DNA of 64,000 nucleotides from the NCBI GenBank assembly GCA_030390025.1, contig CM059432.1, forward strand, positions 88,910,001-88,974,000. The letters are read 5' to 3'. The stretch is from Squalus acanthias (Eukaryota). How positions within the stretch are numbered: the stretch's first letter is position 1; every line of letters begins with the position of its first letter. The position numbers and the translations under genes were made by a program. The notes beneath the pieces were generated by a model that made no database searches, was not told the origin of the DNA, and saw nothing but the letters and a program-made list of their open reading frames with translations. This document shows positions 1 through 64,000 of this stretch, one piece after another.

Positions 1-29
1 CGCACACACCGGCAACTGTAGGTTCTGTC

Positions 30-587
30 ATGGAAAGGATGGCAACCGCCATGGAGGACATAAATCGCCAGACTCAGGAGAACATGGTAACACTTCTAAA
101 TAGATGGTCATCTATGGAGGATAGATGTGCATCTATTGAGGAGAGAAACCAAAGGTTCATGGACGTCCTTGTTATGAGGAATGTCAGTATAGACATGGGT
201 CCTCATGGCTCCACTGATGTGCAGCAAGGTGCTCTCCAGCTACTTGCTAGCAGAGAAGTGCGGGTGGCCCATGAGAGGGATGATGGTGGGAGGGGACATG
301 GAAGTGGGCGCTCCTCTTCAAGTGTTCCAACTTCCATCCCCTTGCCAACCCGTCGGTCAGAGCCCCAGATGCCTCCCCGAACAGTGATGGCTGAGTCTGC
401 CCCTGCACAGCCGCAGGAGGAGCAGACTTTGGCGGGGCCCTCAAAGGCTCCAAAACCCAGAGGACGACCGCCAAAGGTGTCTAAGCAGGCGCAGCAGGGA
501 AGAGAGCAGGCTGCCTCTACATCTGGTGAAGCCACAGTTGTATCACCACGTAGAAGCACGCGTAAAAGAAAGCTCCCACAGAAATAG
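30..587 (+). pseudogene. Last exon of Harbinger Myb/SANT partner protein (low-complexity, basic C-terminus)
   Basis: Near-identical protein to ORF 16043-16834(-), which links to a SANT-domain exon at 18451-18689. Basic tail RRSTRKRK. Confidence 0.7.
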
Positions 588-877
588 TCACAAGGGTAGT
601 CACTTGGGTGATTTGCTATAAATGAATGTTAAGTTTCTGTTCTTTTATTTTGTTGTAATAAAGCAATGTTTTCTGAATGTTTGAATTTGTTCCTATACGT
701 GTGGTCACAAATTGAAGTGGCACAGACAAGGGTAAGGGTGCCTTTATTGTCCAGCAATAGTGGTGACAGTGCAAGGATTGAACAGTTCATTGTAGAGATG
801 CTCTATGGTGTTGAAGTGGGGTCATGCCAACCTTCATGTGCATGTGGCAGCCACGTATCTGTGCTGCATAAAGTTAC

Positions 878-1321
878 GTGAATCTAGCATTGATTAGGCC
901 ATCCCTGGCATCACGGGAAGCAAGGTGCTCGCGTACTGGTCACGTTAGGTCAGCTGCCTCCTCCAGGTCTTCCTCTTGCTGGACCTCATTCTGCTCCTCC
1001 TCCTCCTCGTCTGAAGAGGCTGTGCGCTCAGCGCTTTATTCCTCATGCAGCGTTAATCCGCGCTGCAGTGCGATGTTGTGCAAGGCACAGCAGACAACTA
1101 CAATTCTCGAGACCCTGGCTGGTGCATACTGAAGGACTCCACCAGATCTGTCCAGGCATCTGAAGCGTACTTTGAGCAACCCTATTGTTTGCTCTAAGAG
1201 ACTTCTGGTGGAAATGTGACTTTGATTGTAGTGCTCCTCAGACTTGTTTGATGGCCACATCTTCAGAGGATAGCGTTTGTCTTCAAGGAGCTAGCTGGAA
1301 AGTTCGTTTGGCAGTTCCCAT
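878..1321 (-). pseudogene. HARBI1-like DDE transposase, internally deleted (C-terminal part only)
   Basis: YNQSHISTRSLLEQTIGLLKVRFRCLDRSGGVLQY...CCALHN matches the C-terminus of the intact transposase at 5827-6987. Confidence 0.85.
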
Positions 1322-1867
1322 TTTGCTGTTATATATGGCGGTTGAGGATGAGATGGTAGAAGCAATCAGTCAATGGGGAGAGAGGTTATTCCAAGGAGGT
1401 GACAGTGCAGAAAGAGTTTACAACACACACTTACAGCCTCAATACAGATCAAATGTGTCTTCCCAAACCTGAGATCAGCAACTTCTGACATTGCAAACTG
1501 AACAGATATGAAAGGTTAGATTTTATACTGCAGTTGCAGCTGTGAACTATTGAGCTCGATTGAACTCCCGACGTACTTACCTGACGTGATCTTCGAACAA
1601 CGTGAACCCCGTTGAAAATGTGGGAAAATACAAAAAGGCTGGCAAAATAGTCTTTAACAAGCAGTTAAAAAGCAGTTAAGTATCTTAAATGCCTCCCCCG
1701 CCGCTTGGTGTTGGGTCTGTTCTGAAATCGCAGACCCGACACTTTGGAAACTTACATGGAGGCGGGTTCGCAGCGGGTTCCCAACCCGTTGTCAATCATT
1801 GCAATTTTGACAGCGGGCCCACCTCTGAACCCGCCCTCTGAGCTCCGGCAAAATCACGGCCATATTC

Positions 1868-1940
1868 TAGACTAACATTTCAGTGCAGTACTGAGGGAGT
1901 ACTGCATTGTCAGAGGGTGCTATTTTTTGAATGAGATGTT
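1868..1940 (+). mobile_element. tRNA-SINE body (Deu/SacSINE-like), left half
   Basis: CAGTGCAGTACTGAGGGAGT-CTGCATTGTCAGAGG core, also seen inverted at about 24720-24770. Continues at about 8305. Confidence 0.65.
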
Positions 1941-3307
1941 GGGCTGTATCTTGCTGGAAATATAATGGTGTGGTAATGATGCAAGCCATTATTAACGTGA
2001 AAATCGGCCACCAAATTCAAGGGATTCAGAGATAGGCATGAGTTGCGAATCTCCAGAACTTGCTGGTAGATTTATACTGCTCCACCACTTGCTTACACAA
2101 ACGGCATCTCACCCTTAACCTTCCCATTATTTTTAAGAACTTGCTGGATTTGCACATTAATTGACCATTAAACTCGCCACAGAAAGTTAAATCTGGTAAT
2201 TAATAGCATAAGTACCCTTTTAATGACATGATAATTGTTAATGCAATGCCAATCAACCTCTCTTGCCCAGAAAGTGAACAATTTAAACAGTTTAATCATA
2301 TTCCTGCATGTAGTAAATTGTTGGAGATTTAAAAAATGTGAAATTTTTAATTTTTTTCTTATTTTGCTTTCTGCTGCTTTTTCTCTGTCTCTCTTAATCC
2401 AATCTTTCTTTCCCTATCTTTATTTCTTTTCTGTACCTGATTTGACTCTAATTCACCTTCCTTCTCTATTGTTCCTCTGTTTCTTGCTCAATCCTTAAGT
2501 CATTTTCGGGTTGACAGGCTGTAACTAGTGGGGTACCGCAAGGATCAGTGCTTGGGCTTCAGCTATTCACAATCTATATCAATGATTTGGATCAGGGGAC
2601 CAAATGTAATATGTCCAAGTTTGCTGATGATACAAAGCTGGGTGGGAATGTAAGTTGTGAGGAGGATGCAAGGAGGCTTCAAGGGGATATAGACAAGCTA
2701 AGTGAGCGGGCAAGAACATGGCAAATGGAATATAATGTGGAGAAATGTGAAGGTATCCACTTTGGTAGGAAAAATAGAAAAGCAGAGTATTTTTTAACTG
2801 GTGAGAGATTGGGAAATGTTGGTGTTCAGAGGGACCTGGGTGTCCTTGTACACGAATCACTGAAAGCTAACATGCAGGTACAGCAAGCTGTTAGGAAAGC
2901 AAATGGTATGTTGATCTTTATTACAAGAGCATTTGAGTATAAGAGTAAAGGGGGTAGAAATTAGGTCGCGCCCCATTTGGGGCGCAAATATCGTCCGCGC
3001 GCAAATATTAGCGCCTGGCGCTAATTATCGGCACTGACAGGAAACTTCACTTTTACCGCCCCGGGAGGTGAGTGGAGCGCTAAATTAGGCGCTGCACACC
3101 TCTCTTAAGGCGCAAAGGCCTAGGAGTGAGGCGCTAACTCAGCGCACGAGCGCAGCGCAGCTGCTGCCAGTTAGCGCGGTAACACAGACACACTGGCGCC
3201 GGACACTTCTTAAAGCGGGGGGGGCCACTTGCTCCCCAGCCACACCCTGCTCATTGCAGCCTTGAATCTCAGCCTGGAGAGACCTGTAATCCATTTTGCT
3301 GCCAAGA

Positions 3308-5532
3308 ATGGAGAGGGTGAGAGAACGCGCTCATCGCTTCACCGAGCGGGCCTTGGATGCTCTGGTTGACGCAGTGGAGCGCAGACGATGCATGCTGTTC
3401 CCAGAGAGTGGCAGGAGGCCTTTGCCACGCGAGTTCAGAAGAGTGTGGAGGGAGGTGGCTCAGAGCGTCTCCTCCAGGAGCATGGTGCCCAGGACCCATG
3501 TCCAGTGCCGCAAAAAGTTCAACGACCTCACTCGGGTCGTCAGGGTGAGTGGCTTTTTCTCAATACCTCTCCATCCCTCCATCTCAACCTCACTCTATGG
3601 CCAGAGGGTCTTAAAACCCCAATGCACAACACTCATCCAACACCTATGGCCCTTTCATCAAACACACACACACATTCCACACTTTGCATACAGTAAGGGC
3701 TATTCACCTATGGGAGGCACATCAGGCAAGACCATGGCTGCATATTGTAAGGGCTATTCACCTATGGGAGGCACATCAGGCAAGACCATGGCTGCATATT
3801 GTAAGGGCTATTCACCTATGGGAGGCACATCAGGCAAGACCATGGCTGTATATTGACTCAGATGCTGTCCTTTTTCTTGCAGGCTAAGCTGGCTCATAAT
3901 CGGAGACAGCAGCAACGGACGGGTGGAGGGCGGCTTCAGCTGCAACCCCTCAGCGATCTGGAGGAGCGCGTCCACAGGATTGTGGCAAGCCGGGTGATCG
4001 GTCCCGTCGCCACTGGAGACGCCGACCCCGTTGTGGACAGCAATGGTAAGGTCATCACCTTTTTGTCCTCTGTCCTTCCACTTGTCCCTCACAATACCAG
4101 CCTTTGACACTTTCAATCCAACTTGCTAACTCGCTGCACTTATTCCTCCCTTACTGCCACCCTGTCCTCACGCTAAAGCCACTCTTGTACCTCCCTGCTT
4201 TCAGATGGTGATTCACCAGCTGAGGAGATGGTCCCTGAAGCTGCCACTGGGAGTGATGCTGCAGCTGAGGAGGAAGAGGAAGCCGGAGCATCAGTGCCAC
4301 CCTCTCCCGAGGAAGCCCATGGCCACACTGGGAACACGCCTTCCCCGGAGGGGAGCAGGGGGGAAGGGGCTGATGATGGTGAAGTTCCAGGACCCAGCGG
4401 GCTGCAGCAACGCCATTGGGGGGGGAGGGAAGAACGGGGGAGCAGGGGGGAAGGGGCTGATGATGGTGAAGTTCCAGGACCCAGCGGGCTGCAGCAACGC
4501 CATGGGGGGGGGAGGGAAGAACGGGGGAGCAGGGGGGAAGGGGCTGATGATGGTGAAGTTCCAGGACCCAGCGGGCTGCAGCAACGCCATGGGGGGGGGA
4601 GGGAAGAACGGGGGAGCAGGGGGGAAGGGGCTGATGATGGTGAAGTTCCAGGACCCAGCGGGCTGCAGCAACGCCATGGGGGGGGGAGGGAAGAACGGGG
4701 GAGCAGGGGGGAAGGGGCTGATGATGGTGAAGTTCCAGGACCCAGCGGGCTGCAGCAACGCCATGGGGGGGGGAGGGAAGAACGGGAGCCTTCTCCCCAG
4801 AGGGAGAGTATGCCAGACACTCCTAATGCAATGGACGCAGAGGAGGAGCGGATGATTGCAGAAATGAACAGCCAGGCGGTGGTCATGCACACTGAGCTCA
4901 TGGGTGCAGTGGGAAGGGTGCCCGAATGCATTGAGGCACTGGCAAGGAGTGTGGAGCACTTCGCTGTAGCACAGGCGGATGCCACACTAAAGCTTACTGC
5001 TGCAATTCAGTCACTGGCTGCCAGGAACCCATCTGAGCCTGCTCTCATGCAGACTCAGATTGAGGCCACGCGAGCACTGACTGCTGCCATCCTCGATGGT
5101 TCGTGCACATGTCTCCGGGGCTGTCACCGCGCCGCAGCAGGCCAGCAATCTGTTCTCAGGCAAATTGCTCCGGATGCTGAAGTGCTGCCCCGTGGGAGTG
5201 CCAGTGTGTCGGGCGAGCAGGGAGTTGCTGTCCTCTCTCACGATGACAGCATTCCTGCTGCCAACACTGTCACTTCTCCACTGCACTTGCCACCGCCTGT
5301 AGGACAGACTGCTGCCGCCCATGCAGAGTTGGTGCAGTCTGCAGCCGGGCCCTCCAGGCCCAGAAGTGGTCGAGGCCGGCCTTCAGGGGCATCTGCAGTG
5401 TCAGGGTCTGACAAGCAGCAGCCTTCCACCAGCCTTGCTGCAGCCACTGAGGTCCCATTACGGAGGAGCAGTAGGGTTAGAAGGGGGGAAGTGCGCAAGG
5501 GAAGGAGATCACCCTCGAAGGGCAAAAAGTAG
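3308..5532 (+). CDS. Harbinger Myb/SANT-like DNA-binding protein; exons 3308-3544, 3883-4045, 4205-5532; about 575 aa
   Basis: SANT motif RFTERALDALV..W.EVA..V..RT..QCRKKFNDL. Canonical GTGAGT/TTGCAG and GTAAGG/TTTCAG splice sites keep the frame open (phase 0, then phase 1). Confidence 0.85.
3693..3854 (+). repeat. 54-bp tandem repeat x3 in Myb intron 1
   Basis: GTAAGGGCTATTCACCTATGGGAGGCACATCAGGCAAGACCATGGCTGCATATT repeated three times. Confidence 0.95.
4351..4785 (+). repeat. 87-bp coding tandem repeat x5 (29 aa, GSRGEGADDGEVPGPSGLQQRHGGGREER)
   Basis: Five near-identical in-frame units at 4351, 4438, 4525, 4612 and 4699. Confidence 0.95.
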
Positions 5533-5826
5533 GAGGTGTGACAAAATGCTGGTCATTTTTTTATTAAAGGCCGAGGTTCATGGCCCAACTTTTGTTTAGT
5601 GTTTTGGACATTATCTCCAGGTTGTGAGAACCAGTTATATTATTGACTGTTTTTTTGTGTTTATTTCTATGAGTTTGTCATGAGGAATTGACACACACAG
5701 AGTTTGTACAATAAATAAGTTTCTGTATTCAAAATATACATGGCTGGTGGTTGGAATTATTGGTGCCTTGGCCGGCTTAGGGGTTGCGTGCTGGGTTGAT
5801 TCGTGTTTGTAGCACTGGCAGGGGCC

Positions 5827-6987
5827 CTAGAAGCGGCTTGCTATTAGTCGTTGACGGACGGCCCTTGCAGTTTGACCATTGTGGGCCGCCCTCCTGCCTT
5901 GGTGCTGCTGCTGATCATCGTCCTCGGCCTGTTCCTCCTCTTCCTCCTCCTCCTCTTGTGGTGCTGCAAGGCCTGGTGGCATTGGCTGCGTCCTGAGGAT
6001 TGCCATGTTGTGCAACATGCAGCACACCACTACGAATTTGGAAACTTGCTCAGGCGAGTACTGCAGGGCTCCTCCGGAATGGTCCAGACAGCGGAATCGT
6101 TGTTTGAGCACGCCGATTGTGCGCTCAATAATGTTCCTCGTTGCTTGTTGGCTTTCCTGGTACCGCAGCTCAGCAGGGGTGTTTGGCGCACGGAGCGGTG
6201 TCATCAGCCAGGTGCTCAATGCGTACCCCTTGTCCCCCAGAAGCCAACCGACTGGCTGATGCGGTGCCTCGAAAATTTCTGCCACAGTACTCTGGCGCAG
6301 GATGAAAGCATCGTGGCAGCTGCCCGGATAGTGGGCATTGACAGCGAGAATCACCTGTCTGTGGTCACAGACCAACTGCACATTCAAGGAATGGAACCCC
6401 TTTCTGTTCCGGAACTCCTCTGCATTCTCTCGCGGAGCACGCAAAGCCACATGCGTGCAGTCAATGGCGCCCTGCACCATGGGGAAGCCCGCTACCCTCG
6501 CAAAGCCCATAGCACGGTCATGCTGCTTGTCTGGGGTCATAGGGAAGGAGATGAAGTCTCGTCTCCTTGTGAAGAGGGCATTGGTGACCTGCCGGATGCA
6601 GCGATGCACCGCAAACTGGGAGATATTGGCGAGGTCCCCAACAGCAGCTTGGAATGAGCCAGTGGCGTAGAAGTTCAAGGCCACTGTGACCTTCACTGCC
6701 ACCGACAGAGACGTCCTGGACCTCAGCTGAGGCTGCAGATCTGGCTGCAGCAGGTGGCAGAGCTCAGTGACCACCTCCTTGCTGAATCGCAGCCTTCGCA
6801 AACACAGCTCCTTGGACATGTGGATGTAGGAGAGCTGTTCACGATATACCCTGGGAGGGTAAGCTCTCCTGTACATGCGCCTGATGGGCCTCCTCCGTCT
6901 GGCCATCATTGCCACTCTCTGTCTGCGTCTCACTCTGCTCCGATTGAGCTGGAGCAGGACGACGCCCCCAATCATTGCAGCCCCCAT
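5827..6987 (-). CDS. HARBI1-like PIF/Harbinger DDE transposase, 386 aa, uninterrupted
   Basis: Catalytic motifs GAIDCTH, LLGDKGY, RNIIERTIG, plus NRKGFHSLNVQ, YPGSCHD and CCMLHN. Confidence 0.95.
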   Translation of the reverse strand: MGAAMIGGVVLLQLNRSRVRRRQRVAMMARRRRPIRRMYRRAYPPRVYREQLSYIHMSKELCLRRLRFSKEVVTELCHLLQPDLQPQLRSRTSLSVAVKVTVALNFYATGSFQAAVGDLANISQFAVHRCIRQVTNALFTRRRDFISFPMTPDKQHDRAMGFARVAGFPMVQGAIDCTHVALRAPRENAEEFRNRKGFHSLNVQLVCDHRQVILAVNAHYPGSCHDAFILRQSTVAEIFEAPHQPVGWLLGDKGYALSTWLMTPLRAPNTPAELRYQESQQATRNIIERTIGVLKQRFRCLDHSGGALQYSPEQVSKFVVVCCMLHNMAILRTQPMPPGLAAPQEEEEEEEEQAEDDDQQQHQGRRAAHNGQTARAVRQRLIASRF

Positions 6988-8304
6988 CTTCTCTTTGCCA
7001 GAAAAGTAATGAGGTACAGCAACGAAAGTAGCAGCAAAGTTAGGATGAACTAGGCAAAACTACCTCACAAAGCGTTGAGTCAATGTAGAAGTCTCTCTCT
7101 CTCTCTCTCCGAATCTCTCTCTCTCTCTCAGAACGAGTGGTGCATAAATGTCGACCACAGAAAAAGACAGGAAGAGGCCCCCTTTAAATAGCGCCCCCCC
7201 CAGCCCCAGACCGATTGATAACGTTCCAGTCTTCCGGTCGTTGGAAGCGCCAGGCGGTAAGGCAGGGGGCGCCACTCAATTTCCGCTCCGGGGCGCCCCA
7301 AGGGCGTTGCACCACGGACTGACGTCACAATCTGCGCGCGCAGGTGGTCGCAGCGGTAAGTTTTAGCGCTGCCGCACAATCTCAAGTTAAGTTCTCGAGC
7401 GGCGCAAACAGCGCTGCGCCCGGGCGTTAGCGCCTTAACGCCCCATTAGCGCCCATTTAAGGCGCTAACGGGAGGCGCAACCAACTGAATTTTTACCCCA
7501 AGATGTCTTACTGCAATTATAGCGGGCCCTGGTGAAACCACACCTGGAGTATTGTGTACAGTTTTGGTCTCCTTACCTAAGGAAGGATATTCTTGCCATA
7601 GAGGGAGTGCAATGAAGGTTCACCAGACTGATTCCTGGGATGGGGGAATTGTCCTATGAGGAGAGATTGAGTAGACTAGGCCTATATTCTCTAAAGTTTA
7701 GAAGAATGAGAGGTGATCTCATTGAAACATACAAAATTCTTACAGGACTTGACAGGGTATATGCAGGGAGGATGTTTTCCCTGACTGGGGAGTCTAGAAC
7801 CAGGGGTCACAGTCTCAGAATAAGGCATTGGCCATTTAGGACTGAGATGAGGAGAAATTTCTTCACTCAAAGGGTGGTGAATCTTTGGAATTCTCTACCC
7901 CAGAGGGCTGTGGAGGCTCAGTCATTGAATATATTCAAGACAGCGATCGATAGATTTTTGGATATTAAGGGAATCAAGGGATATGGGGATAGTGCAGAAA
8001 AGTGGAGTTGAGGTAGAAGATCAGCCATGATCTTATTGAATGGCAGAGCAGGCTCGAGTGGCCAAATGGCCTACTCCTGCTCCTATTTCTTATGTTCTCA
8101 TTGGTTAAGGAGATACACTATTGGTCTTGCCATTCGCTAAGGTCCCAGATGTCCTATTGGCCTTGCCGCGCTGTTATCAGCTCGCACTTCCAACACGTTA
8201 CGGTGCAAAATATTTTTGAGCTAAAGGGTGCAGGAAAAAGTCTAACTAACGCCATACACTGCAAGATGCCCCACTCCAGCAAGATCTGGCATGATGGATC
8301 ACAA

Positions 8305-8423
8305 CTCCACCTGCCTATTCAGGTGGATTTAAAAGATCGTAAAGTAATTCATTAACTGTGAAGTGCTTTGGAACATCCTGAGAATATGAAAACCACTATA
8401 TAAATGAAAGTTCTTTCTTTCTT
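8305..8423 (+). mobile_element. tRNA-SINE right half with L2-type tail
   Basis: CAGGTGGATTTAAAAGATC then GTGAAGTGCTTTGG...CTATATAAATG(AAAG)TTCTTTC, the same tail as the L2 at about 23070-23131. Confidence 0.65.
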
Positions 8424-8435
8424 CAAAATTAATAG

Positions 8436-8677
8436 TGTTGAGGCTGCCGCGAAACACGAATTAAGGCTGAATCCATGTGTGGAAAACAAGAGACTTTTTT
8501 AATACCACTGCATGGCACAAAATGGCTGAACCGACTGCTCCCAGAATTCTCTGGAAAAATCCTGAGGCCCCACCCACTCCTGCCTTAAAGGTAAGGTGCC
8601 TTAAAGGGAAGGTGCATCGATATATTGTCCATGGACGGAAAAGTGGATAATGCCCGTTTAGGTGGCGATCCGCCACA
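8436..8677 (-). repeat. 3' LTR
   Basis: Differs from 12537-12778 at only 2 positions. PPT TCTGGGGGGAGCTG (minus strand) is adjacent at about 8678-8691. Confidence 0.95.
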
Positions 8678-8697
8678 CAGCTCCCCCCAGAATCCAC

Positions 8698-11229
8698 TTA
8701 GGAGGTGTGGACGAGATGGTGCGGCGGTCTGATGGGCCGGCCGGAGCGGCTCTTGTAGGATGCCGGTGGACGTGGAACGGCCGGACGTGGAGCAGCCAGG
8801 TGAACCGGCTTGAGGGCAGGTCGGCCGCGTGGAGGTGGACGAGCTACAGGGACCTGCTCACCGGGCGCCGAGTGTGCTGGCTTGAGTCGGTCAACCGACA
8901 CTTTTTCGGTCCTGTCGCCCACTTGCAGGGTGAAAAATTTGTCCCCAGCCTGTAGCACCTTGTAGGGCCCGTCGTACGGGGGTTGAAGGGGTCCATGGTG
9001 GGCGTCGTGCCGGACGAAAACAAACCGTACCTGGTGCAGGCTTAGTGGGACGTGTGAGGTGGATTCACCGTGTCGGGCAATGGGCACCGGGGCGAACTGC
9101 AGCGCCGGTGAGGCGAAGTCATGGCGTTGCTGGTTGGCTGACCAGTGTGTCATGGCGGTGGGCAGGAACTCGCCGGGTACGCACAGCGGCTGACCGGACA
9201 CGAGCTCTGCTGCCGATGCGTGGAGGTCTTCTTTAACCGCGGTGCGTAGGCCGAGGAGGACCCACGGAAGTCGGTCGGTCCAGGCGCCGTCCTGGAGGCT
9301 GGCTCGAAGAGATGCTTTCAAGGATCTGTGGAACAGCTCACACAGTCCGTTGGCTTGGGGGTGGTACGCTGTGGTGCGGTGAATGGTCACCCCGAGATTG
9401 CGTGCGACGGCGGTCCAGAGTTCAGAGGTAAATTGCGGACCTCTGTCCGACGTCATGTCGGAGGGGACGCCGAACCGTGCGACCCAGGTGCTGACGAAAG
9501 CTCTGGCGATGTCGGCGGTGGTGGTAGAGATCAGTGGAATTGCCTCGGGCCAGCGTGTGGTGCGGTCAACGATGGTCAGCAAGTGCGTGTGGCCTTGCGA
9601 CGGCAGCAGGGGCCCGACGATGTCCACGTGGATGTGGTCGAATCTCCGCGAGGGGACGGTAAACTCCTCGAGGGGTGCTTTCGTGTGTTGCTGTACCTTG
9701 GCCCGTTGGCAGGCTAGGCAGGAGTTGGCCCAAGTACGCACATCCTTGCGAAGGCCACGCCAGACGAAGCGGTTGGCTACCAATTTGATGGATGCGCGGG
9801 CGCCTGGGTGGGAGAGGTTGTGGAGAATGTCGAATACCCGGCGGCGCCAGGACGCTGGGACGACAGGCCAAGGTTGACATAGGGATATGTCGCACTTCAC
9901 CGTGACTGCGGTCGGGCCACAGGCAACGTCAGCCAGGCGTAGCCCTGGTAGGTTGGTGGGTGTGGAGAGCAGATCAGGGTCGGTGATCTGGTCTGCTGCG
10001 AGTTGAGCGTAGTCGACTGCCAGGTGTGCGGCGTGGATGGCGGGGCAGGAGAGGCAGTCGGCTACCACATTGTCTCGGCCGGAGACGTGTTGGATGTCCG
10101 TGGTGAACTCGGACACTGCCGCGAGCTGGCGCTGCTGCCTGGCGGACCAGGGGTCGGTTGTCTTTGCCATTGCGAATGTCAGGGGCTTGTGGTCGACAAA
10201 CGCAGTGAAGAGGTGGCCCTCAAGCAAAAACCGGAAATGGCAGACCGCCAGGAACAGCGCGAGGAGCTCGCGGTCGAAGGTGCTGTACTTGACCTCCGGG
10301 GGGCGTAGTTGGCGGCTGAAAAAGGCAAGTGGTTGCCAGGTGCCGTCGACCCACTGCTCATACACGGCGCCGACCGCGTGTTCGGAGGCGTCCGTGGTGA
10401 GCGCTACCCTGGCATTGGGCCGTGGGTGCGCGAGCAGGGTGGCGTTGGCAAGCACGGTCTTGGTGGAGTCGAAGGCGGCGGACGCGTCTGCCGTCCATTC
10501 GACCGCCATCTTGCCGCTCCTGCCCTGGAGGGCTTCATACAGGGGCCTCATGAGAGACGCCGCTTTGGGGATGAAGCGGTTATAGAAATTCACCATCCCG
10601 AGGAACTCCTGGAGGCCTTTGATGGTGGTGGGGCAGGGAAATTGTTGGACGGCCTGCACCTTGGTGGGCAGGGGAATGGCCCCAGCATGGGTGATGTGGT
10701 GGCCGAGGAAGTCGATCTTGTCCAGGCCGAACTGGCATTTGGCTGGGCTGAGGATGAGCCCGTGGTCGCTGAGGCGCCCGAACAGGATGCGAAGGTGTTC
10801 GAGGTGTTCCTGCTTGGAGGAACTGGCTACCAGGATGTCGTCCAGGTAGACGAACAGGAACTTCAGGTCCTGAAGGACCGAGTCCATGAGCCGTTGGAGT
10901 GCCTGGGCCGCGTTTTTGAGGCCGAAGGGCATCCGCAGGAACTCGAACAGGCCAAAGGGGGTGATTACGGCCGTCTTGGGGACATCCGCGGGGTGGACGG
11001 GGACTTGGTGATAGCCACGCACCAGGTCGACCTTGGAAAAGACTGAGCGGCCGGCCAGTCTAGCCGAGAAGTCCTGAATGTGCGGCACGGGGTACCGATC
11101 AGGGGTGGTGGCGTCGTTGAGGCGGCGGTAATCCCTGCAGGGGCGCCAACCTCCGTCTGGTTTGGGGGCGATGTGGAGTGGGGAGGTCCAGGGACTGTTG
11201 GAGCGGCGGATGATGCCGAGCTGTTCCAT
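8698..11229 (-). CDS. Gypsy Pol (RT, RNase H, integrase), 843-aa open frame downstream of a premature stop
   Basis: VYLDDIL (RT); TDAS and DRELLA (RNase H); H..HPG..C..C and HVDIVG/SDRG (integrase). Confidence 0.92.
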   Translation of the reverse strand: MEQLGIIRRSNSPWTSPLHIAPKPDGGWRPCRDYRRLNDATTPDRYPVPHIQDFSARLAGRSVFSKVDLVRGYHQVPVHPADVPKTAVITPFGLFEFLRMPFGLKNAAQALQRLMDSVLQDLKFLFVYLDDILVASSSKQEHLEHLRILFGRLSDHGLILSPAKCQFGLDKIDFLGHHITHAGAIPLPTKVQAVQQFPCPTTIKGLQEFLGMVNFYNRFIPKAASLMRPLYEALQGRSGKMAVEWTADASAAFDSTKTVLANATLLAHPRPNARVALTTDASEHAVGAVYEQWVDGTWQPLAFFSRQLRPPEVKYSTFDRELLALFLAVCHFRFLLEGHLFTAFVDHKPLTFAMAKTTDPWSARQQRQLAAVSEFTTDIQHVSGRDNVVADCLSCPAIHAAHLAVDYAQLAADQITDPDLLSTPTNLPGLRLADVACGPTAVTVKCDISLCQPWPVVPASWRRRVFDILHNLSHPGARASIKLVANRFVWRGLRKDVRTWANSCLACQRAKVQQHTKAPLEEFTVPSRRFDHIHVDIVGPLLPSQGHTHLLTIVDRTTRWPEAIPLISTTTADIARAFVSTWVARFGVPSDMTSDRGPQFTSELWTAVARNLGVTIHRTTAYHPQANGLCELFHRSLKASLRASLQDGAWTDRLPWVLLGLRTAVKEDLHASAAELVSGQPLCVPGEFLPTAMTHWSANQQRHDFASPALQFAPVPIARHGESTSHVPLSLHQVRFVFVRHDAHHGPLQPPYDGPYKVLQAGDKFFTLQVGDRTEKVSVDRLKPAHSAPGEQVPVARPPPRGRPALKPVHLAAPRPAVPRPPASYKSRSGRPIRPPHHLVHTS

Positions 11230-11259
11230 GGTGGCAAACTCGGTCCGCGCGATCTCCAG

Positions 11260-12496
11260 TTAGGTCGGGTCCAGCCTGCGGGCGTGGGCGTACACTGGGG
11301 GGCCTGTGGTGGGGATGAAGTGTTCCACCCCGTGTTTGGCGGCCTCCGCGGAGAAGGTCGGATTGGTAAGGGCCGGGAAATCGGCCAGGAGTGCCGAGTA
11401 GTCATCCGTGGCCCGGGCGTGGCACTGTGACGCCATGTCGGCGGGTTGACGGGGAGCCATGGCGCCCAGGATGGGGGACATGGTGTTCATGTCCACGAGG
11501 CGGTGACGGGGGATGTCTACCAGTAGGCCGTGGGCGCACAGGAAATCTGCGCCGATGAGAGGGGAGAGCACCTTGGCAGTGATGAACTCCCATCGGTAGC
11601 GGCGACCAGCGAGGTCGAGGGTGACTGTCCGGGTGCCATACGTCCAGATTTCCGAGCCGTTAGCAGCAGCCAGCGCCGCTCCTCGTTCGCCCTTTTGGAT
11701 GTCGAGGGAGGAGGCCGTGATGATGCTGTGCTGAGCCCCAGTGTCGCACAGGAACCGGCGGCCGGTTTTGTCATCCGTGACGAACAGCAGGGAGCCCACG
11801 TGGCCCACGGCCATCGCGGGGGCTGGTACGGGGGCAGACTTGAAAGAGCAGGGAGGTGTGCACCGTTGTGCCCTGGCGCCGAACCATGCGTGGTAGTAAT
11901 AGTGGGGCGTGAAGGCCCCGTGGGCCTGGTGGCAGGCCCTTGTGGCTGCGTGGTGGCCGGTGAGGGGCGCGCCAGGCATTGGCTGCCAGGTCCGGAGTGA
12001 CGTCGCGGCTGGAGTGAGCGGACAGCAGCTTGTCGGCCTCATCAGCCAGGGCTTCCAGGTTCGTGAGGCCGGATGCCACGATCGCTGGGCGGATGCTGAG
12101 AGGGAGCTGGCGGATGAACAGCGTGCGGAAGAGGGATCCGGGTGGGCTCTCGTCGGTGAGGGAGAGCATGTGGGAGAGGAGGTCTGATGGTGAGGCATCA
12201 CCGAGGCCTGGAAGGTCGAGGAGGTGGCAGTTTCGCTGATATGCCGAGGCCGTAAATTTTTTAAGGAGCGCTGTCTTGAGATGTGTGTACTTGCCTTCCT
12301 CTGGTGGGTTCTGCAGTGCTGTCCAAACCTTCGAAACTGTGGCACTACCGAGTGATGTGATGAGATAGTCGTACTTCGTCCCATCTGTGGTTATGTTTCG
12401 TAGCCGGAAGCGAGATTCAGCTTGGAGAAACCAGGCTTTGGGCTGGTTTTCCCAAAACTCCGGCAGTTTCACGGAAACTGCGTTCGTGTCCGCCAT
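11260..12496 (-). pseudogene. Gypsy gag-protease region with one frameshift (about 11900-12000) and an in-frame TAA at 11260-11262
   Basis: Gag KLPEFW..WF.QAE; degenerate CHCC knuckle YYYHAWFGARAQRCTPPC; protease FLCDTGA. The stop is in frame with Pol. Confidence 0.85.
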
Positions 12497-12521
12497 TGCA
12501 GTGCTCGGAGTACGTTCTGAG

Positions 12522-12535
12522 CGTCGGGGTCACCA
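12522..12535 (-). promoter_or_regulatory. Primer-binding site complementary to tRNA-Trp
   Basis: TGGTGACCCCGACG, one base inside the 5' LTR. Confidence 0.9.
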
Positions 12536-12536
12536 A

Positions 12537-12778
12537 TGTTGAGGCTGCCGCGAAACACGAATTAAGGCTGAATCCATGTGTGGAAAACAAGAGACTTTTT
12601 TAATACCACTGCATGGCACAAAATGGCTGAACCGACTGCTCCCAGAATTCTCTGGAAAAATCCTGAGGCCCCGCCCACTCCTGCCTTAAAGGTAAGGTGC
12701 CTTAAAGGGAAGGTGCATCGATATATTGTCCACGGACGGAAAAGTGGATAATGCCCGTTTAGGTGGCGATCCGCCACA
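12537..12778 (-). repeat. 5' LTR
   Basis: Direct repeat of 8436-8677, followed by TSD ATAG. Confidence 0.95.
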
Positions 12779-12877
12779 ATAGATTGAACTTCTGCTGCAG
12801 ACTACACTATAATAAGGGAACAAACTTTCTAATTACTGAGCATGTGCAAACATTTTTTTATCAACCTATTTGTTCTT

Positions 12878-13185
12878 AGGATCTGGATAATAGTGACAAG
12901 GCTGCATTTATTGCCCATACCTAGTTACCCTGAGAAGGTGATGGTACATCTTATCCTTGAACATCTGCAGTCTTTGTACTGATGATACATCCACAATGGT
13001 GTTAGGTAGGGAATTCCAGGATATTGATCCAGTGACTATGAAGGGGCTATGAAGATATATGTCCATGTCAGGATGGTGTCTGACTCGAAGGGGAATGTAG
13101 AGGAGATGGTGTTCCCACAGCATTGCTGCTCTTTTTGGTGGTAGAGGACACAGGGGAGGGAGATACTGTTGAAATAAGCTGTGTT
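12878..13185 (-). mobile_element. Old 3' fragment of the APE-RT LINE family seen at 38322-41421
   Basis: Diverged match to GCATTTATTGCCCAT...GAGAAGGTG and the WNSLPN segment. Confidence 0.7.
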
Positions 13186-13427
13186 CAGGACAGCCCAGTT
13201 TCAGGAAGGGGGCCGCAGACAGGCATTAGGCCCCTTATTTGCATATGCAAAGGGCCAAACACCTGTTTCAGGTGCGGGCCCTAGATGCCTATATTGGAGC
13301 CGTTACTAATATGTCTGGTGGGGCACTTTTGGCACAGAATGTAGTGCACATGCCGCCCACCATATTAGATGCTTAGGTGCTGTTTTACAGCTGTAAAACG
13401 GGTGCGGTGTCAATAAATTTCTAGGCC

Positions 13428-14270
13428 ATCATTTTGTCTTTGTACAAGACCTTGGTTAGGCCTCATTTATAATACTGTATTCAGATTTAATCCCCTCAGA
13501 TGATGGGGGAATATTGAGCTTTTGAAAAAGGTATAGAGGAGTTCCACATGATTGATTCCCAGTTTAAAACACCTTAGCTGCTCAGAGGGCTGGGTCTGAG
13601 AGAAGCGTAGACTTAGGGGCATTTTGAACGAGATTATAAAATAATGAAGGGATTAGATTATGTTTATTTCAACTGGATAGGTTAGAGAGGACCAGGGGTC
13701 ACACTTACAACTTATGTAAGGGCTAGAACTAAGGTTCCCTTTAAGATGCGCAGGCCGCGCAGCACTCTGCAGCCCCTGCTCAGCCGGCTTTTAAATAGGA
13801 AAAACCACGCATACACGGTATTTTAAATGGGCCACGCAGCCCCTTAAAGGGGCCGCTCACCCAAAAAAAATTAAAGGGAATGTTGGGCAGAAGTAGGTTG
13901 GAGATTAAGCTGTTCTTCTTTTCCCACAGAATAGTAGACCTGTGGAACAGGTTGCCAGCTCGTTCTGTGCACGCTGATTCACTGTATACCTTCAAGAGAG
14001 CTGGACCTGTTTCTGTTATGTCATGCAAGAGGTAGGTATCCTGTAATATAAGTCAGGTTCAATGTGGTCTTCTAGACTAGTTTTCATCATCCAGATTTTT
14101 TTCCCTAATTGGCTTAGGTTTGTATCTGATCTTTTGCCTCTCCCAGGAGATTACATGACTCCAAGTGCATTGGGAATGACTGTATTGTGCTGCATAAAAC
14201 ATCCTGATTGTATGGGACAGGTTAGATGGACCAGCTAGTCTTTTCATCTCTGACATGTATGTCCCTATGT
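13428..14270 (+). mobile_element. Degenerate CR1 3' fragment, interrupted by a MITE
   Basis: LYKTLVRPHL-like start and FFSHRIVDLWNRLP segment. Confidence 0.7.
13729..13885. mobile_element. Small hAT-type MITE
   Basis: Ends CTAAGGTTCCCTTTAA / TTAAAGGGAATGTTG; imperfect 8-bp TSD GGCTAGAA / GGC-AGAA. Confidence 0.6.
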
Positions 14271-15088
14271 TTCCAATTCAAAGACTTTTTAAGTCAGCTT
14301 GGCTTGTTTGTAAACTTTCCTTGACAAAAGTCTTCATTGTGTCTACTGTAGTCTTTTTGCCTTTCAATGACTGTATGGTATAGTTGCCATGTTCCAGGTT
14401 AAAAGACTGCTGCATTATGTTGTCCCACTCTTGTTCAGACAATCTCTTCTGCTTCAAAAATGAGTTTTCGCTGCATTTCTGGTAAAGTTGCAGCGGCAGA
14501 GTGGGAGCAGCTCCGAGGAAAGTCTTGGCCAGTGTGTTCAAGCCTGGAGTGAGACTTCAACCCATAATCTTCTGCTTCAGAGGGGAGAGTGGTACTTCTG
14601 ACTCAAACTGACAGAAAAAAGGATAAGTAGTGTATGAATCCTGAGTTAGGGTCAGTTTCTGATTCATTTTCCAAGTTCTGTCCCTAGATTTGGAGGGCTT
14701 GCTCCTCTAAAGGGACCAGAGGAAACAATGTGGCCAGATCTCCTCCCTGTTATCATCCTCTCCCTCTTGTTATGTTCTGTATTCTACAGAAGCAGAAATA
14801 TGCATTAATGAGGTGACATTGGCAACATGTAATCTCCTGAACTCCTTGGGCTGGATTTTCATGGGGAAGCAGGGTTGGGGACGGGGGACTCCAAGGCGGT
14901 CGGGAAACCCAGGAGGCCGAGTTTCCCGTGGGCCCTGCCAACTTTAACGGCAGGGCCTGATTTGCATGCGAGGCCTCTGTTTCCCACCCGCAGCCAGCCA
15001 GATTGAGAGGCTGGCTAGCTCTGGGTGGGTAGGCCTGCGGCACTCGGCCGCACGGAGGAGGGAGGGAGGGCAGGATCGCGTGGGGTTC

Positions 15089-15240
15089 GGCCCAGGAGTA
15101 GATTGGGGGTGAAGGGGGTCAGCCCAGGAGTAGATCGGGGGAGAGGTCGGCCCAGGAGTAGATCGGGGGGGAGTTCGGCCCAGGAGTAGATCGAGGTGGA
15201 GGCCCAGGAGTAGATCGGGGGGGAGGCCCAGGAGTAGATC
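15089..15240 (+). repeat. GC-rich minisatellite GCCCAGGAGTAGATCGGGGG..., about 6 variable-length units
   Basis: CCCAGGAGTAGAT recurs six times. Confidence 0.85.
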
Positions 15241-15924
15241 GCGGTGTTGGGGGGTGGCATCCAAAGTGGATCAGGGGCCGGGGGAGAGGGGAACAATTGG
15301 AGGTCTGGGGGGTTGGCTTCGTGGCAGGATCGGAGGCCTGAGGGTGGAGGCCTCGTGGAAGGACTGGAGGCCTTGAGGAGGGGGGGTGCATGATCGGAGG
15401 CCTCCTTGTGGAGTCTACGATCACGGGGCGTGGGTTAGGCATGGACCCTGGGTCCAGGAGGTAAGTGAAAGTAACTTACCTCCTGGATGCAGCAGTCCTC
15501 GCCTTGCTGTAACTGCTGGGTTTTGCTAGGTGTGTGAAACCCAAACAGCTACAGTTAAAAACAGAGGCCGGCAGATCACGCCAGGTAAGTGTGTCGGGAC
15601 GACCAATGAGCTGGAAACTTCACAGCTGCAACTGGAGTCTAAAAGCTGCACAATCACATCTGCTCAATTTCAAAAGTCAGAGGTTGCTGATTTAACAATT
15701 TGGGAGACACTTGTAAGTGTCTGGTGTTAACTCTATATCTACTGTCACCTGCATTGCTGGACATAAAAGCCACCCTCACCCTTCACTGTGCCACCTCAAA
15801 TTGTTAGCACACAAATGGCAAAGATGTCAAACGTTCATACAACATTAATTTATTCCAACAAAATAAAAGAACAGAAACCTAACATTGAATTCTATCAGAA
15901 CACCCAAGTGAGCACTCTTGTGAT

Positions 15925-18689
15925 CATTTATGTGTTAGCTTTCTCTTACGCATGCTTCTACGTTGTGCTACCCCTGTGGCTTCAGCAAATGTAGAGACAG
16001 CCTGCTAACTTCCCTGCTGCACCTGCTTAAACGCCTTTGGCGTCATCCTCTGGGTTTTGGAGCCTTTGAAGGCCCCGCCAAAGTCTGTTCCTCCTGCGGC
16101 TGCATAGGGGCAGACTTGGCCATCACTGCTCCGGCAGTCATCTGGGGCTCTGACCGAGGGGTTGGCAAGTAGATGGAAGTTGGAGTGCTTGGAGAGGAGC
16201 CCCCACTTGCATGTCCCCTCCCACCATCATCCCTCTCATGGGCCACCCACACCTCTCTGCTAGCAAGTAGCTGGAGAGCACCTTGCTGCACATCAGTGGG
16301 GCCATGAGGACCCGTCTCTGTACTGACAGTCCTCATAACGGGGACGTCCATGGACCTCTGGATCTTCTCCACGATAGATGCCCATCTATCCTTCATAGCT
16401 GACCATCTATTTAGAAGTGTCACCATGTTCATTTGAGTCTGGCGATTTATGTCCTCCATGGAGGTTGCCATCCTTTCCATGGTGGAACCTACATTTGTCA
16501 TTGAGTGCACCACAGCATTGCTCATATTTGAGATGGACTCCTCCATTCTCTGCACACTCGCAGTCACCGTGGTTGCAAACCCAGTCAGAGCCTCCTGCAC
16601 TTGTTCCTGAAACTCCAGCCCTGCTCTCTTTCTGGATGGCCAGTGCTGAGCAGAACTAGGAGTGTCCTGCGGCCTCCGACAAGGAGTCTCCACTGCTGTC
16701 CCTGTCTCCACCATCTGCTTTTGCTCACTTGTGCATTGTGATACACCAGGTGACAACACTACTCTATCTCGCAAACGACCCACTGAGGTATGCGTCTCTG
16801 CACTGGTGCTGGGTGTGCTAATTTGTGCTGACACTGCTCCCTCAGAGGATGCAGCATCCTCTGAGGAGTCCTCTGGTGCTTCCTTCTGGGCAGTAGGGAG
16901 GGGGGCTCTTGATAGTCCTGTGGGAGAGTAAAGTCATGAGTTAGACATGTGATATGTAGATTGCAGACACATCCCATTGTGCACATGATGAGCATTCAAT
17001 TTCTATTGACATCAGATGCCATATGTGTCACTCATGAATGCCAAATAAGATAGATGGAGAAGCATTCTGTCACCAGGTTGTTCAACTGAGCCCGTCAATC
17101 TATCCCTCACTTCGAGCTGTTCCACTAATCCCACAATGTCCAGTGCGGCCTCCTCAGCATTGGTCAGCTGTGATAAGGATGGTGGTCATGGAGTCATAGG
17201 GCAGAATTTTCATTGACCCGTGGAGGTGGGTTTGGAGGCGTGTGGGGGGTTAAAATTGTGAAAACTGGCGGGCAAGCACAAGCCCGCCTCCATCCCGCCT
17301 CCACGCAGGTCCCGACTCCGTTCCGCCTCTAAGAGGCGGGATAGGCTATTAAGGCCCTTAATAAGCACTAAATTGCCTCTATAATGCCATTTTGAAAGGC
17401 CTTTGTGATTTTAACCCTTTTTCTACGTGAAGCACGCCTGTTCCGAACCACGAATGTGAAACCTGGTGGGAGCACATTTGGATAGCTGACTATCAGCTGC
17501 AGGTCCACTATTACAACAGAGATGTGATGATGATGTTGTAGTAGTAGTAGTAGGAGGAGGAGGAGGAGGAGGAATAATAATAATAATAATATCTGGGAGT
17601 GGTGGAGGTACAAAAATATCTGGGAGCAGACTTAGGGCTGCTGCTCATTTTGCCTCCAGGTCCTCTCACAGCAAAGGCCAGGCAGTCTTTGCAGACCTTC
17701 AATGCAGTAGCAATGATGACATCATCAGAGGCGACTTTCAGACTGAAAACACTAATTGGGTCATGGGTTCCCACATGCTGGAACTCAATTGCCCAATTAG
17801 GTGAAAATCGCATCAATCTCCCACATCCAATTGCAGTCGGGTGGATAACACGAAAAGTGGATGACAGAACCCCAACCCGCCCCAGTATCAAAATCCAGCC
17901 CATAGAGTCATAATGGCACAGTAGGAGGCCATTCGGCCCATCGAGTCCATGCCGGCTCTCCGTAGAGCAATCCAGTCAGTCCCATTCCCCCGCTCTATCC
18001 CCGTATCCCTGGAACCATTCTGGTAAATCTCCTCTGCACCCTCTCAAGAGCCTTCACGTCCTCCTCCTGTTCTCTCCCTCTCCCCCTTATTGTGGCCTCT
18101 CTTTTCCTGCAATGAGGGAAAGAAGTAGAGTTTCAGTGAGAGTGATAGAATGTGTGTAAAGAATGGATAGGATAGATGTTTAGAGAGAGACTGTGAAGGA
18201 GTGGGTTCCCATTACGAAGTTCCCTGCTTTTGAGTTGTAAGTTGTTGTCAGTGCATAACCTTGAGGGTGAGTGTGAGGGGTGCATAGTAAGATGGGGAAG
18301 TGACTCTGTGCCTTGGGAGAGAGGGATGGGGATTGGTGCAAGGGATGTTGGGTTGAGTTAGGATGTGCAGGAGTAGTGTTACCAATGCAGAATGATGGGG
18401 ATGTGATGACAGGCACAGCACAATTAAGGTAACTGTGCTTTTATACTCACTTTTTCAGAGCGCAGGAGATCATTAAACCTTTTCCTGCATTAGACCCAGG
18501 TGCGTCTGTACATAGACCTGGCATTGACCTCCTCAGCTATTCACAGCCAGGTTGCCTTTGTCTGCTGAGGAGGTTTCCTTCTTCCATCAGCTGGGTATAG
18601 GACCTCCCGACGTCCTCTGACTCCCTCCACAACAACATGGAGGAGTCTTCGTTGAAGCGGGGAGCTGCCTTTTGTTTCTCTGCAGACAT
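15925..18689 (-). pseudogene. Harbinger Myb/SANT gene with stops, a frameshift and a disrupted exon 2
   Basis: Exon 1 (18451-18689) reads MSAEKQKAAPRF...TWL*IAEEVNA..RTWV*CRKRFNDL. Exon 2 EKRGHNKGERERTGGG / PPSLSQLTNAEEAAL is split by an insertion. The last exon contains ORF 16043-16834. Confidence 0.8.
17199..17901 (+). mobile_element. About 700-bp Harbinger MITE (family C, copy 1), inserted in a CR1 tail fragment (about 17187-18058, minus)
   Basis: TIR GGGCAGAATTTT / AAAATCCAGCCC; TSD ATA; homologous to 60875-61547. Confidence 0.85.
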
Positions 18690-19394
18690 CGTGGTGAGAA
18701 GCAGCAGTCCAAAGTACCAGAAACGACCTGAGATCTAATTGTGAAATGGCCCCCTTAAATACACAAATGCAAATGCGTCAGCATATCAGCTGAACAGACC
18801 CGCACCTTGTGATCAGGGCGGGTAATCCACATGGCTGGCTTAACTAGAATTAACCAAAAAATGTGTCAGCTGGCAGCGGGACCGCAACCCACCGACTACC
18901 AGTCCTGATGCCAACCCGCCTCCAATCAGAAAACCGTGGCCAAAATGTAGGTTAAAGGAGAGGCTTCCAGCCTCATTGTATTATTTAAATTGACGTCCCG
19001 CCTCCTGACAGCGTGTTGGCTGCCGGCCCCGTCCTGCCTCTGGTAAAATCGGAAGTGGGCAGGTTGGAGGCGGGTTTAGTCGGGACTCCGATTTTTAACA
19101 ATTGAACTCCCCCCACGCTCCGAACCCACCCGTTATTTTATGTTAAAATTCCCCCCCCCCTTGTGTCAGGAGACAAAGATAGGAACATGCAGCATATAGG
19201 TGCTGCTCATGGAAGAATTTGGCATTCCATTTTTGCCTTGTGTAGATAACTTACTATTAATGAGGGAGTATAAATATTTCAATTATTTCTGTGAATAAGT
19301 TAGCTGCAGTTGCAATTATTAAGGTTAACCTCTTGCATGAGAATCACATTAGGATGTAACCCTCAGTTCTGATGCCTGGGTTGAGACAGGGGGT

Positions 19395-19761
19395 GGGGGG
19401 GAAATTCGGTTGCTTTGCGCCTCCCGTTAGCGCCCTAAGAGGGCGCTAATGGGGTGCAAAGCAACTAGCGCCCGGGTGCGGCGATGTTTGCGCCGCTCGC
19501 GAAATTGATGAAATTTTGCGGCAGCACTAAACACTACCGCCACGATCTCCTGCGCCGGCAGATCGTGACGTCAGTCGAGCGTGCAACGCCCCGGTAGTGC
19601 CCTGGACCGGATATTGAGTGGCGCCCCCTGCCTTACCACCTGCCGCTAGCAACGACAGGTTGAGGGGAGCGTTTTGCATTCGGGAAGGGACTGGGGGAGC
19701 GCTATTTGAAGGCGACCGCTTCCTGCCTTTTTTTGTCACTGACATTTTTGCACCACGCATT

Positions 19762-19796
<35 letters not shown>

Positions 19797-20295
19797 CTGG
19801 AGAGATTCAATGCTGAGTGAAGGAGTTTTGGGTACTGAGCAGCACTTTGCAGGTTCATTTTGATTTGACCTTCCTTGCATCGATTTAGAAGAGACTACGG
19901 GGGCTGCACTCTGAGCTCTTTCCCTGGGACTCTCCATTGTTCTTTCCAGCAGAGTTGATGTACAGGTCTCTCCAAGCCGAGATTCAAGGCTGCAATGAGC
20001 AGGGTGTGGATGGAGAGCAAGATCGAGCCTCCCCTTTAAGAACAGACTAGCGCCAGCAATGTGTTCTATTGCTGACTGACATCACATGAGCTTCGCCAGC
20101 GCTCTGAGGTAACGCCTCACTCCTCGGTGTTAGTGCCTTAAGACAGATGTGTAGCGCCTGATTTAGCGCTCCAATCACCTCCAGGGGCGATAGAAGCCAA
20201 GTTTGCAGTTGGAGGTGATAATTAGCGGCAGGCGCTAAACTTTGCGCCCGGCCGATAATTGCGCCCCAAACGGGGTGATACCGAATTTCTCCCCC
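19395..20295 (-). mobile_element. Non-autonomous deletion derivative related to Harbinger family A
   Basis: Both ends align to the ends of 2951-7499, including the (GA)n tract and the Myb start (MESPRERA vs MERVRERA). Confidence 0.85.
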
Positions 20296-20339
20296 GGGGA
20301 CTCCTCACCCTCATCCTAAATCAGAATTTCACAAACTTA

Positions 20340-21805
20340 GGACTGGAGTTTCTGCTCGATTGCGCTGGTTTTTTCGGCGCTATTCATCCGATATCTGTGC
20401 AAAAGATCACGGAATGCTAAGTGCAAATTGTGTTCAGCACAAATGGAGTTTCTGCGGTCTTTTGCACTAGTTTGAAAAGCTTTGCGCTAGAAACCAGCCC
20501 CGCCCACAAAACTGGCCATGGCCCCAGGATGAATTAATTACCATTAGGAGTTTCCGCTAATTGTGCTCGTTTGCAGGCCTTCACGGAGGCTCCAAAATTA
20601 AGCTGGATTTTTTTGGGGAGCAAGGACACTAATAGGTACATTTTGACAGGTTTTTAATTATTTTTTTTAATTTACTAATGAACTGACTAATCTAAGGTAC
20701 TAAGGTACCCCAATCTAACTAGAAAATAATTTTGTATATCTTTTAAAAGTAATTTTCAGTGATTTAAAAAGGGGTTACTCACTGGATTGACACTGTGATG
20801 TAAAATGCATATTTTTTGTGATAAACCCATTTCCAGCTGTATTAATCAAACTTCACCAAGTTACCACTCTAAATATATCACGGATTCTTTTTTAAAGCAA
20901 CATTTTTTTTTAAATTATGTTTTAAAATGCCGCCTGATTACGCTGGTTCATGGCAGATATTGGGCTGGATTTTCCGATCGGAGGCCTCCGATTGGAAAAA
21001 ATCTACGAACTTACCTGCTGGCTCCATAGGTCCCGAGACTTGCGATCCTGGGCCTCTGCTCTCTGAAATGTGCAGAGGCCCAGGTATCTCAGGGGTGCAT
21101 ACAGTTCGCAAGCGTCCCTGGGATCACGTGGGCCATGGGGACCCAATCAAAGAAGGGAATCCCCCTTCACACTTTTGACAGGTCTCTATGCATGGATCTG
21201 TCAAAAGTATGAATGGGGATCACTTAAAAAACACAGTAAAACATTAAAAAAAATTTTTCTAAATCACGTATTTAAAATTAGTTAAAATTACATTAAATTA
21301 AATATTTTAAACAAAAATTTAATTTTTTGAAAAAAATAATTAAAGTTTTTTACAGGGCTAAAAATAAAGTATTTTTAAATTATAAATGAGTGAGAATTTT
21401 TTTTTTTAAATTCTTATGCTGGTAAAAGCTGGCCTTACTCCTGCTTTTACCAGGCGTAAGATTTTTTAAGGTTTTCAGTGGGCGGAAGTTGTGCAGAAAG
21501 CGGAACTCTCCACCCGCGGAGGCCCATCCCCCGGGCAGGCGGATGATCTGTCAAGAGAATTCTTGACAGATTGGAAGTGCCGGTTTTCAGCGCATGCGCT
21601 TTGCATGCCTAAACCCGGCACTTGCGAGGCTCCAACGGGTGTGTACACAGCTCGTACGCACCCGTGGGGGTCGGAAAATCCGGCCCGTTGTGTTCGATGA
21701 TATGCAAATGAGTTTGAGCTGAAACTCGGGGGAAAAAACACTTTTCAAAATAGGTGCAATTTTGAGCGCAATTTGCCGATCGTGCCCAAAGTGGAAACTC
21801 TACCC
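20340..21805. mobile_element. Harbinger-type MITE with a nested MITE
   Basis: Ends GGACTGGAGTTTC / GAAACTCTACCC; TSD TTA on both sides. Confidence 0.7.
20962..21686. mobile_element. Harbinger MITE (family D)
   Basis: 16-bp TIR GGGCTGGATTTTCCGA / TCGGAAAATCCGGCCC; flanks ATT / GTT. Confidence 0.8.
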
Positions 21806-22717
21806 TTATGTCCATTGTCATATAGAAGAAATTGGATATTGCAACTATTCTGTTCACTTTGCATATCTGATGTTTGCTAAGTGCAGCGACAACATACAGG
21901 GCTGTACTATGCATCCAAATTAGCTCGTACCAGTAACTGTGCCGAAGAAAGTTGGAGATGTACCTGTCTAGATTCTCTCTCACAAATAAAAATGCTACCT
22001 CTTTTCTTCTATAGTCATCCACACCATAGCTTTGGAAACATGGCTTTTTTCAACATTCAGTTTCATTTTAGATTAGTTCTCTCGTCAGCGACACTGTAGA
22101 TTAGTTCTATCATCAGCCACATTTGAGGTTAATAGTAATTAAACTTCCTGCAGCTAAATGACCTGCAGTACTTACAGGCATGAGCCTTTTCATTGACATA
22201 AACCTCAAGTATAAGTTCAAACAAAATGCCTTGATAATGGCAAAACCCTTGATTTAGGTTTAATCTGTAATCTTCTTTCTTTGTGTCATTAGTATAACTT
22301 TATCGATGAAGTAGGCATTAACAAAATGCAATCCATTAAATGCTTTGAAAGAATGGTCTCTTTTTTTTTAAAGTCACATAATACGATAGCAAAGCTTTGT
22401 GCATAACTGTGGCCTTCAGAAATTACTGCTTTACAAAAGGAGCTTTACTAAACAATGGCTGTTATTTTCTACTTGGTCAGCGGTAGTGGATTTTCCAATG
22501 GAGAGCTCACTGCTGCTTAATCCACAAGTTTTTCTGTTGTGGCATGATTTTTTTTTGAAGCTCATTAATTTCCAGTTTTTTCTGTCAGGAATTTTTCCAA
22601 GAAAATTGAAATGAGAGCCTGTCTGAAATCCTGTTCCACTAAGGACTAGAGATCTGATCCTGGAAAGTACCGAGGAATGTTACTGTACGAATGCTTAACA
22701 GGTTAACCGGTTAAGCA

Positions 22718-23131
22718 GCGCCTCGATTTCAAAATTCTCATCCTTGTTTTCAAATCCCTCCATGGCTTCGCCTCTCCCTGTCTCTCTAATTTCCTTCAGC
22801 CCACAACCCCCCAAGATATCTGCGCTCCTCTAATTCTGCCCTCTTGAGCATCCCTGATTATAATCGCTCAACCATCGGTGGCCGTGCCTTCTCTTGCCTA
22901 GGCCCTAAGCTCTGGAATTCCCTGCCTAAACCTCTCCGCCTCTCTACCTCGCATTCCTCCTTTAAGATGCTCCTTAAAACCTATCTCTTTGACCAAGCTT
23001 TTGGTCATCTGCCCTAATTTCTCCTTATGTGGCTCGGTGTCAAATTTTTGCCTTATAATATTCCTGTGAAGCGCCTTGGGATGTTTTACTACGTTAAAGG
23101 CGCTATATAAATACAAGTTGTTGTTGTTGTT
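22718..23131 (+). mobile_element. L2-type LINE 3' end
   Basis: FKILILVFKSLHG...GGRAFSCLGPKLWNSLP...LKTYLF; tail GGCGCTATATAAATACAAG(TTG)n. Confidence 0.85.
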
Positions 23132-23437
23132 TGCATTAAATTTCTCACCCCGTTATTTTATTGGAAACAGAATGGAATTTTAAAATAGCAAAAAGGATTT
23201 TGATATATTAACCATCCATACGATAATATTCCTCACAGTAATTCTCAGGTTTTTATCCTGTAAAAGCTGTAAGGTTATTAAATGAAGTTTCCAAAGCTTG
23301 GAGAATGCCACTTTACAATTAGTTTTGAACAATGGTCTCATTGCCCAACTCCCCCACCCCCACCCCCCCCACCACCACCCCACCCCCGCCCCACCTCGTC
23401 CCCCAGCTCTAATTTTAGCTATCTTATCACTTGTGGC

Positions 23438-24395
23438 AGAGTCATAAAATCATAACGGCACAGAAGGAGGCCATTCGGCCCATCAAGTCCGTGCCAGCTC
23501 TGTGTGGAGCGATCCAGTCAGTCCCATTCCCCCGCTCTATCCCCGTAGCCCTGCAAGTTTATTTCCCTCAAGTGCCTATCCAGTCTCCTCTTGAAAACAT
23601 TGAGTGTCTCCGCTTCCACCACTTCCATTGGCAGCAAGTTCCAGGTCCTCACCACTCATTGCGTAAAAAAGTTTTTCCCTCGCATCCCCCCTGTATCTCT
23701 TGCCCAAAACCTTAAATCTGTGTCCCCTAGTCCTTGTACCATCAACTAGTGGGAACAGCCTTTCCTCGTCTAGCCTATCCAAACCCATCATAATCTTGTA
23801 CACCTCTATCAAGTCACCCCTCAACCTCCTTTGCTCTAATGAAAACAAATCCAGCTTCCCAACCTGTCCTTACAACTAAAATCCCCCATCCCCGGAACCA
23901 TTCTGGTAAATCTCCTCTGCACCCTCTCAAGGGCCTTCACATCCTTCCTAAAGTGTGGTGACCAGGACTGGACGCAATACTCCAGTTGTGGCCTAACCAG
24001 CGCTTTATAAAGGTTCAGCATAACTTCACTACTTTTGTACTCAATACCTCTATATATGAAGCCCATGATCCCATATGCTCCCATATGTCTACCATCCTCC
24101 AGTCTGAAAAACAGCCATTTACCACAACTCGCTGTTTTCTGTCCTTAAGCCAATTCCGTATCCAAGCTGCCACTGACCCACATATTCCATGACCCTCAAT
24201 TTTGTTAACCAGCCTTCTATGTGGTACTTTGTCAAAAGCCTTCCTAAAATCCATGTAGATTGCATTCCCTTCATCAATCCTCCCTGTTACTTCATCAAAA
24301 TATTCAATTAGATTAGTCAAACATGATCTGTCCTTTACAAATCCATGTTGGCTCTCCTTAATTAGCTTAAACCTCTCCAAGTGCCTGTTAATTTT
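23438..24395 (-). mobile_element. CR1 LINE 3' fragment with internal deletion
   Basis: SQHGFVKDRSCLTNL, YMDFRKAFDKVPH, LYKALVRPQLEYC, RRLRGDLIEVYKI. Confidence 0.9.
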
Positions 24396-24427
24396 TAGGA
24401 AAACATTTCAAACCATGCATTAGGTCA

Positions 24428-24851
24428 CAAAGAAAGAACCTGCATTTATATAACACTTTATCACATCTCCAAGTACTTTACAATCAATGGATTGCATTTA
24501 AAGTTAGTTAATGTTGTTATGTAGGCAAATGTGGCATAAATTTGTACAAGGTCCCACAAGCAGCAAGTGAGGTGAATGACTAGTTTAATCTGTTTCTCGG
24601 TAGTGTTGGGTAAGGGAGGAATTTTAGCCAGGACATCTCACTGCTTTTCTTCTAATGGTGCTGTGGGATCATTTACATCCACCTAAACATGCGGACAGGG
24701 CCTCCGTTTAACTCCTCACCAGAAAGACAGCACCTCCGGCCACACAGCACTCCCTGAGTACTGCACTGAAATGCCAACCTAGATTACATGTTCAAGCTTG
24801 AACCCCGAATGGTCTGACTCAGAGGCAATAGCCCTATCAGCTGAGCCAAGG
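24428..24851 (-). mobile_element. tRNA-SINE (Deu/SacSINE-like), nearly complete and diverged
   Basis: Minus-strand head CTTGGCTCAG...GGTTCAAG, Deu-like core and L2-type tail. Confidence 0.7.
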
Positions 24852-26299
24852 TGCAGTGTTCAAATTTGTATAGAATAAAACTTCTCTAAAATAGTTGATT
24901 TTTCAAAGTCTTCTTAACCTTTTACATATATCCTTCTATTGTATTCTGGTAAAAAATGCACCATTTTCCAATATTCCAAGCACAGGAGGTTAACATTCCA
25001 TTTCCTACAATGCGAAAAACAGCACTTGCACCATAATATTATTTATATTTTTGGTGACTTTTTTTGTTCATTAGAAAGGGCGAAAAGAACAACATTTAAG
25101 GTAAATTCTGTGCTGAATAACATGGCCCTGATTCTCCAAGCCAGCTTCTTTTGAAAGTGGCTCACTGCTGGAAATGCAGGATTGCTGAATTTACCTTTTT
25201 GTAACACACTCAAATTAGGTACAGCATTGACCAAACATAGAATAAAGACTCAAGAATATGTCACAGCAATAATCCCAGAAGAACATCGCTAAATGCGCAG
25301 TGTAAATTTCTCTCTTTTCAGCGTAGGCATTCTTACGGTTTACCTGAATAAGATTGCCAACTCAGTGATAAACTTTGCCAAATAATGAGCAGTTTTGTGC
25401 ATCCAATAGGAACTGGGCTGCGAGTGACAACCTATTTCACGTAGGACTGTCAGAGAGAATCTTTCATTTCATCAGTCTGATATAGTTTTGACCCCAGGTT
25501 CCAAAGGTGAATGAGTAATGTACTAATCCACTGCAATACTAAGTCCTCCAAAAGCACTATTTTAATATAATTTACATAAGGTCATTCCACCACTTTACAC
25601 TGCATTGAAACTTGAAATTATCATTTCAATATGAGGACACAACTCATACACATCTGGCTGACCACGTGCATTAATAGTGCAGTGTAGTATTCAGTGATTA
25701 ACGTAGACAATATTTTACAGTTCACAAAGGGAAAAATTAATAAAGGCATTATTTGTTAAATTTTTAGAGAACATGCATCTGATTTAAATATTTCAATTTT
25801 GTTGTTGTCTATGGAGTAGTCTTATCGTTATAGATTTTTTGTAATTCTTTGAATCAAAATGTATTATACATGTTTTCGGGATGTAGTGATAAATTCACTT
25901 AAGAACTCTCAAACAGGCCCTTGATGGGAAAAGCTCACTGATGCTAAGTTGACAGCTTTGGATTAATAAACTACAAGAGCCGGGAGTCCTCTTGTTCATA
26001 TCTACATACTGTAGTAGGTATGAGTGCTTCTTCCACACTAACCTTGCCATTTTTCATTAGAGTACTTGATTTACGTAGGGGGTAGGGGAGAGGTACTTGA
26101 GCTGGTTGAAGGAACATTGGTGTGAACATTTGAATGGCTAACATCCTCAGCATCTACAAGGTTGCCATGGGAGCATAATGTGTCTTTATTTAAAAACTGG
26201 AAAAAGGTACAGGAGCTTAGTTATGCTTTGCAACTAAGTTAGTTAAATCCCACAAACGAATGGTTTATCATGACATGCCACATATATTTTTTAGTTAAT

Positions 26300-26701
26300 G
26301 GCCCGGATTTTCCAGGGCCTATGACAGCGTAAGCACAGTTTAATTTGAAATTGTATTTTAATTAATTTTTAACTTGTGATGATTTATTTTTATTTAAGTG
26401 GGGTGAAAGTGTGTTTTTTTAGGTGATTTCTTTTATGCGTATGGGGATTCCGTACGTAAATGGAATCCCCATAAGCATAATGGGAATCCCCCTTTGTGAT
26501 TGGTTGGGCTGGCCCACATGATCCCAGGGATGCTTGCGAACCGCATGTGGCCCTGGGATACGTGGGCCTTTACACAGGCGTACTCCTGCAGGCCCAGGAG
26601 CACAAGTCTTCGAAGGTATGGAGGCACCAGGTAGGTGCGGACTTTTCTTGCAGTTCGGAGCCATTCGCCCGTGGGAAGCCTCCGACCGCAATATCCAGCC
26701 C
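26300..26701 (-). mobile_element. Shorter relative of MITE family D
   Basis: TIR GGCCCGGATTTT / AATATCCAGCCC; internal sequence matches the reverse complement of about 20962-21250. Confidence 0.75.
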
Positions 26702-27180
26702 ATTATCTCTTGATACACAGCACATGTTTAAGTGAAACTGATTAAAGTACTAAAAGAAGTGAAGAAATTTTGTAACATTTTTATATCAAATGATTTATTA
26801 CATTCTAATAAGTATCAGCTCCAAAGATTATCAGGCCACCTTAAACTCAATAAACTTATCAAAAACTCACAAAATGCTTCTGCTAAGATTTCAGGTTACA
26901 AACTTATATTACAACTACAGTGCTAATCAACCAGTCTAAATCAAACAGCATGGGGGTTCAAAATTCAAAATTCCTCAAAATTGAAACCAAGTTTTACAAC
27001 AGCTAGTTTACAACAACAAGTACACTACAGTCATATGCTGCCACCTCAGTGATCCTATGCTATTTTGATAGTACTATACTCAGTGCTCCTCTGTATTTTT
27101 CTCTCTTGTTCCTTCTAAGCATTCTACATTCTCGTCCTCCTGCCTACGTCCTTACTGTGTTAAATGGTGACTCATTGCAC

Positions 27181-30100
27181 AGAGGGATGAGGTCCTGCAA
27201 CAAGAATTTAGGGAGCTAGGTAGCAGATCAAAAAGCAGGACCTCAAAGGTTGTAATCTCTGGATTACTCCTGGTGCCACGTGCTAGTGAGTATAGGAATA
27301 GGAGGATAGAGCAGATGAATGCGTGGCTAAAGAGTTGGTGCAGGAGGGAGGGCTTTAGTTTCCTGGATCACTGGGTCTGTTTCTGGGGAAGGTGGGACCT
27401 GTACAAGTCAGACGGGTTGCACCTGAACCGGAACGGGACCATCATCCTTGCGGGGAGGTTTGCTAGTGCTGTTGGGGGGGGTTTAAACTAACTTGGCTGG
27501 GGGATGGGATACGGAGTGGAGCTATAGTAGGGGGTGATGCACAGCCAAATATAGAGGAATAAACAAGTCAGTCTGGAAGGCAGAGCAAATATGTAACGGC
27601 ACAAGGGAGTATGGCAAGGCTGGATGGCATTTATTTTAATGCAAGGAGTCTTACGAGTAAGGCAGATGAATTGAAGGTGTTGATGAACACATGGGAGTAT
27701 GATATTGTTGCTATCACAGAGACATGGTTGAGGGAGGGCAGGACTGGCAGCTCAATATTCCGGGGTACAGAATCTTCAGGCGAGACAGAGGGGGGTGTAA
27801 AAGAGGAGGGGGTGTCGCAATATTAATCAAGGAGTCAATTACTGCTGTAAGGAGGGAAGATATCTTAGCAGGTTCCTCTAATGAGGCCATATGGGTAGAA
27901 CTTAAAAACAAAAAGGGGGCAAGCACTTTGCTGGGAGTGTACTATAGGCCCTCAAACATTCAGGGGAGATAGAGGAACAGATATGTAGGCAAATCTCAGA
28001 GAAGTGTAGAAATAATAGGGTAATAATAGTAGGGGATTTCAACTTCCCCAATAGTAACTGGGATAGTCAGAGTGTGAAAGGCTTAGAGGGTGCGGAATTC
28101 TTAAAGTGCATCCAGGAGAGCTTTTTGAGCCAGCATGTAGAAAGTCCTACAAGAGAGGGGGCGGTACTGGACCTAATTCTAGGGAATGTAGCCGGGCAAG
28201 TGGTAGATGTGTCAGTAGGAGAGCATTTTGGTGACAGTGACCATAATTCGGTGAGATTTAAGGTAGTCATGGAAAAGGACAAAGATGGACCGGAAATAAA
28301 GGTTCTAAATTGGGGGAAGGCCGATTTTAATATGATAAGGCAGGATCTGGCCAAAGTGGACTGGGATCAGCTACTTGTAGGAAAATCCACATCAGAGCAG
28401 TGGGAGTCTTTCAGAAAGGAAATGGAGAGAGTACAACGCCAACATGTTCCCGTAAAGGTCAAGGGTGGGACCAACATGCCCAGGGAACCCTGGATGTCAA
28501 GGGATATACAAGAATGGATTAGGAAAAAAAGGGAGGCTTTTGGCAGATACAAAGGGCTAAAAACAGTGGAAGCCCTAGAGGAGTATAGAAAGTGCAGGGG
28601 GATACTTAAAAAAGAAATTAGGAGAGCAAAGAGGGGGCATGAAAAATCACTGGCGGGCAAAATAAAGGAAAATCCCAAGGTGTTTTATAAGTATATTAAG
28701 GGCACGAGGATAACCAGGGAAAGAGTAGGGCCCATTAGGGACCAAAGTGGCAATCTGTGTGTAGAGCCGGAAGATGTAGGTGAGGTTTTAAATGAATATT
28801 TTGCATCTGTGTTCACTATGGAGAAGGACGATGTAGGCATAGAAATCAGGCAGGAGGATTGTGATATACTTGAACAAATTAGCATTGAGAGGGAGGAGGT
28901 ACTAGCGGTTTTAGCAGGCTTAAAAGTGGATAAATCCCCAGGCCCAGACGAGATGTATCCCAGGCTGCTGTGTGAGGCAAGGGAGGAGATTGCAGGGGCT
29001 CTGACACAAATTTTCAGATCCTCTCTGGCCATAGGGGAGCTGTCAGAGGACTGGAGGACAGCTAACGTAGTATCATTATTCAAGAAGGGTAGTAGGGTTA
29101 AACCAGGGAATTACAGGCCAGTGAGCGTAACATCAGTGGTAGGGAAATTATTGGAAAAAATTCTGAGGGACAGAATTAGTCTCCACTTGGAGAGGCAAGG
29201 ATTAATCAAGGATAGTCAGCATGGCTTTGTCAGGGGGAGATCATGTCTAACCAATTTGATTGAATTTTTCGAGGGGGTGACTCGGTGTGTGGATGAGGGT
29301 AGTGCAGTTGATGTAGTCTACATGGACTTCAGTAAGGCTTTTGACAAAGTCCCGCATGGGAGACTGGTCAAGAAGGTAAGAGCCCATGGGATCCAGGGCA
29401 ATTTGGCACATTGGATCCAAAATTGGCTTAGTGGCAGGAGGCAGAGGGTAATGGTCGAAGGTTGTTTTTGTGACTGGAAGCCTGTGTCCAGTGGTGTACC
29501 GCAGGGATCGGTGCTGGGTCCCTTGCTGTTTGTAGTGTACATTAATGATTTAGATATGAATGTAGGAGGTATGATCAGTAAGTTCGCAGATGACACGAAA
29601 ATTGGTGGAGCGGTAAATAGCGAGGAGGGAAGCCTCAGGCTACAGGACGATACAGACGGGTTGGTCAGATGGGCAGAACAGTGGCAAATGGAATTTAACC
29701 CTGAAAAGTGTGAGGTGATGCATTTTGGGAGGACTAACAAGGCAAGGGAATACACAATGAATGGTAGGACTCTAGGAAGGACAGAGGATCAGAGGGACCT
29801 TGGTGTGCATGTACATAGGACAGGTAGATAAGGTGGTTAAGAACGCATATGGGATACTTGCCTTCATTAGCCGAGGCATGGAATATAAGAGCAGGGAGGT
29901 TATGATGGAGCTGTACAAAACACTAGTTAGGCCACAGCTGGAATACTGTGTGCAGTTCTGGTCGCCACACGATAGGAAGTATGTGATTGCATTAGAGAAG
30001 GTGCAGAGGAGATTCACCAGGATGTTACCTGGGCTGGAGCGTTTCAGCTATGAAGAGAGACTGGACAGGCTGGGGTTGTTTTCCTTAGAGCAGAGAAGGC

Positions 30101-30485
30101 TGAGGGGGGACCTGATTGTGGTGTACAAAATTATGAGGGGCAAAGATAGGGTAGATAGAAAGGAACTTTTCCCCTTAGTAGAGGGGTCAATAACCAGGGG
30201 GCATAGTTTCAAGGTAAGGGGCAGGAGGTTTAGAGGGGTTTTGAGGAAAAACTTTTTCACCCAGAGGGTGGTTGGAATCTGGAACTCACTGCCTGAAAGG
30301 GTGGTAGAAGCAGGAACCCTCACAACATTCAAGAAGCATTTAGATGAGCACTTGAAATGCCATAGCATACAAGGCTATGGACCAAGTGCTGGAATGGGAT
30401 TGGAATAGATCGGGCTTGATGGCCGGTGCAGACATAATGGGCTGAAGGGCCTCTTTCTGTGCTGTATAACTCTATGACTCTATGA
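27181..30485 (+). mobile_element. CR1 LINE: ORF1 esterase C-terminus plus complete but frameshifted ORF2
   Basis: ORF1 SGNH motif LYKSDGLHLN. APE motifs NARSL, ITETWL, GDFN, SDH. RT motifs GVPQGSVLGP, KFADD. (CTATGACT)n tail. Confidence 0.95.
27611..30408 (+). pseudogene. CR1 ORF2 (APE endonuclease + RT), disrupted
   Basis: Split into ORFs 27611-27826, 27724-27972, 28074-29831 and 29800-30408. Confidence 0.9.
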
Positions 30486-30993
30486 ACATCCTACTCTAAC
30501 CTATTCTTTCCAAGGATCTGTAAACTGAGAAACTCTTCATTTCCCTCAATCTTTCCTTCCTTCTATAATCTTTAGGCTTTTAAAATGCAAGTTGGATGTC
30601 AACTAATCATTACTCCTCACTTATCTTGTCTTCTTTTCTTAATTTTTCGTGGTTTCCTGCAATATGAGGCCAGCCCTTCTCAATTTTGAAAAAAACTATA
30701 TAAATTGCATTATACCTAGAAAATAAACTATGGCCAATCATTCAAGTGCATGTCAGCTTGGCTCCGTGATAGCACTGCCATCTTTGAGACAGTATATTAT
30801 TGGTTTAACAACAACGACTATATTTTAAAAGTAATTAATAGGCTGTAAAGTGCTTTGGGATATCCTGAACATGTGAAAGGTGTGAAAGATTAGCTCTTTC
30901 TTAAACTGAAACTTAATGTTTAATGTCAAACCTTTAGCCCCTAATGCTCACAAATAATCAACTCTTGTCTAAAGGCAATTACTCACAATGCAA

Positions 30994-33168
30994 TAGCAAA
31001 ATACTGCGGATGCTGGAAATCTGAAATAACAACAGAAAACGCTGGAAAAACTCAGCAGGCCAGACAGCATCCGTGGAGAGAGAAACCGTGGAGACCGTTT
31101 CAGGTTGAAGACATTTTGTCAGAATTGGAAAAAAGCAGGAAATGGAATAGATTTTAAAGCAAGTTTAGGGGCTGGGAAAAGGGGGAGGGGATGAAAGAAC
31201 AAAAGGGAAGGTCAGTGATAGGATAGAAAGCAGAAGAGATTAAGAGACATTGAGGGACATTAAGTGATATTCAAGGCAAGAGGAGGTGGTAATGTGACAG
31301 GTTAAAGAACAAAGGATGGCTCTAGATGAAGTGTGAATTGCGCTGGCAGAATGAAGGACAGTTTCCAGTTTCCCAGCCCCAACTGTCTCCTTTTCACTAT
31401 GGACGTCCAATCCCTCTACACCTCCATCCCCCACCAGGATGGCCTGAGGGTGCTCCACTTCTTCCTTGAACAGAGACCCAACCAGTCCCCATCCACCACC
31501 AACCTCCTCCGCCTGGCTGAACTTGTTCTCACATCGAACAACTTCTCCTTTGACTCCACTCATTTCCTCCAAATCAAAGGTGTTGCTATGGGTACCCGCA
31601 TGGGTCCCAGCTATGCCTGCCTTTTCGTGGGATATGTGGAACACTCTTTGTTCCAGTCCTACTCAGGTCCTCTCCCTCACCTCTTTTTCTGGTACATTGA
31701 TGACTGTATCGGTGCCGTCTCCTGCTCTCGCCCTGAACTAGAAAATTTCATTCACTTTGCTTCCAATTTCCACCCTTCCCTCACCTTCACATGGTCCATC
31801 TCCGACTCTTCCCTTCCCTTCCTCGACTTCTCCGTCTCCATCTCTGGGGATAGGTTATTGACAAACATTCACTACAAGCCCACTGACTCCCATAGCTACC
31901 TGGACTACACTTCCTCCCACCCCGCCTCCTGTAAGGACTCTATTCCATTCTCCCAGTTTCTCCGTCTGACGATGCCACCTTCCATACCAGTGCTTCCGAC
32001 ATGTCTTCCTTTTTCCTCAACCGAGGATTCCCCTCTACTGTGGTTGACACGGCCCTCGACCGTGTCCGTTCTATCTCCCGCACTTCTGCCCTCACCCCTG
32101 CCCCTCCCTCCCGGAACCACGATACGGTTCCCCTTGTCCTTACCTTTCACCCCACCAGCCTCCACATTCAACGGATCATCCTCCGCCATTTCCGCCACCT
32201 CCAGCGTGATCCCACCAGCAAACGCATCTTCCCCTCGCCTCCCCTTTCAGCATTCCGTAGGGACCACTCCCTCCGTGACACCCTAATCCACTCCTCTATC
32301 ACCCCCAGCACTCCTTCCCCTTCGCCCGGCACCTTCCCGTGCAAGCGCAGGAGATGCAACACATGCCCTTATACCTCCCCCCTTCCCACTGTCCAGGGCC
32401 CCAAACACCCCTTCCAAGTGAAACAGTGATTTACTTGTACTTCTTGCAATTAAGTATACTGTATTCGCTGCTCACGATGTGGTCTCCTCTACATTGGGGA
32501 GACCAAACGCAGATTGGGTGACCGCTTTGCGGAACACCTCCGTTCAGTCCGTAAGGGTGACCCCGAGCTCCCGGTGGCCTGTCACTTTAATTCTCCGCTC
32601 CACTCCCACTCTGACCTCACTGTCCTTGGCCTCTTGTATTGTTCCATGGAAGCTCAGCGTAAGCTCGAGGAACAGCACCTCATCTTCTGATTAGGCACTT
32701 TACAGCCCTCTGGACTCAACATAGAGTTCAACAATTTCAGATCATAACCTCGGCCCCTATCACATATATATATATATATTTTTTTTTTATCCACACTTTT
32801 TGTTTGGCCCTTTTTTCTCTTCCCTCCCACATGGCAGCTGTCCTTCATTCTGCCAGCGCAATTCACACTTCATCTCGAGCCATCCTTTGTTCCTTAACCT
32901 GTCACATTACCACCTCCTCTTGCCTTGAATATCTCTTAATGTCTCTCAATGTATCTTAATCTCTCCTGCTTTCTATCCTATCACTGACCTTCCCTTTTGT
33001 TCTTTCATCCCCTCCCCCTTTTCCCAGCCCCTAAACTTGCTTTAAAATCTATTCCATTTCCTGCTTTTTTCCAGTTCTGACGAAAGGTCTTCGACCTGAA
33101 ACGTTAACTCTGTTTCTCTCTCCACGGATGCTGCCTGGCCTGCTGAGTTTTTCCAGCGTTTTCTGTTG
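30994..33168 (+). mobile_element. Penelope-like element 1 (Neptune-type), 5'-truncated, with inverted pseudo-LTR
   Basis: RT GVAMGT / WYIDD; Cys-rich linker and GIY-YIG (YCIRCSRCGLLYIGET). About 31027-31361 is the inverted copy of about 32838-33171. TSD TTACTCACAATGCAA. Confidence 0.92.
33073..33109 (+). ncRNA. Minimal type I hammerhead ribozyme
   Basis: AGTT-CTGACGA-A-AGGTC/GACCT-GAAA-CGTT-AACT: stem I AGTT/AACT, palindromic stem III AACGTT. Confidence 0.85.
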
Positions 33169-33309
33169 TTACTCACAATGCAAGTTGCATCAAGTGAGAC
33201 TCTTAAGCCTATTGTTCTAATCTGAATGGTTCTCATTTCATTTTGGGCAGAAACACCTCTCTGTTCACAGGTCCAATAGAGATCTGAAAACATGCAAAGA
33301 ATATAAATA

Positions 33310-34510
33310 CATGGGCTAATTAAAGGCATTTGTTAAAGGCAAGTTGTGTTTAATAAATTTAATAGAGTTTTTTGAAGAAGTAACCAATTCTACAGACAAA
33401 GGGCATTAGATGTACTGTGTATGGATTTTCAGAAGGTTCTTGCTAAGGAGCTTGTTGGATAAAATTCAGGTGTCTGGTATAAGAGGAAATGGACAGAACG
33501 ATGGTTAATAGACAGGAAACAAGGAGTTAGGGTAAATGGGTGTTGCTTGGATTACACAAGGGTTGGAAGTGATATACTCCAGGGGTCAGTGCTAGGTCCA
33601 CTTTTGTTCTTGATATGTATAGATTATTTGGATATAGACTCTCAAAATCTGGCAATAAAATAACAGTAGGAGGTTTGGCAAACAGAGATGAGCATTGTAA
33701 AAGGCTTCAGGCAGACATAGGTGGGTTAGCAGAATGGGCAGGCAGGAAGCAGATGCAATTTAATTTGGAGAAGTGTGAAGCAATGTAATTTGGAAGGAAA
33801 AACCAGGAATGGAAATATACAATCAACAGAAAGATACTGGAGGGTGTGGGTGATCAGAGAGGCCAAGGGGTTCAAATATATAATTCTTTGAAATGAGTGC
33901 AGGTCAATAAAGCCATAAAAAAGGCCATCAGCATTTTGGGTTTTATAAAAAGGAACATAGCTGAGAAAAGTAAAGAGTAATAATAAATTTGCACACAACT
34001 TTGGTTAGGCCACAGCTAAGAGTATGCAGTTTTGGGCATCCATTAGAGAAACAATATTAAAGCCATAGAGAGTGTACACCACAGATTCACCAGGATGATG
34101 CCAGGGATGGGAAAATATAGTTATGAGAAGACAGTTGAGATACTAGGAGCTTTTTAACTCGAGCAGAAATAGCTGAGAGGAGTTTTAAAATAAAATTTTA
34201 AAATTATGAAGAATTTTGGTAGAATAAATAGAGAAATACTATTTCCTTGGATTAGGGACCATCAGTTTAAAATTGTCACTAAAAAGAGCAAAGGGTTTGA
34301 GAGAAATGTGTTTACACAAAGGACCATGGAGTACTTTACCATACGGAAGGATTGAGGAAGAGACCATTCCACATTTTAAAGGAAAATTAGATAAATATTC
34401 AATGTAGAGGAAAATATATGGCTATGAGATTAGTTTGAATTTCTCTCGCAACGAGGTGCCATGGACTCAATGGGCCGAATGGGCTCCTTTTGTGCTGTAA
34501 ACTTCTATAG
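33310..34510 (+). mobile_element. Highly degenerate CR1 3' part
   Basis: Remnants of the HGF.KG..CL.NL, QGSVLGP and Q..FN.EKC segments and of the CR1 3' UTR. Confidence 0.75.
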
Positions 34511-35057
34511 CTCCACTGTTGTATCATCTGAGGGAGAAAAGAAAGAAAAAGAAGACGGAAGGAGGAAAATAAACTAAGAAGTTGCCTATAACTTCAGGAG
34601 TGAGGCCTTAACAGAGTTCGAACCCAATACACATAAATTTCAGAGAATCAAAAAGCACAGAAGGAGGCCATTTGGCCCATCATGCCTGTGCGGGCTCTTT
34701 GAAACAGCTATTGATTAGTCTCACTCCCCCGTCTATCCCCATAGCCCTGCAAATTATTCCTTTTCAAGTATATATCCAATTCCGAGCACATTTTATTGGT
34801 GGCAGAAGGGGCAACAAAGCTTCCTCACACCAGCCTTAGTAACTGACTCTTCCCTTGTGAGTTGGGGAGCTTATCAGGAGGCAGTGTGGGCACAGGGGCA
34901 GTAGGGACCTCCAAACAACACCAGAAAAATAAACTGACTTGACTTTCAGCTTGTCTTAAATAGAGGTCATGATGTGGAGATGCCGGCGTTGGACTGGGGT
35001 GGACAAAAATGAGAAGTCGCACAACACCAGGTTATAGTCCAACAGATTTATTTAATT

Positions 35058-35096
35058 TTACAAGCTTTCGGAGCAGTTCGCTCCTTCGTCAGGTAA
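35058..35096 (-). ncRNA. Hammerhead ribozyme, inverted copy
   Basis: Exact reverse complement of 37973-38011. Confidence 0.85.
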
Positions 35097-35588
35097 GTTT
35101 AGCAGTGAGAGAATCTCCCAGAATTCACAATTTAAACACAGACAAAATATATTCAAATCTTTCCCACATCAAAGAGCATAGCCAAGACAATGAGATGTGT
35201 CCCAGGGGGTCCAACGTGTCAAACCACCTGCTGGTTGCATATCCTGTCAATCTGTGTAGGTTCTTGTGTTAGCCTTTTTAAAAAAAAAACACCTGGGAAG
35301 ACCGGCCATGATGTCAAGTCACGTTCTGTATCGTGACATGAACCCGATATCGCGATTGAGGCCCTCCTCATGAGTGCGGAACTTGGCTATCAGTTTCTGC
35401 TCTATGATTTTGCGCTGTCGTGTATTTCGAAGGCCGCCTTGGAGAACGCTTACCCGCATATCCGAGGCTGAATGCCCCTGGCTGCTGAAGTGTTCCCCGA
35501 CTGGGAGGCAACCCTCCTGCCTGGCGATTGTTGCGCGGTGTCCGTTCATACGTTGTCTCAGTGTCTGCATGGTCTCGCCGATGTACCA

Positions 35589-37755
35589 GACGAAATCGAA
35601 GTTCTCGCCCTAGGGCTCAAGTTCTGCCCCACCACCAAAATGGACCCCATCGGTCTCGCGGCGGACACAGAGGAATTCATCAGGAGAATGAGGATCAGGG
35701 AATACTACCACAAATCCCAAGATGTCAGCAACATTCCTAATGGGACAATCAATGATCCGGAACAGCAGGCAGTGCTACAACCGAGGAAGAAAGAGTCAAA
35801 TTGGACCCCTCCGGAGGGTCGCAACCCTAAGCTTGACATGTATGCTCAAGCTGTCAGGAAATGCATCAACGCCAGATTCATCAGCCGTACTCACAAGACA
35901 GTCCAGAATGTCACCCGAGCACAACGCAACGCCATCCACGCACTCAAGACCAACCGCAACATCGTCATCAAACCAGCGGACAAAGGAGGAGCCATGGTCA
36001 TACAGAACAGAATGGACTATTGCAAAGAAGCATACCGACAACTGGACAACCAGGAACACTACAGACAGCTACCCGCAGATCCGACCAAAGAACACACCCG
36101 CCAACTCAATAGACTGATCAAGACCTTCGATCCAGACCTTCAAAACATCCTACGCGCTCTCATCCCACGTACTCCCCGCGTAGGAGACTTTTACTGCCTC
36201 CCAAAGATACACAAAGCCAACACACCCGGACGTCCTATCGTATCAAGCAACGGAACCCTGTGTGAGAACCTCTCTGGGTACGTCGAGGGCATCCTGAAAC
36301 CCATCGTACAGGGAACCCCCAGCTTCTGTCGCGACACTACAGACTTCTTGCAGAAACTCAGCACCCATGGACCAGTTGAACCAGGAACACTCCTCGTCAC
36401 AATGGACGTATCGGCACTCTACACCAATATCCCCCACAATGACGGCATCGCTGCGACAGCCTCAGTACTCAACACGAACAACAGCCAATCTCCGGACGCC
36501 ATCCTACAACTCATCCGCTTCATCCTTGACCACAATGTCTTCACCTTCGACAACCATTTTTTTACCCAAACACACGGAACAGCCATGGGGACCAAATTCG
36601 CACCCCAATATGCCAACATCTTCATGCACAAGTTCGAGCAAGACTTCTTCGCTGCACAGGACCTCCAACCAACGCTGTACACCAGATACATCGACGACAT
36701 CTTCTTCCTTTGGACCCACGGCGAAGGATCACTGAAAGGACTACACGATAGCATCAACAGGTTCCATCCCACCATCAAACTCACCATGGACTACTCCTCA
36801 GAATCGGTTTCATTCTTGGACACACGAATCTCCATCAAAGACGGACGCCTCAGCACTTCACTCTACCGCAAGCCCACGGACAACCTCACGATGCTCCACT
36901 TCTCCAGCTTCCACCCTAACCACGTTAAAGAAGCCATCCCCTATGGACAAGCCCTGCGAATACACAGGATCTGCTCAGACGAGGAGGAACGCGATGGACA
37001 CCTACGGACACTGAAAGACGCCCTCGTAAGAACGGGATATGACGCTCGACTTGTCGATCGACAGTTCCGACGGGCCACAGCGAAAAAACCGCATAGACCT
37101 CCTCAGAAGACGAACACGGGACACAACCAACAGAGTACCCTACGTCGTCCAGTACTTCCCCGGAGCGGAAAAACTACGCCATGTTCTTCGCAGCCTTCAA
37201 CATGTCATCGATGACGACGAACACCTTGCTAAGGCCATCCCCACGCCTCCACTACTCGCCTTCAAGCAGCCGCCTAACCTCAAAAGTACCATCGTTCGCA
37301 GCAGATTACCCATCTTTCAGGCGAACAGCAACCAAGACACCACACAACCCTGCCACGGCAACCTCTGCAAGACATGCCAAATCATGGACACAGATACCAT
37401 CATCACATGTGAGGACACTACCCACCAGGTACACGGTACATACTCATGTGACTCGGCCAACGTTGTCTACCTGATACGTTGCAGTAAAGGATGCTCCAGA
37501 GCATGGTACATCGGCGAGACCATGCAGACACTGAGACAACGTATGAACGGACACCGCGCAACAATCGCCAGGCAGGAGGGTTGCCTCCCAGTCGGGGAAC
37601 ACTTCAGCAGCCAGGGGCATTCAGCCTCGGATATGCGGGTAAGCGTTCTCCAAGGCGGCCTTCGAAATACACGACAGCGCAAAATCATAGAGCAGAAACT
37701 GATAGGGCCTCAATCGCGATATCGGGTTCATGTCACGATACAGAACGTGACTTGA
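35589..37755 (+). pseudogene. Penelope RT + GIY-YIG endonuclease; 5'-truncated, frameshift at about 37083, 23-nt deletion at about 37703
   Basis: KPADKG, LPKIHK, GRPIVS, GTAMGT, RYIDD; PCHGNLCKTC linker; NVVYLIRC...YIGET. Confidence 0.92.
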
Positions 37756-37972
37756 CATCATGGCCGGTCTTCCCAGGTGTTTTTTTTTTAAAAAGGCTAA
37801 CACAAGAACCTACACAGATTGACAGGATATGCAGCCAGCAGGTGGTTTGACACGTTGGACCCCCTGGGACACATCTCATTGTCTTGGCTATGCTCTTTGA
37901 TGTGGGAAAGATTTGAATATATTTTGTCTGTGTTTAAATTGTGAATTCTGGGAGATTCTCTCACTGCTAAAC

Positions 37973-38011
37973 TTACCTGACGAAGGAGCGAACTGCTCCG
38001 AAAGCTTGTAA
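37973..38011 (+). ncRNA. Minimal type I hammerhead ribozyme
   Basis: TTAC-CTGACGA-A-GGAGC/GCTCC-GAAA-GCTT-GTAA: stem I TTAC/GTAA, palindromic stem III AAGCTT. Confidence 0.85.
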
Positions 38012-38321
38012 AATTAAATAAATCTGTTGGACTATAACCTGGTGTTGTGCGACTTCTCATTTTTGTCTTAAATAGGGCAGCAAATGTACTTAGTAGCGGA
38101 AGCTGCCACCACTCCAAGGTGTCAATATAGTTTTCAAGAAGAACTATCCTGAGTTAGAGCTTGTGACCAGATTTAAGAACAAGATGCTGCTTTGGAAACA
38201 CCAGGGTGATGGTCCATCGATCCCTTGGCAGAGAATAATTCTGTATGGTTTTAACTCACCACCTCATATTGCAGATCATTAGCTATTGGGCAGTTTGTTC
38301 AACCGTATTGGCATCCAGGTC

Positions 38322-41300
38322 TTTTTTTTATTCATTCATGGGATGTGGGCATCGCTGCCAAGGCCAGCATTTATTGCCCATCCCTAATTGCCCTTGAGAA
38401 GGTGGTGGTGAGCCGCCTTCTTGAACTGCTGCAGTCCATGTGGTGAAGGTACTCCCATACTGCTGTTAGGGAGGGAGTTCCAGGATTTTGACCCAGTGAC
38501 GATGAAGGAACAGTGATATATTTCCAAGTCAGGATGGTGTGTGACTTGGAGGGGAACTTGGAGGTGGTGGTGTTCCCATGCGCTTGCTGCCCTTGTCCTT
38601 CTAGGTGGTAGAGGTCGTGGGTTTGGGAGGTGCTGTCGAAGAAGCCTTGGCGAGTTGCTGCAGTGCATCTTGTAGATGGTACACACTGCAGCCACGGTAC
38701 GCCGGTGGTAGAGGGAGTGAATGTTTAAGGTTATGGATGGGGTGCCAATCAAGTGGAGTGCTTTGACTTGGATGGTGTTGAGCTTCTTGAGTGTTGTTGG
38801 AGCTGCACTCATCCAGGCAAGTGGAGAATAGTCCATCACACTCCTGACTTGTGCCTTGTAGATGGTGGAAAGGCTTTGGGGAGTCATGAGGTGAGACACT
38901 CGTCACAGAATACCCAGCCTCTGATCTGCTCTTGTTGCCACAGTATTTATGTGGCTGGTCCAGTTAAGTTTCTGGTCAATGGTGACCCCCAGGATGTTGA
39001 TGGTGGGGGATTCGGCGATGGTAAGGCTGTTGAATGTCAAGGGGCGCTGGTTAGACGATTGCTTGTTGGAGATAGTCATTGCCTGGCATTTATGTGGCGT
39101 GAATGTTACCTGCCACTTATCAGCCCAAGCCTGAATCTCGTCCAGGTCTTGCTGCATGCGGGCATAGACTGCTTCATTATCTGAGGAGTTGCGAATGGCA
39201 CTGAACACTGTGCAGTCATCAGCGAACATCCCCACTTCTGACCTTATGATGGAGGGAAGGTCATTGATGAAGCAGCTGAAGATGGTTGAGCCTAGGACAC
39301 TGCCCTGAGAAACTCCTGTAGCGATGTCCTGGGGCTGTGATGATTGACTTCCAACCACCACAACCATTTTCCTTTATGCTAGAGTTTTCCCTCCGATTGC
39401 CATTGACTTCAGTTTTACAAGGGCTCCTTGAAGCCACACTTGGTCAAATGCTGCCTTGATGTCAAGGGCAGTCACTCTCAACTCACCTCTGGAATTCAGC
39501 TCTTTTGTCCATGTTTCGACCAAGGCTGTAATGAGGTCTGGAGCCAAGTGGTCCTGGTGGAACCCAAACTGGGCATCAATGAGCAGGTTATTGGTGAGTA
39601 AGTGCTGCTTAATAGCACTGTCAACGACACCTTCCATCACTTTGCTGATGATTGAGAGTAGACTGATGGGGCGGTAATTGGCCAGATTAGATTTGTCCTG
39701 CTTTTTGTGGACAGGAAATACCTGGGCAGTTTTCCACATTGTTGGATAGATGCCAGTGTTATAGCTGTACTGGAACAGCTTGGCTAGAGGCACGGCTAGT
39801 TCTGGAGCACAAGTCTTCAGCATGACAGCTGGGATGTTGTCGGGGCCCATAGCCTTTGCTGTATCCAGTGCGCTCAGCCGTTTCTTGATATCACGTGGAG
39901 TGAATCGAATTGGCTGAAGACTGGCTTCTGTGGTGGTGGGGATCTCAGGAGGGGGCCGTTATGGATCATCCACTCGGCACTTCTGGCTGAAGATGACTAC
40001 TCACTTTGTCTTTTGCACTCATGTGCTGGGCTCCACCATCATTGAGCCTCCTCCTCCCGTTAGTTGTTTAATGGCCCACCACCATTCACGCTGGATGTGG
40101 CAGGACTTTAATGTGATCCGTTGATTGTGGGATCGCTTAGCTCAGTCTATAGCATGCTGCTTCCGCTTTTTAGCATGCATGTAGTCCTGTGTTGCAGCTT
40201 CCACCGGGTTGGCACCGCATTTTTAGGTACACCTGGTGCTGCTCCTGGCATGCTCTTCTACACTCCTTATTGAACTAGGGTTGGTCCCCTGGCTTGACGG
40301 TAATGGTAGAGTGAGGGATATGCCAGGCCATGAGGTTACAGATTGTGGAATACAATTCTGCTGTTGCTGATGGCCTGCAGCACCTCATAAATGCCCAGTT
40401 TTGAGCTGCTAGATCTGTTCTGAATCTATCCCATTTAGCACATTGGAGGGTGTCCTCAGTGTGAGGATGGGACTTCGTCTCCACAATGACTGTACGGTGG
40501 TCACTGCCACTAATGCTGTCATGGACAGATGCATCTGCGACAGGTAGGTTGGTGAGGATGAGGTCAAGTAGGTTTTTCCCTCGTGTTGGTTCTCTCACCA
40601 CCTGTCGCAGGCCCAGACTGGCAGTTATGTCCTTCAGGACTCGGTCAGTAGTGGTGCTACCGAGCCACTCTTGGTGATGGACATTGAAGTCCCCCACCCA
40701 GAGTACATTCTGTGCCCTTGCTTAGTCCAAGTGGTGTTCAACATGGAGGAGGAGTACTGATTCATCAGCTGAGGGAGGGCAGTAGGTGGTAATCAGCAGG
40801 AGGTTTCCTTGCCCATGCGATTTCATGGGGTCCGAAGTCAATGTTGAGGACTCCCTGTGACACCACTGTGCCCCCACCCCTGGTAGGTCTGTCCTGCTGG
40901 TGGGACAGGACAGACCCAGGAATGCTAATGGAGGAATCTGGGACATTGGCTGAAAGGTATGATTCTGTGAGTATGACTATGGCAGGCTGTTGCTTGACTG
41001 GTCTGCGGGACAGCTCTCCCAATTTTTGCACAAATCCCCAGATGTTGGTGAGGAGGACTTTGCAGGGTCCACTGAGCTGGGTGTACCGTTGTCATGTCCG
41101 TAGCCAATGCCTGGTGTTCTGTCCGGTTTTATTCTTATTGTTTATCATAGCTTTTATTTTTGACAACTGAGTGGCTTGCTAGGCCATTTCATAGGGCAGT
41201 TAAGGGCCAACCACATTGCTGTGGCTCTGGAGTCACATATACGACAATCCAATAGTTTCATGGTCACCATTACTGATACTAGCTTTTTATTCCAGATTTA

Positions 41301-41421
41301 TTTAATTAACTGAATTTAAATTCCTCAGTTGCCGTGGTGGGATTTGAACTCACATCTCCAGATCATTAGTCCAGGGCTCTGGATTACTAATCCAGTAATA
41401 TAACCACTATACTACCGTTCC
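38322..41421 (-). mobile_element. Single-ORF APE-RT LINE (RTE/RTEX-like, clade tentative) with tRNA-like 5' head; copy 1, degenerate
   Basis: APE motifs ILTESYL, GDFNVHH, LDLILTN, SDH. RT motifs NYRPISLL, LDIKAAFD, QGSVLG, FADD. 3' end (ATGA)n followed by an A tail. Confidence 0.9.
41330..41421 (-). promoter_or_regulatory. tRNA-derived head with Pol III A box (41404-41414) and B box (41340-41349)
   Basis: TAGTATAGTGG ... GTTCAAATCC; anticodon-like arm CTGGA-TTAGTAA-TCCAG (AGT, Thr-like). Confidence 0.75.
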
Positions 41422-41619
41422 TAATAATTTTATGCAGCCTCAGGTGAGATTCTACTCCTGCCCTCTTGTTATCGTCATATTTTCTGGTGGGGTTGTCACT
41501 ACAATGCACACATCTATGCATTCATTCTTATTTAAGAGTAAGTTTGTATTTGTCTGCCGGTTCATGCACCAACTGTAGCTTAGAGAGATGGTGACTGAAT
41601 CTCTTCCTGAAATATCCAC

Positions 41620-42181
41620 TTTTTTTTTTATTCGTTCATGGGATCAGGGCATCGCTGGCAAAGCCAGCATTTATTGCCCATCCCTAATTGCCCTTGAGAA
41701 GGTGGTGGTGAGCTGCCTTCTTGAACCGCTGCAGTCCGTGTGGTGAAGGTACTCCCACAGTGCTTGTTAGGGAGGGTTTTCCAGAATTTTGACCCAGCGA
41801 CGATGAAGGATCGGCGATATACTTCCAAGTCAGGATGGTGTGTGACTTGGAGGGGAACTTGGAGGTGGTGGTGTTCCCATGCGCCTGCTGCCCTTGTCCT
41901 TCTAGGTGGCAGAGGTCGTGGGTTTGGGAGGTGCTGTCGAAGAAGCTTTGGCGAGTTGCTGCAGTGCATCTTGTAGATGGTACACACTGCAGCCACGGTG
42001 CGCCTGTGGTGGAGGGAGTGAATGTTTAAGGTGGTAGATGGGGTGCTAATCAAGCGGGCTGCTTTGTCCTGGATGGTATTGAGCTTCTTGAGTGTTGTTC
42101 GAGCAGCACTTATCCAGGCAAGTGGAGAATATTCCATCACACTCCTGACTTGGCCTTGTAGATGGTGGAAAGGCTTTGGGC
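41620..42181 (-). mobile_element. Same LINE family, copy 2 (3' about 560 bp)
   Basis: Aligns to 38322-38880; HRRTVAAVCTIYKMH. Confidence 0.9.
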
Positions 42182-42235
42182 TTTGTAAGCAGAAGCAGTC
42201 CAGTATTAATTTCTTCCTGATTATTTTTTCCTCTC

Positions 42236-42598
42236 ACAACAACTTGCATTCATATAGTGCCTTTAATGTAGTAAAACTTCCCAAGGCACTTCACAGAAAT
42301 GTTATCAAACAAAATTTGACACCGAGCCATATAAGAAAATATTAGGACAGATTGGTCACAGTTTAGGTTTTAAGGAGTGTCTTAAAGGAGGAGAGAGAAG
42401 TAGAGAAGCAGAGAGGTTTAGGGAGGGAATTCCAGAGCTTTGGGCCAAGGCAGCTGAAGACACAGCTGCCAATGATGGAGCGATCAAAATCGGGGATGTT
42501 CAAGAGGCCAGAATTGGAGGAATCCAGAGATCTCGGAGAGTTGTAGGGCTGGAGAAGGTTACAGAGATAGGGAGAAACGAGGCCATGGAAGGATTTGA
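42236..42598 (-). mobile_element. L2-type LINE 3' end
   Basis: Reverse-complement homolog of about 22755-23125 (LGPKLWNSLPKP). Confidence 0.85.
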
Positions 42599-43267
42599 CT
42601 GTATGTGGTGTATTGTGTGTGAGCCAATTTACCATCATGCTCTGGCAGTCTATGTTGGTTCTCCAGTATAATGTACTTTCCTTGTCATCCACAGACTTTA
42701 TACAACTCCCTTCTTATTAAACCCTCAGAATGAAATCTGAAGACTACTGGCCAAAAACAAACCAAATGGAATGAATCATTTCCACGGTCCTTAGCTGATT
42801 GATCTCACTGTAGAGTGACTTCAATGAACGATGTCAGTGGACAAAAAAAGAAAGAACATGCATTAATATAGCACCTTTTACGATCTCAGGATGTTCCAAA
42901 TTGCTTCACATCCAGTGAAGTACTTTTGAAGTGTAGACACTGATGTAATTTAGGGAAACTAATGTAGTGAACAGTGTTCCTTGTACAAAACAGATGAAGG
43001 TTTTCCCAATTTTTAAAACGTTAAAATGTATTTAGTCAAATCATATAATAAAAGACATATTGACTACAGATTTCTTACTGTAAGTAAGCCATTGACTCTC
43101 AGGTTATACAAGCAAATTTGAATGTATAATAATGTTCTTGTGCTCTGGCTGCTGATATAAAAGCACAGTCAATCACATCTGTAATTCTTCGGTCAATAGT
43201 TTACTGCTAAAACCATCAACGACAATCAATATTTGCATATTCTTCTTTAGCTATTAATGTTATAATC

Positions 43268-45819
43268 ACATTCACGGGATCTGGGCATCGCTGGCAAGGC
43301 CAGCATTTATTGCCCATCCCTAATTGCCCTCGAGAAGGTGGTGGTGAGCTGCTTTCTTGAACCGCTGCAGTCCGTGTGGTGAAGGTATTCCCACAGTGCT
43401 GTTAGGGAGGGAGTTCCAGGATTTTGACCCACTGACAATGAGGGAATGCCGACATATTCCCAAGTCAGGATGGTGTGTGACTTGGAGGGGAACTTGGAGG
43501 TGGTGGTGTTCCCATGCGCCTGCTGCCCTTGTCCTTCTGGGTGGCAGAGGTCGTGGGTTTGGGAGGTGCTGTTGAAGAAGCCTTGGCGAGTTGCTGCAGT
43601 GCATCTTGTAGATGGTACTCACTGCAGCCACGGTACACCGGTGGTGGAGGAAGTGAATGTTTAAGATGGTGGATGGGGTGCTGATCAAGCAGGCTGCTTT
43701 GTCCTGGATGGTGTTGAGCTTCTTGAGTGTTGTTGGAGCTGCACTCATCCAGGCAAGTGGAGACTATTTCATCACACTCCTGACTTGTGCCTTGTAGATG
43801 GTGGAAAGGCTTATGCGATTCAGAATGTGAGTCACTCGCCACAGAATACCCAGCCTCTGATCTGCTCTTGTAGCTATTGTATTTATGTGGCTGGTCCAGT
43901 TAAGTTTCTTGTCAATGATAACCCCCAGGATGTTGATGGTGGGGGATTCGATGATGGTAATGCTATTGAATGAAGGGAAGGTGGTTAGACTCTCGCTTGT
44001 TGGAGATGGTCATTGCCTGGCACTTGTGTGCCTCGAATGTTACCTCCCACTTATCAGCCCAAGCGGGGTTGTTGTCCAGGTCTTGCTGCATGCAGGCACA
44101 GACTGTTTCATTATCTGAGGAATTGAGAATGGAACACTGCAATCATCAGCGAAGATTCCCCACTTCTGACCTTATGATGGAGGGAAGGTCATTGATGAAG
44201 ATGGTTCGGGCTGAGGACACTGCCCTGAGGAACTCCTGCAGCAATGTCCTGGGGCTGAGATGATTGGCCTCCAGCAACCACAACCATCTTCCTTTGTGCT
44301 AAGTATGACTCCAGCCAGTGGAGAGTTTCCCCCCTTATCCCCATTGACATTAATTTTACTAGGGCTCCTTGGTGCCACACTTGGTCAAATATTGTCTTGA
44401 TGTCAAGGGCAGTCGCTTTCACCTCACCTCTAGAATTCAGCTCTTTTGTCCATGTTTGGACCAAGGTTGTAATGAGGTCTGGAGTCGAGTGGTCCTGGCA
44501 GAACCCAAACTGGGCATCAGTGAGCAGGTTATTGGGAAGTAAACAACACTTGATAGCACTGTCGACGACACCTTCCATCACTTTGCTGATGATTGAGAGT
44601 CAGCTGGATTATATCTGGACAATTTTCCACTTGGTCGGGTAGATACCAGTGTTGTAGCTGTACAGGAACATCTTGGATAGAGACACTGCTAGTTCTGGAG
44701 CACTTCTTCAGCATTACAGCCAGGATGTTGTAGGGGCCCATAGCCTTTGCTGTATCCAGTGTGCTCAGCCATTTCTTGATATCACATGGAGTGAATCGAG
44801 TTGGCTGAAGACTGGCTTCTGTGATGGTGGGGACCTCAGGAGGAGGTCGATATGAATCATCCACTCGGCATTTCTGGCTGAAGATGACTACTCACCGTGT
44901 CTTTTGTTCTTGCTGGGCTTTACCATCGTTGAGGATGGGGATGTTCATGGGGCCTCTTCCTCCTCCCGTTAATTGTATAATTGTCCAACACCATTCACAA
45001 CTGGATGTGGCAGGACTGCAGAGCTTTGGTCTGATCCGTTGTGGGATTGCTTAGCTCTATTTCCGCTGTTTAGCATGCATGTTGTCCATGTATTGTAGCT
45101 GCGCCAGGTTGGCATCTGGTGCTGCTCCTGACCTGCTCTTCTACACTCCTCATTGAACCAGGGTAATGGTAGAGGGAGGAATATGCTGTGCCATGAGGTT
45201 ACAGATTGTGGTGGAATACAATTCTGCTGCTGTTGATGGCGCACATTGCCTTATGGATGCCCAATTTTGAGCTGCTAGATCTGTTCTGAATCTATCCCAT
45301 TTAGCACATTGGTAGTGCCACAAAACTCGATGCCGGTGGGACATGACAGGGATGGTGATGGAGGAGTCTGGGACGTTGGCTGATATATATGATTCTGTGA
45401 GTATGACCATGTTTAGCTGTTCTTTGACTAGTCTGTGGGACAGCTCTCCCATTTTTGGCACAAGTCCCAAGATGTTAGTGAGGAGGACTTTGCAGGGTTG
45501 ACTGTGCCTTTGACATGTTTGAATCCGATGCCTAGTTCGATGCCAGGTGGTCTGTCTGGTTTTATTCTTATTGTACTTTTTTGTAGTGGTTTGGTACAAT
45601 TGAGTGGCTTGGAGAGGGCAGCTAAGAGTCAACCACAGTGGTGTGGGTCTGGAGTCCCATGTAGGCCAGACCGGGTAAGGACAGCAGGTTTCCTTCCCTA
45701 AAGGGCATTACTGAACCAGTTGGGTTTTTACGACAATTCAGTAGTTTCACAGTCACCATTACTGATAGTTAAATAAATCGGGAATAAAAAGCTACTAAAT
45801 TCGAATTCACAAACTGCCA
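43268..45819 (-). mobile_element. Same LINE family, copy 3; deleted internally, retains 5' UTR up to the edge of the tRNA head
   Basis: Colinear with 38335-41333, including the non-coding 5' region. Confidence 0.9.
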
Positions 45820-47772
45820 CTGGGGGAGCACTAGATTAAGAAAAGTGACACAAAAGACAGGCACTAAGGGATTGCACAAGGGTGATTAGTTAATATTTTT
45901 CATGTAAATATGTGTGAATTGATTTGTGATAAATTTATTCATTTTGTTTGGAATCTTTTGTGGTTGCTCGCATTTCAGCTTTGTGCCCAGGAGGACGCTG
46001 TGATATTCTGTGAGACAGGGATGGTATGATGGGGATGTGGTGAGCAATAGGGATCTGGGTTTTAATCATTGGAATCGGAGTCTGATGAGCCGTTTACCGC
46101 CAGCCCATCCGGAAGGACGAATGGCTGCCTGCCTCCTCCCTCCCTCCTCTTCCTCTTGCTCCTCGTCGTCCTCTTCCTCCCCCTCCTCCTCCTCTCCCTG
46201 GTCTTCCTCCTGAGGTGGTGCCACAATCCCTGGTGGCAAGGGCTGCGCCCTCATGATGGCCAAGTTGTGAAGCATGCAACAGACGACCACGAAATGGGAC
46301 ACCCTCTCTGCCGAGTACTGGAGGGCTCCTCCCAAGCGGTCAAGGCAGCGGAACCATTGCTTCAGTAGCCCGATGGTCTGCTCAATGATGTTCCTGGTGG
46401 AAGCATGGCTCTCATTATATGAGTGCTGGGCAGGAGTGGTGGGGTTGCAGTTGGGAGTCATGAGCCAGGTGGAGAGCGGATAGCCCCTTTCTCCAAGCAG
46501 CCACCCTCGAGTTTGCTGTGGTGGCTGGAAGATTGCTGGCACATCAGACTGACACAGGATGAAGGCTTCATGAATGCTGCCAGGATAGTGGGCATTGACA
46601 TTGAGGAATCACTGTCTATGGTCGCACACAACCTACACATTAAGTGGGTGGTAGCCTTTATGGTTACGGAAGATCTCAGGATTGTTATGCGGCGCCCACA
46701 AAGCCACTTGTGTGCACCATGGGGAAGCCGGCTATCCTTGCCAAGGCACATGTGCGCTCGTCCTGCTTCACTTGCTCAGAGAGGGGCCGAATGGCCTTCT
46801 CCTGCTCCTATCTTCTATGTTTCTATGAGAAGACAAAGCAGTCCCTTCTCCTGGTGTAGAGAGCCTCAGTGACCTCCCGGATGCAGCTATGGATGGCGAA
46901 CTGTGAGATGTTAGCTATGTCTCCTGCTGCTGACTGGAAGGATCTGCTGGCAAAGAAATTGAGGGCCACGGTGACCTTGACTGCCACTGGGAGAGCCATG
47001 TTCGCCCTGCTCTCAGGCTGCAGGTCTGGTTGCAGGAGGTGGCAGAGTTCTGTGACCACCTCCTTGGTGAAGTGGAGCCTCCTAATACACTGCTCCTCGC
47101 TTAATTGGAAATAGGAGAAGTGCTGTCGGAATAGCCTAGGTGGGTAAGGCCTCCAGTTGAGAGCCCGCAAGGACCTGCTCCTCCTCCCACTACGTGCATG
47201 TTCCCATCTTCCTCGCTGCCTCTGCTCCCTCTGCCGATGATCCTGGAGCACGAGGTCGACTACCAGCACAGCCCCCATGACTGTGAGCAAGTGTTGTGAG
47301 CATAAGCCTTTAAATAAGAATGAAGATGTTCTCCACTTGCTCCAACACTCCCTGTTACCATAGAACCTTGCAATAAGTTAATAAAGCTGCTGGAGTTGCA
47401 GAAAGTTGCACAGAGCCAGTCAAACTACAGAAACATGTCAGCTGCAAGTTATTGCTGATTATCCCTTTAAATATCACTGCTGGAGCCTCCTTCCTGCTTT
47501 TGAACACTTGCTCTGCCTGTCGTTGTTAAGGCATGCCGATAATTTGAAAGACAAAATCCAATGCTGCAGATCAGGCATCAACTGAGTATTGCACACTCAC
47601 TGACATCAAAATCTCGTTAATTTCAATCCCTTCAGCGATCGCTTTTATTGGCAGCGCTGCCGGCCCCGCAAAATAGCCACCTGACACTAGCTGGTGGAAT
47701 AGCAGTGGCTGCTGTTTTTTCACCATATCATGACGGTAGTGGGTGGTGTTAAACCCCCAAATTTTTAGCCCC
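45820..47772. mobile_element. Degenerate Harbinger, right half
   Basis: Transposase pseudogene, end of the Myb gene, and terminal AATTTTTAGCCCC. Confidence 0.8.
46066..47290 (-). pseudogene. HARBI1-like transposase pseudogene
   Basis: Homologous to 5827-6987. Frameshifts; first catalytic motif (GAIDCTH) deleted; LLGDKGY changed to LLGERGY. Confidence 0.9.
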
Positions 47773-48912
47773 AACGATCAAAAATAACCTGGCAATATTA
47801 CACATCATAAAAGACTAAGCAAGTGAATTTCCTCTATGTACACTGAGAGTGTATTAGATGAGATTTCATTTTTCACTTTCTTTAAAGCACACATGCAGGA
47901 AATCGGTGCACTTTATATTAAAGATGCATTACTATTGCTGCATATCTGATAATCCAAACTGAACTCAAATCCAATGATGAATCACTCACTGACCACCCAA
48001 ATAACTATGTAGCCAGCACATTTAATCCATTGTAGATCAATTGTCGTGAAGTTTTCAATTAATTGTTACTGGAACAAACACAGAAAACATGAAAGTCCAT
48101 TGTACAGACTGGGCCCTGCAGACTACTGTAGTTGGTGTGGGGGGCCGGGAGAATACTCCCCGAAGCAGAAATGCAATCAACTAATAAATATAGTCCTGAA
48201 ATTGTGGGGCGCGGGGAGGGTATTTTTACAGTGCAATTTCTGTGGGGAGGCGGAACCTGGATCTGGTCGAGTTCTGCCCCTTTTCAGCCGTATCTGAAAT
48301 CCCAGCAATTTAGGGAGCCACCCCAGAATATGCCAGCCCACAATAAGGTGGGTGTATTATAATGGATGTAAATTAGGAAAATACAGACAACATCCAACGT
48401 AAAAAGAAGGACTTGTATTTATATAGCGCCTTTCACAACCTCAGAATGTCTCAAAGCACTTTACAGCCAATGAAGTACTTTTGAAGAGTACTCTCTGTTT
48501 TAATGCAGGAAACATGGCTTCCTCATCTATGCCCTTAGCAACGCTCGATGTCAAGAATGCTTGTGAGGAAGGGAGGCATTCTTAAATTCCGAGGCCAATT
48601 TTGAACTGCAAGGCGGCAGCAGTAATTCAATTTTTTTTTCTGACTGTTGTCAAGCCCTTCAGGCCTGATGCTATGACGAGGTATCGCAGTGAAATTTCTT
48701 TTGTTTCAGATAGGCACACCAGTCCCACATGAAATGGTGTGGGTACTTGCCCAAGATATATTGAATAGCCTAACTCCAGGAATCCCAATAGGGCACAGAG
48801 GATGAGCGGATGATGCACTCCCCCCACTATCTGCGCTCACCCCCGCCCCCCCCCCCCCACCCCGCCCCGGCTCTTTCTTGCAAGGCCTTCCCAGGAATTT
48901 CAGGGCCTAGAG

Positions 48913-51599
48913 CAGCGGTTCCCAACCTTTTCCATCCCGCGGACCACTTCAACGTCATCAAAAGCTTCCGCGGACCACCAACCGTTTAAAAAATTTTTAA
49001 CAGCCTAAAAACGCAGCTGTTTCTAATCATTTACTATGCTCACTCACAAATACATTGCACTGGCACTCGTCACAGCCCATTTAACTACAGTAGGCCTACC
49101 AGTGGGGAAAAGATAACACTTACCTAATGAGAAGGCTGATGTTGTTTTGCAGACGTCAAACGCTGGATGTCAGGTTCCAGCAATGACAGTCTCAATCGGA
49201 GATCTGGTTCAACTTGCTGTTTATTCCGGTATTTGGTGTTCAATGCGACAAGCGCAGCAAATCCAGTTTCGCATAGGTACGTTGTGGGAAAAGGCATTAG
49301 AAACTTTACTGCCTTGTCGGACAGTGCTGGATATTCCGAAGCAACTTTAAGCCAAAAGTCAGTCAGGTATTGCCGAGAGAAATCCTGCTTTAAAGCACTG
49401 TCACAGGACAGTTCCACAAGGTTGTCTTGCTCTGTCGAGGTCAGGCTTGCGAGGATATCATCATCAAGGCTCGCAAAGGGATTTCGTATCCAGTTGAATT
49501 TTGTGTCAGGCACAGGGAAGTACTTGCGTAGGTTTATTTTCAAACTTTGGAGGTGCTCTCTGATGATTTCTTTCACACTGTTTGGAAGCTGCATCTCTAC
49601 CGTGACCAAAAAATCAGACAGATTCGCAAACGAGTCGTAATTTGACTGCTCAAGTCGTTTGGTCCACATCTCTATTTTCTTGATCATCGCTTCTATTTTG
49701 TCCTGCACATGAAAGAATGTCACTGATTTTCCCTGAAGACGCAAATTGAGACCATTCAAGTGATCAAAAATATCTGCCATATATGCCAATTTGTCCAGCC
49801 ACTGAAAATCACTGAAGCGATGTGAAAGTTCAAACTTTGAGTCCAGTAAAAAAAATCTCACCTCTTCATGCAACTCTAAAATACGAGTGAGTACCTTTCC
49901 TCGGGACAGCCAATGGACCTCGGTGTGCAGAAGTAGTTGATGGTGATCACTGCCCATCTCGTCACAAATAGCTGCAAATATTCGCGAATTCAGTGGACGG
50001 GCCTTGATATAATTAACAGTTTTAACGGCTTCCTCCAAAACGGTCTTGAGATCAGCAGGCATTTTCTTTGCAGCTAACGTCTCCCTATGAATGCTGCAGT
50101 GAATGGATGATGCTGCCGGAGCCACTGCTCTTACACGCGTAACAACCCCACTATGCTGGCCTAACATTGTACAGGTCCCATCTGTGCCAAGTCCGACACA
50201 TTTTGACCAATCAATCCCATTTTCAATAATGAAACTGTTCAACATTCCAAAAATAGCCTCTGCAGTTGAGCGTGTAGGCAACGATTTACAAAAGAGAAAG
50301 TCCTCATGTATCTCTCCATTGTGTTCATACCTTACATAGGTGATCAGGTTTGAAAGGTTTGCAATGTCCGTTGATTCATCCTTTTGAGGTGCATAAAAAC
50401 GACTCGCTTGCATTCTCGCTATTAGCTGATCACACAAGTCCTGAGCCATCTCATCAATTCTGTGTTGAACTGTGTTATCCGACAATGAAATCATGTTAAT
50501 TTGCTTGCAGGCCCCCTCTCCCAGCATAACACCCACCATCTCCTTAGCCGCTGGCAATATCAACTCCTCCCCAATTGTGTGCGGCTTCCCTGTCTTTGCT
50601 ATGAGCCTAGCTACCCGGTACGAGGCCTCCACCGCCTTAGCATTATCACTGCCTTTAGATGTGCATTCCATAATTGTCTTGCTACGTTGAAATTCTTTGA
50701 GCTGGTTGTAAAAAAATCCAATTGGCTTGGACACGTATTCCCCATGCTTAGTCTCAAGATGACGGCGAAGATTAGCGGGCTTTAGGCTTTCATTCGACAG
50801 AACATCATAGCACAGGACACATACTGGTAACGGTTCGTTCTCAGTTCCAGCGTACGTAAATCCCAGTTTTAAGTATTCACTGCTGTATTTTCTCCTCACT
50901 TTTCGCTTACTTTTGTTGTGCTGAGTTTCATTTGCTGATGTCTCACTGTCATTCTTACCACAGGAGAGAGTTCGCTTACGCGTGCCAGATAAAAGCCACC
51001 GATCCATTTTTTGATTCCCGCGCTCTAACCGTCGAATTTTCTAGAAGAATCTAAGAGCGTCGGTTGACGTCACGCAAAAGCACCACACCCCCACACTATT
51101 ACTGTTTAATAAAGTCTCTTCATGTTTGCAGCTATGACTTTAAAAACTATGACAAATGCTACTTTAGGTCTAGTTGTTCTCTTGCCTCCAAGCAAGTTGC
51201 GATGAACCCCAAGTGTACTCAACAATGCTGTATTTCAAAGAGCCATCTAAGGAAACAAGGTTTCCAAGGCTGCTGAAGATTTTAATTCCATTATCTATGA
51301 GAGAGTTCGCTTACACGTGCCAGATAAAAGCCACCGTCGAATTTTCTAGAAGAATCTAAGTGCGTCGGTTCACGTTGACGTCACGCAAAAGCGAGACACC
51401 CCCACACTATTAAAATTTCAGAAGTGCTTTGTTCTTTTTAGTCAGTTGACTATATAATAATAATGTATCGCATATGATACATACGAGGTACACGCGGTGC
51501 TATTATTATTACAGTATCAAAAATTTTTTTTTTCGCGGACCACCTGCAGTACCCTCGTGGACCACTGGTGGTCCGCGGACCACAGGTTGGGAAACGCTG
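48913..51599 (-). mobile_element. Full-length hAT transposon, Buster/Charlie type
   Basis: 16-bp TIR CAGCGGTTCCCAACCT / CAGCGTTTCCCAACCT; perfect 8-bp TSD GCCTAGAG with central TA. Confidence 0.95.
49124..51007 (-). CDS. Buster-type hAT transposase (ZBED5/SCAND3-like), 627 aa
   Basis: BED finger CVLC..LRRHLETKH; DESTD, TDG, CSIH, WLSRG, YLCETGF. Confidence 0.92.
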   Translation of the reverse strand: MDRWLLSGTRKRTLSCGKNDSETSANETQHNKSKRKVRRKYSSEYLKLGFTYAGTENEPLPVCVLCYDVLSNESLKPANLRRHLETKHGEYVSKPIGFFYNQLKEFQRSKTIMECTSKGSDNAKAVEASYRVARLIAKTGKPHTIGEELILPAAKEMVGVMLGEGACKQINMISLSDNTVQHRIDEMAQDLCDQLIARMQASRFYAPQKDESTDIANLSNLITYVRYEHNGEIHEDFLFCKSLPTRSTAEAIFGMLNSFIIENGIDWSKCVGLGTDGTCTMLGQHSGVVTRVRAVAPAASSIHCSIHRETLAAKKMPADLKTVLEEAVKTVNYIKARPLNSRIFAAICDEMGSDHHQLLLHTEVHWLSRGKVLTRILELHEEVRFFLLDSKFELSHRFSDFQWLDKLAYMADIFDHLNGLNLRLQGKSVTFFHVQDKIEAMIKKIEMWTKRLEQSNYDSFANLSDFLVTVEMQLPNSVKEIIREHLQSLKINLRKYFPVPDTKFNWIRNPFASLDDDILASLTSTEQDNLVELSCDSALKQDFSRQYLTDFWLKVASEYPALSDKAVKFLMPFPTTYLCETGFAALVALNTKYRNKQQVEPDLRLRLSLLEPDIQRLTSAKQHQPSH

Positions 51600-51799
51600 G
51601 CCTAGAGAATTTAGCATGCATGGGAAACTCAAGCAACAGGTGAATAGATGGGACGATGAACAACATAGGTTGTAATGAAGAGTATAGACCCAAAATGTCA
51701 GACCTCGTTTTTTCTCTTCAGACTTGCTGACTGACCTGTTACCTATTTCCTGCCTTTTCCATTTTATTTGCCTCCTGGCTTTAATTTCCTCCCTTTGGC

Positions 51800-52204
51800 A
51801 GGGTGGGGGGGTCGGGGGTGGGGTGGGGGGTTCGGGGGGGTCAGTGTGGTTGGTGGGTGGGTGGTGGGGGGGGTGGGGGGGTCGGGGGGGTGGGGGGGGT
51901 TGGGGTGGTGGGGAGGTCGGGGGGGGGTGGGGGGTTTGGGGGGGTGGGTGGGGGGGGGTTGGGGGGGTGGGTCGGGTGGTGGGGTGCTGGGGGGGTGGTG
52001 GGGGGGTGGGGGGGGTGGTTGGGGGGTCGGGGGGGTCGAGGGGGGGTGGTGGGGGGGAGGTCGGGGGGGGTGGGGGGTTTGGGGGGTGGGTCGGGGGTGG
52101 TGGGGGGGGGTGGTGGGGGGGTCGGGGGGGGGTGGTTGGGGGGTCGGGGGGGTCGGGGGGGGTGGTGGGGTCGGGGTGGTGGGGGGGGGGTCGGGGGGGG
52201 TGGT
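51800..52204 (+). repeat. G-rich low-complexity tract (Gn-T / Gn-TC)
   Basis: About 400 bp of G runs separated by T, TC or TT. Confidence 0.9.
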
Positions 52205-53604
52205 GATGGAGATTGGAGGTCTAATTGGTAAAGTTTGACATTGTTCTTCACCTGCTTGCTGCCATGCCTTGCTGCCTTAGCTAACTGCTTGGCACAGATG
52301 GTCCTGCTGCAGACACAACTCTTGAAAAGTATGATGAAAAGATTGATGAGACATGCAATTAAGTTATCCGAGAGCCAGGTGAGTAAGTCAAGCACTGTTC
52401 CTTCCTTACCTTGTTGTCCAACAGTCAGATATTGAAGTGTGCAGGCTGAAATATCTTTTTAAAGGTATGCACTCCAGCAAATCATGCCTGTTTTACACGG
52501 GTTTTACGCCATGGACTCCTCAAATGGGTATGCAAATGAGTTGACCCAGGAAACCCTCATATAACTATCCAGACCACCGGCAGGGGTAAATCTTTTTCCA
52601 CTGAGGTAATAGCAGTGCAACTCACTGTGTAGAAATTCGGGTCCTATGGGAATTGGCGATTTACTGAACAATAAACCACTAGGTAAATTCAGGTTGCAAT
52701 AACCAAGCAACAGCACAGGAATCAGTTGTGATGCCTGAATCACAGGTTGTTTATTTTTAGTTGGATTATGACCCTACATCATGTTTCTTGTGCACCATAC
52801 ATTGAAATAGTTGTTCACTTTTATTCATTATTTTGTAAATTTTAAAAATGAATGCCATTGTTCATGATGAGGCTTATGTGGGTCGAGGTTTGCTAATGCG
52901 TCTGGGAGTACAATGATGCAGCCTCCTGTTGTGTAGTTAAGTAGCTGCTGTTGGTCATGTGTCATTTGTTTAAAAGTAGTCTCATTTGTAAAATAAAGCA
53001 TTGCTCCTCTGCATACATCTGTATCCTGCTACTGTATAAGTACAGTCCTAAGGACATTTGTGGGATTAAATGACACTGCAATATTAGCATGTCAGTGCTT
53101 AATGCACTTATCCAGTTACCAGTTGTTGCCAAGGTCTGCAACCAAAATTTTAACCTGTTTATTCACTTCACAGATCCTAATGATTCTGCTGTATATTTCC
53201 TGTGTTTTTTTCAGATTACCAATATTTGCAGTTTCTATTTATTTTCTTTCATATGAAATTCATTTGTCCAGATTTTTAAATTTCATATACATATTTTAAG
53301 CAAATTAACACTAATATAGTGTAATGCAGTTTTATCCCATTGGAGACTTGACTATACCAATGAAAGGCAATTGAATGGATTGCCTGCTGCAAGCATGTTA
53401 AGAAAACAAAACTCTTCTGTTATTTCAGAGCATCATGAGAAAATAAGAATGAGTTGTCTATTTTTAAAGCTAACAGAATATGGAGTTGCAAAGTCCAATA
53501 TTAAGCCACAAAGTTTCAATATTGTATTCATTGTTAGACATTTACTATGGCGCAGGAGAGTGAGGTTCACTATTATTCCTGAGGTAAGTCTGTTTGAAGT
53601 GATT

Positions 53605-56295
53605 GGCCTAGAAATTTGAACCTTTAGCGCCAGCTGTTAAGGGAGGTTTTAAAGAAAAAATGGCGGCCACCTCGCTTTCGTCCGCTTGCTGCTATATTGG
53701 ACAGGTTGGCAGTGCTGCCGTTGCTTACATCGCCGCCAAGTATTTTAATTACCTGGAGCGTGATGTCAATCGGCGTGCAATGCCGAATTGACGCACGCTC
53801 ATCGATTTTGGACATCGCCACACCTCTTACTGCCCTCTCTAAAGCACGCCCGTGCGTGCAGCCATTGGCAGCGCATAGAGCCGGGAGAAAGCAGCGGTGA
53901 GCTATGAACCGTACAGTAAACAGCTGCTGAGATAACTGATAACTATGGAGAGCTCAGACTATGGCTGAGATTTTCCGGGATGTCAGCAGGCGGGATCGGT
54001 GGCAGGTCAGGTAGGAAAGTGGATTTTTTTGACAATGGGTTGGGATCCTGCTGTCAACGTGCAGCAACGTGCCTTTCCCAATGTCGGGTCTGTCAGCGCT
54101 GAGCAGGCCTGACAGACAGCGGCGGGTGACTGAATTAAACTTATTAGCATCTAGTTAACAGATGATTAACAAGCTTTTTGAACTTAATTTTTGACTTCAT
54201 GGCCACGGGAACCACACTGTTCAGTGACCACGTCTGTCAACCTGAGGCGTGGGTTCAGTGGCCATTGCTCCAGCTGATTACTTGACAGTTTCAAATGTAT
54301 AGTAAAAGCTCCCACCTGGTAGATCATCACTTTCCTCAGCTACAAGCTGTTTCTCAGTCCATTTCCAGCACAGATTCTGCAGGCTTTCCACTTTCCACTC
54401 TCCATCAGTCTCACCTCATCTCTACTTCACCTGCCATCTATTCAATCAACATGGGTGCCCTTTATACTGTCTCACCTTGTTCCTCAAAATCTAACCATGA
54501 TTAGCCCCAACACCAGCAGCACCAGGCACACCAGCAGCACCAACAACAACACCAACCTTCTCCGCAATCACCTGATGCTGCACAGGACACAGGGCATCAG
54601 CGCCCGAACACATTGCTGCCCGGGAGGCCAGGGATGGCCTCACCATGGCCAGATTTACTAAACTTGACGCTGCACACCCTAGCTGCGGCAGGTTGCCACC
54701 ACCGCACACCAACACCATAAAGCATCCCTACAATGTCCAAGCCATTCCTTTCACACTCACCACCATTGCAGGGGAGGTACCGTTATGTCTCACCATTCAC
54801 TGCAACTCACTAAGCCACTTCCAAATGTGCACACAAATCTGTGCAAGAACGGAAAGTGTTGAAAATAAAGATTTCAATGTTTGACAGCACATTAACAGAA
54901 ACTTTACATGAACATTGGATAAAACACCCAAGTAGCTATCCTTATGTGTTGTTAGTTGGTATGATTGCACTAGGATGAGTGTGAGGGGTGGCTAGTGAGA
55001 TGGGGATGTGATAATGTAGATAGGGAGGGATGGGTGGAGGTGCAAGGTAAGTTGGTGTGAGTAAGGATGTGCAGGTGTAGGGTAGGGAAGGCAGAGTGAT
55101 GGGGATGTGATGAGTGGCACAGCAAGTCTGTGCTGTAACCATTCTATGATTCTATGAAGGTGAGTGTGGCTTTGTACTAACATTTCGTGATCTAATAAGA
55201 TCATTGAAAGGTTTGCGCCACTGCACCCAGGTCGTCTTGACCACATCCCTGCTTGTGCCCTCCTCTGTAATATGCAACCAGGCTGTGTTGGTCTCCTGGG
55301 GAGGTCTCTTCCACCCATGGGAAGGGAAGAGGACCTCCCTGCGTGCTGTGATTCCCTCCAAAGCATATGGAGGGAGTCATGGGAGAACCTGGGTGCAGCC
55401 CTCTGCCTCTGTGCAGTCATTGTCAGTGTTTGCAGCACCTCAATGCTGTAGAACACTGACAGCACAACTGTCAAATGAAAGTTGGTCATGGTCCCTCTAA
55501 GGAAACTGGCTGATGACACGTCATGAATGACGTCACCAGACCCACTTCCTCTAATTGGACCGGGCTGGGCGGGCTTAACAAGCCCTCTCAATGGAAATTC
55601 GGACCCGCCGAGATGAGGAAAATTTCAGCCTAATAATTGGAGTGAAAACTGCTTCCAATGAGATGCATCAAATCTCCCCCCTGGTCAGTCAAACATTACA
55701 GGTGGTAAATACTTTTAAAATAAACTATGCTGTATTACAGTTGTAAGAATCTCAGGAAAAAAATCAAAGCTGCATTTCCTTAAATTTTATACATTGGGGT
55801 TTCTAGCTCAGGAAGTAATAAAATTATATGCAAAGTTTTGAAGTCTGTTTTTAAAAGGCAAAGAATTAAGGAAAATTTCACACCATATTCTCACAAAGAG
55901 TTCTTCTAAAGTCTGTTGTTAAAAATTTAGTTGAACTCTCTTCTGCACGATTTACACCAGTAAACTCATGACCAAGAGGTGCATGATTCCCTTTGTTAAA
56001 CATTTATTTCAATTGATTTCTCATGCAACGGTTTAACGACATCTATGCCACAGTCTTTCACTGTTTATAGGTGACTGCCCGAGAACGGCGCACCGATCCT
56101 TTAGACGTGACCTTCAGCATCCTGCTGATGTTACTGCTGGAAAGAATGCGTTGCACGGGAGATTCTGCGCTCCGCTCATGTAAATCTGCAGGCAGCCCCA
56201 AAATACCTGTGCTTCCTGCGCTCTTTTTGCGGCGGCTGTTAACCTTGGCCCACGGTAGCACTGCCCGTTTTCGGGCTTAATCGAATTTCTAGGCC
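53605..56295. mobile_element. Harbinger-type MITE with a nested element
   Basis: Perfect 12-bp TIR GGCCTAGAAATT / AATTTCTAGGCC; flanks ATT / ACT. Confidence 0.75.
53963..55630 (-). mobile_element. Deleted Harbinger retaining a Myb exon-1 pseudogene (about 55180-55420)
   Basis: TIR GGCTGAGATTTTCC / GGAAAATTTCAGCC; MTAQRQRAAPRF...TWVQWRKPFNDL. Confidence 0.8.
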
Positions 56296-57154
56296 ACTAT
56301 GTATCGATTACCAATAGATAAAGGTCACAAATATCATAACTACTGTTCTTGTGTCCAGATAAAGTATTATAAAGTTAGGGAACCAGTACTGTCATGGAAT
56401 CAAAACAAGCAAATTGGCCTTTTTATCTATTTTTTTTGAATGTATGAAAATTGCTCTGTCCTACACCCAAAGAGCTGAGATCAATGAATAAATATTGTAT
56501 AGTATATTGAGAAATCAATTTTCAGTTACTGTTAGAAAAGTATTATTAATTGGAATTTTTTATTCTGTTACTGAAGATCCATTTTTTTTCATAAACTGTT
56601 TTGTACAATTGTAATTACTAAAGTACTGTAATAAAATATTAACTTTATCCAATCATTCAAATAAGACAACTATTAAAAGTACAGTATCTGTACTGATCCC
56701 ACGTGACTAATATTTTCTATAAGCACACAAGAAGTAGTCAGTGAACTCTAACAGCAGATTTTCATTGATAGTGAGAGGGGAGAACTCTGGACTCTTGAAC
56801 TTCTTAAGACTGAATCTATTGTACAACAATACTCAATATATAAAATTACTCAGTCATCTGTTAATGAAAAGCCTAATAATCACCAATCAGAGAGGGTCCC
56901 TCACATTTGTTTTTGTCTAAAGTAGTCACAAAAGCTACTAATCTAATAATAGATCGGATGCAATATTGGCACTAAGAATCAGACCTAAAAAACAGCAACT
57001 TAAATCAAAATTATTTTTGCAATCCACACATTTTCCAGTATAATGTATCGAGAATAAGTATGTACCTGAGCAGGTGGTCCCTTTTTACACCTCATCCTAC
57101 TAACAGGCTACCCACTAACTGACAGATACTGAAATAAAACTATATAATTTAACA

Positions 57155-58035
57155 AAGCTGTAGACTGCAGGAAGATATCAATAAATTGGGCAGGTGGGCA
57201 GAACAGTGGCAAATGGAATTCAATCCGGAGAAGTGTGAGGTAATGCATTTGGGTAGGGATAACAAGGAAAGGGAATACACATTAAATGGTAGGACACTGA
57301 GTAGCGTAGAGGAACAAAGGGACCTTGGAGTGCATGTCCACAGATCTCTGAAGGTAGCAGGCCAGGTAGATAAGGTGGTTAAGAAGGCATACGGAATGCT
57401 TGCCTTTATTAGCCGTGGCATAGAATACAAGAGCAGGGGGGTTATGCTTCAACTGTATAAAACACTAGTTAGGCCTCAGCTAGAGTATTGCATGCAGTTC
57501 TGGTCACCAAATTACAGGAAAGATGTGATTGCACTAGAGAGGGTACAGAGGAGATTTACAAGGATGTTGCCGGGAGTAGAGAATCTTAGCTATGAGGAAA
57601 GACTGGATAGGCTGGGTTTGTTTTCCTTGGAACAGAGGAGGCTGAGGGGAGACCTTATTGAGGTGTATAAAATTATGAGGGGCCAAGATAAAGTGGATAG
57701 ATAGAAAGGACCTATTTCCCTTAGCAGAGGGGTCAAAAACCAGGGGGCACAGATTTAAAGTAATTGGTGGAAGGTTTAGAGGGGATTTGAGGGGAAATTT
57801 CTTCACCCAGAGGGTTGTGGGGGTCTGGAACTCACTGCCTGAAAGGGTGGTAGAGGCAGAAACCCTAACCACATTTAAAAAGTACTTGGATGCGCACTTG
57901 GGATGCTGTAACCTGCATGGCTACGGACCAAGAGCTGGGAAGTGGGATTAGGCTGGATAGCTCTTTGTTGGCCGGCGCGGACACGATGGGCCGAAATGGC
58001 CTCCTTCCATGCTGTAACTTTCTATGATTCTATGA
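57155..58035 (+). mobile_element. CR1 LINE 3' fragment
   Basis: WQMEFNPEKC...LVRPQLEYC...RRLRGDLIEVYKI; (TTCTATGA)n tail. Confidence 0.92.
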
Positions 58036-59737
58036 TATCTTTTCTTTATGTTGCTACAGACTTTTTCTATAGAAATGCAGCTACAATTATATTAATAGTT
58101 TTAAATGTATATTTTAATAAGATAGAGCAGATCTCCACAGCTGTCCCAATAGACTACTGGTTAGGATATCTCGGCCGGAATTCCACTCTCAAGTTACATT
58201 CACACTTCAGCTTTCTCTAAAGGTCAGTTTTTGCAAATCTCATATGGATTGGCTGTGGGAAGTAGGAAAAATCCTTTGTATGTCCTTTCCCATACCATGC
58301 AACTTATGATCATACAGATGACATTGGTTAGCAGTAGGATTATTGGAAGTGAAGAAGATATTGGGTATGGGATGGCTAATTCATAGTTGCAAAGAAAATA
58401 GAGGCAATGGACCAGGTGCTTCATAACCCTTTACTGATATATACTTGCATGTCATTTTCACCCTGAAAGTTATCAGAGTTTATAATTTTCAGTTGAACAC
58501 TGAACAAGATAACAAATTTTATGTTCTCCTGACAGTAGGTTCAGGTAGACCAAAAAAGCTTTGCTGGTAATTTCTAGTTAATTCTAAAATGGCGAGACAG
58601 TACCAATTACACCATGTATAGCACGGTATTTTACTAAAATCTTAACATATAAATATTGTATTTCAGATTAAGGTTATGGAGTCGCTTTTCCAATTATGTA
58701 CCTGTCAATTACTGGTAAATTTCTCATCTAAATCAACCAGTCATCTCTGTTTACACAGACTGGCTTAGGAATAGGACTGTCAGTAAGTAGATTACTACAT
58801 TAAAATGTAAATGGATTTTAAGAGAAAAATGATTTGAATGAAATACAGTAATTGGAAAAAATTAAAAGTGAAGCAATGATATCCTACTTTAAAAATAATG
58901 ATTATATAGAGATTTTTCAAAAAAATCATTGTCTCTCTTTCCCAGTTTGCTGAGATATTTACTATGGAGTTAGATCAACACACAGAAAACAGGAGCCAGT
59001 AAATGTCAGAAGGAGCCTGGAACCCTGGCGGGCCCCATATACAGCAGATGCATCCTTTCCCATCAGTCTTTCTTCCTTCTCCAGTGATAGGGAACAGTGT
59101 CTGCACTGTGGGTGAGCATTCACTGAGTGTTTAACAAACTATAATACCCTGGACTCGGGCTCATTTTTGTGTGTAACTGTTTGGTGGCTGGTTTTAAAAA
59201 TATGTACTAAAAATATGATTTTTCTTTTCTTCTGCACAGTTTCATTCATGGTGCCTTTGCCGTCTAGTCAGGCTGCCTGCAGCTTCTGTATGCAGGGAAA
59301 CCTGCATCCGCTCGATCTATGCTCACTGTAAAGACTCTGTCCTCGCTAATAGTGCAGGCACTAGAGCTTTCTATGTTCCTGAGAATTCTAAATACAAGTC
59401 AAAATGTGCTGCTTCAGGCCCAAAGGAGTGGTGCTCATACAGCAGTTAATACTTTTGGTAAGGAAAAGAGCTCCACAGAGAAAACTAAGCAACTTCAGAA
59501 AACTGGCAGCTCGTCAAAGCCAAAGCCCAGTAAAGAGACTGCCATGACAGCAAATGGGTCAAGTTATAAGGAGACATTTGGCAGTACAAAACCCAAGTGG
59601 TTGATGTAAGTGCAGAGCCAAGCACCTTGCTCTCTCCCTCATGCCAGCATTATCAAGCAGCAAGACAGTTATATAGCAGCCGCATAACAGGACAAACAGT
59701 CAAGAGCTGTTAGGACTGACTCACCTGCATTCTGTTT

Positions 59738-60288
59738 ATTGGAACAGCAGTCTGCCATTCAGCCCCTCAAGCCTGTTCTGCTATTCAATTAGATCTATGC
59801 TGATCTGTTTCAGCTCCATTTACTCGACTTTGTTCCATATCCCTTGATACCCTTACCTAACAAAAATCTATCGATTTCAGTCTGGAAAGCTCCAATTGAA
59901 TCAGCATTCATAGCCTTTTGGGGAGTGAGTTCCAGATTTCCACTACCCTTTGTGTGAAAAAGTGCTTCCTGATTTCACTTTTAAATGGCCTAGCTCTAAT
60001 TTTAAGGTTGTGCCCCATTTTTCTGGACTCGCTCACCAAAGGAAATAGTTTCTCTGTACCTTCCCTACTGAATCCCTTAATCATTTTAAATACCTCAATT
60101 AGCTCACTCCTCAACCTTCTAAGCTCAAGGGAATACAAGCCAAGTTTATGCAGCCGGTCCTCATAAATTAACCCTTTAAGCCCTGGTATCATTTTGGTGA
60201 ATCTGCACTGCACCCCTTCCAAGGCCAGTTTATCGTTCCTGAGGTTCAGTGCCCAGAACTGAATGCAGTATTCCAGATGGAGTCTAAA
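59738..60288 (-). mobile_element. CR1 LINE 3' fragment
   Basis: LGLYSLELRRLR...HFFTQRVVEIWNSLP. Confidence 0.88.
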
Positions 60289-60709
60289 TCATTGACTGGA
60301 AAGGGAAGAAAACGGACAACTGTATATAGATGTATGTAATCATCTAAGGTGAGAAAGGGAAAAACTTTGATGGGGAAGAGGGAAGAGAAGAAATGTCCTA
60401 GATTTTAATTATAACTGACCTAACAAATGTACAGTGTTCCCAATTGGAAAATGTTTTTCAAGAATCTGTAGCTTAATAGGCATGAAGCAAAGATGAAGTG
60501 AAATTAATATGGGAAGATTTGATGATGAAGCTAAAGTTCAAAGAGGTTGAGGCAAGAAAATTTTCAACAAAGGAAGACTTGTGTTGGCTCCCTCATATAT
60601 CACTATCCTCAACAAAATGGAGTCTAAAATGATGACTTCAAAATAGACTCTGCCAGAATAACCATTGTGCTATTGAATTGCTTCAGAGTCAATATAACAA
60701 ATATATTAT

Positions 60710-62078
60710 GGTCTGGATTTTAACTGCTAGCAGGAAACCAAGCTGGCGAGTTAATTTCCCGCCCACGGGAGAATGAGACCCGTCTGATTTTAACAGGCAG
60801 GTCTCTTTTAATCACACCAGCCAACTTCCCACCCATTCCAGCTCGGAATTGGAGTGAAAGCAGTGGAAAATGATGGGCTGGATTTTCATTGACCCGTGGA
60901 GGTGGGTTTGGAGGCGTGTGGGGGGTTAAAATTGCAAAAACTGGTGGGTGGGCACAAGCCCGCCTCCATACAATTTTCATTAAATCGTGTCTGCTGGTCC
61001 CGACTCCGTCCCACCTCTTAGAGGCAGGATAGGCTGTTAAGGCCCTTAACAAGCACTAAATTGCCTCTATAGTGCCATTTTGAAAGGCCTTTGTGATCTT
61101 AACCCTTTTTCTACGTGAAGCATGCCTGTTTTGAACCACGAATGTGAAACCTGATGGGAGCTTGGTTGGGTGGGGTGGGGTGGGTGGGTTAGTGGATTGG
61201 TTGGTTGGTTGGCTATGGGGATGGATGGGGAGGAGACATATCTGGGAGTGGTGGTGTAAAAATATCTGGGAGCAGACTTAGGGCTGCTGCTCATTTTGCA
61301 TCCAGGTCCTCTCACAGCAAAGGCCAGGCAGTCTTTGCAGACCTTCAATGCAGCAGCAATGATGACATCATCAGAGGCAACTTTCAGACAGAAAACACTA
61401 ATTGGTTCATGGATTCCCACACGCTGGAACTCAATTGCCCAATTAGGTGAAAATTGCATCAATCTCCCACATCCAATTGCAGGCGGGTGGTTAACACGAA
61501 AAGTGGATGACACAACCCCAACCTGCCCCAGTATCAAAATCCAGCCCGATGTGTTCAGAGATCACCCGCCAACAGTGATCGGGGGTGAGGCGCCGGGTTT
61601 GCGACAGGGAACACCTAAGCTTTCCTTGTGGGGCCCAGAGGAGCACACTTGCTCTTCCTGGCCCCACGAGGAAAGTAAAGAATAAAAACATTTTAAACTT
61701 ACCTATTTGGGCCTTTTCTGGCCCCAGATCATCTTCACTGCTTGGCTGGCCTGGCGAAAAACTTATTGCCACTTCCCGTTCAGGCCGCCTAGTAAAAATT
61801 GCAATCCAGTCCCAATAACGTCATCGGGACCTGACATGCATATGTTAAAAAGGACCCTGCTGGTTTTGGGCAGGTGTCCTTGCTGCATGCTCAGGAGATC
61901 AAATAAAAATCGGAACCTGTCAGCTCCTGATGGCTCCAGGGCAGGTAAGTAAGTTGGATGATTTTAACTGTCAACCCACTCAGTTTCCACCAAGCGGGAA
62001 GAAGAACAGCAACTTGCATTTAAATAGCACCTTTAATGTAGTGAAACGTCCCTCGGCACTTAAGGGTTAAAAACATCC
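60710..62078. mobile_element. Harbinger-type MITE hosting family C copy 2 and a SINE tail (about 62003-62060)
   Basis: Starts GGTCTGGATTTTAAC; degenerate GTTAAAAACATCC end. Confidence 0.5.
60875..61547 (+). mobile_element. Harbinger MITE family C, copy 2
   Basis: Perfect 12-bp TIR GGGCTGGATTTT; TSD GAT. Confidence 0.9.
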
Positions 62079-62577
62079 TCATAGTCTCATTCTAAGTAAT
62101 GAACCTAACCTTAGTTTACTGAACACTTAAGACCAGTCAAAAGTGAAAGTGTCCACTTATCATTGTGCTTGAAACACAATAAAACAAAAATCTCAAGTGG
62201 TCACTCTCAAAAATGCTCCAGTCCACTAACAAAATTGGAAACCTCCAGTGGGTTTAATTTCCTCTGTGTACTCATTAACATTTTCATGTAAATTCCTGTC
62301 TGCATTATTTTAACTCATTCATTTACCTGTTTGGTTTTTAGATACATATTCAGAAGGATACGCATAATATGAGGACCTAGTACTGCTGGTCTGTTGGAAC
62401 ATCGGAAACATCCTTAATCCTATTAAGAGGTATAAATGCTCTGTTCCATCAATAACAATTAAACTGTAGAGTGAAGTTTATAAAGAAGTATCTGAGCTTC
62501 ACAGAAAATGACCAGTACGCATATATCTTCCTCCTTCAATGGCAGGAGTGAAGAATTTCCATTTTTATCGTGATATT

Positions 62578-63187
62578 GGGGCAAAATTCGGCTGCTTTGC
62601 ACCTCCCGTTAGCGCCTTAAGGGCAGGGCGCCGCTAATGCCTCCCATGAAATTCAGCGGGAGGTTAGCGGTGGCGGTAGCCTGTAGCGCCCCGTGGCGCT
62701 GTGCCTCCGGCGATGACGTCATCACCGTCCGCAGCGCCCCGCTCGCAAACTTAGGTTACCCCCTGACGTACCGCCAGATGTTATGTCCGACAGGGTCAGG
62801 GGAGGTGCCGGGCAGCCATTTTTTTTGCTGGCCGCCTGCCAGCACCTGCCCCCTCTACCGTCAGCGATCGAGCACCCCAATCCCTGGTGGCTCAGCTGGG
62901 CCCCGGGTCACGCTGTGGAAGGCCCCTACCCTTTATTAAGGGGAGGAAAGCCTGCAGTACTGCGGGGCGATGTGCCGGTGCGCATGGCGCTGTGGCACGT
63001 AGCGCCGGGATATTGGGCTGGAGCACCCCAAGAGGGAGGGGGAGCACTTCCAGCAGCGCCCCGCCTCCTGCTTGGAGTGCTACCATTGAATTTCGGGTGT
63101 GGGGGGCGCTAACTTTTTCGGGGCGCTAAAAGTAGTGCCCCGGCGAAGTTAGCGCCCCAAAGGGGGCGCGACTCAATTTATGCCCCC
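62578..63187 (-). mobile_element. MITE with Harbinger family A-like ends
   Basis: Left end matches the 7499 end (CCTCCCGTTAGCGCCTTAA); right end matches the 2951 end (GTCGCGCCCC.TTTGGGGCGC). Confidence 0.8.
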
Positions 63188-64000
63188 AACTGTTTAAATT
63201 GGAGTAGCTAATAATTAAACCGGAGTGTAAATTCATAGATTAATTTGTATTAACCCATGTAATGTTGATAAATGTATGTTTCCTAAACATAGATGGTACT
63301 CCTCTTTTAACCCAACTAATGGCCTCCTTATTGAGTTAAAAGAATACCATCAATGTTTAGGATACATACATTTATCAACATTTCGTGGGTTAATACAAAT
63401 TAACCTTAAAGTCTTCCTGATAGTAGGAGGAGGCTTTAACTCTTGATCTGGATAAGTTAGTATTGATATATTAACGTGGAGGAAGAAGAATATGGGAAAA
63501 TGGTATTCTACAGCATGATGGAGTTGTTTTAAATCCAACTTTATACTTTCTGATGGGTTTCATCTATAAAATGGCATAAAAAGGACAAAACCAGTCGGGG
63601 TGGAGAACCATCACTACAGTTCTCTTCCTATTTATTGCCCCATGAATATCTCAACTGGCATTTTCTTCTGACATCTGAGTGAAATCGACCCCCAGTTTGT
63701 CAGTTTTGATATTTAAATGAGCTCCATAAGGCATATTAACACTTCCCACACAATATCCAGTGTGTCTCCTGGGTTATCACTGCTTCATTTACCCACCTAT
63801 ATAAAATGGGCATCTACGGTTGCTGGGACTTGATCTGGTTGAGGGCTGAGATTTTTAAAGAGCCCTGCCTGAAGGATGCAAGAACAATTTACAGTCCACC
63901 TTTTATTATCCTTCTCCTTGTTTTCCCTTAGCCATTGAGATGCCTTTTTAGCAACTGTTGAACTGTTATTAATTCAATTGTATCCACAATTAATTAATAA

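Follow-up and report, generated by a model that had tools for sequence, protein, structure and literature searches.

The stretch of DNA analysed here (the window; 64,000 nucleotides of Squalus acanthias) contains at positions 2951-7499 a full-length two-gene PIF/Harbinger DNA transposon of 4,549 bp that is structurally complete, and the question is whether it is a recent and possibly still active insertion, as the original prediction held, or an old one. We consider it probable (roughly 0.75) that this element, which lies in a dead CR1 LINE and is a copy of a very abundant shark family, was inserted millions of generations ago and not recently.

The limits of the element are well defined. It is bordered by the target-site duplication (TSD) AAG (2948-2950 on the left, identical to 7500-7502 on the right) and by terminal inverted repeats (TIRs) of 12 bp (2951-2962 on the plus strand, starting with GGGG, and 7488-7499 on the minus strand). 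The TIRs are short and imperfect; they match at 11 of 12 bases and at 13 of the first 16, and the pair is absent from the 25 longest inverted pairs listed by a repeat finder. By simple arithmetic, fixed ends would match at 11/12 by chance with a probability of about 2e-6, and a TSD at 3/3 with one of about 0.016. Other insertions of the family confirm the right end, as the boundary at 7499 recurs in all four listed end joints (runs X1 and X2), and an end of the same type as the left TIR was seen on a derivative at 20295. The interrupted host sequence is the C-terminal part of the reverse transcriptase (RT) of a CR1 LINE (plus strand, 2515-2947, resuming at 7503 and running to about 8011; Pfam RVT_1 on the left flank). 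When the element and one TSD were removed in silico, the RT-region frame became continuous. Both TIRs and the perfect TSD restoring CR1 are as originally predicted. The CR1 itself is dead, with a stop a few codons past the insertion site.

The target can tentatively be read as a palindrome, ASWN-[NWN]-NWST, of which the central 3 bases are duplicated, although this reading comes from few sites and the motif is partly post hoc, being derived in part from the same joints used to test it. Both half-sites are present at the focal site, and likewise at each of the two other landing sites. In the CR1 flank just 2 of 123 positions have the two half-sites together (background 0.066 for each and 0.0043 for both), and these are the landing points of the 4/4 listed end joints. 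The motif fails at one derivative end (19395), and among 23 pattern matches to loosely defined termini, many of which are not true ends, 7 fit it, the two focal ends included. The central triplet is AAG here, and other insertions begin with CTG, GTG, TTA, TTG or ATA (read from right flanks only). Hence the TWA of PIF/Harbinger in the strict sense (Han et al. 2015) occurs in one of the five other inferred triplets (TTA) and not at the focal site, and the CWG of NuwaI/Harbinger3_DR-like elements at one other insertion (CTG, right flank only).

Next to each TIR, on its inner side, lies a CpG-rich subterminal region (2963-3250 and 7200-7487) with copies of a 7-bp motif (TTAGCGC or its complement), five on the left and four on the right, and none in 36,902 bp of background. 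By analogy with Harbinger3_DR, as far as it is described in excerpts of PMC2836001 and PMC9392472, these copies are predicted binding sites of the Myb protein; the left region may also contain a promoter and the right region would be the likely promoter of the transposase gene. We propose a mechanism modelled on those of Harbinger3_DR and Ping/Pong, in which the Myb/SANT protein would attach to the ends and to the repeated subterminal motif and bring the DDE transposase into the nucleus, and the transposase would excise the element and insert it into the palindromic site, duplicating the central 3 bases. The observed/expected ratio of CpG is 0.86-1.09 at the element ends versus 0.44-0.48 in the flanks, in line with the CpG-rich ends noted originally. 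As a sign of youth this richness does not hold, since a deletion derivative elsewhere in the window (78% identical) has equally rich ends (0.78 and 1.07), as has another family (1.04 and 1.0), although both of these elements are themselves undated; we therefore rejected it as a means of dating the element as young.

The three-exon Myb/SANT-like gene is on the plus strand, convergent with the transposase gene, and its joined exons predict a protein of 575 aa without internal stop. Exon 1 (3308-3544, 79 aa) encodes the Myb domain (PF13873; E=1.3e-9, 38.3 bits against a cut-off of 21.7) and is 43% identical to residues 8-82 of P0006, an annotated shark homologue that spans the exon 1-2 junction. 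Predicted intron 1 (3545-3882, GT..AG), which contains 3.2 copies of a 54-bp tandem repeat (3685-3855), falls between residues 82 and 83 of P0006, and exon 2 (3883-4045) is 56% identical over 34 aa to its residues 83-116 (E=1e-8). Junction 1 (3544/3883) is thus backed by P0006, and junction 2 (4045/4205) is a prediction from consensus sites and the open frame alone, around a putative phase 1 intron (4046-4204, GT..AG). The gene structure originally proposed is upheld in this form, with intron 2 presumably spliced. Exon 3 (4205-5532) is an open frame of 451 codons that comprises an acidic/glycine linker with five 29-aa repeats, a helical segment and a basic C-terminus (putative nuclear localisation signal). 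The corresponding in-frame 87-bp tandem array (4350-4786, plus strand; five copies, 99% identical) encodes 145 of the 575 aa, and its homopolymer-rich units stay in frame. Exon 3 has no Pfam match, and for its residues 195-441 no homologue was found at E<=0.001 among 8,000 candidates; among 158 candidates a single longer protein matched exon 1, and that one failed on exon 2. The region between the two genes (5533-5826) carries candidate poly(A)-signal hexamers on both strands (5563 and 5710 on the plus strand, 5560 and 5660 on the minus strand).

The DDE transposase gene runs on the minus strand from the ATG at 6987 to the stop at 5827 and encodes 386 aa, uninterrupted as originally predicted, with a strong match to PF13359 (E=5e-38, 130.6 bits, cut-off 24.8) and an intact triad (D176, D252, E288). 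Its best database homologues are 65-66% identical, and none above 66% was found, so the family has no representative among them; the top 65 of 120 listed homologues are all from sharks or rays. Among the columns with a conservation of at least 70% in the 120 homologues the protein keeps 133 of 139 (second of 121 in rank), and among those with at least 80% in 68 distant DDE-intact homologues it keeps 48 of 50.

Two substitutions, N277Q and H280Q, adjoin the catalytic helix. They bear on a second reading, which we hold to be a serious possibility somewhat short of an even chance, namely that the frames are intact but the proteins dead through missense changes, chiefly N277Q, and that this copy was moved in trans by majority-type enzymes. 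N277 is present in 64 of the 68 distant DDE-intact homologues and belongs to the 16 columns that hardly vary in a 90-sequence alignment, the family majority letters in the reads differ from Q at both 277 and 280, and 14 of the 17 differences listed in Myb exon 3 change the residue. On the other hand, the triad, R284 and K295 are retained, overall conservation is high, and Q277 occurs naturally in two of the 68 distant homologues. N277Q is a rare change that, judged by sequence position, lies beside the catalytic helix; a PDB search by sequence gave a single low-complexity chance match. This reading concerns present competence alone and is compatible with the old insertion that we favour. The transposase is not visibly dead and would be a fair assay candidate, and it is rather doubtful, from sequence, that both proteins of this copy are still functional. 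The idea of a candidate genetic tool, which was suggested originally, and the element type are both already known.

Public sequencing reads were compared with positions 4790-7640 (2,851 bp, including 141 bp of CR1 flank) in four runs (X1, X2, X9 and X17), and all 30 bins were covered in each. Matching contig pieces, CR1-flank matches included, numbered 23,860 in X1 and 39,371 in X2, and the median summed depth was about 4.8e5 and 5.8e5, respectively, versus roughly 10-200 for rare-joint contigs in X1. Summed depth and piece counts do not equal copy number, and as a rough inference the element is one copy of a very abundant family with thousands of copies. None of the listed runs that carry the family is recorded as RNA, and X17-X20 are RNA only by guess; X17 covers both genes and also the intergenic and end regions within 4790-7640, and these runs speak neither for nor against expression. 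A collapsed or mosaic assembly of such a high-copy repeat could create private differences, and homologues are labelled 'putative nuclease HARBI1' in databases, which might suggest an assembly artefact or a domesticated HARBI1/NAIF1-like host gene pair. Both are highly improbable and largely refuted: the TIRs, the TSD, the insertion into CR1 and the very high abundance are those of a transposon, and the coverage in four runs and the 87-bp units that keep their frame argue against an artefact.

The reads also indicate how far the element stands from its relatives. It differs from five low-difference long contigs of run X9 at 18 of 1,459 bases (about 1.2%), 81-105 of the 2,851 places are variable, the element departing from a listed variant at up to 2.8-3.7% of them, and we put its distance from the bulk of the family at about 1-3%. 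At five of the 37 in-element sites listed, the listing giving 40 of 122 variant rows, the element is near-private, at least 96% of the depth reading another letter in all four runs; the residual depth in X1 at three of these (about 240-310) could represent a small group of sister copies. Among the near-private changes are K59 and P34 of the transposase, K59 being a CpG-type E-to-K change at a position where homologues are mostly acidic. Many differences cluster (5023-5038 and 6139-6159) and are common to much of the depth, a pattern that suggests subfamily or mosaic alleles more than decay. Of the 12 differences listed in the transposase, six are silent, and transversions outnumber transitions, unlike what CpG-driven decay would give. 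As to inactivating substitutions, named at the outset as counter-evidence, the copy has the near-private changes and N277Q, but no coding indel or stop was found among the variants listed over 4790-7499 (positions 4790-5532 of exon 3, covered in all four runs, included).

Could the element nevertheless be young and belong to a minority subfamily (Q277/Q280) that is still mobile, with this copy or its sisters as current source elements? We regard this as unlikely. It would fit the two open frames, the perfect TSD, the 99% identity of the 87-bp array, the silent half of the transposase differences, the natural occurrence of Q280 in 11 and Q277 in 2 of the 68 distant DDE-intact homologues, and the positions 6148 and 6159, where 20-40% of the depth lacks the majority letter in X1, X2 and X17. 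In the best DNA runs of organism A, 12-18% of the element's sampled words are missing, which would also fit an insertion absent from those individuals, but a fresh copy is expected to share nearly all words with its donor. The near-private changes, including the CpG-type change at residue 59, speak against youth, as does the absence of a long near-identical contig among the matches listed. Runs under five other organism codes carry 0.47-0.79 of the words, which fits a burst before several species splits. Horizontal transfer from the six organism codes is not claimed, as these could stand for close relatives or for mixed samples, X9 being the sole non-A run compared. Pieces at least 99% alike to the element do exist (3,344 of 23,860 in X1 and 6,564 of 39,371 in X2), all of them short, and leave room for a young subfamily close to it. 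Divergence, proposed originally as a check, gave a mixed answer, the long X9 contigs weighing against recent insertion and the short pieces being compatible with it.

The old insertion remains the reading that we prefer. A divergence of about 1-3% from most copies makes an age of millions of years likely, and at the epaulette-shark mutation rate even 0.2-0.5% would correspond to millions of generations, an estimate that uses the pedigree rate of another shark (CI 1.4-14.1e-10). The 18 differences in 1,459 bases, the five near-private sites and the words missing from the organism A runs do not bear out the 'recent, possibly still active' element of the original prediction.

The element agrees with the PIF/Harbinger (PHIS) superfamily in its DDE_Tnp_4/HARBI1-type transposase, separate Myb/SANT gene, TIRs and 3-bp TSD, and with NuwaI/Harbinger3_DR-like elements in TIRs, length and extended palindromic target, but not in a CWG TSD. 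Harbinger3_DR of zebrafish was rebuilt from a consensus (Sinzelle et al. 2008, as cited in the excerpts of PMC3016246, PMC2836001 and PMC9392472) and likewise combines a DDE transposase with a Myb-like gene, a 3-bp TSD and an extended palindromic target; its target consensus AAACACCWGGTCTTT (PMC3016246) fits the ASWN-[3]-NWST seen here. The zebrafish element needed reconstruction whereas the shark copy is open as it stands, and CWG is not strict in the shark family, the two being likened by description. The NuwaI group (Han et al. 2015, excerpts of PMC4482050), which is defined by CWG TSDs, has TIRs of 12-61 bp starting with GGG, a mean length of about 4.46 kb and DDE and Myb/SANT ORFs, and occurs in animals; the CWG TSD is absent from this copy, no cartilaginous fish is among the 16 genomes listed there, and the likeness is one of description. 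Harbinger-Snek of sea kraits, in the excerpted account of PMC8437027, underwent a massive expansion, with 269 intact two-gene copies in L. colubrina and 1 in L. laticaudata, RNA reads over both genes, deletion derivatives and horizontal transfer within 15-25 My. It resembles our family as an abundant vertebrate Harbinger with intact two-gene structure and deletion derivatives; it was acquired horizontally, whereas shark/ray families are many and related, which fits long residence. To the same transposase clade belong the shark/ray 'putative nuclease HARBI1' proteins (e.g. P0001 and P0002, Pristiophorus japonicus; 54-66% identical in the top ten). Harbingers are reported absent from the elephant shark, other cartilaginous fish being recommended for study (PMC9179366), and have since been counted in a repeat table of the grey reef shark, among whose DNA transposons Tourist/Harbinger elements are the commonest (PMC12498223). 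Our searches, which covered published papers, found no description of a full-length shark Harbinger; the supplements of PMC4482050 and PMC9179366 may list relatives.

The element type, the two-protein mechanism, the target preference, intact vertebrate copies (as in the sea krait) and a reconstructed zebrafish tool are all known already, so that the gain is incremental unless activity is demonstrated. The analysis gives the full anatomy of an abundant shark family, with its ends, its subterminal motif, its two genes and the target that it prefers. Of the vertebrate Harbingers in the literature examined, the one with demonstrated transposition in cells had been reconstructed, which makes an open natural copy a cheap candidate for an assay. 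A mobile shark Harbinger subfamily that needs no reconstruction, tolerates N277Q/H280Q and combines strict ASWN...NWST flanks with almost any NWN centre is improbable on present evidence; were it to exist, a two-component transposon native to vertebrates would be at hand as a tool, with a new target specificity, and would allow one to test directly which of the proteins recognises the target.

The element at 2951-7499 (4,549 bp) was confirmed as a real, full-length, open-frame Harbinger copy from an abundant shark family. It is flanked by a perfectly matching AAG target-site duplication (2948-2950 and 7500-7502) that, as originally predicted, restores the interrupted CR1: removal of the element together with a single copy of the duplication leaves a single unbroken frame of the CR1 reverse-transcriptase region, with a Pfam match (RVT_1) on the left flank. 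Both predicted terminal inverted repeats were found, but they are short and imperfect (11 of 12 bases match, and 13 of the first 16). A 7-bp subterminal motif (TTAGCGC or its complement) has five copies within the element's first 300 bp and four within its last 300 bp; 36,902 bp of background contained none. The window also holds a 0.9-kb internally deleted relative (19395-20295, minus strand; left 383 bp joined to right 440 bp, 77-78% identical, CpG-rich ends) and an element of about 610 bp (62577-63186) with ends related to those of the focal element.

The uninterrupted 386-aa DDE transposase claimed for the element is indeed encoded by an open frame on the minus strand (6987-5827; PF13359, E=5e-38), with the catalytic residues D176, D252 and E288 all in place. 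It retains 133 of 139 conserved columns, ranking second among 121 sequences, and 48 of the 50 columns conserved across 68 distant DDE-intact homologues. Q277 is its single serious departure from the homologues (N in 64 of the 68, Q in two), and Q280 is frequent in the same set (11/68). A candidate short intron lies in the 5' untranslated region (6990-7070, minus strand; donor-like sequence near 7068, acceptor-like sequence directly before the ATG), and no corresponding joint was among the read joints listed for four runs on 4790-7640.

The predicted three-exon Myb/SANT gene (3308-3544, 3883-4045 and 4205-5532, plus strand) also holds at the sequence level, with introns bounded by GT..AG and a predicted product of 575 aa without a stop. 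The Myb/SANT domain falls in exon 1 (Pfam). Homology backs the first junction: an annotated sawshark protein, P0006, matches exon 1 up to its residue 82 and exon 2 from residue 83 onwards; since the homology search found no homologue of exon 3, the second is placed by consensus sites and reading frame. In exon 3, 145 residues come from an array of five 87-bp copies. Between the convergent genes lies a 294-bp region in which each strand has poly(A) hexamers.

Reads and contigs of four public sequencing runs, among them X1, X2 and X9, were aligned to 4790-7640 only. In the four joints listed (X1 and X2) the last bases of the element run into CR1 at other positions, all four placing the boundary at 7499; these joints represent other insertions in other CR1 copies and therefore confirm the terminus at 7499. 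Two landing sites were used by these family insertions (7544-7546 and 7564-7566), the former with three different triplets. Half-sites of the form NWST flank the focal insertion site on both sides, and within the CR1 flank they occur on both sides at 2 of 123 positions, exactly 7544 and 7564 (background 0.066 for each half-site, 0.0043 for the two together), with left half-sites taken from the CR1 of the window as a proxy and the motif partly drawn from the tested sites. The pattern was matched independently by a loose end in X9, by the element ends at 20295 and 63186, and by another family at its two ends (53605 and 56295), but not by the end at 19395. The Harbinger-like element of that other family (53605-56295) has matching 12-bp ends, triplets ATT/ACT and a Myb-like exon (55191-55361, minus strand). 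The middle W is the sole feature common to the central triplets AAG (focal) and CTG, GTG, TTA, TTG and ATA (right flanks only). The target consensus of zebrafish Harbinger3_DR, as quoted in PMC3016246, fits the NWST pattern.

Of 361 transposase homologues at E<=1e-20, the best 120 include a closest relative at 65-66% identity, and their top 65 are all from sharks or rays, which makes a cartilaginous fish the likely host. A word search detected part of the element in 20 of 24 listed runs under six organism codes; the share of element words was 0.82-0.88 in five DNA runs (two samples, one of them possibly the source) of organism A, the coded organism of the best DNA runs, while runs under the other codes, either DNA or untyped, had 0.47-0.79. 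Contig pieces on 4790-7640 numbered 23,860 (X1) and 39,371 (X2), with pieces on the 141-bp stretch of CR1 flank included, and across the element the median of summed depth came to about 4.8e5 (X1) and 5.8e5 (X2), against roughly 10-200 for rare-joint contigs in X1. Summed depth is no copy number, and a family size of the order of thousands is a rough inference. Interior depth was about one third of that near the element end, so many copies retain internal sequence.

The original prediction of a recent, possibly active element is partly supported, namely as regards a full-length, two-gene element with open frames; its recency is argued against by 18 differences in 1,459 bases (1.2%) from five low-difference long X9 contigs (three further listed X9 pieces differ by more) and by near-private sites, at which at least 96% of depth carries another letter in all four runs. 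Another letter reached at least one tenth of depth at 81-105 of 2,851 places. Among 40 of the 122 variant rows, 37 lie inside the element, and five of these are near-private (5114, 5639, 6813, 6888 and 7370), including changes at transposase P34 and K59, the latter of CpG type and at a position that is mostly acidic. No coding indel was listed in either gene for the four runs on 4790-7640, the three indel rows all being non-coding. Among the rows listed, 6 of 12 transposase differences are silent and 14 of 17 in Myb exon 3 change the residue. At the sites of Q277 and Q280, 20-40% of depth in three runs is without the majority letter, so these probably represent alleles of a subfamily rather than private damage. 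The differences of the focal copy cluster, with transversions in excess, which also suggests either mosaic copies or lineages that diverged while once active.

Words missing from organism A runs correspond to about 0.4-0.6% of bases, provided that they are not index losses. Assuming neutral change after insertion and the rate borrowed from the epaulette shark (7e-10 per generation, as given in PMC10587355), 0.18-0.56% divergence translates into 2.6-8 million generations, and into 1.3-4 million if the upper confidence limit of the rate is used; the focal copy is likely old in years. The CpG-rich ends (0.94 and 1.17, versus 0.78 and 1.07 in the derivative at 19395-20295) were rejected as dating evidence, that 78%-identical derivative being similarly CpG-rich.

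Several other elements were found in the window. A broken transposase of another Harbinger family (46066-47377, minus strand; 57-68% identical in protein) carries PF13359 on its C-terminal piece, and a further fragment lies at 1060-1320 (minus strand). Another Myb-like exon (18460-18648, minus strand) may belong to a gene whose last exon is the 296-codon open frame at 16043-16933 (minus strand). A Gypsy-type LTR retrotransposon (8436-12778, minus strand; 242-bp LTRs, 99% identical) has gag-like (DUF7041), reverse transcriptase, RNase H and integrase domains in separate frames. Inverted ends of 22 bp bound the element at 48907-51605, whose open frame of 638 codons (49124-51040, minus strand) is presumably hAT/Buster-like and gave no Pfam match at E<=0.001. 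A Penelope-like reverse transcriptase frame (RVT_1) and CR1-type endonuclease-reverse transcriptase frames occur at 35472-37755 (plus strand) and 27948-30408, respectively; a second frame at the former, which looks GIY-YIG-like, gave no Pfam match.

The focal element shares the features of the PIF/Harbinger (PHIS) superfamily that were tested. It has the end type and length described for the NuwaI group (PMC4482050), but its duplication is AAG and not the CWG given there as defining, and it was therefore not assigned to that group. Intact two-gene vertebrate Harbingers have been published (269 copies in a sea krait, according to PMC8437027) and Harbingers are described as the commonest DNA transposons in a reef shark (PMC12498223); the literature searched, which did not cover Repbase, Dfam or most subscription papers, gave no account of a shark Harbinger element at full length. 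Harbinger transposition is described as requiring both proteins, the Myb-like protein binding the ends and carrying the transposase into the nucleus, and the transposase excising the element and inserting it at an extended target, of which 3 bp are duplicated (PMC2836001, PMC9179366, PMC9392472). By analogy with Harbinger3_DR, the Myb protein of the focal element would bind the ends, with the subterminal 7-bp motif as its likely binding site, and deliver the transposase to the nucleus, where the latter would cut the element out and insert it at an extended target, duplicating 3 bp.

Follow-up and report, generated by a model that had tools for sequence, protein, structure and literature searches.

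The LINE family known as elasmobranch Zenon, of the CR1 group, has as its true 5' end a tRNA head joined to a Deu-type body, in front of a single frame for APE and reverse transcriptase (RT), and this head-bearing, single-ORF structure is very probably common to sharks and rays. The chances are evenly balanced that Zenon took the 5' half of a Deu-SINE before the shark-ray split and that, as predicted here, RNA polymerase III (Pol III) transcribes it. LINEs and SINEs are divided by polymerase and coding capacity, and a coding LINE with the promoter and body of a SINE across sharks and rays blurs this divide; it also offers a direct route from LINE to SINE via one deletion. If Pol III makes the Zenon RNA, it would count as a long mRNA made naturally by Pol III and would reveal how such an RNA is translated. 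The role of the conserved Deu domain for a retroposon, the function of which is called unknown in passages of PMC4824008, becomes testable as well.

The element was found in the window, i.e., the whole analysed stretch of 64,000 nucleotides from Squalus acanthias, the source genome being 3.7 Gb in size (Table 1). Regarding its preservation, this main copy has 94% identity to the column majority over the aligned columns, with 18 indels; the family majority was taken by column from 60 copies, it measures 3,306 nt and contains one stop-free frame of 971 codons with both the APE and the RT motifs, and the copies are 89-97% identical to it. Pfam RVT_1 was matched on two pieces of the APE-RT frame in the window. 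The tRNA-like head starting at 41421 on the minus strand, with its A box (41414-41404) and B box (41351-41340), had been described in an earlier note on this DNA and was confirmed in the sequence; the leader, given there as about 350 nt running directly into APE and RT coding sequence, measured 365 nt (41421 to 41056, the position of the first APE strand), versus about 445 nt in the family, because about 65 nt of the Deu-type body are missing from the main copy. The same note saw no room for an ORF1, and none is present (445 nt from the 5' end to APE; longest other stop-free stretch of 100 codons); however, this lack is general to Zenon, so it is not evidence for Pol III. Full-length copies end in a poly-A tail of A7-8, and no target-site duplications were seen in seven of them. 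An old fragment at 12894-13173 was considered as a separate young family and rejected, its best other matches reaching only 74-80%.

Table 1. Zenon features in the window, with positions counted from its first nucleotide.
Feature	Position	Strand	Basis or remark
Full-length, decayed elasmobranch Zenon LINE copy (main copy)	38322..41421	-	Family length ~3.3 kb
tRNA-derived head, anticodon arm duplicated	41326..41421	-	Rfam tRNA, 25.3 bits
A box, type 2 Pol III promoter, TAGTATAGTGG	41404..41414	-	Sequence and column states, ~30 copies
B box, type 2 Pol III promoter, GAGTTCAAATCC	41340..41351	-	Sequence and column states, ~30 copies
Deu-type SINE body, ~65 nt missing at 41240/41241 in the main copy	41164..41325	-	Presumed identity; name after the description in passages of PMC5499810
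Two-codon upstream frame AUG-GCC-UAG, same phase as the APE-RT frame	41179..41187	-	Sequence, column states
Single APE and reverse transcriptase frame, basic N-terminal arm	38384..41160	-	Interrupted in the main copy; 971 stop-free codons in the family majority
First APE strand	41056	-	Within the APE-RT frame
FADD motif	39226	-	Within the APE-RT frame
3' UTR: two AATAAA words, short A tail, without T4 terminator	38322..38383	-	Tail common to short head+body+tail elements
Copy 2, 3' piece, 5'-truncated, 93% identity to the main copy	41622..42180	-	
Copy 3, older, extends into the Deu body, 32-nt inversion, A/B boxes not recognisable	43269..45797	-	

As for the 5' end, copies were picked by APE sequence alone (30 loci from 40 scored of 6,027 candidates), and 25 of the 29 other copies extended to the start of the head, in three cases across a later insertion, the other four being truncated within the head or body; no alternative shared 5' end occurred among the 29. 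Full-length copies do, then, begin at the tRNA head, as the earlier note had asked; three copies have one common flank, and merging them leaves 23 of 27 independent copies that reach the head start. The family starts 7-8 nt ahead of the A box with a sharp boundary: upstream of the head the alignment is noise, and G stands at -1 in 33 of 43 intact starts, with mixed bases further upstream. Among the best 20 other matches to the head, a query that favours LINE-type heads, the sequence continues into the LINE at 16 loci and skips to the tail at the other 4. Exact patterns counted over the genome gave 5,639 head starts and 6,974 APE starts; the 8,526 Deu-to-LINE junctions were rejected as a count of full LINEs, 9 of 12 fetched junctions of one variant being short deleted forms. 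Copy 3 was said to share the leader up to the head boundary: it does share the Deu body, its match ending at family position 144 and giving way to a 32-nt inverted piece, but it has no A/B-box head, and therefore it backs the linkage of body and LINE only.

The head itself matched the Rfam tRNA model at 41336-41415 with 25.3 bits (E 0.65), below the gathering score of 29, and a likewise weak match occurred in five of six other copies; ARAGORN found no tRNA in it, as expected for a SINE-type head. The anticodon-like AGT, which the earlier note had put forward, proved unreliable as a sign of isotype; in its anticodon stem and T arm the head is similar to tRNA-Gln genes of the S. acanthias genome, two genes of that isotype only having been compared. 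The body is presumably a Deu domain of the SacSINE1 type. When the leader was compared with structured-RNA families, tRNA was the only match, and its folding energy is unremarkable (z -1.56), so that an IRES is without structural support.

Regarding the family's identity, the assignment to Zenon rests on the match to published consensus sequences (passages and sequences of PMC13343379) and not on the RT tree. The elasmobranch Zenon elements of Stuart et al. 2026 (PMC13343379), namely SquAca_Zenon-1/-2/-3 and the Zenon-1 of CarCar, RhiTyp, ScyCan and HypSab, belong to the same family as the window element, being likewise about 3.3 kb long, with APE and RT, a poly-A tail and no ORF1. Compared by eye, the first 400 nt of SquAca_Zenon-1 equal the copy majority nearly letter for letter, and the 5' part of the main copy agrees with SquAca_Zenon-1/-2/-3 over the 400 nt compared. 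All seven elasmobranch consensus sequences, from five species, one of them a ray, open by eye with the A box, the B box and the same body, and none has a TTTT in the 400 nt compared; in all five species both boxes are retained while neighbouring bases vary (by eye). Two hagfish sequences and one coelacanth sequence of the same source, two of the three in low-confidence lower case, have by eye no head and do have T4+ runs in 400 nt. Passages of that paper describe Zenon in sharks, rays, coelacanth and hagfish, in all cases without ORF1 and with a poly-A tail, and give the tail with AATAAA as a Zenon trait. Since the hagfish and coelacanth elements also lack ORF1 and have no head, and since lepidopteran Zenon is likewise single-ORF, with no tRNA homology in its deletion product Persaeus, the lack of ORF1 characterises the clade and the head was added in elasmobranchs. 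The RT tree, of 50 rows after 1 of 51 was dropped, is only in loose agreement: it pairs the family with a whale-shark protein as its sister (100/100) and puts it outside the group that holds the CR1 of the window, with open deep forks and no labelled Zenon reference. The nearest other proteins are 41-46% identical, one of them from amphioxus. The shark-ray split dates to roughly 270-300 million years ago.

The words 'tRNA' and 'polymerase' have 0 matches each in the main text of PMC13343379, and its passages do not take up the head, the bias in T runs or the problem of the start codon, all described here. A coding LINE with a tRNA head was not described in the literature covered, which took in neither Repbase and Dfam nor the original paper on Deu-SINEs or subscription journals; the tRNA-LINE fusions known from passages of PMC7245038, PMC5786205, PMC4494074, PMC11481361 and 10.1101/443036 are non-coding SINEs. 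Viral contig scans gave no relatives, and a metagenome scan gave 17 distant LINEs (24-37%), which served only as controls and of which 0 had an upstream tRNA match; among 35 control ORFs having an APE start, none had a B-box/A-box pair upstream. The family is thus one already known, the architecture of its head appears to be unremarked, and its transcription by Pol III is, judged from sequence, about as probable as its contrary.

The reading frame is under purifying selection. After two duplicate copies were dropped, the sites with substitutions common to at least four copies numbered 47 among 928 synonymous and 27 among 1800 non-synonymous ones (P 1.6e-7); private substitutions had equal rates at both. 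Because the shared changes favour synonymous sites and the private ones do not, the copying lineages needed the protein.

As for the T runs of the sense strand, the counts of the earlier note held throughout: the main copy has 0 TTTT and 9 TTT in 3100 nt, copy 2 has 0 TTTT, copy 3 has one in its colinear part, at 45325, and the CR1 at 27181-30485 is rich in them, with 18. The family majority has 0 TTTT in 3306 nt and one 4-of-5 T word. Compared with synonymous shuffling, its ORF is poor in TTT (5 vs 11.3 expected, P ~0.001), in near-terminators, i.e., T4-or-4-of-5 words (1 vs 5.7, P 0.008), and in TT (74 vs 91), with normal runs of A, C and G; TTTT itself was 0 vs 1.8, which is not significant (P 0.11-0.15). 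The oligo-T depletion for which the earlier note suspected selection is borne out, by shuffling and by LINE controls, for TT, TTT and 4-of-5 words, but the lack of TTTT is within chance. At third positions the T/C ratio falls from 76/181 where T would stand alone, through 27/91, to 2/35 where at least 3 T's would follow one another (P 0.001), and this gradient is the steepest of 80 ORFs. Private C>T rates had no dependence on T-run context; polypyrimidine and splice-donor words were not depleted, and avoidance of splice signals or polypyrimidine tracts was rejected as the source of the bias. TTTT occurs at 24 places among the 60 copies, none common to more than two.

As controls, 79 LINE ORFs with 450 codons or more were used (72 of 80 loci and 7 of 17 metagenome LINEs), and the lowest values for TTTT, TTT, T share and Phe belonged to the family, in a comparison of a majority sequence with single contigs that are mostly AT-richer, come largely from few hosts and are non-independent. 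TTTT is present in every one of the 79, and the TTT z-score of the family, -2.68, lies just past that of the lowest control, -2.57 (control mean -0.29, sd 1.15). Phe makes up 1.9% of the protein, versus a mean of 4.2 and a minimum of 2.3 in 73 long relatives; 13 of 15 conserved Phe are kept. The poly-A-tailed Zenon-type element L100, with a Met start, groups with a crab protein, and its 5' end is missing from the contig; it has 20% T, 2.2% Phe and 1 TTTT in 2859 nt, and its third-position gradient is the second-steepest (OR 0.33 vs 0.17 for the shark family). The amphioxus protein P0020 and its neighbours are likewise Phe-poor. Two other poly-A Zenon-type relatives with DNA, L098 and L099, have 28 and 15 TTTT, respectively, and a Penelope-like ORF in the window is TTT-poor too (4 vs 7.4, P 0.06). 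The shared-substitution test is weak for T runs (10/181 vs 2/162, P 0.04), and other transitions lean the same way. In conclusion, the T-run bias is real and fits Pol III; because L100 and the P0020-type relatives are also T- or Phe-poor, the T-poverty may predate the head, as an inherited trait that enabled the capture rather than resulting from it.

Regarding the start of translation, the majority has no in-frame ATG before codon 285, which lies past APE. The leader has nine ATGs and two AATAAA words, and after one of these ATGs, which shares the phase of the ORF, come GCC and a stop. Of the junctions tallied over the genome after this in-phase AUG (4,314), 2,724 have two stops, 1,232 a single stop and 358 no stop; from 12 of the stop-free ones that were fetched, 9 were short deleted forms and 3 led into APE, with 1 open from the AUG into APE. 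Most copies are without an open in-frame AUG. The codon after the second stop is ACG in 19, ACA in 8 and ATG in 6 among 38 copies; the N-terminal arm is Arg-rich, as in relatives, and a Met before APE is missing in 7 of 35 control ORFs as well. Another candidate, an upstream ORF in the +1 frame (AUG at family 273/357) that would enter APE by a -1 frameshift, was tentatively set aside, because one subfamily has lost AUG 357 (12 of 38 copies carry ATA there) and variants retain Arg codons in the frame of the RT. Passages of PMC3894237 treat the unusual initiation of ORF2 in LINEs as an open question and name Pol III in passing as a possible LINE promoter type.

The series of events that could account for these features begins with an autonomous, single-ORF Zenon taking over the 5' half of a tRNA-headed Deu SINE of the SacSINE1 type, probably by template switch, before the shark-ray split, and keeping it since; both direction and mechanism of this capture are our inference. 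The A and B boxes would serve as an internal Pol III promoter with the RNA start at the first base, so that each full-length copy would carry its own promoter. The 3.3-kb RNA would survive Pol III through purging of oligo-T and near-terminator words, the presumed cause of the depletion, and could end either at AATAAA and the A tail or where the flank has its first T run. Given the many upstream AUGs and, mostly, no open in-frame AUG, the same RNA might be translated without an ordinary scanned start, either by readthrough or reinitiation after AUG-GCC-UAG or by internal entry at a near-cognate codon; APE-RT would then prime reverse transcription on the common 3' tail, and internal deletions would turn the LINE into SINE-shaped head+body+tail elements. 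The features of type 2 Pol III genes are there, with A/B boxes inside the transcribed region and no oligo-T inside the sense strand; no T4+ terminator occurs at the 3' end of the element, and in Alu-type SINEs termination falls in the flank. Transcripts of Pol III carry no cap and are as a rule short and non-coding, and therefore translation of a Pol III mRNA needs an unproven mechanism. The most far-reaching version of this reading is offered tentatively, as possible and somewhat doubtful: a Pol III-made 3.3-kb coding RNA, translated without cap or ordinary AUG, with the Deu domain as ribosome entry, would have persisted since the shark-ray split and left SINE-shaped deletion offspring, and the T-poor Zenon of crustaceans and amphioxus may match it.

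The rival explanations differ in weight. Chance neighbours, i.e., a SINE inserted right upstream of a truncated LINE at 38322..41421, would agree with the headless copy 3 and with the short SINE-like forms that carry the same head; this was refuted by the copy census, and a probability close to nil is left to it, the same colinear head standing in 25 of 29 independent copies and in 7 of 7 published consensus sequences. A reading that is unlikely, though weightier than chance neighbours, has the captured head and body supply either an internal promoter for Pol II or a structure element of the RNA, which would be an ordinary capped LINE mRNA, with T-poverty as a compositional trait of the lineage. 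LINEs are generally taken as Pol II transcripts (passages of PMC5786205), the poly-A tail with AATAAA is a Zenon trait (PMC13343379, in part), L100 and the P0020-type relatives are T- or Phe-poor, and an AUG-open variant exists (358 of 4,314 junctions; 1 of 12 fetched open from AUG into APE); moreover, a reverse-transcribed cap could be the source of the terminal G that 33 of 43 starts have. However, the depletion is graded by run length, T-specific and on the sense strand, the A/B boxes are retained in five species while nearby bases vary (by eye), a leader with two AATAAA and nine AUGs makes a poor scanned Pol II mRNA, and L098 and L099, poly-A Zenon-type elements themselves, carry 28 and 15 TTTT.

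Labour could also be split: Pol III would make the full-length RNA that is reverse-transcribed, and the protein would come in trans from capped Pol II read-through RNAs in host transcription units. Such an arrangement removes the cap problem, it is in keeping with most copies having no open in-frame AUG, and mobilisation in trans does work, as short deleted forms with many junctions are common; nevertheless it is improbable, since purifying selection and retention of the ORF in sharks and a ray fit better if the copied RNA is the translated one. As for expression, four contig sets mapped on a full-length copy covered all 30 bins, with joints from body end to tail; contigs are uninformative on start, strand and cap. 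Four T's are an efficient human Pol III terminator and human Pol III often reads through terminators (both from passages of 10.1101/2025.10.17.683076), so the purging of T runs was perhaps not strictly required; RNAs that Pol III makes from SINEs can be polyadenylated at AAUAAA (PMC12358842, in part), and therefore the Zenon tail does not decide the polymerase.

Among the closest known systems are the Deu-SINEs SacSINE1, SacSINE1-CM and LmeSINE1 (passages of PMC5499810 and PMC4824008), with a tRNA head with A/B boxes, a Deu body, to which the body of Zenon presumably corresponds, and a LINE-type tail; SacSINE1, with this tripartite build, has relatives in chimaera and coelacanth (PMC5499810, in part). 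These SINEs are non-coding and below 500 nt, whereas in the window family presumably the same 5' half stands on a 971-codon APE-RT frame under selection, in an element of 3.3 kb. The capture of the SINE 5' half by the LINE would be the simpler order, because Deu-SINEs occur in lineages without head-bearing Zenon. The SacSINE tail is tied to L2-2_CM in passages of PMC5499810; the shark short forms instead join inside the last codons of the Zenon frame. These short elements share head, body and tail with the Zenon LINE, and they were found in 4 of 20 head-picked loci and in 9 of 12 of the stop-free junction sample; they join at many different points, and because a few LINE bases past the body are often kept, they are deletion products of the head-bearing LINE. 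Internal deletions thus convert the Zenon LINE directly into SINE-shaped head+body+tail elements, as their structures show.

A parallel is known from lepidopteran Zenon, a single-ORF element of about 3.3 kb (range 3.1-3.7 kb) with a poly-A tail, from which the short, internally deleted Persaeus derives (passages of PMC6740152), as the short forms do from shark Zenon. Persaeus retains the Zenon 5' end, with no tRNA homology and no Pol III promoter according to the same passages; the shark deletion products are SINE-shaped because their parent LINE already bears the head. Finally, Bov-tA and SINE2-1_ACar likewise have a tRNA head joined to LINE-derived sequence (PMC4494074 and PMC5786205, in part), but they are non-coding SINEs on deleted bipartite LINE remnants, whereas in sharks it is the full coding LINE that bears the head.

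The short elements that share their ends with the elasmobranch Zenon LINE consist of head, body and tail, with deletion junctions that are many and varied (L181-L192, L084, L089, L092, L093 and L003:5000-5392), and they are SINE-shaped products of that LINE. In one tandem array, tRNA-Gln genes of the CTG and TTG kinds alternate with a period of ~1.2 kb (G000:C21, about 3.336-3.403 Mb). Zenon copies frequently adjoin or nest in one another (38322-45797 in the window; loci L032, L033 and L049): in the window, three copies lie in one orientation within 7.5 kb, and in L032 a Zenon 3' piece is inserted in the body.

Regarding the other elements of the window, the Harbinger-type transposase faces a second ORF, which contains an 87-bp tandem repeat, and its second copy has 68% identity; the 638-codon frame had no Pfam match, and resembles the N-terminus of a hAT/Buster transposase. 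The hairpin gave only weak matches to miRNA families. In the Gypsy-type element, the RT-RNase H-integrase frame spans 853 codons. The two RT elements, which we take to be Penelope-like, are flanked by long inverted repeats (587 and 341 bp), and the sense strand of the longer one is TTT-poor too, like that of elasmobranch Zenon.

Features of the window and the control locus
Feature	Position	Strand	Remarks
Harbinger-type DDE transposase with facing ORF; second transposase copy	4177-7059; 46169-47157		PF13359
Gypsy-type LTR element	8436-12778		young; terminal repeats 242 bp, 99% identical
Old Zenon 3' fragment	12894-13173	-	74-77% identity to family
Hairpin	19408-19466		near-perfect; inside repeat present again at 7055-7500
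RT elements	35002-38067; 31027-33171		weak RVT_1 matches
638-codon frame	49124-51040	-	
L100, crustacean-type poly-A Zenon ORF	JARHYK010000017.1, 34-2892		

Among the Zenon relatives, T-run avoidance in the control ORF L100 is nearly as strong as in elasmobranch Zenon, and non-conserved Phe is very scarce in the amphioxus-type proteins P0020, P0021 and P0167; Pol III heads could also occur at the 5' ends of all these elements.
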